A stretch of 64,000 nucleotides of DNA, taken from NCBI GenBank assembly GCA_900551705.1, contig URWY01000004.1, forward strand, positions 15 to 64,014, written 5' to 3'. Position 1 is the stretch's first letter. Each line of letters begins with the position of its first letter. This DNA is from an uncultured Bacillota bacterium (lineage in GTDB: Bacteria > Bacillota > Clostridia > Christensenellales > UBA1242). The translations under genes were made by a program, and so were the position numbers. Below, piece by piece: positions 1-64,000 of this stretch. The notes beneath the pieces are model-generated. The model had not been told where the DNA came from and searched no databases. It saw nothing but the letters and a program-made list of their open reading frames with translations.

Positions 1-516
1 CGCCTTTCCCTCACGGTACTATACGCTATCGGTCACTAGGTCGTATTTAGCCTTAGGAGATGGTCCTCCCACATTCACACCGGATTTCACGTGTCCTGTG
101 CTACTCTGGAACACTCTCGCTCTCATTCTGGTTTAAGATACGGGGCTATTACCCTGTTTCGCTCGGTTTTCCAACCGTCTTCTCCTACCATTATTCGTCG
201 CTTTATGAGGTCCGAACCCCCGTGACATTTCTGCCTCGGGTTTGGGCTCTTGCAGTTTCGCTCGCCACTACTCCCGCAATCGTTGTTTTACTTTCTTTTC
301 CTCCAGGTACTTAGATGTTTCAGTTCCCTGGGTTCCCCTCATAACACTATTTGATTCGTGCTATGATACTAACTCATTACAGTTAGTGCGTTTCCGCATT
401 CGGACATCTACGGGTCACAGCCTACGTGCGGCTCACCGTAGCTTATCGCAGCTTATCACGTCCTTCATCGGCTCCTAGTGCCAAGGCATCCACCATATGC
501 TCTTTGTAGCTTAATC
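1..516 (-). rRNA. rrl: 23S rRNA, 5' portion (gene continues beyond window start)
   Basis: Reverse complement carries conserved 23S 5'-domain strings (GGTGGATGCCTTGGCA near the 5' end; GGGAACTGAAACATCTAAGTACC; AGTAGTGGCGAGCGAA). The 5' end is estimated at about 516. ORFs 60..314 and 242..478 are artefacts inside it. Confidence 0.9.
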
Positions 517-562
517 TATATTTTAGTTTTGGATTTTCTTAGCATTTTCACTTTAATCTTAT

Positions 563-573
563 TGTTAAAGAAA
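563..573 (-). promoter_or_regulatory. boxA-like antitermination element in 23S leader
   Basis: Minus strand reads TTCTTTAACAA, close to the rRNA boxA core (TGCTCTTTAACAA). It lies between the predicted promoter and the 23S 5' end. Confidence 0.4.
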
Positions 574-754
574 TTAAACTCAGCGTAAATTTACAGTATA
601 TATCGTTGAAGATTATATTCATATTACACTTTATTTGTTACTGATATTTGACTCGATATATATATTAAAATATACACATCAATTATATCTATTCAATTGT
701 CAATGTTCAAATTTCCACAAAAGTGGAACCCGCCTTTTCACACGCGGTGACATC

Positions 755-783
755 AATATATCACTATAAAAATTAATTGTCAA
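755..783 (-). promoter_or_regulatory. sigma-A type promoter for the 23S rRNA gene
   Basis: Minus strand reads TTGACA-17 nt-TATATT, about 230 nt upstream of the 23S 5' end. Confidence 0.55.
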
Positions 784-786
784 CAG

Positions 787-836
787 TTTTTTCAAAGTTT
801 TTTTACTTTTTTTTAACTTTTTTTTACATTTTTTTT
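787..836 (-). promoter_or_regulatory. Phased A-tract (UP-element-like, curved DNA) region upstream of the rRNA promoter
   Basis: Five T-runs of 6-8 nt on the plus strand start at 787, 798, 807, 818 and 829 (spacing 11, 9, 11, 11). They sit immediately upstream of the -35 element. Confidence 0.5.
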
Positions 837-920
837 AAAACACCGCAACACCCCGCCGTGTGTTTGCAAAATTGCCATTTTTTGCCTAAAAACTTGTCAA
901 AATTCGCTAAAAATTTTTAT

Positions 921-944
921 AAAAAATGAGAGCGGCCTGCTCTC
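921..944 (-). terminator. Intrinsic terminator of the 949..1392 gene
   Basis: Hairpin GAGAGC-GGCCT-GCTCTC (928..944), followed on the minus strand by a T-run (plus-strand A6 at 921..926). Confidence 0.6.
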
Positions 945-948
945 AAAT

Positions 949-1392
949 TTACATTTCTCTATCAACTTTTGCCAATTTCGACCTACTACTGTAATCTTTA
1001 TATGCCATTGTTATTAAATTATTTTCATAATATTCAACAACATTGTCGCCAAATTCATAAAGTTTTGAACTCACTTCATGCGCACTTTGGAAATTAAAAT
1101 TGACCAAATGCGAACAAAGTTGTCCAGTAGTCCTTGCAATAAGCACCAAAGTTGTGTATGCAGTTCGCTTTATGTAAAAACCGTTTTGAGCAACCGCTTT
1201 CTCAACAAGTTCAAAATTTTCTTGCCTTGAAAGAGTGGTTGGATATTCAGAATAAAAATATGCAAACTTTAACATCGCATTATAATTGTTTAAATCTTTT
1301 GCGAGTTGTTCGCTTGTAGCCCCATTAAACTTTTTATTCTCAAGGATTTTCCTTTGGTCTTCTAACATCTTAAAAAATAATCTTTTTTCCAT
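949..1392 (-). CDS. Hypothetical protein (147 aa, helical-looking)
   Basis: Clean ORF with a downstream terminator. I recognise no family. Confidence 0.55.
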   Translation of the reverse strand: MEKRLFFKMLEDQRKILENKKFNGATSEQLAKDLNNYNAMLKFAYFYSEYPTTLSRQENFELVEKAVAQNGFYIKRTAYTTLVLIARTTGQLCSHLVNFNFQSAHEVSSKLYEFGDNVVEYYENNLITMAYKDYSSRSKLAKVDREM

Positions 1393-1592
1393 AAAATTTC
1401 CCTTATATACTATTAATGTATTTATTATATTAAATATACATTATATATTATGTCAATTTTTGGATTGCCAAATTGTGACGAGTCTGGTCGAAAAAAGAAA
1501 AACAAGCCTAAGGAGTAAATAAAAGGCCTGTTTTCTAACCCTGCTATGTAGCATAAGGGTCTGGTAATTTAACAAATATGTATTTGGTAAAT

Positions 1593-2402
1593 CTATTTTG
1601 TTTGAGAAATTGCCCAGCCAGATACAGCGCTATCAGCCGCTTGAACAAATTCAAATTCTAAAACAACTTCAATCTTTGCAATGACTACTGCTTTTTCAAC
1701 AACAGTTTTTCCATCTTCACCGCCCATAACTGCAGCTTTGACAACATAACCTTTGCCTTCGCCTTCATCAGCACCAACAAATTTTGGTCCTTCAATTTTG
1801 AATGAAGCGCCTGTTGCGAAAAGCCCAACAAATCCTGTTGTTGTGTCCGCATTGTCAGTTGCGTGACCAACTTTTTGCAAGATTGTTTCATCGGCGGTAT
1901 TTTTTGTTGTGTAGTAATAATAATCACCATTCTTTACAAAGTTTGCACCAAAGAAAGCATCTTCGTTAGACATTGTAATGAGCTCACTTGCTGCAAAATC
2001 AGTTTTTGCGGCTTTTAACTCTGCGTCTGTGTATGCTGTTGTTGCGTCTTTTGTCGCATAAAATTTATATGAAACTTTAACTCTCATATATGCGCCAACG
2101 CTTTCTTTTGTCAATCTGACATCACTATCTGTAACCGTGATTGTGTCGCCAGGTTTAATTTCTGATTTGGCAAGCAATACACCTTCCAACTTACTGTTTT
2201 CTTTTTTCCAGACCGTTGGATCTGTTTGCCCAAACCCTTTGTATTGAATTTCAATACCTGAGTTCATAAGAATTGTTCCTGTTGCTTGCCTTTTCGCTGT
2301 ATACCAAGCCGCAGACGCTCCAATTCCAAGAGCGATGGTTAAAAGTAGCGCCAAAGCAATAATGCCAATCTTTAACCATTTTTTTGTTGTTGACTTATTC
2401 AT
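1593..2402 (-). CDS. Secreted or membrane-anchored protein, TasA/camelysin-like signal-anchor family, paralog A
   Basis: SD GGGAGGAG upstream. The N-terminus is K-rich, then a TM segment, then AAWYTAKRQATG, resembling the SipW-type GGGT(W/F)A(A/Y)F motif. Clearly paralogous to 4833..5624 and 50383..51141. Confidence 0.75.
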   Translation of the reverse strand: MNKSTTKKWLKIGIIALALLLTIALGIGASAAWYTAKRQATGTILMNSGIEIQYKGFGQTDPTVWKKENSKLEGVLLAKSEIKPGDTITVTDSDVRLTKESVGAYMRVKVSYKFYATKDATTAYTDAELKAAKTDFAASELITMSNEDAFFGANFVKNGDYYYYTTKNTADETILQKVGHATDNADTTTGFVGLFATGASFKIEGPKFVGADEGEGKGYVVKAAVMGGEDGKTVVEKAVVIAKIEVVLEFEFVQAADSAVSGWAISQTK

Positions 2403-2537
2403 TTTACTCCTCCCTTTGAATAATTTTTTATAGATAGAACAACACTATCTAATGTCTGCATTATATAATGTAAAAGTCTACTTGTCAACTAAATTTAACA
2501 TATATTATGAAAACATTAAATAATGTGTTGGTGAGAT

Positions 2538-2744
2538 ATGGTTAAATTAAATGTGTTAAATATGCTTAAAGAAAGGGGCAAGTCAAAATATTGGCTCTAT
2601 ATTCAACTCGGAATGAGTTATCAGAATTTCAATAAAATGGTTAACAACGAAACGCGCTCCATTAAATATGAAACAATAGATATGCTTTGCGAGATTTTTG
2701 ACTGCACGCCAAACGATCTCTTTATTTTGACAAATAACGACTAA
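2538..2744 (+). CDS. XRE/Cro-family helix-turn-helix regulator (68 aa)
   Basis: Short HTH protein pattern (KSKYWLYIQLGMSYQNFNKMVNNE...LCEIFDCTPNDLF). Divergent from paralog A. Confidence 0.8.
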   Translation: MVKLNVLNMLKERGKSKYWLYIQLGMSYQNFNKMVNNETRSIKYETIDMLCEIFDCTPNDLFILTNND

Positions 2745-2757
2745 ATCAAACAAAATT

Positions 2758-2787
2758 AGCACTGCAAAAAAATTGTAGTGCTTTTTT
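2758..2787 (+). terminator. Intrinsic terminator after the XRE gene
   Basis: 9-bp stem AGCACTGCA/TGTAGTGCT (one G-U pair) followed by T6. Confidence 0.7.
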
Positions 2788-2971
2788 GTAACATTTTTAT
2801 AGGGTCGTGAGTAGTATGAAGTAAGAGCAAAAGAAAAAAACAAACAAAGTACAAAAGAAGAAAAAATACATACTTTTGATGCAAATAAAAAACCTACAAA
2901 AAATGCTCGCATCAAACACTTGAAAAAGTGAAAGAAAAATTTTTTAGAAAATCTAATGAGGAGGAAAGCGT

Positions 2972-3193
2972 ATGAACTTCTTGAATGGTTTCTTCGGAAA
3001 TCGCGATGGCGGAAACGGATGCGACTGCTGCACAATTATTATCTTACTCATCTTACTTTCATGCTTATGCGGTGACAACGAAGGTGGCTTCTTAGGCGGA
3101 TTTGGCGGTGGAAATTGCTGTGATTTAATTATCTGGTTAATTTTACTCTCATGCTTATGCGGTGGAAACAGCGGCTGCGGCAACAGATGCTAG
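2972..3193 (+). CDS. Cys/Gly-rich small membrane protein with internal duplication (YjcZ-like tiny TM sporulation protein class)
   Basis: Strong SD (GAGGAGG) 8 nt before the ATG. Two copies of CC-x2-II-x-LILLSCLCG-x-N. An identical 16-mer TCATGCTTATGCGGTG occurs at 3059 and 3149 (90 nt apart, in frame). A terminator follows. Confidence 0.65.
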   Translation: MNFLNGFFGNRDGGNGCDCCTIIILLILLSCLCGDNEGGFLGGFGGGNCCDLIIWLILLSCLCGGNSGCGNRC

Positions 3194-3216
3194 TCTAAAC
3201 TAACTACATAAAAAAT

Positions 3217-3263
3217 AAAACTTCAAGTTGAAATACAATCCCCTCTTATCAACTTGGAGTTTT
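3217..3263. terminator. Bidirectional terminator between the Cys-rich ORF and spoIVA
   Basis: 15-bp stem AAAACTTCAAGTTGA/TCAACTTGGAGTTTT with T-runs on both strands. Confidence 0.7.
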
Positions 3264-3281
3264 ATTTTAATTAAATTCTAA

Positions 3282-4760
3282 TTATAACAAAATACAGATT
3301 ATGCCACCTTTGCCTTCGTTGATAATTCTACCAAGAGTTTTGCGCATTTTGCGTTGTGCTTCAACAGGCATTGTTGTGATTTTTGAGTTAATACCTTCGT
3401 TTACAAGTGAACTCAAACTCTTGCCAAACATATTCGTTTCCCAAATTGCTTTTGGATTTTGTTCAAATTCATCAAGAAGATATTTTACAAGTTCTTCACT
3501 TTGTGCTTGTGAGCCAACGATTGGATTAACTTCAGTTTCAATATCAACGCTCATAATATGCAAACTTGGAGCAGATGCTTTAAGTTTTACGCCGAATTTT
3601 GAACCTTGTTTTACAATTTGTGGATCTTCCAAACTCATATCTTCCACAGATGGCATAACTACGCCGTAGCCTTTTTCTTTAACTTCTTCGAGTGCGACTT
3701 TGATTTTGTCGTATTCCTTTTTAGCGTAAGCAAGTTGCTTGATATATGATATCAAGTGGAAATCGTCTTGAATTTCTGTTCCACATTGTTCTGATAAAAC
3801 GCGATAGAAAAGTTGTGGTTTAGGCGTGATTTCAAAATAGATTTTACCTTCGCCCATTTTGATTGTTGACACAACAACAGGCTCGAAATCTTCATTTTCT
3901 AAGAATGCAACATTTGTTCTATCAATTTGGCCAATCTTATTTGCTTCTTGTCCAAACTTTTCAATTTCAGAAATAATGCTTGTGATAATTGGGTGTTCAA
4001 AAGGCAATACTTGAAGCCATTCTGGCATTTTTACGCTCAAAGTTTTGATTGGGAATTCTAAAAGAATTTTTTCAAAAATTTCTTCAACATCTTTTTCAGA
4101 AAGTTTTGCAACATCTTTCGTTATAACTGGAATCTGATATTTTGCGTAAAGCGAATTTGCAAGTTTTTTTGTTTCTTCGGCATTAGGCTTTTTGGTATTC
4201 AAAACGATAACAAAAGGCTTTTTTTGTGCTGCAAGTTCTTTCACAACTCTTTCTTCTGCTTGGACATAACTGCTTCTTGGAATGTCTGTGATTGAGCCGT
4301 CCGTTGTCATGACAATGCCGATTGTTGAATGTTCTTCAATAACCTTTTTTGTTCCCAGTTCCGCCGCCTCTTCAAAAGGAATATCTTCTTCTGTCCAAGG
4401 CGTTTTAACAAGTCTTGGTTTTTCTCCTTCTTCATGTCCGAGTGCGCCATCAACAAGATAGCCCACGCAGTCAATCATTCTAACATTCATTTCAACTTTT
4501 TCGTCAAGATTAATTTTAACCGCTTCGTTTGGAATAAATCTTGGTTGAGTTGTCATGATTGTTTTTCCGTCTGCGCTTTGTGGCAGTTCGTCAATTGTTC
4601 TTTCTTTACTGTTGATATCCTTAATATTTGGAACAACTAAACTTTGCATAAAGTTTGTTATAAAGGTAGATTTTCCGCAACGAACCGGACCAACAACGCC
4701 CACATAAATATCGCCGCCAGTGCGTTTGGCAATATCTTCATATAGACTGTAATTTTCCAT
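3282..4760 (-). CDS. spoIVA: Stage IV sporulation protein A (spore coat morphogenetic ATPase)
   Basis: N-terminus MENYSLYEDIAKRTGGDIYVGVVGPVRCGKSTFI (SpoIVA Walker A). 492 aa, full-length pattern. Confidence 0.95.
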   Translation of the reverse strand: MENYSLYEDIAKRTGGDIYVGVVGPVRCGKSTFITNFMQSLVVPNIKDINSKERTIDELPQSADGKTIMTTQPRFIPNEAVKINLDEKVEMNVRMIDCVGYLVDGALGHEEGEKPRLVKTPWTEEDIPFEEAAELGTKKVIEEHSTIGIVMTTDGSITDIPRSSYVQAEERVVKELAAQKKPFVIVLNTKKPNAEETKKLANSLYAKYQIPVITKDVAKLSEKDVEEIFEKILLEFPIKTLSVKMPEWLQVLPFEHPIITSIISEIEKFGQEANKIGQIDRTNVAFLENEDFEPVVVSTIKMGEGKIYFEITPKPQLFYRVLSEQCGTEIQDDFHLISYIKQLAYAKKEYDKIKVALEEVKEKGYGVVMPSVEDMSLEDPQIVKQGSKFGVKLKASAPSLHIMSVDIETEVNPIVGSQAQSEELVKYLLDEFEQNPKAIWETNMFGKSLSSLVNEGINSKITTMPVEAQRKMRKTLGRIINEGKGGIICILL

Positions 4761-4782
4761 AAAAAACCTCCATAGATGTTAT

Positions 4783-4811
4783 AATCTATGAAGGAAAGTT
4801 AGCGAATATTC
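4783..4811 (-). promoter_or_regulatory. Candidate sigma-E type promoter of spoIVA
   Basis: Minus strand reads GAATATT-14 nt-CATAGATT, resembling the B. subtilis sigma-E pattern (xxATATT ... CATACA-T). It lies about 25 nt upstream of the spoIVA SD. Confidence 0.4.
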
Positions 4812-4832
4812 GTTTTTTGTGTCTTATTTTTC

Positions 4833-5624
4833 TTAGCCCCAAACTGAAATTGCAAGTTCTTCAATCGCTTGAATATCTAACGAAAATTCAATTTTTGTAA
4901 ATGGCATATTTTCGCCATAATCAATGCTATCGTCCATTTTGATGAGCACTTTGTTATCGGCGTTGAGTTTGAAGATTGAAACTTTTGGTGTTTCTTCTCC
5001 ATTATATTCATTTTTTGTAAGTGTTATGTCTGCAAGCGTTGTGACATCGCCTTCGGCAGTGCCGAAATAATACCAGTCGCCAAACTTAACAAATTTTGAA
5101 GCGTCAAATTCTGGCAAACTTTCAAACAAATTGAACTCGCTTGAAATTGGATATGGAACGCCATTTTTTTCATACTCTGTTGTTTTTGCCAAAAACTCTG
5201 CTCTGTTAGCGTCAGTCAACAAAACTTCTTCGCCACTAGCATTTTTAAAGTAAAATTTGATATTAAATCTAACTCTCAAATAAAATGGGACTGTGTTTTC
5301 TTTAGCGCTGAGAGTTGGATTGGCAAGCGAATAGACCATGCTTGACATAACATTTGTTTCTTCAAGTGGTTTTAATTCAACTTCGCCGCTAGTTTTTTCA
5401 ACAAGATATGCAAGTTTTAAATTTGAGTTTGAAGGGGTTGAGTTTTCTTCATATAAACCTGCATAGTCAATTTTTATACCTTCAACAAATTCCAAACTAC
5501 CTTCCGCTTTTCTTGTGGCAACAAACCAAGCGCCTGAGAAATATGTTGCAATAAGAGCAATAAGCAAACATGCCAAAATTGCAATAGTTATTATGATTGC
5601 TTTTCTTTGTCTTTTACTTTGCAT
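4833..5624 (-). CDS. TasA/camelysin-like signal-anchor family protein, paralog B
   Basis: Start moved to ATG at 5624 (MQSKRQRK), preceded by GGGGGT. TM segment then GAWFVATRKAEGSLEF. Shares motifs with paralogs A and C. Confidence 0.75.
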   Translation of the reverse strand: MQSKRQRKAIIITIAILACLLIALIATYFSGAWFVATRKAEGSLEFVEGIKIDYAGLYEENSTPSNSNLKLAYLVEKTSGEVELKPLEETNVMSSMVYSLANPTLSAKENTVPFYLRVRFNIKFYFKNASGEEVLLTDANRAEFLAKTTEYEKNGVPYPISSEFNLFESLPEFDASKFVKFGDWYYFGTAEGDVTTLADITLTKNEYNGEETPKVSIFKLNADNKVLIKMDDSIDYGENMPFTKIEFSLDIQAIEELAISVWG

Positions 5625-5700
5625 AAACACCCCCAAGTTAAATTATTAACTTTATTTTAGCAAAAAATTATGTGAATGCAAAATATTTAAACTATTTTAA

Positions 5701-6195
5701 TTAATTATAAAAGCCAATTATTTTTATAAACCGAGCATCTTTTAGGTTATATGTGGACAATCTGCGGTTAAGTGCGTCGTAGGTATGTGCACAAACAAAC
5801 ATATCAAAAGGCAAGCCCACGCTTTCAATTTTTGTTATAACGAGCGTATGCGTGTAAATCCCGTTTGTTTTTATTTGCACCAAGTCACCGAGTTCTAAAT
5901 CTTTTAAATTTGCAATTTTGCCAACTGGGCCTTTTGAAATTTCATTTCTAAGTAAAAAGTTTTGAAGATATTCAACTGATGTCCAACTTGGCGAGCGGTC
6001 AAACGCTGAATTATAAAACCAACCAAGTGGATAATTATAGTTCATAATATTGCAACCTGCAAAAACACTTTGTGAAGCAAAGTTTGTGCAGTCGCCGCCT
6101 AAATCTTCAAAATCATAATATTTTGGATTTCTTCTTTTTGCCCAAGTTAGCGCATATTCTACACAGTTTGGCCTGTTATATTTTTCTAAAATCAT
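5701..6195 (-). CDS. Putative amidase-domain protein (Amidase_6-like)
   Basis: YNRPNCVEYALTWAKRRNPKYYDFEDLGGDCTNFASQSVFAG matches the 'putative amidase domain' pattern with a catalytic Cys context. Confidence 0.65.
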   Translation of the reverse strand: MILEKYNRPNCVEYALTWAKRRNPKYYDFEDLGGDCTNFASQSVFAGCNIMNYNYPLGWFYNSAFDRSPSWTSVEYLQNFLLRNEISKGPVGKIANLKDLELGDLVQIKTNGIYTHTLVITKIESVGLPFDMFVCAHTYDALNRRLSTYNLKDARFIKIIGFYN

Positions 6196-6248
6196 ATAAC
6201 TATTGTATTTTTAATTTCTTATTATTGCCATAAAAAAAGACTTATCTT

Positions 6249-6614
6249 TTAAGCCTTTTTTCTTTTCTTCAATTTTATTTTTGCCAATTTGTTTTTATTG
6301 TCGCCCCACAACTTTTCAAGGTTGTAATAATTTCTTTTTTCTTCAATGAAAAGTTCAACTATATATTTACCTAAATCTAGAATTATCCATTCACCTGGAA
6401 ATTCTCCTTCCATAGCGATTTCTTGTTGAAATTCTTTTTCAAACTCTTCTTTAATTTGAGCAGCAACTGCTCTTGTGTTTTTTTCGTTAGGAAAAGTTCC
6501 AACAATAATTTTGGTCATGATAGGACTTTTAGATGTTAAATCTAAAACTTCAATATTTTTAATTTTGTTTTCGCAAAGTATTTGCGAAATTACTTCAAAT
6601 CTACTTTCGTCCAT
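6249..6614 (-). CDS. rsfS: Ribosome silencing factor RsfS (iojap family)
   Basis: Core ...EVLDLTSKSPIMTKIIVGT...EGEFPGEWIILDLGKYIVELF...YNLEKLWG. Start is probably MDESRF at 6614. K-rich C-terminal tail. Confidence 0.85.
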   Translation of the reverse strand: MDESRFEVISQILCENKIKNIEVLDLTSKSPIMTKIIVGTFPNEKNTRAVAAQIKEEFEKEFQQEIAMEGEFPGEWIILDLGKYIVELFIEEKRNYYNLEKLWGDNKNKLAKIKLKKRKKA

Positions 6615-6666
6615 CTCTTTTCTCTTTATAAATATATAATATGCAACATTTTTTGTCAAATAAATA

Positions 6667-7470
6667 TTAAAATTTCAATTCTGTCGTTAAATTTTTATAA
6701 TCTTCAAGTGTTAACTCTTCCGCTCTTGCCATTTCGTTTATATTTAATTTTTGCAAGACTTTAACGACTTCATCTCTTGAAATATTTAGATTTTTAGTTA
6801 AATTGTTAACAAGTGTTTTTCTTCTCATTGCAAAAGAACTATTGACAACTTTTGAAAATTTGTTAACAAAATTTTTATCAACATCAAGTTGTTTCCTATC
6901 TAACCTAATAACTGCTGAGTCGACATTTGGCATAGGATAGAACATTTTCCTTGACACATTTCTTGTGATTTGTTGATTGCAATAAAAGTTTATCATAACT
7001 GATGGAATGCCATAGTTGTCATCACCAGCCTTGGCACAGAAACGCTCCGCAACTTCTTTCTGAACCATAACGGTTATTGATTTACATCTTTGAGTTTGTT
7101 CCAAAAATTTGAATATTAATGGCGATGTTATATAGTATGGCAAATTTGCAACAAGTTTATAATCGCCTTCAAAATTCTTTTCAATTTCATCAATTTGCAA
7201 TTTCAAAGCATCATCAATAATGATTTGTAAATTATTAAAATTTGAAGCAAGTTCGTTTAAATGTTCTGTTAAAGTTTTGTCAATTTCATAAGAAACAACC
7301 TTTTTGGCTTTAAGTGCGAGTTGTTCTGTTAACGCTCCGCCGCCTGCTCCAATTTCTAAAACATCATCTTCTTTTGTGATTTGCGCATCACTGACTATTG
7401 CAGCAAGCAGATTTCTGTCAGACAAAAAATTCTGACCAAACTTTTTGTTAAATTTATGATTTTCTAGCAT
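6667..7470 (-). CDS. rsmA: 16S rRNA (adenine1518/1519-N6)-dimethyltransferase
   Basis: FGQNFL, EIGAGGGALT and ANLPYYITSP motifs. Confidence 0.95.
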   Translation of the reverse strand: MLENHKFNKKFGQNFLSDRNLLAAIVSDAQITKEDDVLEIGAGGGALTEQLALKAKKVVSYEIDKTLTEHLNELASNFNNLQIIIDDALKLQIDEIEKNFEGDYKLVANLPYYITSPLIFKFLEQTQRCKSITVMVQKEVAERFCAKAGDDNYGIPSVMINFYCNQQITRNVSRKMFYPMPNVDSAVIRLDRKQLDVDKNFVNKFSKVVNSSFAMRRKTLVNNLTKNLNISRDEVVKVLQKLNINEMARAEELTLEDYKNLTTELKF

Positions 7471-8297
7471 GGTAACCTTCCAAATAATTTGCGAGCATTC
7501 GCTGTTGTTTTTTCTTCAACTTCTTTATAATCCAAATCTAATAAATCTGCAATTTTATCGTTTACAAGCACAACATTTTTAGGTTCATTGATTTGCCCGC
7601 GATAAGGTTCTGGGCAAAGATATGGACAGTCTGTTTCAAGCATCACATTATCAATTCCGCATTGCCTTAAAACTTCTGGAATATTCCTTGCATTTTTAAA
7701 TGTCACTGAACCACCAACAGAAATGTAAAAGCCCAATTTAAAATATTCTCTTGCTATTTCAGCGCTGCCAGAAAAACAATGTATAAGCCCTTTTTGTGGC
7801 AAAATAGCAGCATATTCTTTTATAATTTCAAGCGTGTCTTGCGTGGCATCACGGCTATGCACAACAATTGGCAAATTCATTCTGCTTGCAAGTTTGATTT
7901 GCTTAATAAAAATATCTTTTTGAACTTTTATAACTTCGTCTTCCGTTATATTCTGATATTGTGGATAACTTTGCTTAATATATGCAATTTGAGTTTCCAT
8001 ATCGTGATAATCAAGACCAATTTCGCCAACGCCTATCACTTTTGGATTGTCCTTTTCAGCATAAATCATATTTTCAACTTTTTCATCATATTCAAAAAGC
8101 GCTTGTGGGTGAATTCCAAGTGTAGCGTAAACATTTTCAAACTTTTTGGCAAGAGCTAATGTATCGTTAATTGAATCTATATCACAAGTGGCGTTAACAA
8201 TATATTTAACGCCAGCTTCGCTTGCTCTTTTAACAACATTTTCAACATCGTCTTTCAATTTATCATCATCAATATGTGCATGTATATCTATTAACAT
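7464..8297 (-). CDS. tatD: TatD-family metal-dependent DNase/hydrolase
   Basis: Start set at MLIDIHAHIDD (ATG 8297). The long upstream ORF extension to 8489 overlaps sigH and is discarded. Adjacent to rsmA, as in Bacillus (yabD...ksgA). Confidence 0.9.
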   Translation of the reverse strand: MLIDIHAHIDDDKLKDDVENVVKRASEAGVKYIVNATCDIDSINDTLALAKKFENVYATLGIHPQALFEYDEKVENMIYAEKDNPKVIGVGEIGLDYHDMETQIAYIKQSYPQYQNITEDEVIKVQKDIFIKQIKLASRMNLPIVVHSRDATQDTLEIIKEYAAILPQKGLIHCFSGSAEIAREYFKLGFYISVGGSVTFKNARNIPEVLRQCGIDNVMLETDCPYLCPEPYRGQINEPKNVVLVNDKIADLLDLDYKEVEEKTTANARKLFGRLPC

Positions 8298-8377
8298 AAC
8301 TTTTATTATATAAAATAAATCTATTTTGTCTAGCAAAAAGTTGACTTTTGACGAATTTGAATATAAAATGCCAATAA

Positions 8378-8986
8378 ATGAGTGAAATATTATCAGATAA
8401 TGAATTAATAAGCGGTGCAAGAAATGGCAATAATGAATATATTGACATCTTGTTTGCACGCTACAAACCTCTTGCAAAAAAGATTTCAAGGAGATATTTT
8501 CTTGCTGGTGGAGATCAGGACGACACTTTTCAGGAAGCGATGATTGGCTTATTTAAAGGCTTTCAAAGTTATAAAATTTCTTCCAATTCAGACTTTAAAA
8601 GTTTTGCCACTCTTTGCATAACAAGGCAAATTCAAAGTGCTATAAAAAGTGCAAACAGGTTGAAAAATAAAATGCTGACCGAAGCAATAAGTTTGAACAA
8701 TCAAGGTGCTTTCGAGTATGCAGACGATTTAGACGGCGAAGAATATAGTTTTGTTTTGCCTTCAAACTTACCAGACGCAGAAAACACTTTAATTTCAAAA
8801 GAAAATGTTGATGAAATGCTTAAACAAATTAATGAGAATTTAAGCACTCTTGAAAAACAAGTTTTACATTGCTATTTGGAAGGCAAATCATACAAAGAAA
8901 TTGCTATTGCAATTGATAAATCAATAAAGAGTGTTGAAAATGCGCTCACAAGGATAAAATGCAAACTCGCTTTTATAAAAAAGTAG
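8378..8986 (+). CDS. sigH: Sporulation/transition-state sigma factor SigH-like (sigma-70 family)
   Basis: YFLAGGDQDDTFQEAMIGLFKGFQSY...FKSFATLCITRQIQSAIKSANRLKN parallels B. subtilis SigH (SFKAFAELCITRQIITAIKTATRQKH). Region 4 HTH is at the C-terminus. Confidence 0.8.
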   Translation: MSEILSDNELISGARNGNNEYIDILFARYKPLAKKISRRYFLAGGDQDDTFQEAMIGLFKGFQSYKISSNSDFKSFATLCITRQIQSAIKSANRLKNKMLTEAISLNNQGAFEYADDLDGEEYSFVLPSNLPDAENTLISKENVDEMLKQINENLSTLEKQVLHCYLEGKSYKEIAIAIDKSIKSVENALTRIKCKLAFIKK

Positions 8987-9073
8987 CGAAAATTAACATT
9001 TTATTGTTTGGAAATTCGAATTTTATATTGTATAATGTCAAAGCAAATTATAAAATTAACTTAGGAGTTTATT

Positions 9074-10975
9074 GTGAAAAAAAGATTTTTTGGAGTATTA
9101 GCAATTATATTAAGCGTTTGCTTTATGTTCGCTGGTTGCGGGCTTTTGGAAACAGACTTAAACAAGGAGTATGACCAAACCGCTATCGTGGTTGATGGGA
9201 CTATCATAACAAAGAAAGACATTAAAAATGCTTATGATTCATATTTTTCAAGTTATTACAATTCTTATAAAGACCAAGCATTTGATAAAATGATTGAAGA
9301 CTTAATCACAGAGAGATTGTTGCTCAACAAAGCAAATGCAATGATTGCAAATGGTGAAATTGTTTTAACCCCAACAGAAAAGAATTATATCTACGATCAA
9401 ACATTCAAAGCAATTTTAAATAACCTTGAAAATTTTGAAACAGATGCTAAAAAACTTCTTGGTTTACCAACTGATGAAGAAAATTCCGACACTGATTCTC
9501 AATATGTTTACACAAAATATACACCAAATGCAAAAGTCGTATATAATGAAGCAACTGGCAAATATGAAATTAAAATAAGTTTGAAATATCTCGTTTGCAA
9601 AGTTAATGAAGATGGCGAAAACGAATATGAATATGTGGACTCTGCTGAATATTCAACATACACAGAACCAGAAACACTTTTAGATTTTTCTAGTTTTGTT
9701 TATAAAAAGTTAAACAGTGAAAATGCACAAGAAAAAATTGTTGCACAAGAAGCATATAGGCTCTATATTGCAAGACTTTTGAAAAATGAAAAAGACAAAG
9801 GATTATCAACAGACGAAAAAAGCGTTTTTGAAAGAGAGCTTTCAAGAATTTATGAAATTATTTATAAAAACTTTGTAACAACAAAACTTTATCAACACAC
9901 AGCAAAAGATATTAAAATCACAGAACAACAACTTTTAAATTACTACATTTCAAAAGTTGTTGAAAACTACGAAAGATATCAAGAAGACAAAGAATTGTTT
10001 GCAAAAGAAGTTATGAAAAGCATTCGCGAAGCAAACCTTTATGGTTCATATGGTTCAAAGAGTTTCAGCATTGGAGATATATACTATGTTCCAGATATTG
10101 ATGAAACATACTTCATGGTTTACCACATCATAGTTAAATTTACAGATGAACAAGTTGACAGAATTAATGAAGCATATAAAGCATGGAAAGACGGAACAAC
10201 AAGTGAAGCAGATTACAATAAAGTTCTAGAAGAAGAAAAATCAAAAATCAGGCTTAATGAAAGAGATGAAGAAGGAACAATTATTGTTAAGTCGACAGAT
10301 GAAAATGCAAAAACTTTCGACCAAATGCTTGACGAATTAAAAGCGGACCTTGCAGAAGCAACAACAGCAGATAAAAAGGGCGATATCTTTAATAAATACA
10401 TTTATAAGTATTCAACTGATTCTGGTTCACTTCAAATTCAAAAAGACTATTTCGGTGGCGAACACACTAACTGGTATGGTTATATTGTTGGAACAGATAA
10501 CAAAGGTTCTTATTTAGACGAATTTGTTAAACAAGCAAGAGATTTGTATAATAATGGAGCAGGACAACTTGGTGACATTTCAGATAAATTCTATATGGAA
10601 AGTTGGTCAAACGAAACATTAAAAGATGAAAATGGAAATGTTGTTAAAGATGAAAACGAAAAAGAAATCAAAGTTGATAAATTCTCTTATGGCGGTTTCG
10701 ATGTTATGATGTATGCTGGTGCAATTTCAAATCCATTTGAAAGTTTTGATAGTAAAAACTTCTCAGTTGAAGCACTTGGCGACAATGCATTAAAAATACT
10801 TTCAGAAAAAAGACTTGGACTTTGCGGAAATAAAACATTGTTTGATTTAACTTATGAAGGAATTTACTCAAATGTTTACAACAATAAAATAACAGAGCTT
10901 AAAAAAGAATTAAACTCTTCTGCAAATGTTGTTAAATATGAAAAAGTTTATTCTGACCTTAACCCACTTGCATAA
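9074..10975 (+). CDS. Large lipoprotein, PrsA/SurA-like putative foldase (degenerate parvulin-like region)
   Basis: GTG start with AGGAG SD. Lipobox FMFAGC. SurA-N-like start (AIVVDGTIITKKDIKNAY). Functional assignment is weak. Confidence 0.6.
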   Translation: MKKRFFGVLAIILSVCFMFAGCGLLETDLNKEYDQTAIVVDGTIITKKDIKNAYDSYFSSYYNSYKDQAFDKMIEDLITERLLLNKANAMIANGEIVLTPTEKNYIYDQTFKAILNNLENFETDAKKLLGLPTDEENSDTDSQYVYTKYTPNAKVVYNEATGKYEIKISLKYLVCKVNEDGENEYEYVDSAEYSTYTEPETLLDFSSFVYKKLNSENAQEKIVAQEAYRLYIARLLKNEKDKGLSTDEKSVFERELSRIYEIIYKNFVTTKLYQHTAKDIKITEQQLLNYYISKVVENYERYQEDKELFAKEVMKSIREANLYGSYGSKSFSIGDIYYVPDIDETYFMVYHIIVKFTDEQVDRINEAYKAWKDGTTSEADYNKVLEEEKSKIRLNERDEEGTIIVKSTDENAKTFDQMLDELKADLAEATTADKKGDIFNKYIYKYSTDSGSLQIQKDYFGGEHTNWYGYIVGTDNKGSYLDEFVKQARDLYNNGAGQLGDISDKFYMESWSNETLKDENGNVVKDENEKEIKVDKFSYGGFDVMMYAGAISNPFESFDSKNFSVEALGDNALKILSEKRLGLCGNKTLFDLTYEGIYSNVYNNKITELKKELNSSANVVKYEKVYSDLNPLA

Positions 10976-10983
10976 AAATAAAA

Positions 10984-11008
10984 ACACGATTTAAAATCGT
11001 GTTTTTTT
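10984..11008. terminator. Bidirectional terminator
   Basis: Palindrome ACACGATTTAAAATCGTGT flanked by A- and T-runs, between convergent genes. Confidence 0.7.
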
Positions 11009-11011
11009 ATG

Positions 11012-11953
11012 TCATGAAACATTAACTTCTATTGTTTCGCCATTTTGTGCGTCTTGGTAGGTCAACCAATAACCTAAATCTTGTGGTTTATCTGGGTCAA
11101 GTGGCAACCACTGTGCATTTTCCGATAATTCTCTTGGTGGCGCAATATCAAATTGCCCTGGCACGCCATAACTTATAAATTTGAGTTTCTCATCTTCAAA
11201 TATCAAGCCAATAACATAATATTCGCCACTATCTTCATAATCAACCTTTATCCATTTGGAATTTGGTATCACTTCACAAAGGAATGTTTCTTCTGGATAG
11301 CGTTCAAAAAGTGCGTCCAACTGTTCTTTTATTTCTTCATAGAAATTAATATTGTCATCGGCAATCACCGCCTTTGCTACTTGTTTTTGCGTTGTTTTTG
11401 TTTCCACATTTTGTCTTTCACAACCCGCAAAGAATGCTTCACGATATTTACAACAAGCGCATTTATCGCTACCTCCAAGTTCGGCAGATATTGCTCTATC
11501 TATCGCTTGATGTTCGTCATCATCATAATCAATATTTGCAGAATCTAACTTTTGTTCTATCTCTTTTCTAGATAAATCTTTTTCGTCCAATAAATATAAA
11601 TTTTCCGCAAGTCTGAAATCCATAGTTTTTGGCTTTACGCCGTTGCTAGCACCAAGTAAAAGCGGTTTTGCAACGCCACCTGACACATTTATCAATGCAC
11701 AAGTAAATTTGCTTAAATCGCAATCGCATAGCGTGCTAAAAGAATAAACATTTTGACCCAAATCTTTCAAAGCGCTTTTTGTGACCTTGCCATCTGCTAA
11801 AATACCTAATGTTAAAATTCCAACTGGCTTTGCAGAAAAGTTGTAAAGTCTGATTTTACCGCTTATTTCATTTTCTGTTATTTGTAAATTTAAAACTGCT
11901 TTTTCGTTACCACTTTTTAGGCTTGATAAAACAAGTGTTTGCTGATTACGCAT
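11012..11953 (-). CDS. Hypothetical protein (313 aa) with a central Cys cluster
   Basis: Long clean ORF. CACCKYREAFFAGC cluster. C-terminal YYVIGLIFE...ISYGVPG...GYWLTYQDA block. Family not recognised. Confidence 0.65.
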   Translation of the reverse strand: MRNQQTLVLSSLKSGNEKAVLNLQITENEISGKIRLYNFSAKPVGILTLGILADGKVTKSALKDLGQNVYSFSTLCDCDLSKFTCALINVSGGVAKPLLLGASNGVKPKTMDFRLAENLYLLDEKDLSRKEIEQKLDSANIDYDDDEHQAIDRAISAELGGSDKCACCKYREAFFAGCERQNVETKTTQKQVAKAVIADDNINFYEEIKEQLDALFERYPEETFLCEVIPNSKWIKVDYEDSGEYYVIGLIFEDEKLKFISYGVPGQFDIAPPRELSENAQWLPLDPDKPQDLGYWLTYQDAQNGETIEVNVS

Positions 11954-12041
11954 ATTTACACCACCTTCAATTTAATTATATATGTTTAAAAATTTTTATT
12001 TGACAAGAAATTTGTTTAATAAAAAAGCAATCTGTCGAAAA

Positions 12042-12770
12042 TTAGATTGCAATTTTTTCTGCAAGCCAAGTTATAAACTGCTTGTTTGACGGAACTTTGT
12101 TTTGCCTTGTTATATTTGAATATCCCATAATTTCATCATATAATTTTCTATTTTTACAACTATCAATCGCAACAGTTATGGCATTTCTAACATTTCTTTC
12201 AATGTTTATAACTTGAGTGTTATATTTTATTGCAACTTGTGGGTATAGTTTTGAATTAAAAGATTTTAAATTACGCCTATCTTCAATAACATTTACAACA
12301 AGGTCTTTTATATAGCAATATCCTAAATATTTTGTTGTAAGCCCTAACTCGTTTAAATAATCGGCAATTTTATTTTTTATTTCAAATTTTTTACTATCTG
12401 ATAATGCGAATTGTTTTTTCTCTTGAACTTTGTCCATTATTTCAAAAAGGTCTGATGAATAATTGCCCTTGTTGATAACAATTATATTGTCGTCCAAATC
12501 ATAATATTTTTCTGGCGTATAACTTATTATCACATAAGTTGGCATATTGTATTTTTTTGAATCTTTAAATTCTTTATATATTCTTAAATCAAAAGGAATT
12601 GATTCTTCATCATGAAAAACAACTTCTGGCATTGAACGAATGTTTGTTATAATTAACTCTGCTAAATTTCTACAATAAGTTAAATTTGCGTGTTTTTCCC
12701 TACAAATAATTTTTAAAATTTCTCCTAAATTATAATCTTGTTTTGAAAACAAAACTGCACTTTTACACAT
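12042..12770 (-). CDS. Spo0A C-terminal (DNA-binding) domain protein with degenerate receiver-like N-terminus
   Basis: C-terminal half aligns by eye with B. subtilis Spo0A: [28 protein letters not shown] vs [42 protein letters not shown] vs PTNSEFIAMVADKL. The N-terminus lacks the DD acidic pair. Confidence 0.75.
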   Translation of the reverse strand: [242 protein letters not shown]

Positions 12771-12983
12771 GACTACTCCTTTGTAACTTTTCTCATTATA
12801 TCAATATTTTTACAAAATTACAAATATTTTTGTAAAGAAATAGTATATTTTTTACAAATTTATCATTTTTAACGCTTTTTTAATTAATTTTGTCTATTTT
12901 TGTTGAAACTTTTACATAAAAATGATTAAAATAATGTTAAATAAACATTTCCAAATAATGTAAATTTGTGATATATTAACAAT

Positions 12984-13895
12984 GTGAATAGATTATTTGA
13001 AAATTCAAGCGAGTTTAAAAATATAGATTTTTCAATAAAGCAAAACAATTTTCCAAACGCGTTGATTGTTCTATCACCAGATAGTGAAACAAACAAACAG
13101 TTTGTAAAGGAAGTGGCTTTAAGTTCTTTTTGCAATAATCATAATATTTGCGAAAGTTGCGAAGGTTGCGTTAAAACAGAAAAAGGCACAAATCCTGACC
13201 TTTTGTTATATCCTAAAGACAAGGCTTTTCAAGTGTCAGATGCAAAAGAAATTGTTGACAGCGCTATAATGGCTCCAATGATTTTTGAAAATAAAGTTTA
13301 TATTATCAACGATATTGATATTTCAACAATCGCAGCACAAAATAAAATTTTAAAAGTTTTGGAAGAACCCCCAGCATCAGTTAAATTTATTTTAACTGCA
13401 ACTAACGAAACAAAAGTTTTACAAACCATAATGTCAAGATGTGTTAAAATATCATTATCAGCGCAAGACAAGCAAGTTTTGAAAAACTTTATTCAACCAA
13501 AATGCTCTGACGAAGATTTTGATATTGCATATTCTTTTGGAGAAGGCTATCTTGGGAAAATATTGTTTGCACTTGAAAATAAAAGTTTTAAAGAGTTAAA
13601 CTTGCTTGCAGATTCAATAATTTACAACTTAAAATCGAGCAAGCAAATAATTGAATGCAGCAGTAAAATTTCAAAAATTAAAGGCAATTTCCAAATTGTT
13701 TTGAATTTGCTTCAAATTAAATTTAGAAAAATGCTTGGCACAGAAAATAAAGATTATAGCAAAATGTGCATTGTTAGTATTTTGGACGAAATATTGAAGG
13801 TTCAAAAAGAAATTGAAAGCAATGTTTCACAAAACATTCAGGCAGATAATTTGCTTATGAAAATACTTGAATTAAAATACTTATATAGGAGTTAA
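12984..13895 (+). CDS. holB: DNA polymerase III subunit delta'
   Basis: Cys module CESCEGCVKTEKGTNPDL and ILKVLEEPP box. Followed by ricT, as in Bacillus. Confidence 0.85.
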   Translation: MNRLFENSSEFKNIDFSIKQNNFPNALIVLSPDSETNKQFVKEVALSSFCNNHNICESCEGCVKTEKGTNPDLLLYPKDKAFQVSDAKEIVDSAIMAPMIFENKVYIINDIDISTIAAQNKILKVLEEPPASVKFILTATNETKVLQTIMSRCVKISLSAQDKQVLKNFIQPKCSDEDFDIAYSFGEGYLGKILFALENKSFKELNLLADSIIYNLKSSKQIIECSSKISKIKGNFQIVLNLLQIKFRKMLGTENKDYSKMCIVSILDEILKVQKEIESNVSQNIQADNLLMKILELKYLYRS

Positions 13896-13897
13896 AT

Positions 13898-14728
13898 ATG
13901 AAAAAATTTATAAATGTGGTTTTTGACGGCTCACCTGTCAATTATTCTATTGAGTGCGAAGATAACTCTTTAAAGCCTAACGACCTTGTTGTATGCGAAA
14001 GCAGTCGCGGTTTAGAGATTGCAAAAGTTGTTAAATCTGTTTTTGAATCAGAAGAAAAAGAAAATAATTCAGAAGACAATATATTAGAAATTGAAAAAAT
14101 TAAATTCTTAAATAGAGCAACGACTAACGACTTAAATATTTCAAAACAAAATAAAATTGAAGCAGAAAAAGTTAAAGAAACAGTTAAACAAAAAGTCAGC
14201 GAACTTGAACTTGAAATGAAGATTGATGGTGTTGTGATTTCTCTTGACAAAACAAAAATCACAATCTATTTCACATCAGACGGCAGAGTTGATTTTAGAA
14301 ACTTGGTTAAAGAACTTGCAACAAATTTTAAATCTAGAATTGAACTTAAACAAATTGGTCCACGCGATGAAGTTAGATGCATGGGCGGATTTGGTCCTTG
14401 TGGGAAAGTTTGTTGTTGCAAAGAGTTTTTAAATGATTTTGACCATGTCACAATTAAAATGGCAAAAACCCAAAATTTATCACTCAACCCTACAAAAATA
14501 AGCGGTCTTTGCGGCAGGCTTATGTGTTGTCTTGCTTATGAAAATGAGCATTATTCTGAAACTGCATCATTGATGCCAAAAATTAACAGCGAAGTTATGA
14601 CTCCAAATGGCAAAGGCGTTGTTATGTATAACGATTTACTTAAAAGGCAAGTTACTGTCAAATTTGGCGGAGATAATCAAACAGAAATTAAAGTTTATGA
14701 TGTAAACGATATTAAAAAGTTAAAATAA
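13898..14728 (+). CDS. ricT: PSP1-domain protein (stage 0 sporulation protein YaaT/RicT)
   Basis: PSP1 C-terminal signature GGFGPCGKVCCCKEFL...GRLMCCLAYEN. Confidence 0.9.
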   Translation: MKKFINVVFDGSPVNYSIECEDNSLKPNDLVVCESSRGLEIAKVVKSVFESEEKENNSEDNILEIEKIKFLNRATTNDLNISKQNKIEAEKVKETVKQKVSELELEMKIDGVVISLDKTKITIYFTSDGRVDFRNLVKELATNFKSRIELKQIGPRDEVRCMGGFGPCGKVCCCKEFLNDFDHVTIKMAKTQNLSLNPTKISGLCGRLMCCLAYENEHYSETASLMPKINSEVMTPNGKGVVMYNDLLKRQVTVKFGGDNQTEIKVYDVNDIKKLK

Positions 14729-15481
14729 TTGGAGAAAATTTTGTTATTACAAGATAGCGAGAGATTGGACGATTTGCAACTTGGTGATTTAAAAATCATT
14801 CAAGACAAAAATAAATATAATTTTACAAGCGACTCTGCCCTGCTTGCAAATTTTATTTCAACAAAAAAATCAGATAAGTGCGTTGAAATTGGTTGTGGAA
14901 GTGGAGTTATCTCAATTCTTGTCAATCATAAATGCTCACCACAAAAGATTTCCGCATTTGAAATTCAATCTTCAATGGCAGATTTAGCTAGGCGAAATAT
15001 TCAACTCAACAACCTTTCTGACAAAATCGAAATTATAAATGCTCCAATTCAAGAGTTTGAAAAATATATTCAAAAGGCATCTGTTGATGTTATTTTTTCA
15101 AATCCCCCATACATGAAAGTTAACGAGCAAAGTCTGATTAATTCAAGCAAAGAGATAGCAATTTCTAGGCACGAAATAAAGTTAAACTTGCATGATTTAA
15201 TCAAATGTTCGTCCAATCTTTTAAAATTTGGCGGCAAACTATTTTTAGTTCACCGAAGTGAAAGGCTTTCAGAAATTTTTGCAGAAATGCATAGAAATCA
15301 GTTAGAGCCAAAAAGAATGTTTTTCGTTTCACCAAATGAAAATAAAAATCCGAACATAGTTTTAATTGAAGCGCAAAAAGGAGCAAAATCTGGTTTAAAA
15401 GTTTTGCCAACTTTGATAGTTAACGATAAAGACGGCAACTATTTATACACAATTCAAAAGTTATATAAGGAGAATAAATGA
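14729..15481 (+). CDS. SAM-dependent methyltransferase (TrmN6/YabB-like, NPPY type)
   Basis: VEIGCGSGVIS SAM motif and FSNPPYM catalytic motif. Same position as Bacillus yabB. Confidence 0.8.
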   Translation: MEKILLLQDSERLDDLQLGDLKIIQDKNKYNFTSDSALLANFISTKKSDKCVEIGCGSGVISILVNHKCSPQKISAFEIQSSMADLARRNIQLNNLSDKIEIINAPIQEFEKYIQKASVDVIFSNPPYMKVNEQSLINSSKEIAISRHEIKLNLHDLIKCSSNLLKFGGKLFLVHRSERLSEIFAEMHRNQLEPKRMFFVSPNENKNPNIVLIEAQKGAKSGLKVLPTLIVNDKDGNYLYTIQKLYKENK

Positions 15482-16296
15482 TTTACTTTGTTGCTACGCC
15501 TATTGGCAATTTGAAAGACATCACATTAAGAGCATTAGATATTCTGCGTGAAGTGGATATTATTGCTTGTGAAGATACAAGAACTTCAAAAACACTTTTA
15601 GAAAAATATGAAATTAGAAACAAATATTTGATTTCATATCACAAATTTAATGAGCAAGAAAGTTCTGACAACATTATCAAATTAAATAACGAAGGGAAAA
15701 ATATTGCAATAATTTCTGATGCTGGTATGCCTGGCATTTCTGACCCTGGCAACATACTTGCTAAAAAACTTGTTGAATGTGGCATTGAATTTACAGTTAT
15801 ACCTGGCGCAAGCGCTTTAACCACTGCTCTCGTTCTCAGCGGATTTAACTCTCGCAATTTTTATTTTGCTGGATTTTTGCCAGAAAAAATTTCGGATAAA
15901 GACAAATTACTTGCCGAAATTTCAACGCTATCAAGCACTCTTATATTTTATGTTTCATCACATAACATAAAAAAAGATATTAATTATTTGTATAATCAAT
16001 TAGGCGACAGAAAAGCATGTTTAGTTAAAGAACTAACTAAAATTTTTGAAAACAAATATTATTTCAATTTATCTTCTATCCCAGAAATTGACGAGCGTGG
16101 AGAATTCGTGTTAATAGTAGAAGGCAATACAAAAACATTGAATGTGGAAGAAATGTCAATTTCTGAGCATGTTTTGTTTTATATAAATTTAGGATTTTCA
16201 AAAAATGATGCGATAAAAAAAGTTGCTAAAGAACGAAACTTAGCAAAAAATGAAGTTTATATACAAGTTTTAGATTTAAATGTAAATAGGGAATAA
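15478..16296 (+). CDS. rsmI: 16S rRNA (cytidine1402-2'-O)-methyltransferase
   Basis: IYFVATPIGNLKDITLRALDILREVDIIACEDTR and SDAGMPGISDPG motifs. Confidence 0.9.
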   Translation: MIYFVATPIGNLKDITLRALDILREVDIIACEDTRTSKTLLEKYEIRNKYLISYHKFNEQESSDNIIKLNNEGKNIAIISDAGMPGISDPGNILAKKLVECGIEFTVIPGASALTTALVLSGFNSRNFYFAGFLPEKISDKDKLLAEISTLSSTLIFYVSSHNIKKDINYLYNQLGDRKACLVKELTKIFENKYYFNLSSIPEIDERGEFVLIVEGNTKTLNVEEMSISEHVLFYINLGFSKNDAIKKVAKERNLAKNEVYIQVLDLNVNRE

Positions 16297-16303
16297 TATT
16301 TTC

Positions 16304-17953
16304 ATGACGATTTTAGAAAAAATAAAGACTTTGCCAAAAACAAGCGGCGTTTATATCATGAAAGATGATTTAGGTCAAATCATCTATATTGGCAAGGCAA
16401 AAAATCTTAAAAATCGTGTTAGTCAATACTTTCTAAAAAATCAAACCCACAATAAAGTTCGCGCGATGGTCGAAAAAGTTCACGATTTTGACTATTTCTT
16501 AACTCCATCTGAAATTGATGCTCTTGCACTTGAAAGTAATTTGATAAAAGAGCATCAACCTTTCTATAACATTTTGTTAAAAGACGGCAAAGCATTCCCT
16601 TATATTAAAATAGATACAAAAAGCGATTTCCCTCGCGTTGAAATTGTTAGAAGAATTAAAAATGACGGCAGTAAATATTTTGGACCATACATTTCTGGAA
16701 TTAGTATTCATGATGTTGTGGACATTATCAATTATGTTTTTCCAATCCGTAAATGTAAGTTAAATATTGGCAAAGCAACTGTTTCAAGAGAGTGCTTAAA
16801 CTATTCGTTAGGACTATGCTCAGCACCTTGCACTGGCAAAATCAACAAAGAAGATTATTCTAAAATTATTGGTGAAGTTATCGACTTTTTAAACGGCAAC
16901 GATAATTTGGTCGAAACAAAACTTGAAGAGAGAATGAAAAATCAAATTGAAGTTGAGAATTTCGAAGGTGCTATTGAAACACGCGAAAAACTAAAAATGG
17001 TTCAAAAACTCAAAGAAAAAAGTGTTGCAAGTTTGCCAAAAGACATTTCGCTTGATGCTTTTGCACAAGTATCAACAAGTTATGGTGACGCAATTTGCGT
17101 TTTAACTCTTCGAAATGGTAAAGTCCTTGGTGTAAATTGTTTTTATGCCCCAGAAGGCGCAGACAACGAAGATGCTTTATCATCATTTATTGTTCAATAT
17201 TATAGCGGCAACATCACTCCGCCAAAAGAAATAATCACATCAAAAGCGGTGGAAAATACTGACGACATCTGCAAAATTCTTGGCAAAAATATAACAATTC
17301 ATCACGCAATAAAAGGCGTTAAGAGCAAAATTATTGATATGGCAAAAGATAATGCTGTTGAATTTTTACAAAAGAAAAGCAATCTTGAAGAAAGAAAGCG
17401 TCACAACATTTTCTCGGCTCTTGAAATGCTTCAAAAAACTTTAAATCTTTCGAAATTGCCTAATAGAATGGAATGCTACGACATTTCACACCTATTTGGA
17501 GAAGAAAGCGTGGCGTCCATGGTTGTTTTTGAAAATGGTATGCCAAAGAAGAAAGAATATCGCAAATTTAAAATAAAAACTGTTGCAGGCATTGACGATT
17601 TTGCAAGTATGTATGAAGTTTTAACAAGGCGTATTAAACGCTATCAAGAAAATGACGAGTCTTTTAACAAAATGCCCGATTTGATTGTTATAGATGGAGG
17701 AAAAGGTCAACTTTCTTCTGCTGTTCAAGCACTTAAAGACAACAATTTTCATTGCGACATCATTTCTCTTGCGAAAAAATTTGAAGAGGTCTACACCCCA
17801 AATTCAAATATCCCCGTTATGCTTAAACGCGGAAGTCCAGAACTTACCATGCTTCAAAGAATTCGTGACGAAGCACACCGTTTTGCTATCACATTTCATA
17901 GAACTCGCCGCGACAAACGCACTTTTGCTCACGATTTAAAACTTCCTAAATAA
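16304..17953 (+). CDS. uvrC: Excinuclease ABC subunit C (short form, no C-terminal HhH pair evident)
   Basis: GIY-YIG domain (GVYIMKDDLGQIIYIGKAKNLKNRVSQYF), UvrB-interaction region, and endonuclease V-like domain ending RDEAHRFAITFHR. The ORF stops about 20 aa later. Confidence 0.9.
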   Translation: MTILEKIKTLPKTSGVYIMKDDLGQIIYIGKAKNLKNRVSQYFLKNQTHNKVRAMVEKVHDFDYFLTPSEIDALALESNLIKEHQPFYNILLKDGKAFPYIKIDTKSDFPRVEIVRRIKNDGSKYFGPYISGISIHDVVDIINYVFPIRKCKLNIGKATVSRECLNYSLGLCSAPCTGKINKEDYSKIIGEVIDFLNGNDNLVETKLEERMKNQIEVENFEGAIETREKLKMVQKLKEKSVASLPKDISLDAFAQVSTSYGDAICVLTLRNGKVLGVNCFYAPEGADNEDALSSFIVQYYSGNITPPKEIITSKAVENTDDICKILGKNITIHHAIKGVKSKIIDMAKDNAVEFLQKKSNLEERKRHNIFSALEMLQKTLNLSKLPNRMECYDISHLFGEESVASMVVFENGMPKKKEYRKFKIKTVAGIDDFASMYEVLTRRIKRYQENDESFNKMPDLIVIDGGKGQLSSAVQALKDNNFHCDIISLAKKFEEVYTPNSNIPVMLKRGSPELTMLQRIRDEAHRFAITFHRTRRDKRTFAHDLKLPK

Positions 17954-17986
17954 AACTTTATCAACTAAAATTCATATATTATTTTT

Positions 17987-18949
17987 ATGGAAATAAAAGA
18001 TAAAGAAATTTTAAGAAGGCTATTAAATATTCCAAAACTGGATATTTTTACAAATGAGAATCTCAAAAATTACCTGTCATTCCGCCCCGAAAACAGCATT
18101 TGTAAATACTTGCTTGTTTGCAATACTGAAAATGCACTTATAAGCACATTACGCATTTTAAAAAATAAAAACACTCGGCTAAATTATAAAAATCAGGCCG
18201 CTATTAAACATGTAATTTTGTCAAACGGAACAAACACACTGTTTAAAGATGAGTTTTATAACGGGTTTGTTGTTAAATTAGGTAAAAATTTTAAGAAAAT
18301 CAAAATCACATCAACAAAAGGCAACAATGTCTATGTATCTGTTGGCGCAAACACCAACTTATTTGCACTCAATCACTTTTTAAAGCAAAATGGTATTGGC
18401 GGTATGGAATGGAGTTATGGAATTCCAGGAAGTGTGGGCGGGGCGATTATTATGAATGCTGGCGCGTTCGGCGGAGAAATGTCAAGCGTTCTTGAAAAAG
18501 TCAAAATTATAAAAAATGGCAAGTCTGAATGGACAAAAGATTTTTGGTTCGATTATCGCGATTCTAGTTTTAAACAAAATAAGGATATTGTTATCGAAGC
18601 AGTTTTGAAATTAAAAAAGTCAAATCAAGAAGACATTGAAAAACTACAAAAAGAAAATTTATCAAAAAGGCTACAAAGTCAGCCACACAACCTTCCAAGT
18701 GCTGGCAGCGTGTTCAAAAGAATAATTAAACAAAATGAAATTATTTTTCCTGCAAAATTAATTGACAACTTGGGGTTAAAAAATGTTAAAATAGGTGGAG
18801 CAATGGTGAGCGAAAAACATGCTGGCTTTATTGTCAATTTTGCTAATGCCACTGCAAAAGATTTTATCGAACTTTCAGATTTTGTGAAAAGTCAAGTTAA
18901 AGAAAAATATAATCTCGACCTAACACAAGAAGTGGAGATTATTGAGTGA
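17987..18949 (+). CDS. murB: UDP-N-acetylenolpyruvoylglucosamine reductase
   Basis: GIPGSVGGAIIMNAGAFGGE and PSAGSVFK motifs. Confidence 0.9.
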   Translation: MEIKDKEILRRLLNIPKLDIFTNENLKNYLSFRPENSICKYLLVCNTENALISTLRILKNKNTRLNYKNQAAIKHVILSNGTNTLFKDEFYNGFVVKLGKNFKKIKITSTKGNNVYVSVGANTNLFALNHFLKQNGIGGMEWSYGIPGSVGGAIIMNAGAFGGEMSSVLEKVKIIKNGKSEWTKDFWFDYRDSSFKQNKDIVIEAVLKLKKSNQEDIEKLQKENLSKRLQSQPHNLPSAGSVFKRIIKQNEIIFPAKLIDNLGLKNVKIGGAMVSEKHAGFIVNFANATAKDFIELSDFVKSQVKEKYNLDLTQEVEIIE

Positions 18950-18955
18950 GGAAAT

Positions 18956-19693
18956 ATGCACTTATTTGGAGATTATCATACCCATACAAGATATTCCAGT
19001 GGCAGGCACAATTCAAGACATGCCAAGGGTTCAATTTATGAAAATGCTTTAATCGCTAAGCAAAAAGGATTAAGAGAAATCGGCATAACAGAGCACGGAT
19101 TATCTCATAAATTGTATGGCTTACAAAAAAACAAAATTGAAAAAATCAGGCAAGAAATAGAAGCCTGCGAAAAAGATTTACAAATCAAAATTTTGCTAGG
19201 TATAGAAGCAAATATAATTTCGTCTGCCGGCGATATTGACATGACAGATGACGAAATAAAATTGTTTGATTATATCGTTGTTGGTTTTCATTCTTTTGCT
19301 CGTGCAAAAAATGTTAAAGAATATTTTAAATTCTTTCTTCCAAACATTTTAGGTTTTAAAAGAAAAAAAGATATAGAACGCAACACTCGTTCACTTACGC
19401 TAGCAATGAAAAAATATCCGATAAAATTTATTTCTCACCCAGGCGTTAATATGCCACTAAACTTTGATGAAATTTGCAAAGTTGCAAACGAAACAAACAC
19501 ACTTCTTGAAATAAATGGTAAACGAATTGCTTACACAAAAAATGATGTAAAAATAATTAAAAAAAATAAAAATAAATTAATAATAAATTCAGATGCTCAC
19601 ACCCCTAATAGCGTAGGCGAAGTAAATAAACCTATTAAATTTATTTTAAAAAATAATATTCCATTAAATTTAATAAATAATTTAATTAATTAA
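18956..19693 (+). CDS. PHP-domain phosphoesterase (histidinol-phosphatase family)
   Basis: N-terminal GDYHTHTRYS, internal ITEHG, C-terminal SDAHTP metal-binding motifs. Confidence 0.75.
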   Translation: MHLFGDYHTHTRYSSGRHNSRHAKGSIYENALIAKQKGLREIGITEHGLSHKLYGLQKNKIEKIRQEIEACEKDLQIKILLGIEANIISSAGDIDMTDDEIKLFDYIVVGFHSFARAKNVKEYFKFFLPNILGFKRKKDIERNTRSLTLAMKKYPIKFISHPGVNMPLNFDEICKVANETNTLLEINGKRIAYTKNDVKIIKKNKNKLIINSDAHTPNSVGEVNKPIKFILKNNIPLNLINNLIN

Positions 19694-19706
19694 AAAGGAT
19701 AAAATT

Positions 19707-20651
19707 ATGAGTTTCTCGCAAAATTCAAAAAATGAAATTTTAAATCAAAATTTAGAAAAGAAAATATCGCTAAAACCCTTTATTTATGGGCTTTATCTTT
19801 CTTGTGGAAATATAAAAAATAATTCTAAAAATATTTATTTATTTACTGATTTAGAAAATATTTTTCCATTAATTATTAAATTATTTAAAAATAAATTAAA
19901 AAATAATGAAATTAATTACGAAAATTTAATAAAAATTGATGAAATAACAAAAATAGCAAATAAAAATTATTATGAAATTGAATTAAATTCGCAATTAATT
20001 GATAATTTAAATATCAATTTTACAAAAGATATTCAAGAAAACGCTGAACTAATTATTTCTAGTTTAGACGATATAAAAAGTTTTTGCATCGGTGCTTTCT
20101 TAGGCTGTGCAACTTCAAGTATAAAAATTTCAGAAACTCCACAAGACATAACAACTTCTGGCTACCACTTAGAGTTTGACTCAAAGAATCATGAGTTTTT
20201 GCTTTTACTTTCTGAGTATCTTGCGCAGTTTGACATCAATGCCAAAATTTTAAAAAGGCGTAACAATTTTGTTTTGTATGTTAAAGATGCCGAACAAGTT
20301 AGCGATGTTCTTGCACTTGTTGGGGCAAACAATAGCGTAATTGAATTGCAAAATGAAATTGTTAAAAGAGAATTTAGAAATAAGATTAATAGGCAAACAA
20401 ATTGCGAAAGCGGAAACATAACCAAGATGGTAAACGCAAGCATGAAACAGATAGATGCAATCGAAAAAATTGAGTCAACAATCGGGCTTTCATCACTCGC
20501 CCCTGACCTTGAAGAAGTTGCAATTTTAAGGCTTGCTAACCCTGAGGAAAGTTTGACCGATTTACTCAAACTTTCAACACTCAATTTAACAAAAAGCGGA
20601 CTTAATCATAGGCTTAGAAAATTAATTTCAATAGCCGATAATTTAACTTGA
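19707..20651 (+). CDS. whiA: Sporulation/cell-division regulator WhiA
   Basis: LAGLIDADG-derived middle domain (GAFLGCATSSI) and C-terminal HTH (LTKSGLNHRLRKL). Confidence 0.85.
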   Translation: MSFSQNSKNEILNQNLEKKISLKPFIYGLYLSCGNIKNNSKNIYLFTDLENIFPLIIKLFKNKLKNNEINYENLIKIDEITKIANKNYYEIELNSQLIDNLNINFTKDIQENAELIISSLDDIKSFCIGAFLGCATSSIKISETPQDITTSGYHLEFDSKNHEFLLLLSEYLAQFDINAKILKRRNNFVLYVKDAEQVSDVLALVGANNSVIELQNEIVKREFRNKINRQTNCESGNITKMVNASMKQIDAIEKIESTIGLSSLAPDLEEVAILRLANPEESLTDLLKLSTLNLTKSGLNHRLRKLISIADNLT

Positions 20652-20683
20652 TTTTAAAATGAAAACATAGTAAAATCTATGGT

Positions 20684-23600
20684 ATGGAAAAATTCATTCA
20701 CTTACATAACCACACAGAATATAGTTTGCTTGACGGCTGTGCTAGGATTAAAAAATTAGTTGAAGTCACCGCTGAACGCGGCTGGCCTGCAGTTGCAATC
20801 ACTGACCATGGCAACATGTATGGTGCATTGCAATTTTATACTGCATGTTTAGCAAAAGGAATAAAACCAATTATTGGCACAGAGTTTTATGTAAGCGAAA
20901 ATCTTTATGATAAAAACGGCAAACAAAATTTTTATCACCAAATTTTAATAGCAAAAAATAATGTTGGTTATAAAAATTTGTTAAAACTTAACTCAATCGC
21001 CTTTAAAGATGGTTATTATTACAAACCAAGAATTGACTTCAAAATCATGGAGCAATACCATGAAGGCTTAATCTGTTTAAGCGCGTGTTTAGCTGGAAAA
21101 TTGCCACAACTTATATTAAGCAGACAATTTGACGAAGCAGAAAAATTGACATTATGGTATAAAAACTTATATGGTGACGATTTTTATCTTGAAGTTCAAA
21201 ATCACGGTATACCAGAACAACAAGAAGTAAATAGATATTTAAAAACATTATCCGAAAGACACGGAATTAAACTTGTAGCAACGAACGACTGCCATTATAT
21301 TTACCAAGAAGACGCCGAAATGCAAGATATTTTGATGTGCGTTCAAATGGGAAAACGCGTTGACGATCCAGATAGATTAAAGTTCTCAACAGATCAATTT
21401 TATTACAAAACTTATGAAGAAATGGCAGAAGCAATGAAAGGCTATGAAGAAGCACTTGCAACACCTTTCGAAATTGCTGACAAAGTTGATGTTGTTATTA
21501 GGTCAAAGGCTCATGGCGATATTATCGGTTTAGACAGCAAATATGTTATGCCTGCCAACGAGAACTACATTCCTAAATATGTTCCAGAAAATGGTATGAC
21601 GCCTTATGAGTTTTTGCGTGATTTAACAATGAAAGGTTTGAAAGACAGATATAAGGATGTCACACCTGAAATTATGCAAAGAGCAGAAACAGAACTTGAA
21701 ATTATTAACTCTCAAGGTTTTGTGGAATACTTTCTTATAGTCTGGGACTATATCAACTATGCAAGGCAAAATGGCATTCCTGTTGGTCCTGGTCGTGGTT
21801 CTGGTGCAGGAAGTATTGTTGCCTATGCCAGTGGAATTACTCGTGTTGACCCACTTAAATATGACTTAATCTTTGAAAGATTTATTCACAAAGAGCGTGT
21901 TTCAATGCCCGATTTCGATGTTGACTTCGATTACGATAGGCGCAGTGAAGTTATTGAATATGTTAAGCGCAAATATGGCGATGACCATGTTGCCTTGATT
22001 GCTACATTCGGCACAATGGCGGCTAAAAATGCCATACGAGATGTTGCAAGAACGCTTAATATGCCATATTCAGAGGCTGATAAAATTGCTAAATTAATTC
22101 CAAATAAGTTGCCAGCAGGCATTAAAAAGCCACCAGTTTTGAAATACTACTTTGGCGTTACTGGTGACGAGAAAAACGATAAATACATAATTCCAGAACT
22201 AAGACAACTTTATGATGACGATCCATTTATCAAAAAAGTATGCGACTTAGCAATTAAACTTGAAGGTACTCCACGAAATGTTTCAACTCACGCTTGTGGA
22301 ACGCTGATCGCACCAGAGGCAGTTGATAACTTTGTTCCACTTTCACGAAGTGGAGATGATATTTCAACTCAATACAACATGATAGAGCTTGAACAACTTG
22401 GACTTTTGAAAATGGACTTCTTAGGTTTAAGAACTCTAACAGATATTAACAAAGCATTAACCTATATTAAGGAAGATAAAAACATAGATATTGACTTCTA
22501 CAATATGGAGTATGACGACAAAAATGTTTATGATTTAATTTCGTCAGGAAACACCGAAGCGATATTCCAACTTGAAAGTGAAGGTATGAAAAAGTTTATG
22601 AAGGACTTAAAGCCGGACTGCTTGGAAGATATTATCGCTGGCGTATCGCTTTATCGTCCTGGCCCTATGGATTCAATTCCAAGGTATATCAAAAATAAGC
22701 AAAATCCTGATAAAATCGTATACGCTCACCCATGCCTAGAAAAAATTCTTGATGTTACTTACGGCTGTATTGTCTACCAAGAACAAGTTATGAAGATTTT
22801 CCAAGTTATGGGCGGATATAATATGGGGCAAGCGGACAATGTTAGACGAATTATGGGTAAGAAAAAAGTTGAAAAGATGCCTGCTGAAAAGAAAAAATTT
22901 ATTGAAGGTTGGGAAGATCCAAAAGGTATCAGTCCAATTCCTGGTGCTTTAAAACTTGGTGTTCCAAGAGAAGTTGCAGAACAAGTATTCCACGAAATGG
23001 AATCCTTCGCACAATACGCCTTCAATAAATCGCACGCAGCCGCTTATGCCTTTTTAACATATCAAACAGCATATTTGAAATGTTACTATGAAATATACTT
23101 CCTATGCTCTGTTTTAAATAATAGGATTACTAACTCTGATGAAATTAAAAAATATGTGACATATATTAAATCGGAAGGCTATCAAGTTTTACCACCAGAT
23201 ATTAATAAAAGTAAAACATATTTCTCAGTTGAAAATGGCAATTTGCGTTTCGGACTTGCCGCTATCAAGAATGTTGGCGTTGCTCTTATTGAAAACATAA
23301 TTTCAGAGCGTGAAACAAACGGCGAATTTAAAGATTTTATGGACTTTATTAAGCGTGTCGATAGCGCCGCACATAACAAACGCTGTTTGGAAAGTTTAAT
23401 ACTTGCTGGTGCGTTTGATTGCTTCGGAGTTTATCGCTCACAACTTATGAGTATTTACGATATTGCGGTTGGCCGTGAATCACTTGAAAGGAAGAAAAAA
23501 GCAAGCGGACAATTTTCTCTTTTTGATACATTTGAAGACCAAGAACCTGTTTTAGAGGATAAACTTGACTATCCAGACATCAAAGAATTTAACAAAGATG

Positions 23601-24289
23601 CAAAGTTAAAATTTGAAAAAGAAGTTGTTGGTATTTATATCTCAGGAAACCCACTTGACGAGCATTTGGAAAAATTTAAAGATTTCAACTTAAAATCAAC
23701 GATGCTAGAACCAGTGGAAAGCGAATTTGACGAAGATTCCGATGACAACTCCCCTAAATATTCAAACGATTTACAAAATGATATGAAAGTTATATGCGGA
23801 GGAATACTTGGAGATTGCAGAAAAACTGTAACAAAAAACGGCAATCGCGAAATGGGATTTGCACAAGTTGAAGACCTATACGGAACAATAGATTTGATGT
23901 TCTTTCCAGATTGCTATCGCAGATTAAAACCTTTGATTGTTGACGATAATTTAGTTACAGTTAAAGGCCATTTAAGTATACGTGACGGCGAAAAACCAAC
24001 TGTAATTGTTGAAGATTTAATTCCTTGGAAGAAAACTGAAAAGAAAGAAGAAGAACCAGAAAAAGTTGAACCAAAGAAGCGCCTTTGTTTAAGGTTTGAT
24101 ACAACAGATACACTTTTATATAATAAAATCGTTTCCGTGATAGCCACCTATCCTGGGGAAAGTGAAGTTTATGTAAGATGTTTACAAACTGGAACAGCAT
24201 TTAAAATGAATAAAACGGTTACAATTTCAAATCATTTACAAAATGAACTTTGCGGAATTTTGGAAGAAGAAAATATCATTGTTCAATAA
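20684..24289 (+). CDS. dnaE: DNA polymerase III alpha subunit (DnaE type)
   Basis: PHP N-terminus FIHLHNHTEYSLLDG, polymerase core (MPDFDVDF, GLLKMDFLGL), OB-fold region. 1201 aa. Confidence 0.95.
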   Translation: MEKFIHLHNHTEYSLLDGCARIKKLVEVTAERGWPAVAITDHGNMYGALQFYTACLAKGIKPIIGTEFYVSENLYDKNGKQNFYHQILIAKNNVGYKNLLKLNSIAFKDGYYYKPRIDFKIMEQYHEGLICLSACLAGKLPQLILSRQFDEAEKLTLWYKNLYGDDFYLEVQNHGIPEQQEVNRYLKTLSERHGIKLVATNDCHYIYQEDAEMQDILMCVQMGKRVDDPDRLKFSTDQFYYKTYEEMAEAMKGYEEALATPFEIADKVDVVIRSKAHGDIIGLDSKYVMPANENYIPKYVPENGMTPYEFLRDLTMKGLKDRYKDVTPEIMQRAETELEIINSQGFVEYFLIVWDYINYARQNGIPVGPGRGSGAGSIVAYASGITRVDPLKYDLIFERFIHKERVSMPDFDVDFDYDRRSEVIEYVKRKYGDDHVALIATFGTMAAKNAIRDVARTLNMPYSEADKIAKLIPNKLPAGIKKPPVLKYYFGVTGDEKNDKYIIPELRQLYDDDPFIKKVCDLAIKLEGTPRNVSTHACGTLIAPEAVDNFVPLSRSGDDISTQYNMIELEQLGLLKMDFLGLRTLTDINKALTYIKEDKNIDIDFYNMEYDDKNVYDLISSGNTEAIFQLESEGMKKFMKDLKPDCLEDIIAGVSLYRPGPMDSIPRYIKNKQNPDKIVYAHPCLEKILDVTYGCIVYQEQVMKIFQVMGGYNMGQADNVRRIMGKKKVEKMPAEKKKFIEGWEDPKGISPIPGALKLGVPREVAEQVFHEMESFAQYAFNKSHAAAYAFLTYQTAYLKCYYEIYFLCSVLNNRITNSDEIKKYVTYIKSEGYQVLPPDINKSKTYFSVENGNLRFGLAAIKNVGVALIENIISERETNGEFKDFMDFIKRVDSAAHNKRCLESLILAGAFDCFGVYRSQLMSIYDIAVGRESLERKKKASGQFSLFDTFEDQEPVLEDKLDYPDIKEFNKDAKLKFEKEVVGIYISGNPLDEHLEKFKDFNLKSTMLEPVESEFDEDSDDNSPKYSNDLQNDMKVICGGILGDCRKTVTKNGNREMGFAQVEDLYGTIDLMFFPDCYRRLKPLIVDDNLVTVKGHLSIRDGEKPTVIVEDLIPWKKTEKKEEEPEKVEPKKRLCLRFDTTDTLLYNKIVSVIATYPGESEVYVRCLQTGTAFKMNKTVTISNHLQNELCGILEEENIIVQ

Positions 24290-24300
24290 AAAAACAAAAA

Positions 24301-24322
24301 AAATAGGCATAAAAACCTATTT
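24301..24322. terminator. Bidirectional terminator between dnaE and the DUF378 gene
   Basis: Stem AAATAGG/CCTATTT flanked by A- and T-runs. Confidence 0.6.
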
Positions 24323-24327
24323 TTTTA

Positions 24328-24663
24328 TTAATTTTTATCATTTTTTACACGCTCGTATTCTTTTTCATCATCATATCGCGAATATTCTTCACGATTCTTT
24401 TCCAATTTTTCTGGTTTATTTTTAAACACATGAATTCGCCCTTTCCCGCGGATTGCCATGATACCAAGCCATAATGCGGCAAAGCCAAATATTATATAAC
24501 AAATTCTGCTAAACATTGATGCTTGCGTTCCGAAAAATCCCGCAATAATATCATATTGCAACATTCCGATGCTAAGCCAATTTATCGAACCAAACAAAGT
24601 AACTAAAAAACAGATAAATGTAATCATATAGATATTTTTTGTTTTTAAATTATTTTTATTCAT
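24328..24663 (-). CDS. DUF378-family small membrane protein with charged C-terminal tail
   Basis: FGSINWLSIGMLQYDIIAGFFG is the typical DUF378 signature. Two TM segments. Confidence 0.75.
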   Translation of the reverse strand: MNKNNLKTKNIYMITFICFLVTLFGSINWLSIGMLQYDIIAGFFGTQASMFSRICYIIFGFAALWLGIMAIRGKGRIHVFKNKPEKLEKNREEYSRYDDEKEYERVKNDKN

Positions 24664-24725
24664 ATTTTGTCAGTCAAAATTGCGTATAGGTTTTCTCTGT
24701 TTGTATAATTTACACGGAGGCATAT

Positions 24726-26636
24726 ATGCAAAACGAAGAATTATTACATAAAGTAGAAGACTTAGAAAAACGAATTTCTTTTTCTAAAAAACAAGAAACA
24801 ACAGACCTTTCTGAAATCGAAAACAAATTGCAAAAATTTCAACTTTTCCGTGAAACAGCAACCGAAAGGATCATTAACCTTGATAATTCAATGACAAATA
24901 TCATGGAAACTGAAATGGAAAAGAGTGGGCAAATCAGCGATTTGCAAAGCAGAGTTGCAACCTTGGAGAGCAATAGCGGTTCATCTATATCTGACGAACA
25001 AATAGCACAAATCGAAGCAAATAAGCAAACAATTACAAACCAAGCGAATTCGATTTCAGACCTAGAAAGTGCTGTCGGGAATCACACAACCAAAATTAAT
25101 TCACTTATCACAAGCGACTCTGCACAAACCGAAGATATAACCAATTTGTCACTCAATTATTCGCATCTGAATAATGATGTTGATTCAATGACTAGCTCTG
25201 TTACAACGCTAACACAGAACTATAATGTTCATGAAGGCAAAATTCAAAATGCGCAATCAAATATAACCGATTTGGAAACCAGAGTCACAACGCTAGAAAA
25301 TTCAACCCCAACTCCTGTTCAATCTGATCTTCCAGAAACATATAACTATTTCAATACAGCCAAATTTGAACAAAATCAAGAAACATACGGCATTTATGAA
25401 CACTTTTTTACATGTTTCTTCTTAACCGAACCAACTTCGCTATGTAAAATAAAGTTCAAAGCGAATGTTTCAAAAATAAGTGAAATTGACTACACAAAAA
25501 CGCTCAATGTTTATCTCAATGACGAGGTTATTTGCACAAGACAATATTCTGGCAAAGGAACAGAAGACGATGTTATCGAATTTGAATATTATTTCTATCC
25601 ACAAACAAACAACAATAGAATAACTCTAAAATCTACGGAAAGAAATAACCTAAAAAAGAAAAGCAGACTCAAATTGAAAGATTGTTCAATCGAAATCCTT
25701 GGCCGAAATGTCACTGTTTTAAACCGTGATACAACTTTTAGAGTTTTTCCAGCGGGAAATAAATATTATTTAACAAAAAATAATTATGAAAATGCAACTG
25801 GTAAAATAATGCAAATTGGCGACACTTCTTGGAACGAAAATTTCTTCGATGTTCCACGAATTGTTTATAATGTAGATGACGAAAACGCATCAGCAATGGA
25901 TAAATCAATATATTCAACAATTAATCACACAATTTTGCCTAAATTTACCTATGATAGTGCCAATTCAAAATTTGAAATTGACGATACTAATTATTTAATT
26001 ACCAGCGTTTATTGTCATATTCAAAATCTATATAATCTTTCAAGCGAACTTGCTCCAACAAATTACAGTTCAACAAACATGTTGAGCCTCTGTCCAATAT
26101 ATTCAATTTCAACGCCAGGCGATAACGACACAACATTATTGCATACTTGTTCAGTCAGACCAGCATCAAATTTTATGTTATGTATGAATAAATCAAATAA
26201 CCTATCACTGGCTAATATGGAAGTCAAATTAAACGGTGAATCTCTTAATAAAAGATGGGTTTTTTGCACTCCTGTTATTTACAATGATTGGGTCACAAAC
26301 AACACTCACCCATATTATTGCATCGGATTAGATGAATTTGGTAACAACATTTTCTTTAATGCACGCGAAGCAACCTACTCTATTGATTTAGGGAAAGGCA
26401 CACAAACAACAGCGTTCGGCCAAGCGAACGGCAACATTCATGTATATATGAGTATTGCAAACAAGATTTTTAAAAAGGTTTTAACCTTCAATACAACAAC
26501 TCAACAATATGAACTTTCATCATCTGAATTCTTTTGCATCGGAAACGAATACATCGAAGGAATTTCTGACGACTATTTCATAAAAAAAGGCGAAACATGG
26601 AATTATGTTCCGCCTACTACTACAACCGAAAACTAA
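24726..26636 (+). CDS. Hypothetical 636-aa protein: N-terminal repeat/coiled-coil stalk plus N/T/Y-rich beta-type C-terminal domain (fibre-like)
   Basis: SD GGAGG upstream. Three copies of I(S/T)DL(Q/E)xxVxxLE(S/N). No signal peptide. Family not recognised. Confidence 0.7.
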   Translation: MQNEELLHKVEDLEKRISFSKKQETTDLSEIENKLQKFQLFRETATERIINLDNSMTNIMETEMEKSGQISDLQSRVATLESNSGSSISDEQIAQIEANKQTITNQANSISDLESAVGNHTTKINSLITSDSAQTEDITNLSLNYSHLNNDVDSMTSSVTTLTQNYNVHEGKIQNAQSNITDLETRVTTLENSTPTPVQSDLPETYNYFNTAKFEQNQETYGIYEHFFTCFFLTEPTSLCKIKFKANVSKISEIDYTKTLNVYLNDEVICTRQYSGKGTEDDVIEFEYYFYPQTNNNRITLKSTERNNLKKKSRLKLKDCSIEILGRNVTVLNRDTTFRVFPAGNKYYLTKNNYENATGKIMQIGDTSWNENFFDVPRIVYNVDDENASAMDKSIYSTINHTILPKFTYDSANSKFEIDDTNYLITSVYCHIQNLYNLSSELAPTNYSSTNMLSLCPIYSISTPGDNDTTLLHTCSVRPASNFMLCMNKSNNLSLANMEVKLNGESLNKRWVFCTPVIYNDWVTNNTHPYYCIGLDEFGNNIFFNAREATYSIDLGKGTQTTAFGQANGNIHVYMSIANKIFKKVLTFNTTTQQYELSSSEFFCIGNEYIEGISDDYFIKKGETWNYVPPTTTTEN

Positions 26637-26641
26637 AAAAT

Positions 26642-28897
26642 TTAGTCGTTTTTATCAGTTTTTTTAGGTTTTTTTGTTGTTTTAACCATTTTTTCGTTCA
26701 ATTTTTGAACTTTATCTTTTTTAACCGTATCATTTTCTGATGCGGTTTTTTTAGTTCTTGGACGCCTTACTTTCTTTTCTGGCTCTTTGTTTTCACCATT
26801 TTCAGATTTATTCTCGTTCACATTCTCTGCAACTTCAACTTCTTGTTTTTCTGCATTTTGTTTGTGATTTTCATATTCTTTTTCAATCTCATTTTTGTTG
26901 TCCACAAGTTGGTCATATTCTTTCTTAGTAACAACACCAGCTTTCAAAAGCATTTCAGCAGTTTTAAGTTTGTTATTTAAGTCATTCAATTTTCTTAAAT
27001 ATTCGTTGTCTTTTCTGCCTTTCTCTTCTTTTTCTTTCAAGATTTCGGCTTTCTTATCCATTTCTGCAACAATTTCATCAACAGATTTTCCTTCCATGAG
27101 CATGTCAACTTCTTCTTTATAAATTGTTTCTTTTATAATCAAAAGTTCAGACATCTTATCCATAATCAAACGATTTTCTTCAAGCAATTTATACGCTCTC
27201 TTATAGTTGTAATCTAAAATACCTCTAATTTCTTCGTCAATGATTGCTGCTGTTTCTTCACTATATTTAGACTGATTTTGATAATCACGGCCAAGGAATG
27301 GCTGAGTTGAAGTATCATATCCGATAAATCCTAAACGATTGCTCATGCCCCATTCAGTTACCATTTTACGAGCGATATCTGTTGCATGTTGAATATCGTT
27401 AGATGCCCCCGTTGAAATATCCCCAAAGACAATTTGTTCAGCAATTCTGCCGCCCATACACATAGCAATTTGGTCATTTAATTTATTGTAAGTCATATGT
27501 TGGTCATCTTCGCTTGGCCTACTCATTGTGTAACCTGCCGCCATACCGCGTGGAATAATAGATACTTCTTGGACTTCGTCACAGTTCTCTAAGAGTTTAC
27601 CAAGTATAGCATGTCCTGATTCATGATAAGTTGTAATCTTTTTGTCCCTATCTGTAACAAGTCTGCTTTTCTTTTGCGGACCCATTATTACCTTATTAAT
27701 ACCTTCTGTCAAATCTGACATAATGATTTTTGGTCTATTAGCCCTTGCAGCAAGGATTGATGCTTCATTAAGCATGTTTTCAATGTCTGCGCCAGTAAAT
27801 CCACTAGTAATTCTTGCTAAAACTTTGAAATCAATATCATCGTCTAAAGGCTTATTGCGCGCGTGAATTTTTATAATGCTTTCACGGCCTTTTACATCAG
27901 GAACATGAACATAAATTTGTCTGTCAAATCTACCAGGTCTTAAAAGTGCTGGGTCGAGGACATCACTTCTGTTTGTTGCTGCCAAAACGATTATTCCTTC
28001 GTTTGCTTCAAAACCGTCCATTTCAACAAGTAGTTGGTTTAAAGTTTGCTCTCTTTCATCATTTCCACCGCCAAGACCAGTTCCTCTTTGACGACCAACA
28101 GCATCAATTTCATCTATAAATATAATGCATGGTCTGCTTTTCTTAGCTTGATCAAATAAATCTCTAACACGGGAAGCCCCAACACCAACAAACATCTCAA
28201 CAAAGTCTGAACCGCTTATTGATAAGAAAGGAACATTACTTTCACCAGCAACCGCTTTTGCAAGCAAAGTTTTACCTGTTCCAGGAGGGCCAACAAGCAA
28301 TACACCTTTTGGTATTCTAGCACCTAAGTTTGTAAATTTTTGAGGATTCTTTAAAAATTCTACAACTTCTTCAAGTTCAGCCTTTTCTTCATCAGCGCCA
28401 GCAACATCTGAAAATCTAACTTTTATATTGTCAGTAGCGCGCGCCTTGCTTTTACCAAATCCCATTGAGCCTTGCCCACCTTTGGTTATAGCGCGGAATA
28501 TAAAGTATGCAATTATCAATATTACAAATAAACTAATATAAGGCATTATAGTTTCTAAAAACGATTCTTTGATTTGTTGCTCGGTATAATCAATATTTTT
28601 ACTTGTAATTAAGTTAATCAAATTCTCTTGCGTTGCCGATGTTGCGACTTCACAATAAAAATCTGAACTATTTGGCAATTTTTTGTCTGAATCTACCTTT
28701 GTTATTCTAAACACGCCACCATAGTAATACACTTCACCTACCTGATCGGTATTAATCATTTCAGTAAATCCTTTTGGCGTTATTTTATCTCCATAAGAAT
28801 TATTGCCTGTAAATAAAATTACAACTAGCACAATAATTAATATGGCAAAAACTATCCACCACAGCTTTTTAAAATTATCTTTTTTATTTTTGTCCAT
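26642..28897 (-). CDS. ftsH: ATP-dependent zinc metalloprotease FtsH with long K/E-rich C-terminal extension
   Basis: Walker [21 protein letters not shown] region, HESGHA zinc site. Start set at MDKNKK (ATG 28897) behind AAGGAGAG. Confidence 0.95.
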
Positions 28898-29182
28898 AAC
28901 TCTCCTTTTCAATAATTTCTAGATATTAGTTTAACACAATTATGACTTTTTATCAACTTGTTTAACCCTTTATAATAGGTAAATTTTAAGTAATTTGGCT
29001 TAAAATGCCGTTTTAAAAATCTTAATCCTAAGCCATTTTTATGTTTTTAAATGATAAGTTAGTCGTTTACAAAAAATGGCTGAAAATTAAGTTTTTAAAG
29101 TAACATTTAAATTATGCAATACATGACATAATAATTAGATTTATCATCTTAATGATATAAAATCGATATTAAACAATTAAAA

Positions 29183-29198
29183 TGTTTCACGTGAAACA
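29183..29198. promoter_or_regulatory. parS site 1 (ParB/Spo0J binding palindrome)
   Basis: Perfect 16-bp palindrome TGTTTCACGTGAAACA, matching the Firmicute parS consensus TGTTNCACGTGAAACA. Confidence 0.85.
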
Positions 29199-29220
29199 TT
29201 TTAAATTTTCTTTTTTATAT

Positions 29221-29236
29221 TGTTTCACGTGAAACA
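29221..29236. promoter_or_regulatory. parS site 2
   Basis: Identical TGTTTCACGTGAAACA, 38 bp after site 1. Confidence 0.85.
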
Positions 29237-29257
29237 TCGGACTTAGGTTGTTATTTT

Positions 29258-29273
29258 TGTTTCACGTGAAACA
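29258..29273. promoter_or_regulatory. parS site 3
   Basis: Identical TGTTTCACGTGAAACA, 37 bp after site 2 and 5 bp from the parB stop. Confidence 0.85.
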
Positions 29274-29278
29274 TTTTT

Positions 29279-30235
29279 TTACTTTCTTTTATTAAATGCA
29301 CTTAAATCTTGCAATGTTAAAGTCTTTTTATTAATTAATGCTAACAACTCACTTATTCTATCTAAATCATCTTTTGAATAGTAGTCAATATATATCCTAC
29401 CTTTGTTATCATTACCAATAGCAGACACTTTTGTGGCAAATATTTTTTGCATTTCATTAATCATATCTTTTAATTCAATGCTTTGTTCAGATTTTGGTCT
29501 TTCTTTTGAAGGGTGGTTAATGTTTTTAACTAACTTTTCGATATCTCTTACTGATAATTTTTTATTAACTGCAACAGTTGCGATCTTAATTTGTTCGATT
29601 GGATCGGTGAGTGCGACCAATATTTTAGCATGACCAGCAGATAATTTATTCGTTTCAATCATATCTACTACTTCATTTGGCAAAGTAAGCAATCTAACGG
29701 TATTTGCAATTACTGAACGGCTTTTACCAATTCGTTCTGATACCGCTTCTTGTGTTAACTTATATTCTTCCATTAATTGCTTGATTGCTTTTGCGGCTTC
29801 TATTGGATTTAAGTCTTCCCTTTGCAAGTTTTCAATAATCGATATTTCTTTAACTTGCTTTTCTGTAAATCTTCTAACATAAGCAGGGACGGTTTCAAGA
29901 CCAGCGATTTTTGCTGCACGCCAACGGCGTTCACCGGCAATAATCATGTATTTACCATCTTCGGCTTCATTTAAAACAATAGGTTGAATTATTCCATGAA
30001 CTTTAATTGATGACGCTAACTCATTTAAGGCTGTTTCATCAAAGTGTTTACGAGGTTGGTTTGGGTTAGGAACTATATCGTTGATATTTATTTCATTCAA
30101 ACCTTTAATTTCTTTTACAGTTGGATTTTGAGTTGCAGTCTGTTTAATTTCTTCTTGGTTATTTTCCAATTCATCTTCTTCATCATAAATTGATAATAGG
30201 GCATTTATACCTCTTCCGAGTCCTTTCTTAATCAT
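29279..30235 (-). CDS. parB: Chromosome partitioning protein ParB/Spo0J
   Basis: ParB box GERRWRAAK and HTH LTQEAVSERIGKSRSVIANTVRLL. Overlaps parA by 8 nt. Confidence 0.9.
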   Translation of the reverse strand: MIKKGLGRGINALLSIYDEEDELENNQEEIKQTATQNPTVKEIKGLNEININDIVPNPNQPRKHFDETALNELASSIKVHGIIQPIVLNEAEDGKYMIIAGERRWRAAKIAGLETVPAYVRRFTEKQVKEISIIENLQREDLNPIEAAKAIKQLMEEYKLTQEAVSERIGKSRSVIANTVRLLTLPNEVVDMIETNKLSAGHAKILVALTDPIEQIKIATVAVNKKLSVRDIEKLVKNINHPSKERPKSEQSIELKDMINEMQKIFATKVSAIGNDNKGRIYIDYYSKDDLDRISELLALINKKTLTLQDLSAFNKRK

Positions 30236-31049
30236 TGTTTTCTCCTTCGTCTATTTTAATTTTTGTTGTAGCGTTTTCATATTTCATGTTATTGCGCTTC
30301 AATATTTCTTCTGCTAATGCTAAGTATGCTTTTGCACCCTTTGATGAACTATCATACGCTCCAATAGGGACGCCATGACTTGGGGCTTCTGCAAGCCTTA
30401 CATTTCTAGGTATTGCGGTTGTGAAGACTTTTTTACCAAAGAAAGTTGTAATCTCGTTGCTTACTTGATTTATCAAATTGCTGCGAGAATCTTTCATTGT
30501 CAAAACAACACCTTCAACATCTAAATTTGGATTTAAATGTTTTTTAACCAATTTGATAGTATTCATAAGTTGAGTTAGCCCTTCAAGAGCATAGAACTCA
30601 CATTGAATTGGAATTACAATCGCATCAGAAGCGGTGAGAGCATTTACTGTCAACAAGCCCAAAGAAGGTGGGCAGTCGATTACGATAAAATCATAATTAT
30701 CACGGACTCTGTTAAGTCTATTTTTTACTATATGTTCTCTATTTGGCATTTGAACTAAATCAATTTCTGCTCCTGCTAAATCAACTGTGGCAGGTATTAC
30801 ATCTAAATTTTTGATTGCAGAATGCAAAATAACTTCTTCGATGTAAGCATCTCCATCAATTACATTATAAATTGTTTTAGTTGAAGAACTTTTATCTACC
30901 CCTAAGCCGCTGGTTGCATTTCCTTGTGGATCCATATCTAAAAGCAAAACTTTTTTGCCCATTGAAGCAAGGTATGCAGCGACATTTACGCAAGTTGTGG
31001 TTTTACCAACTCCGCCTTTTTGATTTGCAAATGAAAGTATTTTTCCCAT
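30228..31049 (-). CDS. parA: Chromosome partitioning ATPase ParA/Soj
   Basis: Deviant Walker A NQKGGVGKTTT and MDPQGNAT. Confidence 0.9.
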   Translation of the reverse strand: MGKILSFANQKGGVGKTTTCVNVAAYLASMGKKVLLLDMDPQGNATSGLGVDKSSSTKTIYNVIDGDAYIEEVILHSAIKNLDVIPATVDLAGAEIDLVQMPNREHIVKNRLNRVRDNYDFIVIDCPPSLGLLTVNALTASDAIVIPIQCEFYALEGLTQLMNTIKLVKKHLNPNLDVEGVVLTMKDSRSNLINQVSNEITTFFGKKVFTTAIPRNVRLAEAPSHGVPIGAYDSSSKGAKAYLALAEEILKRNNMKYENATTKIKIDEGENND

Positions 31050-31162
31050 TGTGTACCTCTTTAATTAATTTATATAATATATATAGTATATATTAACATA
31101 ATACATATATAAAAACAAGAATTTTTGAAAATTTTAATCAAAAAAATTGCATAAAATAATAA

Positions 31163-31190
31163 AAGGCGCTAAATTATTTTTTTGCGCCTT
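31163..31190 (-). terminator. Terminator after rsmG
   Basis: Stem AAGGCGC/GCGCCTT, with a T-rich run downstream on the minus strand. Overlaps the rsmG stop. Confidence 0.55.
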
Positions 31191-31884
31191 ATTTACTATT
31201 TTTTATTTGTTTGGTTGGTCTTGGGTATTTTTTAGGTGTTTCTTTTATCTTTTCTATAATTACTAATTTCCTAAAATTTTCGACAATATTATAATCAATA
31301 ACTTTTGAAATTTTGCCGCCTAGTTCGCAAATTATTTGTTTTGCTTCGTTTATTTCTTCTTCGCAATTCCCAGACTTATATGCTATAAATTGGCCGCCTA
31401 CTTTAACAAAAGGAAGACAATATTCGCTTAATACTTTTAGATTTGCAACCGCTCTGGCGGTGGTAATATCAAATTTTTCACGATAGTCATTAATTTTTGC
31501 AAAATCTTCCGCTCTGCCGTGCATTGCTTCAATATTTTTTAAATTTAGAGTTTGTATTGTATTATTTAAAAAGTTTATGCGTTTATTTAAACTATCTAAC
31601 AAAGTGAAGGAAAGGTCATCTCTAACTAATTTTAATGGAATTGAAGGAAATCCTGCGCCAGCGCCAATATCCAAAACTTTTGCGTTTAATGAAAAATATT
31701 TTTGTGGAAAAATACTATCATAAAAATGTTTTTCAACAACGCCATCTTCGTCAGTTATTGCCGTCAGATTGCAAATTTTATTGCCTTCTATAAGCAAATT
31801 ATAATACTTAACAAAATTATCCACAATTTGCTTTGTTGGTTGAATTTCTGACTTTAATAAAATTTGTTCAATTTTTTTTTCCAT
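31189..31884 (-). CDS. rsmG: 16S rRNA (guanine527-N7)-methyltransferase
   Basis: DIGAGAGFPSIPLK motif. Position between mnmG and parA. Confidence 0.9.
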   Translation of the reverse strand: MEKKIEQILLKSEIQPTKQIVDNFVKYYNLLIEGNKICNLTAITDEDGVVEKHFYDSIFPQKYFSLNAKVLDIGAGAGFPSIPLKLVRDDLSFTLLDSLNKRINFLNNTIQTLNLKNIEAMHGRAEDFAKINDYREKFDITTARAVANLKVLSEYCLPFVKVGGQFIAYKSGNCEEEINEAKQIICELGGKISKVIDYNIVENFRKLVIIEKIKETPKKYPRPTKQIKNSK

Positions 31885-31887
31885 GTT

Positions 31888-33765
31888 TTAACCTTTATAT
31901 GATTTTAGATAGATTGATAAAACTGTAATATCAGCAGGGGATACACCTGAAATTCTTGAAGCCATACCCAAAGTTTCTGGTCTGATTTTTGATAGTTTTT
32001 GCCTTGCTTCAATTCTTAAACTTTTTACTTTATCGTAGTCAATCTCTTCTGGTATTTTTGTTTGTTCTTGCTTTCTTAACTTTTCAATTTCATCATTCTG
32101 TTGGTTGATATATCCTTCGTATTTTACTTCGGTGTTAATAATGTCTAAGAACATTTCTTCATCGCCTTCAAAAATTGAAGGATAATGTTTTTTAATATCA
32201 AAAATAGTGATGTTATTTCTCTTTAATAAATCTTTAATTCTCATTGAACTATCTGGAATTGTTTCTCCACATTCATTTAATAAATTTACTAAAATTTCAT
32301 CTTTTTTTAATAAAATTGCTAATTTTTCGCGTATTTTTTGCAATTTTTCGCGTTTTTTTATAAATTTTTGATATTTTTCGTCAGTTACAAGACCAATAGT
32401 TCTTCCAATAGGTGTTAATCTTTCGTCCGCATTATCTTGCCTTAAAACAAGTCTAAACTCGGCTCTTGATGTCATCATTCTGTAAGGTTCGTTTGTTCCT
32501 TTTGTGATTAAATCGTCAATCAAAACTCCGATATAACTTTGCTCACGACCTAAAACAAGTGGCTCCTTATTATCCAATTTTTGGTTTGCGTTAATGCCAG
32601 CAATTATACCTTGCGCTGCGGCTTCTTCATAACCACTTGTGCCGTTGATTTGTCCAGCAAAGAAAAGTCCATCAATAAATTTGCTTTCAAGTGAAGATTT
32701 TAATGTTTGACTGTCGATTGCGTCGTATTCGATTGCGTAGGCATAACGCATTATTTGAGCATTTTCAAGTCCTTTAATTGAATGATAAAGTTGTTTTTGA
32801 ACATCAAATGGAAGTGATGTGCTACAACCTTGCACATATATTTCATTTGTGGAAAGTGCTTCTGGTTCTAAAAATAATTGGTGACGCTCTCTGTCTGGGA
32901 AACGAACAACCTTATCTTCGATTGAAGGGCAATATCTAGGACCAATACCATGAATTAAGCCAGAATACAAAGGTGCACGATGAATGTTATCTCTTATAAT
33001 CTTGTGAGTTGTTAGATTTGTGTATGTCACATAGCAAGGATAGTCATTTAAAATTTTGTCCGTATTATCAAACGAAAAATGTTGAATGTTTTTCTCTCCG
33101 CCCTGGATTTCAAGTCCTGAAAAATCTATTGTTCGAGAATTAATTCTTGCAGGTGTGCCGGTTTTAAATCTTCTAAGTTCATGACCTAATTTGATTAAAC
33201 TATCTGATAATTCTTCGGCGCGAGCGTAACCGTTTGGTCCGCTATCTTTCATGTAATTTCCGATAATGATTTGACTTTTAAGATAAACGCCAGTTGCGAC
33301 AACAACAACTTTTGCAGACAAATTTTCGCCAAGAGCGGTTCTAACTCCGACAATTTTGTTGTTTTCTGCATAAATTTCAACAATTTCTGCTTGTTTTATC
33401 GTGATATTTTCATTTTCTTCAAGAACTTTCTTCATTCTCTCGTGATATTTGTTTTTATCAACTTGAGCACGCAAACTATGAACAGCAGGCCCTTTGCCTT
33501 GATTTAACATTCTGAGTTGAAGCATTGTTGCATCTGCGTTTTTACCCATTTCGCCACCAAGAGCATCAATTTCGCAAACAAGATGTCCTTTTGCAGTTCC
33601 GCCGATTGAAGGATTGCATGCCAAAAAAGCGATAGCATCAAGGCTAATCGTTGTTAAACATGTTTTTTTTCCAAGGCGCGCAAGAGCGAGTGCTGCTTCG
33701 CAACCAGCATGACCAGCGCCAATGACAACTGCATCAAAATTATCGTCAAAATTAATTTTTTCCAT
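31888..33765 (-). CDS. mnmG: tRNA uridine 5-carboxymethylaminomethyl modification enzyme MnmG (GidA)
   Basis: FAD motif FDAVVIGAGHAGCEAALALARLG, 625 aa, conserved GidA blocks. Confidence 0.95.
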   Translation of the reverse strand: MEKINFDDNFDAVVIGAGHAGCEAALALARLGKKTCLTTISLDAIAFLACNPSIGGTAKGHLVCEIDALGGEMGKNADATMLQLRMLNQGKGPAVHSLRAQVDKNKYHERMKKVLEENENITIKQAEIVEIYAENNKIVGVRTALGENLSAKVVVVATGVYLKSQIIIGNYMKDSGPNGYARAEELSDSLIKLGHELRRFKTGTPARINSRTIDFSGLEIQGGEKNIQHFSFDNTDKILNDYPCYVTYTNLTTHKIIRDNIHRAPLYSGLIHGIGPRYCPSIEDKVVRFPDRERHQLFLEPEALSTNEIYVQGCSTSLPFDVQKQLYHSIKGLENAQIMRYAYAIEYDAIDSQTLKSSLESKFIDGLFFAGQINGTSGYEEAAAQGIIAGINANQKLDNKEPLVLGREQSYIGVLIDDLITKGTNEPYRMMTSRAEFRLVLRQDNADERLTPIGRTIGLVTDEKYQKFIKKREKLQKIREKLAILLKKDEILVNLLNECGETIPDSSMRIKDLLKRNNITIFDIKKHYPSIFEGDEEMFLDIINTEVKYEGYINQQNDEIEKLRKQEQTKIPEEIDYDKVKSLRIEARQKLSKIRPETLGMASRISGVSPADITVLSIYLKSYKG

Positions 33766-33771
33766 ATTTTA

Positions 33772-35103
33772 TTATTTCCCCAAACAGAACTTAGAAAATA
33801 CTAAGTCTATTATTTTTTCGTCTTCTGTTGTTCCTGAAATTTTTCCAAGTTCTTTCCAAACATCTTTTAATATAAAAGCTTCAATATCTAAATTAACTCT
33901 TTGATCATTCAAAGCGTTTTCAATTTTTTGTTTTGTATTTTGCAAAATAGAAAGATGTCTTTCATTTGTTAAAACAAGTTTTGAAAAATCTATTTTCCCT
34001 GAAATTGTTTTTTCAATAATTTGCTTTTTGATTTCGGAAATATTTTCGTTGTTTTTTGCGCATATTTCTATATAATCAAAATCAAATTTTTTATTTTTTA
34101 TATCGCTCTTATTTCCAACAATAATATGAAGACGATTTTTTAAGTTTTCAATCATTTCAATTTCATCTTGTTTTAATTTTCTAGATAAATCTAAAACAAG
34201 CAAAACGATGTCTGCATTTTTGATTTCTTGATTTGTTTTTTCAATGCCAATTTTTTCAACAACATCGTCACTTTCTCTTAAACCTGCTGTGTCTATTAAA
34301 TTAACAGTTACGCCATCAATAAAAATCTTTTCCTTGATTGTATCTCTCGTTGTGCCTTCAATGTTTGTTACAATAGCACGTTCTTCACCGAGCAAAGCAT
34401 TTAATAAACTTGATTTTCCAACATTAGTTTTTCCAACAATCGCAACATTAACGCCACTTTTTATTAAATTGGAATTTTTACTATTTTCTAAAATTTCATT
34501 AATTTCAAAATCAAGTTTCTTAAGCAAACCTTCACTTTTTTCAAAAAGTTGTTCTTCTTCAACATCGTCTGGATAATCTAAATTTGCTTCAATTTCAGCA
34601 AGTAAATCTGTTATTTTATTTTGCATTTCAACAACTTTTTCGGTCAGTTTTCCAGATTGTAAAATTTCTGCCGCTTTGAGTTGTGTGTCGCTTTCTGCAA
34701 GAATAAGTTCAGAAATTCCTTCTGCTTCGTCAAGAGAAATTTTACCATTTAAAAATGCGCGTTTTGAAAACTCGCCAGGTTCTGCAAGAGAGCATTTTGT
34801 AAGCAAACTTTTTAATATTTTTTGAGCGAGAAGTTGCCCGCCGTGAAATTGAAATTCAACAACATCTTCGCCAGTAAAAGAAAATGGTGCTTTGAAATAA
34901 ACCATCAAAACTTGGTCTTTGACTTCATCGGATATAAAATTGCCGAGATATAAATATCTTGGTTTGATATTTTCAAAATCTATATGTTTTGAAACAAAAA
35001 AATTTTTGGCAATGTTCAAACTGTCATTGCCACTTATTCTAATTATTGAAATTCCGCCTGTTCCAATTGGAGTTGCAAGCGCACATATTGTTTTTTCTTT
35101 CAT
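33772..35103 (-). CDS. mnmE: tRNA modification GTPase MnmE (TrmE)
   Basis: G-domain GKTNVGKSSLLNAL, DTAGLR, and C-terminal FCLGK. Confidence 0.95.
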   Translation of the reverse strand: MKEKTICALATPIGTGGISIIRISGNDSLNIAKNFFVSKHIDFENIKPRYLYLGNFISDEVKDQVLMVYFKAPFSFTGEDVVEFQFHGGQLLAQKILKSLLTKCSLAEPGEFSKRAFLNGKISLDEAEGISELILAESDTQLKAAEILQSGKLTEKVVEMQNKITDLLAEIEANLDYPDDVEEEQLFEKSEGLLKKLDFEINEILENSKNSNLIKSGVNVAIVGKTNVGKSSLLNALLGEERAIVTNIEGTTRDTIKEKIFIDGVTVNLIDTAGLRESDDVVEKIGIEKTNQEIKNADIVLLVLDLSRKLKQDEIEMIENLKNRLHIIVGNKSDIKNKKFDFDYIEICAKNNENISEIKKQIIEKTISGKIDFSKLVLTNERHLSILQNTKQKIENALNDQRVNLDIEAFILKDVWKELGKISGTTEDEKIIDLVFSKFCLGK

Positions 35104-35151
35104 TTCGCAAGTAGTATATCACAAAAATATTGTATTGCAATAATTAAATTA

Positions 35152-35883
35152 TTAATTTTCTAAAAGTCTTACTTTTTTAAGTTTAATAGAATCAATATTC
35201 ATATATGAGAGTCCTACACTTCGCATACCACCAACTTGGCTTGTCTCAATTTGTTTTTCGTCTGAGTCTAAAAGTTTTTCGCCACTGACAACAAATATAT
35301 CTTCATCGTTTGATTTTTCTGTTAATGTAATATTGAACAAAATTTCGTCTTTGATGTTTGAATAAAATGAAACTTGCAAAATATAATCGCCGGTTTTTTC
35401 AATCACTTTTGAATTCTCATTTGAAGTGTTTTCTTTATTTGAGTTTTCGCCAGTTTTTTGAGAGTGTCCAACCATTAAACCTTTTTCATATTTTCTAAAA
35501 GAAACAACAACTTGACTGAGTGGGTTGTTCTCTAAATTATTAATTACAAACGCCCAATCGAAACATTTATCTGTTTCAATTTCTGCTGGTTTAATTTCAA
35601 AAACAAGTTCAGATGTTAAGCCTCTATCCACCCAAACAGAATTCTTATTTTCTTTTCCAAAATAACAAACTGGTCCAATATTATCTTTTGATTTTATAAG
35701 AGATATTGTTTTGTCATTATTATCTTGAATTGTTCCAAAACTTGTAAAAGTGGAATTGTTGCCTTTTGAAAAATCATTTTCAAAAATAACAGGGCGCGAG
35801 TCCTTTTGCGAACACGCAGAAAAAATAACTGAAAATAATAACAACATACAAAAAAAAGCGAAAATAGTTTTAGTTTTAGACAT
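35152..35883 (-). CDS. Lipoprotein, function unknown
   Basis: Signal peptide with lipobox VIFSAC. Clean ORF. Confidence 0.7.
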   Translation of the reverse strand: MSKTKTIFAFFCMLLLFSVIFSACSQKDSRPVIFENDFSKGNNSTFTSFGTIQDNNDKTISLIKSKDNIGPVCYFGKENKNSVWVDRGLTSELVFEIKPAEIETDKCFDWAFVINNLENNPLSQVVVSFRKYEKGLMVGHSQKTGENSNKENTSNENSKVIEKTGDYILQVSFYSNIKDEILFNITLTEKSNDEDIFVVSGEKLLDSDEKQIETSQVGGMRSVGLSYMNIDSIKLKKVRLLEN

Positions 35884-35921
35884 AAAATTCTCCGCTTTAA
35901 TTATTTACTTTTATATGTAAT

Positions 35922-36377
35922 TTATTCAACTACGATTGAAATTGTTTTTGTTATGTATTCAAATTCGTCATAAATTTTAAGTGAATATGTTCCTGTTTTA
36001 TTAAACTTCAAATAAAAATTTGTAAATGCAAAATTAACAATTTCTATTTCGTTTGAATTTGATATTTCATAACGAATTGATTGCTTTTCATAAAGTTTAT
36101 CGCCTTCATAAATCTTGACACTAAAATTTACAACATTGTATTTATCATCACTGGAAAGTTTTAAAGTAATTTTATTGTTTTCAAAGTCATAATTTATATT
36201 TTCAAAATTGTTTTGTTTTTCAAATTTAAATTTTCTTGATGTTTCAATTGTTGTTTCAGAACTTGGTTTGCTTGAACTTTCAGACTTAGCAGGAGTGTCT
36301 TTTTTACAACCTGCAAAAATCATTGGAACAATAGACAAAGCAACAACTAACAGAAAACAAATCACAAACTTTTTCAT
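35922..36377 (-). CDS. Small lipoprotein, function unknown
   Basis: Start set at MKKFVICF (ATG 36377). Lipobox MIFAGC. Confidence 0.7.
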   Translation of the reverse strand: MKKFVICFLLVVALSIVPMIFAGCKKDTPAKSESSSKPSSETTIETSRKFKFEKQNNFENINYDFENNKITLKLSSDDKYNVVNFSVKIYEGDKLYEKQSIRYEISNSNEIEIVNFAFTNFYLKFNKTGTYSLKIYDEFEYITKTISIVVE

Positions 36378-36458
36378 ACTTACAAAGTATACTATTTTTT
36401 CAATTAAAAACAAACTAATTTCGACATAAAGCAACATTATAAAACAAGAAAATATAAT

Positions 36459-36487
36459 TTGACTTTATTTTATAAATAACATAAAAT
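36459..36487 (+). promoter_or_regulatory. sigma-A type promoter placing the TSS at or next to the ATG of 36494 (possible leaderless mRNA)
   Basis: TTGACT-17 nt-TAAAAT. The A of the ATG is 7 nt after the -10 element. No SD is present. Confidence 0.45.
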
Positions 36488-36493
36488 AGTCAC

Positions 36494-37177
36494 ATGACTA
36501 AGAAAAAAAGTTTGATTTTAATCGTTTTGTTGTTACTGCTTTCATTAGTTGGAATTGTAAGTTCCAACAATTTTGTTTGCTCAGCAGAATCTGAAACATA
36601 TCGGGTTTGCGTGACAGATTGCAATGTTTTTAAAGAGCCAAATTCGGCATTAGAAAATAACATTTTGGAAGTAAGAGAATACGGCTCAACAATAAAAATC
36701 AGTGCAATGGAAATCAACGATTTAAACGAAGGTTCAAATCTTAAATTTTATCCAGTTTTAGATAATGACGATTTTGTAATCGGATATGTTTTATGTAGTT
36801 CAGTTGTTAGTGATACAGAGCAAGAACTTTATGTAAAACTTCAACCAAACGCTAAACTAAATGCTGACAGTGAAATTTACAATCTTGTTGACGGCGAATA
36901 TCAAAAATTAAAAATCAATGGTCAAGAAATTACTTTAAGCAAAGACACAAAAATAAAACTGCTTGAAAAATATGATAAAAATAAAACATACTCACAAATA
37001 TCATTTTCTTACGAAAACGAAATTAGAACAGGGTATGTTTTAACAAAAAATATTCAAGTCAGCGGTTTTAATTATTACTTTTTAATTGCAATATTTTTAA
37101 TTGTTATAATTGCATCAACAGTGATACCTATTGTTGTTAAAAATTGGAAAAAGAACAAAAAATCAGCTGATAGATAA
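36494..37177 (+). CDS. Secreted protein with C-terminal TM anchor (possible SH3b-like domain)
   Basis: N-terminal signal peptide MTKKKSLILIVLLLLLSLVG, C-terminal hydrophobic segment then KNWKKNKK. 15-nt convergent overlap with veg. Confidence 0.7.
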   Translation: MTKKKSLILIVLLLLLSLVGIVSSNNFVCSAESETYRVCVTDCNVFKEPNSALENNILEVREYGSTIKISAMEINDLNEGSNLKFYPVLDNDDFVIGYVLCSSVVSDTEQELYVKLQPNAKLNADSEIYNLVDGEYQKLKINGQEITLSKDTKIKLLEKYDKNKTYSQISFSYENEIRTGYVLTKNIQVSGFNYYFLIAIFLIVIIASTVIPIVVKNWKKNKKSADR

Positions 37178-37405
37178 TATTTCCACATCTCCACATAAAA
37201 CATCAAAATAAGAAAATGTTTGTGTGTCTAATTGATTGATTTGGTCAACTTTAACTGTAAAAACACTCGGATAAATATTTTCAACTGTTGCCTGAAATCT
37301 ATCAATTTTTTTTCGTCCACGATTTATAGCAAGCGTGACATTAGCTCCTTTTAACGCTCTTATTTTATCTTTAACTTCGTTTAAACTCATTCCTAATTTT
37401 CTCAT
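37163..37405 (-). CDS. veg: Veg protein (biofilm/sporulation-associated small DNA-binding protein)
   Basis: ...NRGRKKIDRFQATVENIYPSVFTV... parallels B. subtilis Veg ([24 protein letters not shown]). Confidence 0.85.
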   Translation of the reverse strand: MRKLGMSLNEVKDKIRALKGANVTLAINRGRKKIDRFQATVENIYPSVFTVKVDQINQLDTQTFSYFDVLCGDVEILSIS

Positions 37406-37449
37406 AACAAAAATTCTCCTTTGAAAATTATTGTCATTAAAAAATGATT

Positions 37450-38241
37450 TTAAACAATAAACATACTAACTATTGAAAAGATAAAAAGGTATATAGAGAA
37501 ATAATAGTATTTTGCTTTTTCAACAATTTTAAGCATAAATTTTATAGAAAATATTCCAACAAGAAATGCCGAAACAAAAGCAACAAGAAGTGGAACAATT
37601 CCAATTTGACTCAGAGTTTGACTTGATGAAGTAAAAATAATTTCATATAGCATTGATGCAATTATAATAGGAATACTCATTAAAAACGAAAATTTAGCAC
37701 TCTCTTTTCTGCTTTCTCCAAGAAGTAACCCAGTGCAAATTGTTGAACCAGACCTTGAAATTCCTGGAATTGTTGCAAGCCCTTGTGCTATTCCCATGCC
37801 GAGTGAGGAAGTCCATTTTACAGTGCCGTTAAAGTCATTTTCATAACTTCTATCTTCAACTTTTTTGTTAGACAAAAGATAGGTTATCAATAATAAAATC
37901 GCCGTCATCATAAAACAAAATGGAAGCAAACTTGCGTTTTCAAATATATCTCCAAGTGCAAACTTAAACAAAAATACTATTGCGACTGTTGGTATTGTTG
38001 CGATATACAAATTGCACGCTTGTTTTGAAAATGGGTGTTTAATAAGTTGCCAAATATCTTTATAAAAAACAATAATAACTGCAAGCAAAGTGGCAAGATG
38101 TAAGATTATGCTTAGCAATAAAAAATCGCCCTCAACTCCGAAAATTTCATTAAGTAAAAATAAATGACCACTGCTTGACACTGGCAAAAATTCTGTTAAA
38201 CCTTGAACAATTCCTAAGATTAATGCAACTAAAATGCTCAT
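37450..38241 (-). CDS. uppP: Undecaprenyl-diphosphate phosphatase
   Basis: N-terminal GLTEFLPVSSSGHL and PGISRSGSTI motifs. Multi-TM. Confidence 0.9.
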   Translation of the reverse strand: MSILVALILGIVQGLTEFLPVSSSGHLFLLNEIFGVEGDFLLLSIILHLATLLAVIIVFYKDIWQLIKHPFSKQACNLYIATIPTVAIVFLFKFALGDIFENASLLPFCFMMTAILLLITYLLSNKKVEDRSYENDFNGTVKWTSSLGMGIAQGLATIPGISRSGSTICTGLLLGESRKESAKFSFLMSIPIIIASMLYEIIFTSSSQTLSQIGIVPLLVAFVSAFLVGIFSIKFMLKIVEKAKYYYFSIYLFIFSIVSMFIV

Positions 38242-38342
38242 TTCTCTTGCACAATTTTCCTTTTTGTAATATACCTATTTCAGAATATATGTTATGCAAT
38301 TTGTTTTAAATATATTTCAAATTAACAAACTAGGAGAAAAAT

Positions 38343-39434
38343 ATGAAAATCGGAATTGTTGGTTTACCTAATGTTGGCAAAAGCACTCTGTTTAATGCAA
38401 TCACAAGCGCTGGTGCAGAAAGTGCAAATTATCCATTTTGCACTATTGAACCAAATGTTGGCGTTGTTGATGTTAAAGATGAAAGATTAAACAAACTAGC
38501 TGAATTTTACAACAGCAAAAAAATCATTCCAGCAAGTATTGAATTTGTTGATATTGCGGGGCTTGTTGAAGGTGCAAGCAAAGGCGAAGGTCTTGGTAAT
38601 AAATTTTTAAGTCACATTCGCGAAGTTGATGCTATTGTTCATGTTGTTAGATGTTATGATAACGAAAAAATTATCCATGTTTCTGGTTCTATTGATCCAA
38701 AACGCGATATTGAAGTTATCAATCTTGAATTGATTTTGGCTGACCTTGAAAGCGTTTCAAAAAGATATGAAAGACTTGTTAAACTTGCAAAAGTTGGAGA
38801 AAAGGGTGCGGAAGAAGAAGTTGAAGTTCTTGGGAAAATCAAAACGGCACTTGAAAACGGAAAAAGTGCAAGGAGTGTTGAACTCACAAAAGAACAAAAG
38901 AAAATTTGCGACAGTTTCTTCCTTCTTTCATCAAAACCTATTATTTATGTTGCGAATGTTTCAGAAAACGACATTGGAAAAGAAGATAACAAGTATGTAA
39001 AACAAGTTAAGGAAATAGCAGCAGAAGAGGGCGCAGAAGTTATAGTTTTGTGCGCAAAAATTGAAGAAGAACTTTCCGAATTATCACCAGAAGAACAAGA
39101 AATGTTCAAAGATGAACTTGGAATTAAGGACAGCGGTCTTGACAAACTTGTTGTTGCAAGTTATTCGCTTTTAGGCCTTATGAGTTTCTTAACAGCTGGC
39201 GAAAAAGAAGTTCGTGCTTGGACAATTAAAAAGGGAAGCAAAGCACCACAAGCGGCTGGTAAAATTCATTCAGACTTTGAAAAAGGTTTTATCAAGGCAG
39301 AAGTTGTAAGTTATGACGACCTTATGGCGGCTGGTTCTTATCTTAATGCAAGAGAAAAAGGCAAGGTTAGAATTGAAGGCAAAGATTATATTGTTCAAGA
39401 AGGCGACATCATGCTTTTCAGATTTAATGTGTAA
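38343..39434 (+). CDS. ychF: Redox-regulated ATPase YchF
   Basis: MKIGIVGLPNVGKSTLFNA, TGS-like C-terminus, 363 aa. Confidence 0.95.
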   Translation: MKIGIVGLPNVGKSTLFNAITSAGAESANYPFCTIEPNVGVVDVKDERLNKLAEFYNSKKIIPASIEFVDIAGLVEGASKGEGLGNKFLSHIREVDAIVHVVRCYDNEKIIHVSGSIDPKRDIEVINLELILADLESVSKRYERLVKLAKVGEKGAEEEVEVLGKIKTALENGKSARSVELTKEQKKICDSFFLLSSKPIIYVANVSENDIGKEDNKYVKQVKEIAAEEGAEVIVLCAKIEEELSELSPEEQEMFKDELGIKDSGLDKLVVASYSLLGLMSFLTAGEKEVRAWTIKKGSKAPQAAGKIHSDFEKGFIKAEVVSYDDLMAAGSYLNAREKGKVRIEGKDYIVQEGDIMLFRFNV

Positions 39435-39561
39435 TTGTTTATAACTTATTTGAGTTGTGCACAACTAATTCACAATTTTACAAAAACAATTTTATACAAT
39501 ATATTGTGTCAAATTTTGAAAAATTCTAAATTTTAAATCGATATTTTGTGGCGTAAAAAAG

Positions 39562-39570
39562 TTATACACA
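39562..39570 (+). promoter_or_regulatory. DnaA-box-like 9-mer
   Basis: TTATACACA fits TTATNCACA. It is the only such match I see in the dnaN upstream region. Weaker 2-mismatch relatives are at 39456..39464 and 39466..39474. Confidence 0.3.
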
Positions 39571-39662
39571 TTTCAACAGCCCTTATTAAGAATAATCTTA
39601 TTTAAATAATAAATAAAAATATGTTTTGGCGGCAAATTTTAAAAACTTGTCGCTTTATTTAT

Positions 39663-39691
39663 TTGATATTTTTTTTGATATATGTTATAAT
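39663..39691 (+). promoter_or_regulatory. sigma-A promoter of dnaN (extended -10)
   Basis: TTGATA-17 nt-TATAAT with TG at -15/-14, about 27 nt upstream of the dnaN ATG. Confidence 0.55.
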
Positions 39692-39718
39692 AACTATATA
39701 TTATATAGGAGAAAAAGT

Positions 39719-40822
39719 ATGCAAGTAGTATGTGATGGATTAGATTTATCAGAAGCAGTTATTAAAGTTTCAAGGGCTATTGCTTATAGAACAACAAATC
39801 CAATTTTGGAAGGTATTAAAATTGTTGCAGATAACGATTATGTTGTTGTAAGTGCAACAGACCAAGAACTTTCTATTGAAAAGAAAATTAAAGCAGAAGT
39901 TAAAGTTGAAGGTGAAACTGTTGTTCCAGGCAGATTTTTTACTGAATTTGTTAGAAAGTTAACAAAAGAAAAAATTGAACTTTCAACAAACGAAAAAAAT
40001 CAACTCAAAATAAAATATACAGATAGTGAAGGTGTTGTTCAATGTTACAATTCTCTTGAATATCCAAGTTTTAATAAAGTGGATTCAAGCGAATATTTTG
40101 CTATGACAGAAACAGAACTTAAAAACCTTATTCAAAAAACAATTTTTGCAGTTGCAACAGACGATACAAGGCCAATTTTAAAAGGTGTTTTGTTTGAAAT
40201 TTCAAGCGAACAAATCACAGCAGTTGCTCTTGATGGTTATAGGCTTGCTCTTTGCAAAAATCCAATTAAATTTGCAAACATTCAAGCAAATGTTATTGTT
40301 CCAGCAAAAAGTTTATCAGAAATTAGCAAACTTCTTGGCGATAGCGATGAAATTATCAATATCTATATTCAAAAGAACTATTTGATGGTTGATTTAAACG
40401 AAACAAAAGTTACAACAAGATTATTAGACGGCGATTTCTTAAATTATAAACAAATCATTCCTCAAAATTTTGAAACAACAATCGTTATCAACAAAAATCA
40501 ATTTGAAGACGCGTTGGATAGAGCATCTCTTCTTTCAAAAATCGGTCAAAGCAATCTTGTTAAATTTGATATTAAAGAAAATAGTTTGGTTATAACATCA
40601 AATTCAGATATCGGAACTATTTGTGAAAATGTTAATGTTTCATTCAAAGGTAAAGATTTAAAAATTGCTTTCAATGCAAGATATTTCACAGAGTGCGCAA
40701 GAAACATTACTGATGAATTTATTAAAATTTCATTCAACAATTCAACAAATCCATGTATTATCAATCCTATTGATTCAGATAAATACACATTCTTAATTTT
40801 GCCAGTTAGAATGTTGAATTAA
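39719..40822 (+). CDS. dnaN: DNA polymerase III beta sliding clamp
   Basis: Start set at ATG 39719 (MQVVCDGLDL) behind TAGGAGAAAAAG. Typical clamp blocks (LEGIKI, TDGYRLA-like LDGYRLA, ILPVRM). The ORF-track start at 39626 is a spurious extension. Confidence 0.9.
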   Translation: MQVVCDGLDLSEAVIKVSRAIAYRTTNPILEGIKIVADNDYVVVSATDQELSIEKKIKAEVKVEGETVVPGRFFTEFVRKLTKEKIELSTNEKNQLKIKYTDSEGVVQCYNSLEYPSFNKVDSSEYFAMTETELKNLIQKTIFAVATDDTRPILKGVLFEISSEQITAVALDGYRLALCKNPIKFANIQANVIVPAKSLSEISKLLGDSDEIINIYIQKNYLMVDLNETKVTTRLLDGDFLNYKQIIPQNFETTIVINKNQFEDALDRASLLSKIGQSNLVKFDIKENSLVITSNSDIGTICENVNVSFKGKDLKIAFNARYFTECARNITDEFIKISFNNSTNPCIINPIDSDKYTFLILPVRMLN

Positions 40823-40834
40823 AGCAAAAATTTA

Positions 40835-40866
40835 AGAGCATTATCAAATAGATAATGTTCTTTTTT
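40835..40866 (+). terminator. Terminator after dnaN
   Basis: 11-bp stem AGAGCATTATC/GATAATGTTCT (one G-U pair) followed by T6. Confidence 0.65.
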
Positions 40867-40886
40867 ATATTGCGAAAATATATTAA

Positions 40887-41564
40887 ATGGAATATAATAA
40901 AAATATGGATAAAGAGTTAAAAGAATATATTAAAAATGAAATTAAATCAAAATATAAAAATTTTGACAAAGGACATAACATAGCGCATTTTAATTTTGTT
41001 ACAAAAAATTGTGTTAATTATAGCAAACAGTTAATTGACAAAGGTGAAAAAGTAGACCTTGACATTGCTTACATTGTTGGAGCATATCACGATATCGGAA
41101 TTACAATGGGTAGGGAAGGGCACGCTCTTTCTTCTGGTAAAATTTTAAGAAAAGATAAAATGCTTAAAAATTTTTATTCAGAGGAAATAATTGAAATGAT
41201 GGCTCAGGCTGTTGAGGATCATTCATCACATTTGAGTTACGAACCAAGAAATATTTATGGTAAAATTGTCGCTGACGCAGATAGAAATAATACGAAATAT
41301 TTAGTATTTTCAAGGCCGATCAAATACGGGTTAAAAAACGAACAAAAAGGAATGAGTAAAGAGTGGCATATCAATAGAGTATACAATTTTGTAAATAGCA
41401 AATTTGGAAGAAATGGTTATGTTAAATATCAACTTGATATTCCAGATACAAAAAAAGAACAAAATAAAGTTTGGCAACTTCTTGACGATGAAAAGAAGTG
41501 TAAATTGTATATAGAAGGCTTGTTCGATGAAATTACAAAAGGTAAATATAATCCTGTAAAATAA
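40887..41564 (+). CDS. HD-domain phosphohydrolase
   Basis: H...HD motif (GAYHDIG) and DADR downstream. Confidence 0.8.
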   Translation: MEYNKNMDKELKEYIKNEIKSKYKNFDKGHNIAHFNFVTKNCVNYSKQLIDKGEKVDLDIAYIVGAYHDIGITMGREGHALSSGKILRKDKMLKNFYSEEIIEMMAQAVEDHSSHLSYEPRNIYGKIVADADRNNTKYLVFSRPIKYGLKNEQKGMSKEWHINRVYNFVNSKFGRNGYVKYQLDIPDTKKEQNKVWQLLDDEKKCKLYIEGLFDEITKGKYNPVK

Positions 41565-41589
41565 AAACAGCAATTATGCTGTTTTTTTT
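41563..41589. terminator. Bidirectional terminator
   Basis: AAAACAGCA-ATTA-TGCTGTTTT between convergent genes. Confidence 0.65.
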
Positions 41590-42448
41590 AATTTGCTTGT
41601 TGACTTTGTTTTTGTTTGATTTCCGAAATAAATGCGGAAAGTGTTTTTTGTTTTTGTTGTTTTGGTTTGTTCATAAAGTTTGCAATTTCAGAACGCAAAT
41701 AGGCGTTTTCAAGTCTTAATTTTTCGTTCTCAATTTTTATGTTTTCAAAAGAAGTTGTTATTTCTTTTAAGTCTTGTTCTGTTTTTGAAAGTTTGACAAG
41801 CGTTTTTCTGAGAGTTGAGTTTGCAAAATCAAGTTCGGAAATCAACTTTTTTTCTACGCTTTCTGCGGCAGATTTTTTTACCAATTTTATAAGACCTAAA
41901 AACAAACTGTTGATATCTTTTTCTGAAATAACTTTTGGTTCTTGCTTTTTAAAGTAAATCAAATTGTTTGGAGAATTTGACTTTGTAGTTTCCATAACTT
42001 TGTTTTTTATATTCAATTCTTTTGTGATTTCATTAATAAGTTCTGGATTAGATTTTAACACACTGCGATATTTATTTTGATAGCGAACCATGAGTTCAAC
42101 ATTATTATTTGCAAGTTTTAAACATGCTTTTCTGATTGAATATCCTTCACTGTTAAGTTTTAAGATATTTGATATGATTTCTCGAGTTTCGTCTGTTGAA
42201 AATAGCACTGATTCATTGACGATATGATTTTTTATATTTATATTAAGTTTATTTGCGCGTGATTTATTCTTTTGAAGTTCTGACAACTCTTGATAGTAAT
42301 AGTTTCTGATTGAATTGCGTTTTCTTCCTGATAATTTTGCATATTCTGAAAAAGCTGAAAGCAAACTTCTGTTTTCTTTCTTATTTTTTTCCACGATATC
42401 AAAAAGTTGTTTAATTTCTTTATCTTTCCATCTAGAATAATTTTTCAT
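41588..42448 (-). CDS. Putative Myb/SANT-like (RsfA-like) regulator with C-terminal coiled coil
   Basis: Start set at MKNYSRW (ATG 42448) behind GGAGG. WKDKEIKQLFDIV...RKRNSIRNYYYQEL resembles RsfA-type Myb repeats. Assignment is tentative. Confidence 0.55.
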   Translation of the reverse strand: MKNYSRWKDKEIKQLFDIVEKNKKENRSLLSAFSEYAKLSGRKRNSIRNYYYQELSELQKNKSRANKLNINIKNHIVNESVLFSTDETREIISNILKLNSEGYSIRKACLKLANNNVELMVRYQNKYRSVLKSNPELINEITKELNIKNKVMETTKSNSPNNLIYFKKQEPKVISEKDINSLFLGLIKLVKKSAAESVEKKLISELDFANSTLRKTLVKLSKTEQDLKEITTSFENIKIENEKLRLENAYLRSEIANFMNKPKQQKQKTLSAFISEIKQKQSQQAN

Positions 42449-42548
42449 TAAGACCTCCAAGTGAGATAATTATTGACAGATTAAAAAATTTTAATCATGT
42501 ATAGCATAATTTTGTAATTTCCCAAGATGATGATGAATAAAATATTAT

Positions 42549-43307
42549 ATGTTAAATGCTAATGTTCACATCATCTCAATGTTTGATTGTTTAATGAGAT
42601 TTTACGAAAACGAAAAGGAAATTTTCTCTTTAAATTCTCTCGGATTTTTAGGTGATGAAATTTCTTTAAAAATTGAAAATGCGGGCGACTTTCAAATTAA
42701 ACTTTATCCGTTTAATAAAAAAAATGAAAATCAAAATATAGCTTATACTGCAAATTTCAAAGTTATAAATTCTGAACTTTTTTGCGAAAACAAGCAAGTG
42801 AATATTTTTAATCTTCCACAAAATAATATAATTATAAAATTCAATCCAATCAATTTAAAATCACAAAATTTTAATAATTTTGACAAAGTTGAAAATATTG
42901 GAAGTTCAATCAAAACTTTAAAAATACTTCCAACAATTAGCAAAAAGGGCGAAGTTGAAGTTTATGAAATAAACGGCGACAAGGCAAGTTTTAAAGAAAA
43001 ATATTATGTTAGTTTGTTAAATAAAAAAAGTAATTTAAATAGCGATGTAATTAAATTATTGCAATTTTTTGAAGATTTGAAATTTGGTAGCGATGAAGAC
43101 ATAAAAGACAAATTTACAATCAGTTTGTCGGAAAAACTATCTGACGCAACACTTAAAAACTTTTTTGGAAATTTTGATGAAGCAAGACTTGTAAATTATT
43201 TTGAACAGCCAGCAGTTGCACTTTTAAATAATAAAAATAAACAGGCAAAAGTTTTTAGTGCAACTTTTGACAAAGGTTTGATTGATAATATTTTTGAGAT
43301 TGAATAA
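42549..43307 (+). CDS. Hypothetical protein (252 aa)
   Basis: ORF only. No convincing SD at any candidate start. No family recognised. Confidence 0.5.
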   Translation: MLNANVHIISMFDCLMRFYENEKEIFSLNSLGFLGDEISLKIENAGDFQIKLYPFNKKNENQNIAYTANFKVINSELFCENKQVNIFNLPQNNIIIKFNPINLKSQNFNNFDKVENIGSSIKTLKILPTISKKGEVEVYEINGDKASFKEKYYVSLLNKKSNLNSDVIKLLQFFEDLKFGSDEDIKDKFTISLSEKLSDATLKNFFGNFDEARLVNYFEQPAVALLNNKNKQAKVFSATFDKGLIDNIFEIE

Positions 43308-43325
43308 AAACTTTGACATATTAAT

Positions 43326-43952
43326 ATGAATTTGTTAAACTCATGTTGTATGAAATATGATAACGGCATAAAAAAATGCCCAAGATGCCATGAGAAATAT
43401 TTAGTTAGTCAAAAAAAATGTCAATTTTGCGGTCTTGTTTTTGATAGGTTAAATTATGTCTCTAATAAGTCAGCACGCAAAGAAGTGATTAAACTTCATA
43501 GAAGAAATTACATCATGACAGACGAATGGCCAGCAGATGCAAGCAAAAAAACTGCACTTTTGTTATGTGCATTTTTAGGCTTTACAGGTGCTCACAATTT
43601 TTATCTTGGAAGGTTTTATAAAGGACTTACAGTTTTATTTGGGCTTATTTGTTCAATGGTTTTATTGTTGATTCCATATAAATCTCTTGCTTATGAAATT
43701 ATTTGGTATATCAGTTTGTTGCCAGCTGCAAGTGTTTTAATAATGTGGGTTTTGGACTTTATCAGAATCTTTTTGGAACGATATAAAATACCGATCAGTA
43801 TTGACGAAAAACTATATTCTTTAAAGAGCGAAATCATTGTTGATGAAAAGAAAGATAATGGTGAAAACAAGGAAGAAAAAGACGAAAAAACAGAAAATAT
43901 AGAAAAAGAAAGCAAGAAAATAAATAAAAACAAGAAAAAGAAGAAAAATTAA
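43326..43952 (+). CDS. Zinc-ribbon plus TM2-domain membrane protein
   Basis: CPRCHEKY...CQFCG ribbon. TM2 signature KKTALLLCAFLGFTGAHNFYLGRFYKG. K/E-rich tail. Confidence 0.75.
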   Translation: MNLLNSCCMKYDNGIKKCPRCHEKYLVSQKKCQFCGLVFDRLNYVSNKSARKEVIKLHRRNYIMTDEWPADASKKTALLLCAFLGFTGAHNFYLGRFYKGLTVLFGLICSMVLLLIPYKSLAYEIIWYISLLPAASVLIMWVLDFIRIFLERYKIPISIDEKLYSLKSEIIVDEKKDNGENKEEKDEKTENIEKESKKINKNKKKKKN

Positions 43953-43965
43953 ATAGAGAGAAAGA

Positions 43966-45054
43966 ATGGAAACTGTTGTTATAGGAATGAGTGGCGGTGT
44001 TGATTCCGCTGTTAGTGCACATTTGTTAAAGGAGCAAGGCTACAATGTTGTTGCTCTTTTTATGGTTAATTGGGAAGAAACAGATAACGAAGGTGCTTGC
44101 ACAAGTGAAAGAGATTATGAAGATGTTAAGCGTGTTTGTGCAACGCTGAATATTCCTTATTACACGATAAATTTTGCAAAAGAATATTATGACCATGTTT
44201 TTGAATATTTTTTGAACGAATACAAAAACGGCAGAACTCCAAATCCTGATGTGCTTTGTAATCGTGAAATTAAATTCGGCCCATTTTTAGATTTTGCAAA
44301 GAAAATTGGTGCAGATAAAATTGCAACAGGTCACTATGCAAAAGTTGAAGAAAAAGACGGAAAGTTTTATCTTAAAAAAGCAAAAGATAAAAACAAAGAC
44401 CAATCATATTTTTTAAATCAATTAAACCAAAAACAATTGTCTTCTGTTTTGTTTCCTCTTGCAGATATTGAAAAAACAGAGGTTAGAAAAATTGCTGATG
44501 AACTTGGGCTTTCAAATGCAAGAAAAAAAGATTCCACTGGAATTTGTTTTATTGGCGAAAGAAATTTTAAAAAGTTTTTGAAAGGTTTTTTACCTGCTCA
44601 ACCTGGGCTTATCAAAACACCACAAGGAGAAATAATTGGAGAGCATGACGGGCTGATGTATTACACACTTGGACAAAGACGCGGGCTTAATATTGGTGGA
44701 AGAAAGGGCGGAACAGGCGAGCGTTGGTTTGTTTTGGATAAAGACTTAAAAAACAATGTCCTTGTTGTTTCTCAGGGAGAAGATGATGCGTTATTTTCTG
44801 ATGGACTTTACGCAAAAGAATTTAATTTTATACCAAATGTTCCAACGCAAAAATGTTTTGAATGTTTTGCAAAATTTAGATATCGTCAACCTGATCAAAA
44901 AGTTAAAGTTAAAGTTTTGAATGATAAAGAAATCAAAGTTGATTTTTTTGAAAAGCAAAGGGCAATCACACCTGGTCAATTTGTTGTGCTTTATGATGAA
45001 AATGAAAATTGCTTAGGCGGCGGAGTTATAGATAAATTTTATTATAATAAATAA
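43966..45054 (+). CDS. mnmA: tRNA-specific 2-thiouridylase
   Basis: PP-loop VIGMSGGVDSAVSA, NPDVLCN, and DQSYFL motifs. Confidence 0.95.
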   Translation: METVVIGMSGGVDSAVSAHLLKEQGYNVVALFMVNWEETDNEGACTSERDYEDVKRVCATLNIPYYTINFAKEYYDHVFEYFLNEYKNGRTPNPDVLCNREIKFGPFLDFAKKIGADKIATGHYAKVEEKDGKFYLKKAKDKNKDQSYFLNQLNQKQLSSVLFPLADIEKTEVRKIADELGLSNARKKDSTGICFIGERNFKKFLKGFLPAQPGLIKTPQGEIIGEHDGLMYYTLGQRRGLNIGGRKGGTGERWFVLDKDLKNNVLVVSQGEDDALFSDGLYAKEFNFIPNVPTQKCFECFAKFRYRQPDQKVKVKVLNDKEIKVDFFEKQRAITPGQFVVLYDENENCLGGGVIDKFYYNK

Positions 45055-45162
45055 AATAAAGGGTTTTTAAATTTCATGTCGAAATAAATATATTGACATG
45101 GAATTTTTTGTTTATTCCATACTTTTAATAGAATTATTAAGTTTTTTGAAAAGGAAAAAGTT

Positions 45163-46908
45163 TTGCCAAAATATTATTATCCACCAGAATGGTATGCAGA
45201 ATTAAAACAAAGAAATAATATCGTAAGCGTTGTTTCTTCATACATAACTTTAAATCGTAAAGGCAGGCAGTATTGGGCGTGCTGTCCTTTTCATCACGAA
45301 AAAACACCTTCTTTTACTGTAAACGAAGAAGGTCAATATTATCATTGCTTTGGTTGCGGTGTTGGCGGTAATGTTGTTGATTTTGTTATGCAAATGGAAA
45401 GTTGCGACCGTGAACGCGCTATCGAAATTCTTGCTCAAAAAGCAGGAATGAAAATGCCAGAGAACATGGGTGATGCAAGCATAATTGAACAACAGAAAAA
45501 AGAAAAAACCGATATATTAAAAGCACTTGATTTAACAAAAGAATTTTATAAGAAAAGTTTGTATCTTCCTATTGCAAAAGATGCACAAAATTATTTAAAA
45601 AAACGCGGTTTTAAGAAAAGTGATTTAGACAATTTTGAAATTGGTTATGCGCACAATAATGATGTAATTAAATACTTGAAAAGTCAAAATATTCCTTTTG
45701 AAATTATGGAAAAAGCCGGAATTGCAGGCGTAAGTAATGGTAGGGAATTTGACTATCAATCAAATAGGCTTGTGTTTCCAATTTTAAATTCTTATGAAGA
45801 AACAGTTGGTTTTAGCGGAAGAATTATTTTGCCAAATGACGAGCGTTCAAAATATAAAAATACTTCGCAATCGCCAGTTTTTGATAAAAGTTCTTGCGTT
45901 TACGGAATACATCTTGTAAAGCGAATTAGAAAAGAAAGAAAGATTGACAAAATCATTATTGTTGAAGGTCAAATTGATGTTATAACAATGAACTCAAATG
46001 GTTTTTCGCCAACGGTTGCTTGTTTAGGAACGGCACTCACTCCAAAACACGCAAGAGAACTCAAAAGGTTCTGTGACGATGTAACACTTTTATTTGACGG
46101 CGATGAAGCGGGTATGAAAGCAGCATCTAGGTCGATTGGAATTTTGGTTGATAACGATTTGTCAGTTAAAGTTGCAAGGCTTCCAAAAGGATTTGACCCT
46201 GATGAATTTCTTAAAAACTTTGGTAGAGAAAAAATGCAAAGTTTGATTGATAACGCAAAACATTATGTTGAATATTTGTTAGATATAACGCAGGAGCAAT
46301 ACAATTTAAAAGAGCCAAATGAGAAGTCAAAATGCGTTAAGAAATGCTTGGAAATAATTTCAGCGTTAAAAACATCTTCCGAACAAGAGATTTATTTAAA
46401 ATTGTTATCGCAAAGAATGTCAATATCTCTTGAAACACTCAAACGAGATGTTGTGAGTGCGAATAGTGAAAATATGGCAAATGAAGATAAAGATGTTTTA
46501 ATTAATCAAGAAGATGGCAATATTAAAGCAATAAAATATATTTTACTAGCCATGATAAAGAAAAAATCATACACAAATGGCAAAGCGTCACTTAGAAAAT
46601 ACATTTCGCACCCAGTTTATCAATCGCTCTATGACAAGATTTTACAATCTAATATCAGCGGCGAAAACTTAAATTTAGATGAAGAAGAAAAAGAAATCTA
46701 TGATAGCATTTTGGAACTTGACGATAGTTTGCTGACTGAGTCGTTTTATAACGAATGTGCTTTTAAAATTTTTGAAAATCACATGAAAATTTGGCAACAG
46801 GTGTTAAGTGAAAAATATAAGGAAACTTCTAATATAGAAGAAAGAAAACAAATCTCAGCAGAAATTGCACAAATAATTGCAAAAATGAAAAACAAGGTAA
46901 TTGATTAA
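45163..46908 (+). CDS. dnaG: DNA primase
   Basis: TTG start behind AAAGGA. Zinc finger CPFHHEKTPSFTV...HCFGCGVGG. TOPRIM EGQIDV...DGDEAG. Confidence 0.9.
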   Translation: MPKYYYPPEWYAELKQRNNIVSVVSSYITLNRKGRQYWACCPFHHEKTPSFTVNEEGQYYHCFGCGVGGNVVDFVMQMESCDRERAIEILAQKAGMKMPENMGDASIIEQQKKEKTDILKALDLTKEFYKKSLYLPIAKDAQNYLKKRGFKKSDLDNFEIGYAHNNDVIKYLKSQNIPFEIMEKAGIAGVSNGREFDYQSNRLVFPILNSYEETVGFSGRIILPNDERSKYKNTSQSPVFDKSSCVYGIHLVKRIRKERKIDKIIIVEGQIDVITMNSNGFSPTVACLGTALTPKHARELKRFCDDVTLLFDGDEAGMKAASRSIGILVDNDLSVKVARLPKGFDPDEFLKNFGREKMQSLIDNAKHYVEYLLDITQEQYNLKEPNEKSKCVKKCLEIISALKTSSEQEIYLKLLSQRMSISLETLKRDVVSANSENMANEDKDVLINQEDGNIKAIKYILLAMIKKKSYTNGKASLRKYISHPVYQSLYDKILQSNISGENLNLDEEEKEIYDSILELDDSLLTESFYNECAFKIFENHMKIWQQVLSEKYKETSNIEERKQISAEIAQIIAKMKNKVID

Positions 46909-46932
46909 CAAAAGAAAAGTTTTGGAGGAAAA

Positions 46933-47988
46933 ATGAACGAGAATTTTAAAGTTGAGTTGAATAGGTTTTTAGATATTGGTCGTAAAAAAGGAAATGTCAA
47001 CGAAGAAGACATTTATTTTAGACTTATGAAATATGATGCATCAAAAGATGAAATCAATGAGTTTATTGATACAATCGAAAAAAATGGCATCAAGATTATC
47101 AAATCACATGAAGAAGATGTTGCAAAAGAAGACTTGGACGAAATTATCACACAAGTTAGCGTTGATGACCCGGTTAAAACATATTTAAAAGATATAGGTA
47201 AAGTTCCACTTTTAACAGGTGACGAAGAAATTGAACTTGCTAAGCGTATGGCAGAGGGCGATGAAGCGGCTAAAGCAAAACTTTCTGAAAGCAATTTAAG
47301 GCTTGTTGTTAGCATCGCAAAAAGATATGTTTCGCGCTCAAATATGCAGTTTTTGGATTTAATTCAAGAAGGTAATATTGGTCTTTTAAAAGCTGTTGAA
47401 AAATTTGACTTCACAAAAGGATTTAGATTTTCAACTTATGCAACTTGGTGGATTAGACAATCAATAACAAGAGCAATTGCAGACCAAGCAAGAACTATTC
47501 GTGTTCCTGTTCACATGGTTGAAACAATCAATCGTTTAACAAGAACAACAAGAACTTTAATTCAAAAACTTGGTCGTGACCCAACTGCATCAGAAATTGC
47601 AAGTGCTATGGGACTTACAGAAGCACGAGTTGCAGAAATTCAAAAAATTGCGCTTGACCCAATTTCACTTGAAACAACAATCGGTGACGAAGAAGATAGT
47701 AAAATTAGCGATTTTATCGAAGATGAAACAGCAGTATCGCCACTTGAAGCAACAAGCCAAGTTTTGCTTAGAGAACAACTATTATCTGTTATCGAAACAC
47801 TTACACCTCGTGAACAAAAAGTTATTCGTATGCGTTATGGCTTAGATAATTCGCACCCAAGAACTCTTGAAGAAGTTGGTAAAGAATTCAATGTTACTCG
47901 TGAAAGAATTAGACAAATTGAAGCAAAAGCGCTTAGAAAATTAAGACACCCAAATAGAAGTAAAAAACTTGTAGATTTTAGAAGTTAA
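46933..47988 (+). CDS. sigA: Primary RNA polymerase sigma factor
   Basis: Region 2 [32 protein letters not shown] and region 4 [28 protein letters not shown]. dnaG-sigA operon order. Confidence 0.95.
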
Positions 47989-48041
47989 AAATAATTTGAA
48001 AATTTGCAAAATATATGATATAAATTTCAAAAGGATAAATT

Positions 48042-48743
48042 ATGGACATTTCAAAAATTATAGAATATCAAAAGAAAGACGCTGAACTTTTTAAAATTGA
48101 AAATCAACTTGCAAAAAGTGAATTCAAAAAGAATTATCAAGATATGATAGCAGTTGTTAAAAAAGCACAAGAAAAATCTTCACAACTTGAAAATCAAGCA
48201 GGATTGCTTTTAAAAGATTTTAATCTTTTGAATAAGACATACAACGAAAACAACGCTAATGTTGAAAAACTTGCAAGCAAAGATTTATCAAAACTTTCCG
48301 AAACTGAGTTTGAAACATTGACAAAAAATGTAAATGCACTTGTAAACAACTTAAACATTTTGGAAAAGAAAATTTTGCAAATTGCTGAAAAGTTAAACAT
48401 ATCTTTAAATGAATTTGATACTGCTAAGAAAAATTATGGTTCAGCAAAAGCAAAATACACGGAGAATAAGAAAAAATATGACGAATTAGCTGCGTCAAAG
48501 CAACCAGAAATTGAAAAAATTAAAGGCGAACTTGCCAATATGGAAAAATCAATAGATTCAAAACTTATAGCAAAATACAAGCAACATAGGCAAGATAAAT
48601 TGTTTCCAGTGTTCGCTCCACTCTCTGGTAGGTCATGCGGCGTTTGTATGCTCGAACTTTCATCAGTTGAAGTTGATAAAGTTAAAAGTCAAGGTTATTT
48701 AGAATGTGATAACTGTCATAGAATTATTTACAATGTGAATTAA
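48042..48743 (+). CDS. Coiled-coil protein with C-terminal C4 zinc ribbon (DUF164-like)
   Basis: Long heptad-like N-terminal part. CGVC...CDNCHRI ribbon. Confidence 0.75.
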   Translation: MDISKIIEYQKKDAELFKIENQLAKSEFKKNYQDMIAVVKKAQEKSSQLENQAGLLLKDFNLLNKTYNENNANVEKLASKDLSKLSETEFETLTKNVNALVNNLNILEKKILQIAEKLNISLNEFDTAKKNYGSAKAKYTENKKKYDELAASKQPEIEKIKGELANMEKSIDSKLIAKYKQHRQDKLFPVFAPLSGRSCGVCMLELSSVEVDKVKSQGYLECDNCHRIIYNVN

Positions 48744-48769
48744 CCAAACGAAAATATAAAAATAAAAAA

Positions 48770-48793
48770 CAAGACTTGTGTCTTGCTTTTTTT
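48770..48793. terminator. Bidirectional terminator
   Basis: CAAGAC-TTGT-GTCTTG flanked by A- and T-runs. Overlaps the cls stop. Confidence 0.6.
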
Positions 48794-50258
48794 ATAGTAA
48801 AGGAGAGAACAACCTAAAAAATGTTTGTGCTATTTTAGAATACCAAGGTTTGCGTTTAAAATATGTTTTATCTATCTTTTTAGAGTTTACAACATCGTTT
48901 TCAAATATTGCAATATTTTGTTTTGATACTTCTTCGCCATATAAAAACGCGTTTATTTCAAAGTTTAAAGCAAATGACCTGTTATCAAAATTGCAAGTTC
49001 CAATTGACACAACTTTGTCATCAATCATCACAACTTTTGAGTGGATAAATCCGTTATACAAATAAACATTGACATTGCTACCAAAATTTAAAAGTTCTTT
49101 TACATAGGAAAGAGTTGCCATGTAAACAACTTTTTTGTCTGGAATAGCTGGAATCATTAAATTAATTTCAACGCCGCTCATTCTTGCAACATTTAATGCA
49201 CTAATCATAACTTCATCAGGAATGAAATAGGGTGTTTGAATATATATTTTTTCTTTTGCAGATAAAATCATTTTTAAAAATGCTTCTTTTATAGGTTGGT
49301 CATCATATTCGGGACCACTTGTAATAACCTGTGCACCAGTTTCGCCAGCATTTCTGTTTGGCACAAAATATCCTTCATTGGAAAGACTTTCAAAATTGCT
49401 TCCCAATTTTTTGCAATATCTCCAATCATTAAAGAAAGCACTTTGAAAACCATAAACAGCATCGCCAACAATTCTGATGTGCGTGTCGCGCCAAGGTGAT
49501 AATTTCTTTTTTCTACCCATGTGGTCATCACGGATATTAATTCCACCAGTGTATGCTATTTTGCCATCTATGACAACAATCTTTCTGTGATTTCTATAAT
49601 TCATCTTAAAATTGATAAGTCTGATTCCAAAAAGCGGTGGGAAAAATTCCGCAACTTCGCCTCCTGCTTTTTCTAACTTTTTATAAAAGCTTCGTTTAGT
49701 TTTTAAACAGCCAACTGAATCGTATAAAAGTTTAACTTTAACACCTTGCTGAGCTTTTTCAATTAGAATATCCATAATTTCGTTGCCGACTTCGTCATTA
49801 GCAAAAATGTAATAAAGCATATTAATTGAATGTTTAGCATTTTTTAGATCTTTTTTAAGAGCGGTTATTTTGTCTTCTCCGTTAGTGAAAACTCTAACAT
49901 CGTTATGCCTAAAATATGCACTATTGGAATTGTTTAAGTTGAATATCAGCAGGTCAGAAAAGTTTTTTTCTTCTTTATTTTTGTATTTTCTATCTTGTAA
50001 ATTCTCTTTTTGTTTTAATATGAATTCGTTATATTCCTTTTGATAAAGTCTTTTTTTCTTTATCATTCTTCTAGTTTTATAACTTAAACCGCTACCGATT
50101 AAAATATATAAAATAAAACCAAAAATTGGGAAAAAAGTTAAAATTACTAGCCATGAAACAATAATTTGTGGTTTTTTACGCTCCACAAAAATCATTGTCA
50201 GAATGCTAAGAATGTTAATACAAAAAACTACAAATACAATAAGTCCTAAAATATTCAA
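48792..50258 (-). CDS. cls: Cardiolipin synthase
   Basis: Two N-terminal TM segments. Two HKD motifs (NHRKIVVIDGKIAYTGGINI; HSKVVMIDDKVVSIGTCNFDNRS). Confidence 0.9.
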   Translation of the reverse strand: MNILGLIVFVVFCINILSILTMIFVERKKPQIIVSWLVILTFFPIFGFILYILIGSGLSYKTRRMIKKKRLYQKEYNEFILKQKENLQDRKYKNKEEKNFSDLLIFNLNNSNSAYFRHNDVRVFTNGEDKITALKKDLKNAKHSINMLYYIFANDEVGNEIMDILIEKAQQGVKVKLLYDSVGCLKTKRSFYKKLEKAGGEVAEFFPPLFGIRLINFKMNYRNHRKIVVIDGKIAYTGGINIRDDHMGRKKKLSPWRDTHIRIVGDAVYGFQSAFFNDWRYCKKLGSNFESLSNEGYFVPNRNAGETGAQVITSGPEYDDQPIKEAFLKMILSAKEKIYIQTPYFIPDEVMISALNVARMSGVEINLMIPAIPDKKVVYMATLSYVKELLNFGSNVNVYLYNGFIHSKVVMIDDKVVSIGTCNFDNRSFALNFEINAFLYGEEVSKQNIAIFENDVVNSKKIDKTYFKRKPWYSKIAQTFFRLFSPLL

Positions 50259-50382
50259 TATTTACCTCTGGTAATATATTAACCATTTAAACTAGTTTTT
50301 ACAAATAAAATTAAGATTGATGTTAATATATTTGATAAAAAACAAAAATTGTGATATATTAGTTTTAACTAAAGGGGGTAAT

Positions 50383-51141
50383 ATGAAGAAAACTTCTTTG
50401 CGTAGAAATATTTTCGTTGGATTGTGTGCTGTGCTTTGTTTAGCACTTATTGTCTCTATTTCAACAACAGTAGCTTATTTGTCTAGTAAAAGAAATACAA
50501 CTGGATATCTTGAATTTGCATCTGGAATATCCATTGATTACAAAAATGTTAAAGAATCGTCAACATCTAATGCTGTTGGTAATTTGTTATATTTTAACGA
50601 TAAAAATAATGATGGAAGTATTGATGATGGCGAACTTGAAAAATTGATTTTAACAAATATTATGCCAAGTGATACAATAAAAATTGCTAACCCAAAATTA
50701 TCTCCAAAAGAGAACACAGCAACATTCGCTTTGAGAGCGAAATTGGTTATCACAGATATGTCTGATAGGCAAAACTTTGTAAAATATCAAACCCCAGAAG
50801 AAATAACAGAATTTTTAAATGGTTCAAATAAATTGCTCGCAAGCGGTGCAATAGAATTTGCAGATAATTGGGAGTTTAATTCAGCAGATAATTATCATTA
50901 TTTTGTATCAGCAGGCTCAACTTCTATTTCAGAAAGATTGATTGAAATTGGCTATGATAATTCAGTTGAAACACAACAAGAAATTTATTTGTTCAAAGGT
51001 GATTTGGTAAATCAAAACCTTGTTACAATCACCATAATTGACGGCGAACCTATTGAAGAGTTGCCAGCAAAATCTGTTAAGATTGAATTATTTATTGAAG
51101 CAATTCAATACTCAGCTGTTGAAAACTGGAATTTAGGTTAG
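50383..51141 (+). CDS. TasA/camelysin-like signal-anchor family protein, paralog C
   Basis: Start set at MKKTSLRR (ATG 50383) behind AAGGGGG. TM segment then VAYLSSKRNTTGYLEFASGISIDYK. Shares blocks with paralogs A and B. Confidence 0.75.
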   Translation: MKKTSLRRNIFVGLCAVLCLALIVSISTTVAYLSSKRNTTGYLEFASGISIDYKNVKESSTSNAVGNLLYFNDKNNDGSIDDGELEKLILTNIMPSDTIKIANPKLSPKENTATFALRAKLVITDMSDRQNFVKYQTPEEITEFLNGSNKLLASGAIEFADNWEFNSADNYHYFVSAGSTSISERLIEIGYDNSVETQQEIYLFKGDLVNQNLVTITIIDGEPIEELPAKSVKIELFIEAIQYSAVENWNLG

Positions 51142-51154
51142 AATATAATAAATA

Positions 51155-51180
51155 AAAAGGTGCTTTGTAGCACCTTTTTT
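51155..51180. terminator. Bidirectional terminator
   Basis: AAAAGGTGC-TTTGTA-GCACCTTTT between convergent genes. Confidence 0.7.
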
Positions 51181-53530
51181 AATTGTTCCAATTCCAATTT
51201 GAAATTTCAGGCATATCTACACCGAACTCGCGAATGTAATTATAGTTTTCTTTTAATTTTGCTTTTGCAAATTTGGCAATTTTATCATGCTGTTGTTTTG
51301 GAAGATCAAGATATTTAATTGCTTTTAAAACTAAGTTATATCTATCTGTTTTATTCATTGCACACATATCAAATGATGTGGTGATTGTGCCTTCTTCTTG
51401 ATAACCAGAAACATGCAAGTTTTTATTTGTGCGATTATATGTTAATTGATGAATTAATTGTGGATAACCATGGAAATTAAATATTATTGGTTTGTCTTTT
51501 GTGAACAATTTGTCATATTCTGTTTCCGTCAGTCCGTGTGGATGAGCCTTGTTTGAAACGAGTTTCATAAGGTCAACAACATTGATAAATCTAACATTGA
51601 GATTTGGCAATAATTTTTTGAGAAGCGATATTGCGGCAAGAGATTCAAGAGTTGCAGTGTCGCCACATGAAGCCATGATTAAATCTGGATTTTTTGTGTT
51701 GTTCATACCAGCCCATTGCCATTCGCTTACACCTTTTTTGCAGTGCTCTTTTGCTTCTTCAATATTTAGCCATTGATATCTTGGGTGTTTAGAAGCGACT
51801 ATTACATTCACATAATTTTTACTTTTTGCGCAGTGGTCATAACACGACAAAAGACAGTTTGCATCGGCAGGAAGATAAACTCTGACAATATCTGCTTTTT
51901 TGCTAACAATGTGGTCCAAAAATCCTGGGTCTTGATGAGTAAATCCGTTATGGTCTTGTTGCCAAACATTGCTTGTTAAAATTAAGTTAAGTGATGAAAT
52001 AGGTTTTCGCCATTCAATTTCATTACAAACTTTTAGCCATTTTGCATGTTGTGCTACCATGCTATCCACAACTCTGATAAACGCTTCGTAACTATCAAAC
52101 ATACCATGTCTACCTGTTAGCAAATATCCTTCTAACATTCCTTCGCAAAGATGTTCTGATAAATATGAATCGTGGATTCTGCCATTATTTGAAAGTTTTT
52201 CATCATAAGGATAAATCTTTGCATTAAAAGCACGATTTTCCACTTCAAAAATTTTATTTAAACGATTACTCATCGCTTCATCTGGACTGAAAATGCGATA
52301 GTTTTTATTCTTTTCGTTAAGTTTAAAAACATCTCGAATATATCCACCAAGTTCTAACATATCTTGTGCTTTTAGCACGCCATGACCGTCAAACTTGACT
52401 GCATATTTTTCGATTGCGAGGGTTTTAAGTTCTTTTAATAGTCCGCCGCCATTTGCATAAGGGCTTGCACTTAATCTTTTATTACCTTTTGGACAAATTT
52501 CGGCAATTTCTGGCAATAATTTATAATTTTTGTCAAAAAGTTCGTTTGGTGAATAACTTAAAAGCCACTCTTTAAGTTGTTTTAATTCTTCATTATTATT
52601 GATTGGTAAAGGTATTTGATGTGCTCTAAAAGTTCCTTCAATTTGTTTTCCATCAACAACTTTTGGCCCTGTCCAACCTTTTGGAGTTTTAAGAATTATC
52701 ATTGGGTATTTGATTGTTGAGTTGTCTTTATTTGTGTTTTTAATACCCTTGATTTCTTCCATACATTTGTCCATAGCCGCCGCCATGTCTTTGTGCATTT
52801 TCATAGCGTTTGAACCTTCAACAAAATATGGTTTATAGCCATAGCCATCAAATAAATTTTTAAGTTCTTTGTCGGTAAGTCTTGATAAAATTGTTGGATT
52901 TGCAATTTTATAGCCATTTAAATGAAGAATTGGAAGAACAATTCCGTCTGTTTTTGGATTGATAAATTTATTACCAAACCAAGAAGTAGCAAGTGGGCCA
53001 GTTTCGGCTTCGCCGTCACCAACGACAGTTACGGCTATCAAATTAGGATTATCTAAAACTGCACCAAAAGCGTGAGCAAGAGAATAGCCAAGTTCACCAC
53101 CTTCGTGAATTGAACCAGGGGTTTCAGGAACGCAATGCGAGCCAATTCCGCCAGGGAATGAAAATTGCTTGCAAAGCCTTGCCATACCTTTTCTATCTTG
53201 CGAAATTTCAGGGTATATTGTGGAATAAACTCCTTCCAAATAGCTATTAGCGGTTAAAAAGTTTCCGCCATGACCTGGGCCAGATATTAAAAGCATGTCG
53301 ACATCATATTTGTTTATAACTCTGTCGCAATGAGCGTAAATAAAGTTTTGACCAGGAACAGTTCCCCAGTGGCCAACAAGTTTTTGCTTAATGTCTGCCA
53401 AACAAAGTTCGTGGTCACGCAATAGCGGATTATCTAAAAGATAAAGTTGGGCGGCGGAAAGGTAGTTTGCCGCATTCCAATATTTATTTAACTTTTCAAA
53501 ATATTCTTTTGTGGAAAATTTGTCTTTCAT
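51179..53530 (-). CDS. xfp: Xylulose-5-phosphate/fructose-6-phosphate phosphoketolase
   Basis: LVGHWGTVPGQNF, IHEGGELGYSL and GDGEAETGP (TPP) motifs. 783 aa. Confidence 0.95.
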   Translation of the reverse strand: MKDKFSTKEYFEKLNKYWNAANYLSAAQLYLLDNPLLRDHELCLADIKQKLVGHWGTVPGQNFIYAHCDRVINKYDVDMLLISGPGHGGNFLTANSYLEGVYSTIYPEISQDRKGMARLCKQFSFPGGIGSHCVPETPGSIHEGGELGYSLAHAFGAVLDNPNLIAVTVVGDGEAETGPLATSWFGNKFINPKTDGIVLPILHLNGYKIANPTILSRLTDKELKNLFDGYGYKPYFVEGSNAMKMHKDMAAAMDKCMEEIKGIKNTNKDNSTIKYPMIILKTPKGWTGPKVVDGKQIEGTFRAHQIPLPINNNEELKQLKEWLLSYSPNELFDKNYKLLPEIAEICPKGNKRLSASPYANGGGLLKELKTLAIEKYAVKFDGHGVLKAQDMLELGGYIRDVFKLNEKNKNYRIFSPDEAMSNRLNKIFEVENRAFNAKIYPYDEKLSNNGRIHDSYLSEHLCEGMLEGYLLTGRHGMFDSYEAFIRVVDSMVAQHAKWLKVCNEIEWRKPISSLNLILTSNVWQQDHNGFTHQDPGFLDHIVSKKADIVRVYLPADANCLLSCYDHCAKSKNYVNVIVASKHPRYQWLNIEEAKEHCKKGVSEWQWAGMNNTKNPDLIMASCGDTATLESLAAISLLKKLLPNLNVRFINVVDLMKLVSNKAHPHGLTETEYDKLFTKDKPIIFNFHGYPQLIHQLTYNRTNKNLHVSGYQEEGTITTSFDMCAMNKTDRYNLVLKAIKYLDLPKQQHDKIAKFAKAKLKENYNYIREFGVDMPEISNWNWNN

Positions 53531-53586
53531 TAGAACTCCTTTTTGTTAGTATATCACATAAGAAAAAAATTCAAAATTTTTGAAAT

Positions 53587-53614
53587 AAAAAAACTCAGTT
53601 ATTATACTGAGTTT
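53587..53614 (-). terminator. Terminator of the 53616..54140 gene
   Basis: AAACTCAG-8 nt-CTGAGTTT followed by a T-run on the minus strand. Confidence 0.6.
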
Positions 53615-53615
53615 A

Positions 53616-54140
53616 TTAATTTTTTGTGATTCTTCGTCCGCAATAAGAACAGAAGGTTTTGTTGTTGCCAATCATTTCAACCCTAGCACCGCAACTTTTA
53701 CAATATCCAATATATACATCGCCAGTTTGCTCTAAAATATCGTTTTTTGAGAGTGTTTTATTCGATTTTGGGACAATGAATTTATTTTCCATAATTTCAT
53801 AACCTGTTAAATAGCGTTTTGAAAGCAAAGTTTGAATATCTTTCAGCATCACTTCTGAATTTCTATTATTATTTTGAGCGAGTTGATTTATATCTTGAAC
53901 ATTGTCAATTTTTATTTGTTCAACAAGCGATTTAAAATATTTCATATTTGCAAAATTTATCCAAAGCATTGGTGAGCCATAAAATCCGAGAATAATCATG
54001 ATTATTCCAATCACAAACAAAAATATTTGCAAGCCGCCCGACATTTTAGCGTATAAGATAGTAAGCACAATGCCTGTTGGAAAAAAGATTGTAAATAATA
54101 ATGAAAATATAAATAAAGTGGTTATTTTTTTCTTAATCAT
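53616..54140 (-). CDS. Membrane protein with C-terminal zinc ribbon
   Basis: Two N-terminal TM segments. CKSCGARV...CSYCGRR. Confidence 0.65.
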   Translation of the reverse strand: MIKKKITTLFIFSLLFTIFFPTGIVLTILYAKMSGGLQIFLFVIGIIMIILGFYGSPMLWINFANMKYFKSLVEQIKIDNVQDINQLAQNNNRNSEVMLKDIQTLLSKRYLTGYEIMENKFIVPKSNKTLSKNDILEQTGDVYIGYCKSCGARVEMIGNNKTFCSYCGRRITKN

Positions 54141-54185
54141 ATTTATATTATATCAACAAATGTTTTAAATAACAACAATTTTTAT

Positions 54186-54398
54186 TTATCTGCACAAAAT
54201 ACATAAAAGCATTGTTTGTAGAATGTTTTTATTATTATTTAACTTGCAATATTTAGGTTCGCAATTATTGTTTTCATTAAATAACAAGTCAAAATTTTCA
54301 ATTTCTATAAATTGCAAGTAGTGCTTGTTACTATAGTAACGCATTTCGGGATTTTTGCTTGAAAATATATATGCTTGAGTTTTGATTAGCCTTGACAT
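54186..54398 (-). CDS. Possible small protein (70 aa) translationally coupled to the DUF11 gene
   Basis: ATG lies 1 nt after the stop of the upstream gene. No family, N-rich, so uncertain. Confidence 0.3.
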   Translation of the reverse strand: MSRLIKTQAYIFSSKNPEMRYYSNKHYLQFIEIENFDLLFNENNNCEPKYCKLNNNKNILQTMLLCILCR

Positions 54399-54399
54399 T

Positions 54400-55167
54400 T
54401 TAATTTATTGTAACCTCAAATGCCACTTTAATTTCACCATCAACTGGTAATTCTGGAAGTGCAAAACCATTTATTGGGTTAGCATCTTGTGTTACAACAT
54501 CATTAATCTTTACGCTGTTTTCAACGAATGTAACACTAGATGGAAGCGGGTCTTTTAAATTTAAGTCTTTGTTTTCCATATTTCCTTCGTTTTTAATGCT
54601 GATGGTATAAGTTAATTTATCTCCCGAAATAACTGCTGATTTATCTGAAGTTTTTGTAACAACAATTTTGTTATTAATTAAACTTATTTCAACGGTGTTT
54701 GTGTTTTCTTGCAAGTCAATTCTTTCGTTAACAGTGTAGGTAATTTCAGCGGTGTTTGTAATTTTTTGTTCAGGTGTGTTTTCATCAATTTTGATTGTAT
54801 ATTTTATAACACTTTTCCCGCCATTTTTTGATAAACTTTTTCCTAGAGAAAATCCAACAATAGGGTCTTCGTCTGGCTTTGATTCTTCATCAATTATCAA
54901 ACTTCCTGCTTTAAAATTTGCACCAGCACTTAACTCATCTTGAATTTGAATATCTGTTATTTCATAATCACTATTGTTAGTTAAAGTAATAGTTTGTTCA
55001 ATCTCATCACCAGGACTAGCAAAATTTTTTGCTGCTGATTTTTCTTTTAAAAAACTTTGAGTCATGTGTTCTGTGTTTGATTCGCTACTTAATGTTGTTA
55101 CTTCTTGTTCACTTGTGTCTGGTAAAGTAATTTTTGATGTTAAAGTAGATTGGTTTGTAATTTTCAT
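54400..55167 (-). CDS. DUF11 (conserved repeat domain) protein without signal peptide
   Basis: Two repeat units of the type GD(E/K)(I/L)xxTI(T/S)(L/I)xN...(D/N)(I/L)x(I/L)xD.L, with P..(A/V)xF(K/V). Confidence 0.7.
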   Translation of the reverse strand: MKITNQSTLTSKITLPDTSEQEVTTLSSESNTEHMTQSFLKEKSAAKNFASPGDEIEQTITLTNNSDYEITDIQIQDELSAGANFKAGSLIIDEESKPDEDPIVGFSLGKSLSKNGGKSVIKYTIKIDENTPEQKITNTAEITYTVNERIDLQENTNTVEISLINNKIVVTKTSDKSAVISGDKLTYTISIKNEGNMENKDLNLKDPLPSSVTFVENSVKINDVVTQDANPINGFALPELPVDGEIKVAFEVTIN

Positions 55168-55280
55168 TTTTGTCTCCTTTTTACATCTTATGTAACAAAT
55201 ATTACTGTTGTTAATAATGTAAATTATTTTGATTAAATAACAAAAAATGGTATATATATTTATATAAAAGGGGTGAAATT

Positions 55281-55949
55281 ATGGATAAAACAAAAAAAAT
55301 TTTAATGATTATATCGCTTTCATCTTTGGCGGCGGCCTGTTTGATGTTAATTCTCGCAGTTTTCAAACTTCCAATTTTTGAAGGTATTCCATTAAGGTTT
55401 TTGCTTATTTTTAGCACGATTTGTGTTTCGACAGCAATCTCTATTCAAGAAGTTTCAATAATAAGAAAGCGTAAAGTTTTAGGCTACATTGGACTTGGAT
55501 TGCTTGGAATATCAGTATTGTTTGCGTTGATTATTTTTTGTTCAAATCTTTTATATAATTATAATGTTTTTAATAGAATAACAGGAATTGTGTCAGTTTT
55601 GAGTGTGACCTTTATTGCAATTATTTATATTTATTCTAAACTTGATAAATCAATTTTGGGACTTCAAATTCCAACATATATTTGCTTATCTTTGCTTAGT
55701 GTTTTAATTTGTGTTCTAATAGGTGGAGTTGCTCTTTTTGATATTAATGGTATGTTTGAAGTTGTGATTGTTTTAGCAATTGTTTGTTTTGGATTGTTGC
55801 TTGCTTCAATAATTATTGCGGCAAGGAAAAAAGATATTCCAACTACTACGAGTGAAGAAATGATAACAATTACAAAAACCGAATATGAAAATTTAAAGCG
55901 TGAAAATGAAGAATTAAAAAAGCAAATTGAAAGTTTAAAACAGCAATAA
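55281..55949 (+). CDS. Polytopic membrane protein with C-terminal coiled-coil tail
   Basis: SD AAAGGGG. About 6 hydrophobic segments, then EYENLKRENEELKKQIESLKQQ. Confidence 0.65.
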   Translation: MDKTKKILMIISLSSLAAACLMLILAVFKLPIFEGIPLRFLLIFSTICVSTAISIQEVSIIRKRKVLGYIGLGLLGISVLFALIIFCSNLLYNYNVFNRITGIVSVLSVTFIAIIYIYSKLDKSILGLQIPTYICLSLLSVLICVLIGGVALFDINGMFEVVIVLAIVCFGLLLASIIIAARKKDIPTTTSEEMITITKTEYENLKRENEELKKQIESLKQQ

Positions 55950-56074
55950 AATGCTGTTTTATTTTGTTTTATGTAATAAGTAAAATTTATATCAAATATA
56001 AAATCTTTGTTATTTACATTATATCTTTTTCATTTTATAATCATTGTGATGAAAAAAATAAAAGGAGATTAAAT

Positions 56075-56584
56075 ATGAATTTTTTATCACAAGCACAAAA
56101 CAATCATTTTTATTTTAGCGGTCAAAATTGTTTGTTTAACACAAACTCAGAAGTTTGTATTAGATACATTGACCCAAAAGTAAATTATGATTTAGGGGAG
56201 GAGAGTAGTGTTAAGTTTTATCCATCTGGCGCATTGATAACTGAAAAGAAAAATGCCGAAATTAACATAATTTTTATCAACAATAAAAATGAAAAAATTG
56301 TTAACATCAAAAGAGATGAATTAAACGAAATGGAAAACACAATTTATGACATAAATGCAAGCGTTTGTTCAACTGGCGTTTTGGTTGCTTACGAGCATTA
56401 TGACCAATCTTACGAGTTTGAATATTACACATACAGCGGTGCATTAATGAAAGACAAAGACATGGACAAACTCAAAGCAAAAATTGATAAATATGAAACT
56501 GGATTTGGCATTTATTTCAATACCAAACAACCGCAAAAACAAGACAGTTTTATAATGAAATGTTATAACGATATGGAAATGTAA
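56075..56584 (+). CDS. Hypothetical cytoplasmic protein (169 aa)
   Basis: Start set at MNFLSQ (ATG 56075) behind AAAGGAGA. No family recognised. Confidence 0.55.
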   Translation: MNFLSQAQNNHFYFSGQNCLFNTNSEVCIRYIDPKVNYDLGEESSVKFYPSGALITEKKNAEINIIFINNKNEKIVNIKRDELNEMENTIYDINASVCSTGVLVAYEHYDQSYEFEYYTYSGALMKDKDMDKLKAKIDKYETGFGIYFNTKQPQKQDSFIMKCYNDMEM

Positions 56585-56607
56585 AAAATGAGCGATATGC
56601 TCATTTT

Positions 56608-57489
56608 TTAATGATTATTAATTATTTCAATAAGTTTATTTGTTGCTGGGTTAGTAACATTTTTATTAACAAGGCAAACAATTTCTCTTGCGCAGATTGA
56701 GAATTTTGGGAATATAACTTTTACTTCACCGGAATTAACCTCATCGCTGTAAAATTTGATGTTTACGAAAGCCATGCCAAAACCTTTTTTAACAAATTCG
56801 TATAACAAAATGTAGTTGTCAAGTTCATATTTTGGTGAAAGGGTAATGCACGCCTTTTCAAAAAAGTTGTTGATAGTTATTCTTGAATTGTTGTTTATGC
56901 TTGGTAACATCAAATCATCAATAGGAAAATTTTCAAGGTCAATGTCAGCGGCTGGATATTTCTTTTTATATTCGTCATTGCCGATTAATTGATAAACAAC
57001 ATTAAATTGTTTGATTTTTGTGAAGTTGTCCACTTTGTCGTTGTTGTCAACAAAAATCATGTCAAGTTTATTGTTATTAAGTTTTTCAATCAAACTTTCT
57101 TTTGTGCCACGCTGCATAACAATTTGAATCTTTGGATATTTTTTTGCAAATTCAGAAAGATATTCTAATAAAATTTGGTTAACATTTGACGAGTTCGCGC
57201 CAATACGAATTATTCCTTCTTCAAGTTTGCTAAACCTTGTTGCCAATTTTTCTGCTTCGTCAAACTTGTCAATTATTGGGCTGATTTCGTCATATAGAAT
57301 TTTGCCAAAAGCGGTGAGTTCAACTCCTTTGTTTTTTCTTACAAACAATTTTTGACCAAGTTCGCTTTCTAATTCTTTAATTGAAAAAGAAACAGCAGGT
57401 TGCGATACAAATAATTTTTCACTTGCTTTTGAAATATTCTTTTCTTCTGCAACACAGCAGAAAAACTTGTATAAATTCAAATTTGCCAT
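56608..57489 (-). CDS. LysR-family transcriptional regulator
   Basis: N-terminal HTH ISKASEKLFVSQPAVSFSIKELE. About 290 aa. Divergent from the ThyX-like gene. Confidence 0.9.
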   Translation of the reverse strand: MANLNLYKFFCCVAEEKNISKASEKLFVSQPAVSFSIKELESELGQKLFVRKNKGVELTAFGKILYDEISPIIDKFDEAEKLATRFSKLEEGIIRIGANSSNVNQILLEYLSEFAKKYPKIQIVMQRGTKESLIEKLNNNKLDMIFVDNNDKVDNFTKIKQFNVVYQLIGNDEYKKKYPAADIDLENFPIDDLMLPSINNNSRITINNFFEKACITLSPKYELDNYILLYEFVKKGFGMAFVNIKFYSDEVNSGEVKVIFPKFSICAREIVCLVNKNVTNPATNKLIEIINNH

Positions 57490-57524
57490 AAATAAAACTT
57501 ATTCCTTTAATAAAAATCTTGTAA

Positions 57525-57553
57525 TTGTGATTATATCATCATTGTTATATAAT
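57525..57553 (+). promoter_or_regulatory. sigma-A type promoter of the ThyX-like gene
   Basis: TTGTGA-17 nt-TATAAT in the LysR-divergent intergenic region. Confidence 0.45.
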
Positions 57554-57572
57554 TGCAAGCAAGGAGAGAGAA

Positions 57573-58715
57573 ATGGAAATGAAAATTTTGGCGGCAACTT
57601 CGCCTAACTTAACAAATTTTAGAGATACATTTAATAAATTTAGCGGAGAACTTGCCGGCATTTGTTATATGCCAAAAGATATTGATAGCATTTTAAGTCA
57701 ACCAATTGAAAAGAAGTTAAGTCGCGCTGAAATGACAAAACAAAATGGGCATCATAGTGTTTTTGACCATGAATATGTGACGCTATATTTACAAGATGTT
57801 CCCAAAATGTTTGCAATGCTTTTGAATAATGAAAAGGTGTATACAACCAGCGAAAAAAGTGCTAGATACACCAAAATGCAGAGTAGTGGGATACAGTTAG
57901 ATTTATTTTTGAAATGGCAAGAAATAATTAAAGATTTGATTGCAAAAAAATACGGAAATCAACCATATTTTTCAGAAAAGCGTATTGAAAAATTGGCACA
58001 AGAAAATGCGAGATATTTTTTATCTATTTACACTCCAACAAGTTTGGCATATACAGTTTCTTACAGACAACTAAATTACATTTATGCATGGCTTAAAAAT
58101 CTTGACAAAACAAATTCAGAACTTATTTACAATTTAAAACCTGTTGCTGACGAGTTTTGCAGTTTGCTTGAAAATAATAATTTGATTGACGACGATTTGG
58201 TTCAATATGCCTTAGGTAGACAGTTTAGTTTGATTGCGCCAAAAAAGAGAGAAGAATATTTCGGCGATGTTTATTCAACAAATTATCAAGGTTCGTTCGC
58301 GTCGTTAGCGCAGGCTCAAAGACATAGAAGTTTGAATTATGAAATGAAAGAGTTAAATATAAAATCATACTACATTCCGAAAATCTTAGAAAGCAAAGAC
58401 TTACAAGAAATGTGGATTGAAGATATGTTAAAAGTTGAAGATGTGACGCCACAAGGACAACTTGTGCAAATTTATGAAAGAGGAACGCCAGAAAATTTTA
58501 TTTTAAAAGTTAAGGAAAGACTTTGCACCTGCGCACAACTTGAAATTGCAAATCAAACAAAAAATACTTTGCAAAGATATATTACAAACACGAATGATTT
58601 AGAAATCAAAACCATGCTTGAAAAATACAATAATGGAGCACGCTGCACAAGCGGATACGATTGTAAAACACCTTGTAAATTCAAAGAAGGCATAACGCTT
58701 GAAAGGGAGATTTAA
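57573..58715 (+). CDS. Divergent ThyX-like (Thy1 fold) protein, 380 aa
   Basis: NGHHSVFDHEYVTLYL resembles ThyX HGH(E/x)(T/S)xFEH...F. SEKSARY resembles S(G/Q)RY. The canonical RHR before it is replaced (NNEK), and an RHRS occurs much later. Confidence 0.65.
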   Translation: MEMKILAATSPNLTNFRDTFNKFSGELAGICYMPKDIDSILSQPIEKKLSRAEMTKQNGHHSVFDHEYVTLYLQDVPKMFAMLLNNEKVYTTSEKSARYTKMQSSGIQLDLFLKWQEIIKDLIAKKYGNQPYFSEKRIEKLAQENARYFLSIYTPTSLAYTVSYRQLNYIYAWLKNLDKTNSELIYNLKPVADEFCSLLENNNLIDDDLVQYALGRQFSLIAPKKREEYFGDVYSTNYQGSFASLAQAQRHRSLNYEMKELNIKSYYIPKILESKDLQEMWIEDMLKVEDVTPQGQLVQIYERGTPENFILKVKERLCTCAQLEIANQTKNTLQRYITNTNDLEIKTMLEKYNNGARCTSGYDCKTPCKFKEGITLEREI

Positions 58716-58724
58716 AATAAAGTG

Positions 58725-58753
58725 TTGACAAACACAAATTGGGGGAATATAAT
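58725..58753 (+). promoter_or_regulatory. Consensus sigma-A promoter of a leader transcript upstream of the M20 peptidase gene
   Basis: TTGACA-17 nt-TATAAT, a perfect match to both hexamers. Confidence 0.6.
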
Positions 58754-58781
58754 AAATATGAAAATTAATAAGGAGGAAGTT

Positions 58782-58817
58782 ATGTTTAATTCATTTAATA
58801 TGTGGCATCACAAATAA
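58782..58817 (+). CDS. Candidate leader peptide (11 codons, MFNSFNMWHHK)
   Basis: AGGAGG 5 nt upstream of the ATG. Lies between the consensus promoter and the hairpins preceding the peptidase gene. Confidence 0.35.
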   Translation: MFNSFNMWHHK

Positions 58818-58902
58818 TTAAGTGTTCGCAAATGTGTTTTGTGAACGCTAATTTGGCATGTCACAAAACATATAAATGGATTAAAAGTTTCTATATATAA
58901 TC

Positions 58903-58948
58903 TTACCCGTTGGTATGTTTTGATGGAATATATCAACGGGTAATTTTT
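58903..58948 (+). terminator. Terminator-like hairpin (possible attenuator) just upstream of the peptidase SD
   Basis: 10-bp stem TTACCCGTTG/CAACGGGTAA, 21-nt loop, then T5. The peptidase ATG is at 58964. Confidence 0.5.
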
Positions 58949-58963
58949 ATATTAGGAGTATAT

Positions 58964-60064
58964 ATGGAAAAATTAAAATTTATTAAAGATTTAATATCTA
59001 TAAAGAGTTTTGACACAAAACAAAATAAAGAAATAATAACTTATTTAGAAAAACAATTTTCGCCTATTGCGAAAGAAATAATAAAAATAAAAAATAAAAA
59101 TAATGATTGCGAAAATATGTTAATCGGACTTAACACAAAACTGGAAAATGCGCGCAATGCAATCGTGCTGTCTGGACACATTGACACGGTGATTGCAGAC
59201 GAAAAGGAATACAAAACCAATCCTTACCAACCAACGCAAATTGGCGATAAAATTTTTGGGCTTGGCGCAATAGATATGAAAAGTTTTTTCGCTTGTATTT
59301 TAAATAATGCAAAAGAATTATTAGAATTAAATTCACCAATTATAATAGCAATTACAAGTGACGAAGAAACAGCGCTCACAGGCGTAAGTGCATTGACAGA
59401 TTTAATGAGAGAGCTAAAAATAATACCAAAATTTACAATAGTTGGAGAGCCAACCAACATGGAAATTTGCACACTTAGTAAATCTTGTTATGAATTTCAT
59501 GTAGATTTTTATGGCAAAAGTTGCCACAGCGGCAATCCGAGTTTGGGTATAAATTCTAATGTTATTGCTGCGAAATTGGTTTTATACATTTCAAAATTAT
59601 GTAAGAAATATAAAGATACAACTTTGTCGCCAAATGTTATTCAAGGCGGCGAGAAAGTCAATATAATTCCAAATTATTGTAAAATATTTTTTGATTTGCG
59701 CTCAAATAAAATGAAAAATAAAGAACAAATATTGAAAAAAATACAAAAATACGCAAAAAAACTCGAAAAAAATAATTTTGGAGCGAAAATTGCAATTTCA
59801 AATTCACTTGAAATTTTGCCTCTTGAAAATAAAAAGAACAAAATCAAAAAAGAGATTTTAAAAGTTTTTTCTTTAAAAGAAAGTTCTTTTACAGGCGGTT
59901 GCGAAGCAGGGTATTATCAAGCGCTCGGCGGAGATGCAATCGTATTTGGAGTTGGCGACTTATCACTTGCGCACAAACCAAACGAATTTGTTAATATAAA
60001 CGAATTTTTAACTTATAATGATTTGTTATTAAATGTTATACAATTTGTGGACAACAAAAATTAA
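58964..60064 (+). CDS. M20-family metallopeptidase (ArgE/DapE-like deacylase)
   Basis: Start set at MEKLKF (ATG 58964) behind AGGAG. LSGHIDTV, GLGAIDMKS and EET...GEPT motifs. Confidence 0.85.
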   Translation: MEKLKFIKDLISIKSFDTKQNKEIITYLEKQFSPIAKEIIKIKNKNNDCENMLIGLNTKLENARNAIVLSGHIDTVIADEKEYKTNPYQPTQIGDKIFGLGAIDMKSFFACILNNAKELLELNSPIIIAITSDEETALTGVSALTDLMRELKIIPKFTIVGEPTNMEICTLSKSCYEFHVDFYGKSCHSGNPSLGINSNVIAAKLVLYISKLCKKYKDTTLSPNVIQGGEKVNIIPNYCKIFFDLRSNKMKNKEQILKKIQKYAKKLEKNNFGAKIAISNSLEILPLENKKNKIKKEILKVFSLKESSFTGGCEAGYYQALGGDAIVFGVGDLSLAHKPNEFVNINEFLTYNDLLLNVIQFVDNKN

Positions 60065-60066
60065 TA

Positions 60067-60090
60067 AAAGCACCTGCACAGGTGCTTTTT
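60067..60090. terminator. Bidirectional terminator
   Basis: AAAGCACC-TGCACA-GGTGCTTTTT between convergent genes. Confidence 0.6.
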
Positions 60091-60093
60091 GTT

Positions 60094-60699
60094 TTATTTG
60101 TTATCTTCTGGATTTTTAGGCTCTGAGTTGTTATCTTCCGCTTTTTTAATTTCAATATTTGGCAATTCGTTTTCAGGATTTTGTAATTGTTGTTTTGCAA
60201 TATTTTTCACATCTACGCCATAGGCAAGCAAATATGAAATTATAAAGAACGCTAAACCCATAACAAGTCCTGAACTTCCAAAAGAAATGAAATCTTGAAG
60301 TTTGAAACATGCTGCAATAATTGTAGTTACTAACGAAGTCGCGACAGGCACAACAATTCTTAAAAGGCCAAGTTTACGCATTTTAGTAACAACAGTTTCA
60401 TCAAATGGAGTGCCTTTATCTAATTCGTAATTATAAAAGCGGACAACATAAGTGTAGATTGCGATCATAGCGGCACATTCTATCGCGCCGCAAATCACAT
60501 AGCAAAGAGTGATGTTATTATCGTATCCCGCCATTGTTTCTCTAACATAACTTATTGTTTCAATTTGATCGCCAAATACAGCAACAAGTGGAATCGCAAT
60601 AGTGCATAGGACACAACCGATTATGCTGCAAACCAAAATTATTTGGGCAAGTATTTTAAAAACTTTAAATATTTTTTGAACTCTTTCTAAGCTTTTCAT
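60094..60699 (-). CDS. Polytopic membrane protein with acidic/Pro C-terminal tail
   Basis: Four to five hydrophobic segments. No family recognised. Confidence 0.65.
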   Translation of the reverse strand: MKSLERVQKIFKVFKILAQIILVCSIIGCVLCTIAIPLVAVFGDQIETISYVRETMAGYDNNITLCYVICGAIECAAMIAIYTYVVRFYNYELDKGTPFDETVVTKMRKLGLLRIVVPVATSLVTTIIAACFKLQDFISFGSSGLVMGLAFFIISYLLAYGVDVKNIAKQQLQNPENELPNIEIKKAEDNNSEPKNPEDNK

Positions 60700-60713
60700 A
60701 ATTATCTCCTTAA

Positions 60714-61613
60714 TTAATTTTCATAAAAATTTAACACATCTTGATAAACCAATTTGTTGTCTTTTTCATTCAAAATTTCGTGACGCATATTATCATATAG
60801 TTTTGATTTGACATTTTTATAACCTAATTTTTTTAGAAAATTAATTAATTTATTAAACTTATTTTCATTTTGTATCACAGGGTCATCTTTTCCAGCAATC
60901 ACAAAAATTGGGAGCGTTGCATTTTGCATTTCCCAGTCTTTTTTATCAAAAGCACCTTTCATTAATTTGAATAAATTTATAAAACCATTTGTTGTGAAAA
61001 CAAAACCGCAATATTCGTCTTTGTTATAATTTTCAACAGTTTCTAAATTTGAGCAAATCCATTCGTTATCAAGTTTTAAATTTTTATTATAATTACCAAA
61101 AGTCATTTTGTTCAAAAATTTATTTGCTCTATTTTTTCCATAAAATGGTTTTAAAGTTTTCGCAAGACAAATCGCAAAGCCTGTTAATTTGTTTTCAGTT
61201 GGTGGTCCACACAATACTATTTTTGAAATATCTTCATCATACTTTTTTAGATAATTTCTAGCAACAAGCGTTCCCATGCTATGGCTAAAAAGCATAACTT
61301 TTAAATTTGGATATTTTTCTTTCATATATTCTGTTATTTGATGCAAGTCATCAACAATGTAATTTATATTTTCGGTGTAAAAATATCCTAAATCATTTTT
61401 ATCTTTAACACTTTTCCCGTGTCCACGATGATCATGTATAACGCAGATGTATCCATGGTCAGACAAATATTTCATGAAGTCGAAATATCTTTCTTTATGC
61501 TCAGCCATGCCATGCGAAAATTGTATTATGCCTTTTGCGTTATCTTTTGGCTCAAATATTGCGAGTTCTAATTCTATATCATCATTTTCAGATTTGATTT
61601 TTTCAATTTTCAT
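60714..61613 (-). CDS. Alpha/beta hydrolase (lysophospholipase/monoacylglycerol lipase-like)
   Basis: HGMAEH, nucleophile elbow FSHSMGT, and C-terminal D...H. Confidence 0.85.
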   Translation of the reverse strand: MKIEKIKSENDDIELELAIFEPKDNAKGIIQFSHGMAEHKERYFDFMKYLSDHGYICVIHDHRGHGKSVKDKNDLGYFYTENINYIVDDLHQITEYMKEKYPNLKVMLFSHSMGTLVARNYLKKYDEDISKIVLCGPPTENKLTGFAICLAKTLKPFYGKNRANKFLNKMTFGNYNKNLKLDNEWICSNLETVENYNKDEYCGFVFTTNGFINLFKLMKGAFDKKDWEMQNATLPIFVIAGKDDPVIQNENKFNKLINFLKKLGYKNVKSKLYDNMRHEILNEKDNKLVYQDVLNFYEN

Positions 61614-61792
61614 AGATCCTCCAATAAAACATTAATATTATATCATAAGTTTTTATTTATTTTCAAACAGAAACAAATATAAAAAAGCATTCGACAAAAA
61701 AATATTTATTCCTAACGCGCTCTCAAGATTAGCGGGTCGTGCTACCGCGCATATACGCGACGATTTGCAAGTTAAGTTGCAATATAACACAC

Positions 61793-61834
61793 GCAGAAAA
61801 AAAAGAGAGAATGCTAACGCACTCTCTTTTTTTT
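61793..61834. terminator. Bidirectional terminator flanking tRNA-mimic element copy 1
   Basis: Stem AAGAGAG/CTCTCTT with an inner TGC/GCA stem. A8 upstream and T8 downstream, so it works on either strand. Confidence 0.6.
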
Positions 61835-61836
61835 CT

Positions 61837-61957
61837 TGGCGCAGAGAGGGGGATTTGCTTCGCTTTGAAAGTTGTTCTTCGCGGGTCGATGCACGCTTTC
61901 ATGCCGGCACTAAAAAACTTGCCAATGGCAACTGTTTTTACGCTTAGTTCAAATCCT
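61837..61957 (-). repeat. tRNA-3'-end-mimic element, copy 1 (associated with tRNA-Ser)
   Basis: About 120 nt. In minus-strand sense it ends ...CAAATCCCCCTCTCTGCGCCA: the last 11 nt are identical, and 17 of the last 20 match, the 3' end of the adjacent tRNA-Ser including CCA. It starts AGGATTTG, the complement of its own CAAATCC. The core aligns with copy 2. Confidence 0.55.
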
Positions 61958-62097
61958 AATAACAATACATTTCCAACAAAATTTTTCTTCGTGGAAACAA
62001 CTTCGCACGAGAGTACCGACCGAAATTGCTTAGCCAATTTCGCGTTTGGTCGGTAAAAAGGAAATTGCGTGCGAAAGAGCGATGTATTTTTTTTTGC
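61958..62097 (-). ncRNA. GC-rich, highly structured spacer between tRNA-Ser and element copy 1 (candidate ncRNA; strand uncertain)
   Basis: Nested perfect stems: TTCGCACG/CGTGCGAA, TACCGACC/GGTCGGTA, CGAAATTG/CAATTTCG, plus TTTCCA/TGGAAA. GC content is visibly above the surroundings. Overlapping ORFs on both strands look like artefacts. Confidence 0.35.
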
Positions 62098-62122
62098 AAA
62101 AAAAAATCGAGCAAAAGCCCGA
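62098..62122 (-). terminator. Terminator of tRNA-Ser
   Basis: Minus strand: TCGGGC-TTTT-GCTCGA (one G-U pair, which would be an A-C mismatch on the plus strand) followed by T9. Confidence 0.6.
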
Positions 62123-62135
62123 CAATTTCTCTTTT

Positions 62136-62225
62136 TGGCGCAGAGAAGAGGATTCGAACCTCCGGAACCTGTTACAGTTCGCACGCTTTCCAAGCGTGTG
62201 CCTTAAACCGCTCGACCATCTCTGC
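62136..62225 (-). tRNA. tRNA-Ser (anticodon GGA), CCA encoded
   Basis: Cloverleaf by hand: acceptor GCAGAGA/TCTCTGC, anticodon stem CACGC/GCGTG with loop TTGGAAA, long variable arm, T-arm GGAGGTTCGAATCCTCT, 3' GCCA. Confidence 0.92.
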
Positions 62226-62255
62226 AAAATGGCTATAACGCCCTAAAACGAAGGT

Positions 62256-62284
62256 AGTATATCACACAAATTTAATTTAGTAAA
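62256..62284 (-). promoter_or_regulatory. Candidate promoter of tRNA-Ser
   Basis: Minus strand reads TTTACT-17 nt-TATACT, about 30 nt upstream of the tRNA 5' end. Confidence 0.4.
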
Positions 62285-62319
62285 TAATTTTAATTAAAAA
62301 AGATAATTGAATTAATGTT

Positions 62320-63297
62320 TTATATATGATTATATTTTTCATCTCTTAGTTTGTATGTTTTAGTTAATGAGTTACACATCATTGAGTTTGCACTTTTAAT
62401 TTTTGTTGCGACTTCATTATAACTTTTTGTGAAGTCAACTGGCACTGATATATTTCTTCTTTGACAAATTAATATGTCGCCATTTGCATTGATTTCGGTA
62501 TACATATTTCCGCAAGCGCCGTGAGTGCAAATATCATCACAAAACCTAATTTCAAAGTTGTCATCAAAGTATAAATCAGTTCGCCCTTTGTGCGGATTGT
62601 TTATAGTTTTTGTTGCCAAGGTTACATATTTGGTAAAAATATAATAATACCAATTTGATTCTGCTTGATTTGTTTTGAAGTCGTCTGCTATATCATTTCT
62701 TAGATTTAAGTTTCTACTATCAGTATCGTTTAACTTAATTATTTTAATTCTATTAATTCCACTATCTCTTGTAAACTGAATAAGTTTGTCTATATCTTTA
62801 TAATTGAATTTTGTTACTACGGTGTTTAACACAACTCCCATAATCTTGCTTGCATATTTTATGTTTTCAAGAATTTGATCTAAACTTGCTTTATTTGTCA
62901 ACACATTTGGTTTAGATTGTTTTGTAAAAATGGAATCAATTCCAATTTTTAGAGAATAGACGCCATGCGCTTTTAATTCGTCTATTTTCTCTTTTGTCAA
63001 TAATGTTGCATTTGTGTTTAACCTTATTTTGCAATTAAGTTTTTTTAATTCATCAATTATTTTAATTAAGTCCTTATGAAGCGTTGGTTCGCCGCCAGTA
63101 ATATTGATAAAATCAACCTTAACATTATTTTTAATAATAAATTCAACCATTTGTTTTATGTATTCATAACTTAAAAATTGTCTTTTACAACCAATTTTTT
63201 GACCTTCATTATGACAATAAAAACAAGATAAATTGCAAGCATTTGTTAAGGCTATTCTTAATTTGTTTTGATTAAATAATTCTACTTTTTCTGACAT
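62320..63297 (-). CDS. Radical SAM protein, MoaA/NirJ-like
   Basis: Start set at MSEKVELF (ATG 63297) behind GGGAG. CNLSCFYCHNEG (CxxxCxxC), GGEPTLH, and a C-terminal Cys cluster FCDDICTHGACGN...NGDILIC resembling the MoaA auxiliary cluster region. Confidence 0.85.
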   Translation of the reverse strand: MSEKVELFNQNKLRIALTNACNLSCFYCHNEGQKIGCKRQFLSYEYIKQMVEFIIKNNVKVDFINITGGEPTLHKDLIKIIDELKKLNCKIRLNTNATLLTKEKIDELKAHGVYSLKIGIDSIFTKQSKPNVLTNKASLDQILENIKYASKIMGVVLNTVVTKFNYKDIDKLIQFTRDSGINRIKIIKLNDTDSRNLNLRNDIADDFKTNQAESNWYYYIFTKYVTLATKTINNPHKGRTDLYFDDNFEIRFCDDICTHGACGNMYTEINANGDILICQRRNISVPVDFTKSYNEVATKIKSANSMMCNSLTKTYKLRDEKYNHI

Positions 63298-63631
63298 ATA
63301 ATTAACTCCCATTTTGTGATGTTAAGTATAAGTCGATTAGTTATATTAATCAAATACATATCTATTATAAGAGTTATAATTCGTAGTTATATAAGAATGA
63401 AAATCATAGCAAATTTTTAATTACATTAAACAATACAATCTTAACTTAGTTTTTTAATGAAAAAAGAACAAAGAAGAAATAATAAAACTGTATAATAATT
63501 TATATTATATAGAAGAGTAAAAATCGCACCCAAAATATACCCAAAAAAATTACGCAAAAGTGCAAAATTTTAACAAAAATTCAATTTTTCAAGAAAATAA
63601 AAAAAGTGCTATATGCGCCTATTTTAGGGTG

Positions 63632-63756
63632 TGGTGCGGATAAAGGGACTCGCTCCGCTTTGAGAGTATTGCGTTGCAGGTCGATGCTCGCTATCACGCC
63701 GGCGCTAAAAAACTTGCCACTGGCAACTTTTTCTTAACGCTTAGTTCGAGTCCTTT
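63632..63756 (-). repeat. tRNA-3'-end-mimic element, copy 2 (associated with tRNA-Leu)
   Basis: In minus-strand sense it ends CGAGTCCCTTTATCCGCACCA, identical over 21 nt to the 3' end of the adjacent tRNA-Leu including CCA. It starts AAAGGACTCG, the complement of its own 3' stem. The core aligns with copy 1. Confidence 0.55.
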
Positions 63757-63785
63757 CTGTTTTAGCAAATAGCAAAAAAAAGTAT

Positions 63786-63805
63786 AAAAAAACACCCAAT
63801 GGGTG
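63786..63805 (-). terminator. Terminator of tRNA-Leu
   Basis: Minus strand: CACCC-ATT-GGGTG immediately after CCA, followed by T7. Confidence 0.55.
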
Positions 63806-63888
63806 TGGTGCGGATAAAGGGACTCGAACCCCCACGGTCGCCCACCAGATCCTAAGTCTGGCGCGTCTACCAATTTCGCCATATCCGC
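63806..63888 (-). tRNA. tRNA-Leu (anticodon UAG), CCA encoded
   Basis: Acceptor GCGGATA/TATCCGC, anticodon stem CCAGA/TCTGG with loop CTTAGGA, long variable arm, T-loop TTCGAGT, 3' ACCA. Confidence 0.92.
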
Positions 63889-63899
63889 TTGCGAGTGTT

Positions 63900-63928
63900 A
63901 TATTATCACAATATGCGGCTGGTGTCAA
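63900..63928 (-). promoter_or_regulatory. Promoter of tRNA-Leu
   Basis: Minus strand reads TTGACA-17 nt-TAATAT with an upstream TGTGA, about 12 nt before the tRNA 5' end. Confidence 0.55.
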
Positions 63929-64000
63929 CTAATTTGTTTTTTGCTTGCTGTTTTTTCTTGATTATTCCTTTCAAATTTGATATTATCTTTGTTGGACGAA

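Follow-up and report, generated by a model that had tools for sequence, protein, structure and literature searches.

What kind of element ends in a copy of the 3' terminus of the tRNA gene lying just upstream of it? The question is raised by positions 61837-61957 (minus strand) of the window, the whole 64-kb stretch of DNA analysed here, and by a sister copy at 63632-63757 on the same strand. The first copy lies ~180 nt downstream of tRNA-Ser(GGA) and the second ~50 nt downstream of tRNA-Leu(TAG). A sequence-only reading of the locus had described a tRNA 3'-end mimic, tailored to the neighbouring tRNA gene and transcribed together with it. We favour another explanation, to which we give a probability of about one in two from the sequence comparisons below: the feature would comprise the core and arms of a miniature, gene-less unit that is mobilised in trans and was integrated site-specifically into the 3' end of tRNA-Ser, and the sister copy would have arisen likewise at tRNA-Leu.

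The two copies are the only ones in the 64-kb window. A covariance model built from ten members of their subfamily (S1) scores them at 134.4 bits (Ser copy, E about 1e-33) and 147.3 bits (Leu copy, E about 1e-36), and beyond these it finds nothing at E<=1 save a palindromic hairpin read on the opposite strand. They are ~80% identical to each other across ~125 nt. The earlier reading had left it to further work to compare the shared core with chance expectation; the core patterns found no match in 100 shuffles. This is a real repeated element. The gene content of the window is that of an ordinary Clostridia chromosome (spoIVA, spo0A, dnaN, parB, mnmG/mnmE, a polC-type polymerase and the 5' end of a 23S rRNA), and no mobile-element genes, integrase included, are found in its annotated parts. 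The G+C content of the elements is 48-51%, as against 31% for the genome and 21-32% for the adjoining intergenic DNA.

Table. Coordinates of the Ser and Leu units and of the tRNA genes next to them
Feature	Position	Strand	Description
tRNA-Ser(GGA)	62136..62225	-	Putative target gene; ARAGORN; Rfam tRNA, 51.9 bits
Terminator directly after tRNA-Ser	62097..62123	-	GTCGGGCTTTTGCTCGAT (62106-62123) and T9; putative first part of the inserted unit
Module A, 178-nt linker of the Ser-type unit	61958..62135	-	Holds the terminator and a nested hairpin
Ser 5' arm	61947..61957	-	AGGATTTGAAC; reverse complement of T-loop/T-stem sequence GTTCAAATCCT
P2, long A/U-flanked hairpin	61906..61943	-	GCGU AAAAACAG UUGCC AUU GGCAA GUUUUUU AGUGC
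3' domain of core	61858..61905	-	GGCAUGAAAGCGUGC..variable..AAAGCGAAGC; alignment
Ser 3' arm	61837..61857	-	CAAATCCCCCTCTCTGCGCCA; duplicates the stretch of a tRNA-Ser 3' end between T-loop position 56 and CCA
Strong bidirectional terminator after Ser 3' arm	61795..61836	-	9-bp hairpin and T8 at 61806-61827
tRNA-Leu(TAG)	63806..63888	-	Putative target of the sister copy; ARAGORN, Rfam tRNA
Linker of Leu unit	63758..63805	-	48 nt; terminator ACACCCATTGGGTGT and T7, then A/T-rich spacer
Leu sister copy	63627..63757	-	5' arm 63744-63756; core; 3' arm 63627-63652

Along the minus strand from 5' to 3', the Ser unit consists of a terminator, module A, the 5' arm, a core made of P2 and the 3' domain, the 3' arm and a strong terminator (Table). 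The arms have a common design: the 3' arm is sense to the tRNA and starts from T-loop position 56, and positions 53-65 recur as their reverse complement in the 5' arm; since both copy the same T-arm in opposite senses, they pair (stem P1). What the Ser 3' arm copies is the sequence of tRNA-Ser from the T-loop to the 3' end, CGAATCCTCTTCTCTGCGCCA. Its tailoring to the adjacent tRNA gene is confirmed: the last 20 nt contain 17 matches, the last 11 nt are identical and the base next to these, an A, is shared too (final 12 nt identical and 18 of 21 matching overall). The Leu 3' arm equals 63801-63826 at 26 out of 26 nt, 5 nt past CCA included. The 5' end of the Ser copy pairs with CAAATCC as had been proposed (GGATTTG at 61950-61956 with 61851-61857), and this stem differs from that of the Leu copy (GGACTCG/CGAGTCC) by two C-G to T-A changes that preserve pairing. 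The double compensatory change had been taken for a sign of selection on structure, but each arm copies the T-loop of its own tRNA, and so the change is no evidence by itself. The two arms of the Ser copy agree with each other (A57, T-loop TTCAAAT) against the adjacent tRNA-Ser (G57, TTCGAAT), and the acceptor part is exactly that of the tRNA; this would be expected if the unit derived from a tRNA whose loop reads TTCAAAT and the crossover fell in the acceptor/CCA segment. Among the relatives described below (loci with L numbers), a TTCAAAT loop is found in L044 and L024/L057, which have module A and the 5' arm in common with the Ser unit.

The linkers and terminators also recur. The terminator directly behind tRNA-Ser and module A accompany the element in L042, L044, L024, L055 and L057. 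Module A, present once in the window and 94.9% identical to that of L042, is kept beside S1 elements at other tRNAs, and its nested hairpin (TTCGCACG..ACCGACC..CGAAATTG / CAATTTCG..GGTCGGT..CGTGCGAA) shows the compensatory pair CAAAATTG/CAATTTTG in L055. The terminator of tRNA-Ser had been called weak, as read-through into the element would need; with 7 bp, four of them G-C, and T9, it is not obviously weak. The hairpin with T8 that follows the element was described correctly. The same terminator is found directly behind an intact tRNA-Ser(GCT) in L057, and from this position it looks like the original tRNA-Ser terminator.

Within the core, P2 is a module common to S1, to a second Clostridia subfamily (S2) and to elements in Treponema; it is terminator-like on both strands by our scan (a 5-bp stem with three G-C pairs), and the hairpin also stands alone at unrelated loci. 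The 3' domain of S1 has conserved GGCGUGAWAGCGA and AGCGGAGC motifs and a variable middle insert of 0-50 nt (L012 has the minimal version). An internal palindrome was said to change between the two copies from one symmetrical sequence to another; the sequences are as stated (CGCCGGCG and TGCCGGCA), but the symmetry is lost in relatives (CGCTGGCG, CGCCGTCCG, CGCCGGTG and CACCAGGCG), and the halves of the palindrome are parts of two separate helices.

An exact-pattern scan for the P2 hairpin gave 46 loci in a collection with one genome per species and 10 in metagenomes, ~30 of which are true relatives. In gut Clostridia nine tRNA species and tmRNA are followed by them at a distance of 60-350 nt, often in tandem; those in Clostridia metagenome-assembled genomes (MAGs) come after tRNA-Leu, Ser, Arg, Gly, Thr, His, Lys or Pro or tmRNA and point the same way as the gene. 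A unit is 175-300 bp long and contains no ORF. Their arm boundaries are fixed: the 3' arm of S1 begins at -21 from the tRNA 3' end (C56) at every locus, with an exact match of 22-29 nt in the relatives, and that of S2 (L019, L034, L046, L021, L018, L011 and L038, which differ from S1 outside P2) begins at -18 (position 59) at every locus, with an exact match to the local tRNA or tmRNA of 18-26 nt. At S1 and S2 loci the 5' arm repeats the local T-arm, from -24 or -26, as its reverse complement. Identity may continue beyond CCA: by 5 nt in the window's Leu copy, and in L034 and L044 far enough to take in all of the terminator and spacer.

Copy number and state of preservation vary. Tandem arrays are found in L034, L044 and L046, and mixed core types on one arm design in L028 and L048; L040 and L058, two related contigs, differ by one partial unit in the number of units at tRNA-Glu. 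It is common for units to be decayed, truncated or nested (L040/L062 and L055, as well as the distal units in L025, L028, L034, L048 and L015). L042 comes from a close relative of the window genome and has both units at 93-96% identity; L040 and L044 are further contigs of the same MAG, with units at other tRNAs. Near-identical cores are found at at least four different tRNAs in this one genome lineage (window, L040, L042 and L044). Between the window and L042 the elements are conserved no better than the flanking intergenic DNA (93-96%). In the Leu copy all nine differences fall inside the 3' domain, with none in the arms or P2, a distribution that would arise by chance about three times in 1000 if differences were evenly spread.

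Seven Treponema loci (isolate Treponema sp. C6A8 among them, NZ_JHVB01000006, with the element at L029 4388-4541) contain the P2 module, with flanks GTTAA..TAG, in a unit at the 3' end of ppdK (pyruvate phosphate dikinase), and here the core is oriented opposite to the gene. The final 30-odd bases of the ppdK coding sequence recur in diverged form as the long arm, with frame and stop kept (C-termini GAQAVIKCAK* versus GAQAVIKANK*), and ~14 nt around GCTCAGGC recur inverted as the short arm. The tRNA-Glu unit (L040 and L058) is reversed as well, with the S1 motif GGCGTGATAGC..GCGGnGC on the other strand. One rule describes every case: in the orientation of the core, the target is matched in antisense by the 5' arm and in sense by the 3' arm. 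The arm joined to the body of the target gene is always the long arm, and it brings the gene's 3' end together with a terminator; judged from these arrangements, the rule looks like integration into the 3' end of a gene with the gene restored.

Several other candidates were tried and rejected. Target-site duplication by a staggered cut does not agree with a left boundary that is fixed and a right boundary that varies (+0 to >60 nt). Polar truncation by copy-in synthesis would suit several distal units that are cut off shortly past the 5' arm, but the reverse is seen in L015 and in the tRNA-Glu array. An invertible switch was considered since two core orientations exist across the families; both are never found at one locus. 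A retroviral-type primer-binding site was suggested by the S2 arm of 18 nt (positions 59-76), but identity does not stop at CCA and extends to the trailer and terminator, and it is the tRNA-sense strand that is supported.

These relatives bear directly on the claim that the point of the element is tRNA 3'-end mimicry within a tRNA-spacer-element transcript, and this claim is not supported. The 5 nt of Leu identity past CCA lie outside the mature tRNA. The acceptor strand is copied without its 5' partner, and no tRNA-like fold is recognised in the element by ARAGORN or by the Rfam tRNA model (RF00005): both match only the two true tRNAs of the window, even at E<=10. The same architecture is found on tmRNA and, with a reversed core, on the ppdK 3' end. 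The units occur in tandem, and each has a terminator right behind the 3' end of the target gene. The likeness to tRNA is best read as an attachment-site duplication, that is, a probable insertion scar and not mimicry.

How would such a unit be integrated? A circular unit would have the order 5' arm, structured core, 3' arm, terminator and spacer. A crossover within the 3' arm would join the unit's tRNA 3' end and terminator to the body of the tRNA gene and would leave the duplicated tRNA 3' end beside the core, where it appears as the 'mimic'. The 5' arm, as an inverted copy of the crossover region, would pair with the 3' arm (P1) when single-stranded and would be part of the attachment site. 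As no recombinase is encoded, the unit would have to move in trans, most simply via the tyrosine integrase of a co-resident or visiting element; it would be a 175-300-bp counterpart of a cis-mobilizable element. Integration is favoured by the widespread family, the fixed arm rule, the identity past CCA, the tandem arrays, the difference in unit number between L040 and L058, the Treponema ppdK units, the terminator match in L057, contig breaks inside the element, and parallels with islands at tmRNA.

Integration at tRNA genes generally leaves a direct repeat of the 3' end, supplies a replacement 3' end and may lead to tandem accretion. We scanned IMG/VR for tmRNA 3' ends and found >120 loci, in 35 of which the tmRNA identity begins in the T-loop; the identity block of these islands begins at G53 to C56. 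In those tmRNA islands and prophages that were checked, the block is followed by a P4-type tyrosine integrase bearing an Arm-DNA-bind_3 domain. Among 16 distinct P arms, seven have a T-arm-like inverted motif (GAGTTCAAyTCC..GAAC) that precedes the displaced 3' end by ~145-155 nt; the 16 downstream controls all lack it. Thus, the fixed T-loop boundary and an inverted T-arm-like motif some 100-150 nt upstream both have a classical attP precedent. The units share with such islands the direct repeat of the gene 3' end flanking the insert (26 of 26 nt for Leu; 18-29 nt exact in relatives), identity that starts in the T-loop and runs to or past the 3' end, the replacement 3' end, the tandem accretion and the inverted motif 100-150 nt upstream of the displaced end. 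They differ in being 175-300 bp and not kilobases long, in having no integrase or other gene, in a GC-rich 'P arm' with covarying helices, and in using one core at many targets.

Integration at tRNA 3' ends and gene-less cis-mobilizable elements (CIMEs), which keep attL and attR, have lost integration and transfer genes, and are described as decay products of ICEs or IMEs, are already known (PMC5704250). Like CIMEs, the units have att repeats, lack recombination and transfer genes, occur in tandem at tRNA 3' ends and would need a partner's integrase; unlike CIMEs, they have no parent that we could find and look like a family in its own right, whose folded core is conserved and whose arms are interchangeable. 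MITEs are similarly short, non-coding and multicopy, with terminal inverted repeats (here P1) and dependence on a trans factor. However, the 'TIRs' of the units are target-derived and copy-specific, there is no short TSD, the units are found strictly at gene 3' ends, and no related autonomous IS was found.

Several observations stand against integration. No integrase lies within ~3.5 kb of the elements (29 loci), no parent element was found and no empty site was recovered at the window loci. Near-identical cores at at least four tRNAs in one lineage are awkward if each target needs its own protein specificity. GC-rich composition and compensatory helices are not expected of attP arms, a double-stranded DNA circle of 175-300 bp is a stiff substrate for recombination, and the window and L042 copies are conserved no better than their flanks.

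The searches behind these statements were as follows. An all-against-all BLASTP comparison of the ~3.5 kb around the 29 loci revealed no recurrent ORF or recombinase, and only the Treponema ppdK and housekeeping genes were shared. Scans of 185,579 species genomes, IMG/VR, phages and plasmids did not reveal any full-length element with this core, and BLAST of the window and S2 elements against phages and plasmids gave no match. In IMG/VR the hairpin pattern matched just two stand-alone hairpins and the S2 3'-domain pattern had two chance matches within a phage gene; the arm of the window's tRNA-Leu matched once (a phage tRNA cluster), the tRNA-Arg arm of L012 did not match, and the tRNA-Lys arm of L034 matched twice (an intact tRNA and an anticodon-loop att). 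Empty sites for both window loci were sought via the neighbouring radical SAM, hydrolase, M20 peptidase and membrane-protein genes, and none was recovered: exact neighbour proteins are found on short contigs that end at the element, and synteny is gone in more distant orthologues.

A parentless family might also consist of inert scars, the att-arm remnants of ordinary prophages or ICEs that were left at these tRNAs after interior deletion and have no present activity. Decayed and truncated units are indeed common, the elements are no better conserved between the window and L042 than their flanks, and tRNA genes are well known to accrete decayed elements in tandem (PMC5704250). But independent deletions would not yield one compact unit at many tRNAs in many genomes of two phyla, nor arrays of identical units, nor the 28-nt hairpin module with GTTAA..TAG flanks that is common to Clostridia and Treponema; a parent with this core was not found in the collections scanned, and covariation argues for selection on folding. 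We consider this explanation very unlikely.

The folding of the core is best seen in S2. RNAalifold predicts seven helices for the S2 core, with compensatory change in 14 out of 43 pairs; in the named structure 96% of the cells are paired, as compared with 84% in shuffles (none of 500 shuffles as high), and by five out of five measures the fold is above all 500 shuffles and every slid control. For example, the helix that encloses P2 reads CAAAAAGC/GCTTTTTG, CTGTTTTC/GAAAACAG, CATTTTTC/GAAAAATG, GAAGAAAC/GTTTCTTC and AAGCC/GGCTT in different members. Conserved G-U pairs occur on the tRNA-sense strand only (S1: U-G in 10 out of 10 and G-U in six out of 10; S2: G-U in five out of six). As to which strand joint folding would support, the relatives covary genuinely, and they favour the tRNA-sense strand. 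This covariation argues for selection on folding. For S1, the subfamily of the window, the evidence of selected folding is thinner: P2 is invariant, compensatory change is seen only in P1, where it is confounded since both arms copy the target, and with minimum free energy (MFE) z-scores of -0.29 and -1.69 the two window copies do not stand out.

A folded core raises the possibility of a family of small RNA genes beside tRNA genes, cargo or resident, in which the core would be the product (regulatory RNA, scaffold, or insulator/terminator) and the tRNA-derived ends would act as RNA, by pairing with tRNA or pre-tRNA or as a mark for tRNA-end processing; this is essentially the view of the sequence-only reading. 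Consistent with it are the GC-rich island within an AT-rich genome, the covariation and strand-specific wobble pairs of the relatives, the co-orientation with the tRNA at all S1 and S2 loci together with the terminator behind the 3' arm, the extended -10-like boxes just upstream of several 5' arms (e.g. TGATATAAT in L059 and TGGTACAAT in L048), and the confinement of all nine Leu differences to the 3' domain. We nevertheless regard it as doubtful, because a terminator stands between each tRNA and the element, no promoter upstream of either window copy passed the scan, identity extends beyond CCA, the acceptor strand has no partner, the ppdK-targeted, reverse-oriented relatives cannot mimic tRNA, and displaced arms decay at some loci (L040/L058 and unit 2 of L048). 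Nor does the element match tRNA, tmRNA, T-box or any other of the 4227 families of Rfam 15: in the window and at the loci of 10 relatives, at E<=1-10, only tRNA, tmRNA, T-box and rRNA were found.

The fold and the arm rule would also fit a different use of the structure, in which the attachment site is presented by nucleic acid: the unit would act as single-stranded DNA, as in attC or CTX attP, or as a guide RNA, with P1 reproducing the target duplex or each arm pairing with one target strand. One structure-recognising trans enzyme could then serve many targets, with specificity residing in the arms. This is consistent with a 5' arm that is antisense and a 3' arm that is sense in the core orientation, whichever arm is long and whichever way the target points, a rule that holds in S1 and S2 and also in the Treponema and tRNA-Glu types, which differ from them in these respects; with the presence of P1 in every subfamily; with Ser arms that agree mutually (A57) against the adjacent tRNA (G57); with the compensatory changes and excess pairing of the relatives; with conserved G-U/G-T pairs confined to the tRNA-sense strand; with a GC content like that of an RNA gene; and with several targets per genome for one core without a nearby recombinase. 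On the other side, the comparison of the 29 loci yielded no partner protein and P1 is just 6-11 bp, the arms do not have the integron R-box (GTTRRRY; they read GTTCRAN) and the crossover point differs, and hallmarks of IS110 bridge RNAs (an adjacent DEDD recombinase and paired internal guide loops) are missing. In Treponema a -35/-10-like pair would start transcription past the 5' arm, which would make P1 impossible in RNA; the sense strand of the window is the leading-strand template, as inferred from dnaN at 39626 (+); the MFE z-scores of the window copies are unremarkable, and S1 covaries only in the arms. Taken together, we think a presented site unlikely. Its more specific form, a programmable integration module whose folded core recruits one trans enzyme and whose target-derived arms present or guide the site by pairing, is in our opinion rather improbable.

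Both kinds of presented site can be compared with known systems. Folded single-stranded attachment sites reportedly serve integron attC cassettes and the CTX phage, whose attP(+) is said to be a forked hairpin. The units resemble these in having inverted copies of the site ~100 nt apart whose pairing could rebuild the target duplex, in the possibility of structure-based recognition, in forming arrays and in an inverted copy that stays inside beside one junction. However, the RYYYAAC/GTTRRRY boxes of attC are absent (the unit arms read NYNGAAC/GTTCRAN); the attC crossover is at G/TT, whereas the arm boundary of the units falls after GTT (55/56) or at 58/59 and the Treponema site has no GTT; and the units have no dif-like site, a stem of just 6-11 bp and a conserved multi-helix spacer. 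The bridge (seek) RNA of IS110/IS1111 is a structured non-coding RNA of a mobile element that matches both target strands and is programmable (PMC11208160). The units, if they act in this way, would likewise have segments matching both target strands within a structured non-coding RNA, but no DEDD recombinase is adjacent to or near them (29 loci), their arms are terminal, mutually complementary and overlapping on the target in place of two internal guide loops, and they duplicate at least 20 nt of the target and not a 2-nt core.

What is new here is a family of 175-300-bp, GC-rich, folded, multi-target units in Clostridia and Treponema that is absent from Rfam 15 and was not found in the literature searched; among the RNA-guided or miniature tRNA-targeting elements in that literature, nothing matches these units. 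A conserved folded core with interchangeable arms, many targets and no local recombinase is the layout expected of nucleic-acid-specified targeting. Were the programmable form true, a change of arms would retarget insertion to the 3' end of any gene (nine tRNAs, tmRNA and ppdK so far), a protein-sparing, nucleic-acid-specified recombination distinct from IS110 bridge RNAs, integron attC and CTX-type attP. If the units are only scars, the tRNA-mimic reading is still corrected.

Under the preferred explanation, integration in trans, and provided that they are active, the units would be smaller than any other site-specific integrating unit described at tRNA genes; they would live as parasites, or ride as passengers, of recombination systems and carry no genes. 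They would reshape the 3' flank, the terminator and the 3'-end copy of tRNA, tmRNA and ppdK genes in gut Clostridia and Treponema, and island-finding tools based on duplicated tRNA ends would have to allow for them. Active units would also account for unannotated GC-rich islands and assembly breaks beside tRNA genes in MAGs: contigs assembled from short reads end within the element, which indicates that it is repeated in that genome.

The hairpin module P2 (the A/U-flanked core hairpin of the element, a gene-less folded unit behind tRNA genes) was also observed in other settings among our loci from genome, metagenome and viral scans (L-numbers). At the tRNA-Thr gene of L041, P2-containing cores have a sense copy of the tRNA-Thr D-arm on the 5' side and a sense copy of the stretch from the variable loop to the 3' end on the 3' side, and the DNA upstream of the gene carries a displaced tRNA 5' end (nt 1-19). 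Here the same hairpin module has a different attachment geometry. The hairpin AAAAAG-TTGCCAGTGGCAA-GTTTTTT is also found stand-alone and terminator-like, without arms (the target-derived ends) or core (L001 2556-2582, L004/L036, L009 and L022); the hosts are a phage contig, Lachnospiraceae and Streptococcus MAGs and a Ruminiclostridium MAG.

In Treponema-type units (P2-bearing units on the ppdK 3' end with the core reversed), a -10-like box lies 5-6 nt 5' of P2 (L010, L014, L023, L026, L029, L030, L047 and L056), its variation confined to TAnAAT (TAAAAT, TACAAT, GATAAT, TATAAT), and TTGATT is found inside the long arm, 18 nt further upstream. By sequence, the two boxes look like a candidate promoter, from which RNA would start at P2.

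Features in and beside the window's tRNA-Ser unit and at the tRNA-Thr locus.
Feature	Location	Strand	Description
Module A	window 61958-62135	-	between tRNA-Ser and element; non-coding, nested hairpins, conserved
Bulged hairpin	window about 61725-61765	-	TCGTCGCG-TATAT-GCGCGG[TAGCAC]GA
P2-containing cores	L041 6934-7345		at tRNA-Thr gene

Module A, the linker of the Ser-type unit, has no match in Rfam; it accompanies elements of the window's subfamily (S1) at other tRNAs (L042, L044, L024/L060, L055 and L057), with a compensatory change from G-C to A-T in L055. The bulged hairpin, with one copy in the window, is found again beside S1 units in L042, L055, L057 and L024, and looks like a further small repeat in the style of REP elements.

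Logan short-read contigs of the window organism begin or end within or beside the element (L049 1-92, L064 1-99 and the start of L067; two of these start within the P2 hairpin), so the element behaves as a genomic repeat at which assemblies break. The genes parB, mnmG, mnmE and dnaN, a combination typical of replication-origin regions, lie at window 29279-40822, about 22-35 kb away from the elements; on this reading, the sense strand of the element is the template for the leading strand.

Two related contigs, L040 1745-2110 and L058 2397-2680, are distinguished by a partial unit of about 65 nt downstream of tRNA-Glu; the oldest displaced 3' end at this locus shows decay (CTCATCGGTATAACCA versus CCCGTCGGGATCACCA).

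In tmRNA islands that have a P4-type integrase (L073, L078, L081, L111, L114, L179 and L187), the P arm contains a conserved hairpin, GAGTTCAAyTCC..N13..GAAC; the displaced tmRNA 3' end lies about 145-155 nt downstream of it. This hairpin may serve for integrase binding or as a terminator, a role so far unrecognised in the P4-type attP class.

What the first reader, a model, noticed from the sequence alone, without database searches (positions are those of the whole stretch)
63632..63756. Conserved ~120-nt element downstream of tRNA-Leu that ends in an exact 21-nt copy of that tRNA's 3' end (T-loop to CCA)
On the minus strand, tRNA-Leu(UAG) (63806..63888) has its own hairpin plus T7 terminator. 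Then comes an element whose 3' end, CGAGTCCCTTTATCCGCACCA, is identical to the tRNA 3' end, including discriminator and CCA. The element's 5' end, AAAGGACTCG, is the inverted complement of the T-arm part, so the ends can pair as a stem or act as terminal inverted repeats. The interior aligns by eye with the element next to tRNA-Ser (61837..61957), with roughly three quarters of positions identical. Shared plus-strand blocks are CGCTTTGA, GGTCGATGC, GCCGGC, CTAAAAAACTTGCCA, TGGCAACT and ACGCTTAGTTC. It contains two small palindromes, CGCCGGCG and TTGCCA-g-TGGCAA followed by a T-run. The terminal repeats are not fixed: they track the neighbouring tRNA (GGACTCG/CGAGTCC here, GGATTTG/CAAATCC at tRNA-Ser). 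A classical MITE with conserved TIRs would not do that. Two readings fit. It could be a tiny non-autonomous integrative element or att relic that targets tRNA T-loops and regenerates the tRNA end. Or it could be a structured RNA that displays a tRNA acceptor-3' mimic. I do not recognise it as any named RNA or repeat family.
Basis: seen in the sequence. Interest (0 to 1): 0.8.

Follow-up and report, generated by a model that had tools for sequence, protein, structure and literature searches.

The report
Tiny non-coding insertion cassettes at tRNA ends
The ~120-nt element is real; it is the conserved end-piece of very small gene-less DNA cassettes inserted at the 3' ends of tRNA genes in a group of uncultured gut Firmicutes, each leaving a duplicated 21-nt tRNA tail, and it looks like mobile DNA rather than a functional RNA.

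Summary
The copy of the tRNA-Leu 3' end is 26 nt long. The 5' arm is the reverse complement of the tRNA T-loop and 3' T-stem. A paralogue lies 3' of tRNA-Ser. I found 12 full copies, 3 half copies and one cut by a contig end in related gut metagenome assemblies. They sit next to tRNA-Leu(UAG), Leu(CAA), Ser(GCU), Ser(GGA), His, Thr(CGU) and Arg(CCU). Where intact, the identity with the tRNA is always C56-A76.

Two filled/empty allele pairs show that a ~280-bp non-coding unit (terminator T, hairpin module S, element E) is an insertion. It is bracketed by that 21-bp direct repeat, the signature of a T-loop-class tRNA attachment site.

E has no Rfam, phage or plasmid match and no conserved promoter. 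It evolves about neutrally between close strains, yet is ~95% identical across species whose synonymous sites are near saturation. A related core lies in the opposite orientation next to tRNA-Glu and tRNA-His.

Best reading: a miniature, non-autonomous integrative cassette family. No recombinase was found. The co-varying inverted arm is unexplained by classical att sites.

The parts
63806..63888 (-). tRNA-Leu(UAG), intact, CCA encoded. It is the target gene of the Leu cassette.
   Evidence: ARAGORN; Rfam tRNA 60 bits
63792..63806 (-). Terminator-like hairpin ACACCCATTGGGTGT plus T7, directly after tRNA-Leu.
63801..63826 (.). Direct repeat copy 1: tRNA-Leu C56-A76 plus 5 nt of trailer. Candidate attL core.
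   Evidence: the repeat finder D1, 26 nt, 100%
63627..63652 (.). Direct repeat copy 2: the 3' arm of E_Leu plus 5 nt. Candidate attR, i.e. the displaced tRNA 3' fragment.
   Evidence: the same 21-nt C56-A76 boundary is found at six further loci and by eye at L044
63632..63756 (-). Element E, Leu copy, full length (covariance model R1, 141.9 bits).
63744..63756 (-). 5' arm AAAGGACTCGAAC, the reverse complement of tRNA G53-U66 with one C missing.
   Evidence: inverted repeats I1 and I2
63679..63743 (-). Conserved core of E. It contains TAAGCG, an A-run, the hairpin TTGCCAGTGGCAA (63714-63726), a T-run, the palindrome CGCCGGCG (63697-63704) and GCATCGACC. Identity among paralogues is about 93-95%.
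   Evidence: alignment A2
63663..63678 (-). Hypervariable 16-nt segment. It is unrelated between copies and does not match the cognate tRNA or the flanks.
63653..63662 (-). Conserved right end CAAAGCGGAG, abutting C56 of the tRNA-derived arm.
62136..62225 (-). tRNA-Ser(GGA), intact.
62087..62135 (-). Module T: a terminator (GTCGGGC..GCTCGAT plus T-run) that starts right after the CCA. It is the left end of the T-S-E cassette.
   Evidence: the same module follows the CCA in L044 and L046
61987..62087 (-). Module S: a ~100-nt long hairpin (TTCGCACG/CGTGCGAA; TACCGACC/GGTCGGTA). It is conserved at 89-98% in other loci.
   Evidence: I11, I13
61837..61959 (-). Element E, Ser copy (R1, 137.2 bits). 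5' arm AGGATTTG; 3' arm CAAATCCCCCTCTCTGCGCCA.
61806..61827 (-). Terminator-like hairpin directly after the CCA of the Ser copy.
61711..61796 (-). Module B' (..AATCGTCGC..GCGCGGTAGCACGAC..), another member of the mosaic. It is tandemly duplicated in the orthologous locus L004.

Best explanation
E is the conserved end module of a family of miniature (about 170-470 bp), gene-less, non-autonomous cassettes. They occupy the T-loop-class attachment site of single-copy tRNA genes in a clade of uncultured, spore-forming gut Firmicutes (Christensenellales-like). Shown: the cassette is an insertion. A filled allele has an intact tRNA, a terminator, optional modules (S, A, B), then E, then a second copy of tRNA C56-A76, followed by the DNA that directly follows the tRNA in empty alleles. 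Inferred, by analogy with genomic islands in tRNA genes: the upstream tRNA 3' end and its terminator are cassette-borne and regenerate the gene, and the downstream 21-nt copy is the displaced original fragment (attR). Inferred: a tyrosine integrase of the T-loop class, encoded elsewhere, acts in trans. Which tRNA is used would be set by the 21-bp core carried by the cassette, as with phage Ms6 attP. Also inferred: E is the P-arm of the recombination site. Its palindromes (TTGCCA-N-TGGCAA, CGCCGGCG) and three direct AAGCG motifs would be protein-binding sites. Its 5' arm would form, with the core, an inverted repeat or hairpin needed for recombination. After insertion the copies decay neutrally, duplicate in tandem through the repeats, and get truncated.
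For: (1) Empty versus filled alleles at tRNA-His. L059 has tRNA-His followed directly by GCACTTGCGACGG.... L046 has tRNA-His, then T-S-E ending ...GAAGCGGCG, then CGAGACCCTTTATTCACCCCA, then GCACTTGCGACGG.... (2) Empty versus filled alleles at tRNA-Leu(UAG). L045 has the tRNA followed by AGAAAAAAAAGAGAG.... L044 and L047 have T-S-E plus the 21-nt copy before that same sequence. All four loci encode the identical 64-aa neighbour protein P0038. (3) Where intact, identity with the tRNA is exactly C56-A76: seven copies at five tRNA loci in the table (Leu-UAG in window and L004, Ser-GCU, His in L045 and L046, Thr, Leu-CAA), and by eye in L044. (4) The arms follow seven different tRNAs. The left arm co-varies with a G-to-A change in the tRNA-His T-loop in L050. 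(5) The mobile-DNA signature is present. The conserved core is ~95% identical between species whose typA third-codon positions are only 64% identical. Between close strains, however, the E_Leu interior is 91.2% identical against 94% for the flanking non-coding DNA. (6) Half copies occur at His and Arg. Tandem units occur in which the repeat runs 32-44 exact nt, and much further with a few mismatches, past the CCA. (7) In L011 the CCA of E(Thr) is followed after 2 nt by tRNA-Gly, as expected if a Thr-Gly tRNA pair was split by the insertion. (8) Literature: islands split a tRNA gene, restore it, and leave a displaced fragment that marks the endpoint (PMC4383910). Ms6 uses a 26-bp attP core spanning the T-loop to the 3' end, and editing that core retargets integration to other tRNA genes (PMC1762012).
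Against: No integrase, transposase or reverse transcriptase lies in the 64-kb window, and none is adjacent to E in the other loci. The nearest is a large serine recombinase in L047, about 180 nt upstream of E(Leu), but it belongs to a different element with its own junction at ATCCGCACCA. In the other loci neighbours were judged only from ORF lists and N-terminal sequences. No autonomous relative was found in IMG/VR, phage or plasmid collections. The left ends of the cassettes are not conserved between subfamilies. Classical att sites do not explain an inverted copy of the core ~100 bp away that follows the target. Moving to a new tRNA needs a new 21-bp core and a new 5' arm at the same time, and no mechanism for that is shown. 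RecA-mediated unequal crossing-over between the repeats could produce the same filled and empty alleles without any site-specific recombinase.
Confidence: 0.55

Rival explanations
1. The elements are recombinase-independent mosaic repeats, like BIMEs. On this view E, S, T, A and B are interspersed intergenic repeat modules that pile up in the safe space 3' of tRNA genes. The tRNA-tail copies would arise by template switching or microhomology-mediated tandem duplication between the pseudo-T-arm end of E (GCGGNG-CGA) and the T-loop. They would be kept identical by gene conversion. The 5' arm would be kept complementary by quasi-palindrome template-switch correction. Alleles would spread by homologous recombination.
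For: Duplications start at a fixed point (C56) but end at variable points: 21, 23, 26 and 52 nt, and in the His and Leu tandem units across whole modules. Modules are shuffled, duplicated and fused between strains: a 137-column indel separates window and L004, L007 carries an E/B hybrid, and an E of the Ser(GCU) type lies next to tRNA-Gln in L012. No recombinase was found. Snap-back palindromes CGAAC-NN-GTTCG sit at type-2 junctions.
Against: The same precise T55|C56 junction recurs independently at seven tRNAs and in two subfamilies at tRNA-Leu(UAG). Cores are ~95% identical across species with saturated synonymous sites, which needs either transfer or strong constraint. The cassette supplies a terminator directly after the CCA, as integrative elements do.
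Confidence: 0.2
2. E is a structured small RNA on the tRNA strand. A closing stem (5' arm with 3' arm) would present a single-stranded tRNA acceptor-3' mimic ending in CCA. This could act as a decoy or substrate for tRNA-binding enzymes, and its 3' end would be made by the tRNA-processing machinery.
For: P1 keeps pairing through changes on both sides at two positions. G-U pairs in P2 and P3 work only on the tRNA strand. The hairpin with loop AGT keeps pairing through compensatory stem changes between type 1 and type 2 (TTGCC/GGCAA, CGCCC/GGGCG, CGTCC/GGACG). A terminator or a tRNA gene follows the CCA in most copies. The copy in L011 has an extended -10 promoter just upstream.
Against: No Rfam family matches, even at E-value <= 10. 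The folding z-scores are only -1.97 and -0.22. Sequence upstream of the 5' arm is not conserved and shows no shared promoter. Divergence between close strains is neutral-like. Half copies persist. The homologous core is inverted relative to the CCA-bearing arm in type-2 copies. No 5' acceptor strand is present. The P1 covariation is a by-product of both arms copying the same tRNA.
Confidence: 0.12
3. E is a guide-specified recombination module. The 5' arm would be a programmable guide that selects the tRNA T-loop by base pairing, either in a folded single-stranded DNA site (like integron attC or CTX-phage attP) or as RNA (like bridge or seek RNAs). The 3' arm would simply be target-derived flank.
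For: The 5' arm follows the target at every locus and differs between targets by only 1-3 nt (GGGACTCG, GGGTCTCG, GGAATCG, GGATTTG). Two subfamilies independently carry Leu-matched arms. The arm includes AAC, which complements G53-U55 of the tRNA but not E's own 3' side. One base is bulged in the Leu and Arg stems. The architecture is conserved scaffold plus variable ends.
Against: No cognate recombinase was found and there is no transcript evidence. The two arms cover the same target segment rather than adjacent halves as in bridge RNAs. The attC consensus (RYYYAAC/GTTRRRY) is not met. Several copies have imperfect arms (Thr, His).
Confidence: 0.1

Closest known systems
Genomic islands and prophages integrated in tRNA genes, T-loop sublocation class (Williams 2002, from my own knowledge; Islander database PMC4383910; mycobacteriophage Ms6 attP, PMC1762012)
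   Same: The direct repeat is the tRNA 3' part, starting in the T-loop and running to or past the CCA. The tRNA stays intact. A displaced fragment marks the far end. Empty alleles exist. Single-copy tRNAs (Leu, Ser, Arg, Thr, His) are used. For Ms6, target choice is set by the attP core.
   Different: The whole insert is 170-470 bp and has no gene at all, let alone an integrase. One conserved arm region serves at least seven different tRNAs. An inverted copy of the core ~100 bp inside the element follows the target.
CIMEs (cis-mobilizable elements), i.e. att-flanked remnants of ICEs that lack recombination and transfer genes (reviewed in PMC5704250; listed in ICEberg 2.0, PMC6323972)
   Same: They are flanked by att-type direct repeats, have no integrase, form tandem arrays consistent with accretion, and presumably depend on a helper in trans.
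   Different: As I recall, described CIMEs are much larger and traceable to a parent ICE. Here no parent is known and the content is only terminators and hairpin modules.
Integron attC sites / Vibrio cholerae repeats, and the folded attP of CTX phage (from my own knowledge)
   Same: They are ~120-bp sites at the 3' end of each cassette, with imperfect inverted arms whose sequence varies while pairing is kept, and with a bulged base. Cassettes stack in tandem next to a primary site.
   Different: The R''/R' consensus is absent. No IntI or Xer link is seen. Only 7-10 bp of the arms pair. The arm sequence follows the target rather than the cassette.
Bacterial interspersed mosaic elements (REP/BIME, ERIC, Correia; from my own knowledge)
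   Same: Short non-coding modules combine in variable order in intergenic regions. They carry hairpins and terminators, are highly conserved between species, and are polymorphic between strains.
   Different: The modules here are restricted to the 3' side of tRNA genes and are bounded by copies of the tRNA tail. No RAYT-like gene is seen. There are no fixed terminal inverted repeats and no short target-site duplication.

Membership tests
tRNA-gene integrative element (T-loop class att site) | A displaced 3' fragment of the target tRNA, starting in the T-loop, lies at the far end as a direct repeat of the intact gene's 3' end. | tested here: met
   26-nt repeat in the window. An exact C56-A76 block in seven copies at five tRNA loci, and by eye in L044.
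tRNA-gene integrative element (T-loop class att site) | Related genomes carry the uninterrupted (empty) site. | tested here: met
   L059 versus L046 for tRNA-His. L045 versus L044/L047 for tRNA-Leu.
tRNA-gene integrative element (T-loop class att site) | An integrase gene lies inside the element, usually next to the tRNA. | tested here: not met
   The inserts are 170-470 bp of non-coding DNA. No recombinase was found in the 64-kb window. In the other loci none sits next to E apart from the unrelated serine recombinase in L047.
tRNA-gene integrative element (T-loop class att site) | Excision to a circle and re-integration by a site-specific recombinase. | not testable with these tools
   This needs read-level junction searches or experiments.
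MITE (miniature inverted-repeat transposable element) | Conserved terminal inverted repeats shared by all copies. | tested here: not met
   The arms differ between copies and follow the tRNA. The left and right ends of the T-S-E unit are unrelated.
MITE (miniature inverted-repeat transposable element) | A short target-site duplication of fixed length (2-14 bp). | tested here: not met
   The duplication is 21 bp or more and its outer end varies.
Integron attC site | R''/R' boxes RYYYAAC...GTTRRRY and a nearby intI/attI platform. | tested here: not met
   The left arm ends in CTCGAAC, but the right side reads G(A/C)GCGAG, not GTTRRRY. No integrase was found.
Known structured RNA family (Rfam 15) | A covariance-model match at or near the gathering score. 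| tested here: not met
   Only the tRNAs and the 23S fragment score. Nothing overlaps E or S, even at E-value <= 10.
Functional small RNA gene (generic) | Purifying selection relative to neighbouring non-coding DNA, and a fixed orientation with its own promoter. | tested here: not met
   The interior is 91.2% identical against 94% for the flanks. The core is inverted in type-2 copies. No shared promoter is seen.
CIME (att-flanked element without mobility genes) | Flanked by attL/attR-type repeats and devoid of integrase and transfer genes. | tested here: met
CIME (att-flanked element without mobility genes) | Derived from, and mobilised by, an identifiable ICE or IME with the same att sites. 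| tested here: inconclusive
   No parent was found in the held loci or in the IMG/VR, phage or plasmid collections. Whole genomes of the clade could not be scanned.

The most novel reading that the evidence does not exclude
E is a self-contained, retargetable recombination site. On this reading its 5' arm specifies by base pairing which tRNA T-loop is used, either as a folded single strand of DNA that mimics the target duplex or as a guide RNA. A few point changes would then move a gene-less cassette from one tRNA to another. That would be a new, programmable mode of site-specific insertion, related in logic to attC or CTX folded sites or to bridge RNAs, but aimed at the universal T-loop.
Probability: 0.1. 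Interest if true: 0.9.

Novelty: new variant of a known kind. Interest (0 to 1): 0.58.

Why it matters
tRNA genes are the classic landing pads for kilobase-sized islands that carry their own integrase. Here the same att-site signature brackets cassettes of a few hundred bases with no genes. One conserved end module is reused at seven or more different tRNAs, and an internal inverted arm changes with the target. If the cassettes are mobilised in trans, they would be, as far as I know, among the smallest integrative elements described. They would also point to a T-loop recombinase whose specificity is set by short, easily edited DNA, which is of interest for programmable insertion. At the least, they show that partial tRNA tails in metagenome-assembled genomes need not mark decayed prophages. 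They also show that such repeats break and scramble assemblies.

Tried and rejected
1. Rfam was searched at the gathering threshold and at E-value <= 10. Nothing overlaps E or S.
2. Phage and plasmid collections gave no match by blastn.
3. IMG/VR was scanned with four patterns. All hits were chance matches and none scored with model R1.
4. I asked whether the hypervariable 16-nt segment is a second guide. It has no cognate-specific match to the tRNA body or to 600-nt flanks, so this was rejected.
5. I asked whether E is a tRNA-like gene, a permuted tRNA or a tmRNA-like RNA. ARAGORN and Rfam see nothing and no 5' acceptor strand is present, so this was rejected.
6. I asked whether it is a retroelement primer-binding site or a cDNA copy of mature tRNA. 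The repeat runs past the CCA into trailer and whole modules, and no reverse transcriptase is present, so this was rejected.
7. I considered a TnpB/Cas12-style scaffold plus 3' guide with GTT as an adjacent motif. It is attractive on paper, but there is no effector gene, and the core occurs in both orientations relative to the putative guide. It was kept only inside the low-probability guide reading.
8. Orthologous loci anchored on the radical-SAM gene were not syntenic beyond close strains.
9. Covariance model R1 found no diverged extra copies in the window or the loci. It also misses type-2 copies.
10. Simple inversion between the arms does not convert type 1 into type 2, because the junctions differ.

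Full report
**Observation**

The window carries tRNA-Leu(UAG) at 63806-63888 and tRNA-Ser(GGA) at 62136-62225, both on the minus strand. Downstream of tRNA-Leu, after a hairpin plus T7, lies the reported element at 63632-63756.

- Its 3' end repeats the tRNA 3' end exactly. The repeat is 26 nt (63627-63652 = 63801-63826): C56-A76 plus five trailer bases.
- Its 5' arm (63744-63756) is 13 nt and 92% complementary to the tRNA's own T-loop and 3' T-stem. It is 10 nt and 90% complementary to the element's own 3' arm.
- The second copy (61837-61959) aligns over its whole length.
- Conserved blocks occur exactly twice in 64 kb, against about zero expected.
- For the Ser copy, the match of the 3' arm to the adjacent tRNA-Ser(GGA) is only 18 of 21 positions.

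**Relatives**

One scan of genome contigs and one of metagenome contigs, using the hairpin pattern, retrieved copies only from uncultured gut Firmicutes assemblies. Anchoring on a small protein next to tRNA-His gave more loci. One relative of that protein carries the name Christensenellales.

A covariance model (R1) scores 12 distinct full copies, three half copies and one copy cut by a contig end. They lie 3' of tRNA-Leu(UAG), Leu(CAA), Ser(GCU), Ser(GGA), His, Thr(CGU) and Arg(CCU).

- Where the 3' arm is intact, identity with the tRNA is always exactly C56-A76.
- The 5' arm is the reverse complement of G53 to about N63-66 of the same tRNA.
- In L050 the tRNA-His T-loop reads TTCGAAA instead of TTCGAGA, and the arm changes with it (GGGTTTCG).
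- One exception is L012, where an E with Ser(GCU)-type arms lies 3' of tRNA-Gln. This could be a rearrangement or an assembly chimera.

**Anatomy**

Alignment A2 shows the following parts, in order:
- the variable 5' arm;
- a ~65-nt core that is 93-95% identical among paralogues (GAACTAAGCG, A-run, hairpin TTGCCAGTGGCAA, T-run, palindrome CGCCGGCG, GTGAAAGCGAGCATCGACC);
- a 16-nt hypervariable stretch;
- CAAAGCGG(A/C)G;
- the tRNA-derived 3' arm.

The motif AAGCG occurs two or three times per copy, always in direct orientation. The hypervariable stretch matches neither the tRNA nor the flanks.

E is one module of a mosaic. Other modules are a terminator T that starts right after the CCA, a ~100-nt long hairpin S, and further modules A and B/B'. 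They occur in variable order, and in the held sequences only downstream of tRNAs.

**E is part of an insertion**

Four loci that encode the identical neighbour protein P0038 differ by presence or absence of the cassette.

- At tRNA-His, L059 reads tRNA-His followed directly by GCACTTGCGACGG.... L046 reads tRNA-His, then T-S-E ending ...GAAGCGGCG, then CGAGACCCTTTATTCACCCCA, then GCACTTGCGACGG....
- At tRNA-Leu(UAG), L045 has the tRNA followed by AGAAAAAAAAGAGAG.... L044 and L047 have T-S-E plus the 21-nt copy in front of that same sequence.
- In L011 the CCA of E(Thr) is followed after two bases by tRNA-Gly.

This is the pattern described for islands in tRNA genes: the gene is split, the element restores it, and a displaced fragment marks the far end (PMC4383910). 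The block starts in the T-loop, as for phage Ms6. Ms6 has a 26-bp attP core spanning the T-loop to the 3' end, and editing that core retargets integration to other tRNA genes (PMC1762012).

**DNA or RNA?**

Several results argue against a functional RNA.
- Rfam has no match.
- Folding z-scores are unremarkable.
- Sequence upstream of the 5' arm is not conserved.
- Between the window and its close relative L004, the E_Leu interior is 91.2% identical. Flanking non-coding DNA is 94% identical and coding DNA 95-98%. No constraint is visible.

Yet the core is ~95% identical between species whose typA genes are 86% identical, with third-codon positions only 64% identical. Young copies from a conserved source, followed by neutral decay, is the usual picture for mobile DNA. 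Half copies and tandem units fit this too.

A second element type lies next to tRNA-Glu (L003, L010) and tRNA-His (L050). It has the same tRNA-matched arms, but its interior aligns to E only in reverse orientation (score 67.3 against 47.6 +/- 5.1 for shuffles, 0 of 500 shuffles as high). The collinear matches are CTAAGCG, a CCAGTGG hairpin with compensatory stem changes, GGCGTGA(A/T)AGC and GCGGTGCGA. An RNA defined by a CCA tail would not tolerate that inversion.

In both orientations the right end of E abuts CGA of the palindromic T-loop core T|CGA.

**What is missing**

No recombinase, transposase or reverse transcriptase lies in the window, which holds housekeeping, sporulation and replication-related genes such as parAB, gidAB, mnmE and dnaN. 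None is adjacent to E in the other loci. There, neighbours were judged only from ORF lists and N-terminal sequences.

A large serine recombinase and a Rep-bearing element are integrated in tRNA-Leu(UAG) in L044, L046 and L047. They have different junctions, at the acceptor stem and the anticodon loop respectively. Phage, plasmid and IMG/VR searches were negative.

The inverted 5' arm is not a feature of classical att sites. How the arm and the core change together when a new tRNA is colonised is unknown.

**Verdict**

The best explanation (confidence 0.55) is a family of miniature, gene-less, non-autonomous integrative cassettes using the T-loop-class att site of tRNA genes, with E as the conserved recombination-site arm.

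The rivals are:
- recombinase-independent mosaic repeats shaped by template switching and gene conversion (0.2);
- a structured RNA (0.12);
- a guide-specified recombination module (0.1), which is the most novel reading still open.

I rate it a new variant of a known kind, of moderate to high interest.

Noticed in passing
window 61987-62087 (-); also L004 3429-3529, L009 615-703, L012 11248-11334, L013 ~2800-2890, L007 609-662: Module S is a ~100-nt long hairpin with an 8-bp outer stem, an 8-bp middle stem (TACCGACC/GGTCGGTA), a conserved AAACGC internal loop and a variable tip. It is 89-98% identical across diverged species. L007 shows a compensatory change (CGAAATTG/CAATTTCG to CAAAATTG/CAATTTTG). 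There is no Rfam match. It occurs with or without E.
   Followed up: partly
L050 1706-1872; L003 1860-2032; L010 2510-2680: A type-2 element lies 3' of tRNA-His and tRNA-Glu(UUC). It has tRNA-matched arms, a ~150-nt interior homologous to E only in reverse orientation, and snap-back palindromes CGAAC-NN-GTTCG at one junction. In L003 the direct repeat is 52 nt (tRNA C61-A76 plus the whole terminator). The covariance model for E misses these copies.
   Followed up: partly
L044 1-2300; L046 176-1700; L047 1-2345; L045 1440-1522: tRNA-Leu(UAG) is a hotspot for two further, unrelated elements within one species. One bears a Rep gene (REP_ORF2-G2P) and leaves a tRNA fragment from the anticodon loop to the CCA. 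The other bears a large serine recombinase, whose gene runs up to ...TACCTCA|ATCCGCACCA, so only the last 10 nt of the tRNA remain to its right. L045 is the empty allele.
   Followed up: partly
window 61614-61836 versus L004 3680-3990: The B' module plus its terminator is present once in the window and as a tandem duplicate in the close relative L004 (a 137-column indel). The mosaic changes on strain timescales.
   Followed up: partly
L013 2588-2683 and 3047-3143; L007 385-480; L009 ~385-460; L059 ~3694-3790: Module A starts right after the CCA. It has inverted repeats AGCACTTGCG...CGCAAGTGC enclosing back-to-back terminator hairpins (an A-run and a T-run between them). It looks like a small insertion in its own right.
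   Followed up: no
L007 704-817 and 560-640: The half copy of E next to tRNA-Arg continues into the right half of module B. B and E share a middle segment (TAGC..GCG.G.AA...CATCGAC), so B may be a diverged relative of E.
   Followed up: no
window 62320-63312 (-): A radical-SAM protein (PF04055 with a weak Fer4_12 hit; named MoaA-like or GTP 3',8-cyclase by one source) sits between the two tRNA/E loci. Close homologues are rare, and in more distant relatives the gene lies next to a LysR regulator instead of tRNAs.
   Followed up: partly
L001 (Logan contig, 1908 bp), positions 1-92 and 1765-1887: This short-read contig begins and ends inside E copies. The repeats evidently break assemblies. They may also cause chimeric joins, for example the Ser-type E next to tRNA-Gln in UMGS808.
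   Followed up: no
L002 minus-strand start (positions ~1655-1700): The contig end carries sequence that, from memory, looks like a Nextera transposase adapter (...GTCTCGTGGGCTCGGAGATGTGTATAAGAGACAG). If so, it is untrimmed adapter in a public MAG.
   Followed up: no
window 1-516 and 29279-40822: The window starts inside a 23S rRNA gene. It contains parB, parA, gidB, gidA, mnmE, ychF and dnaN, together with spoIVA and spo0A. The source is therefore the chromosome of a spore-forming Firmicute, probably near the replication origin.
   Followed up: no
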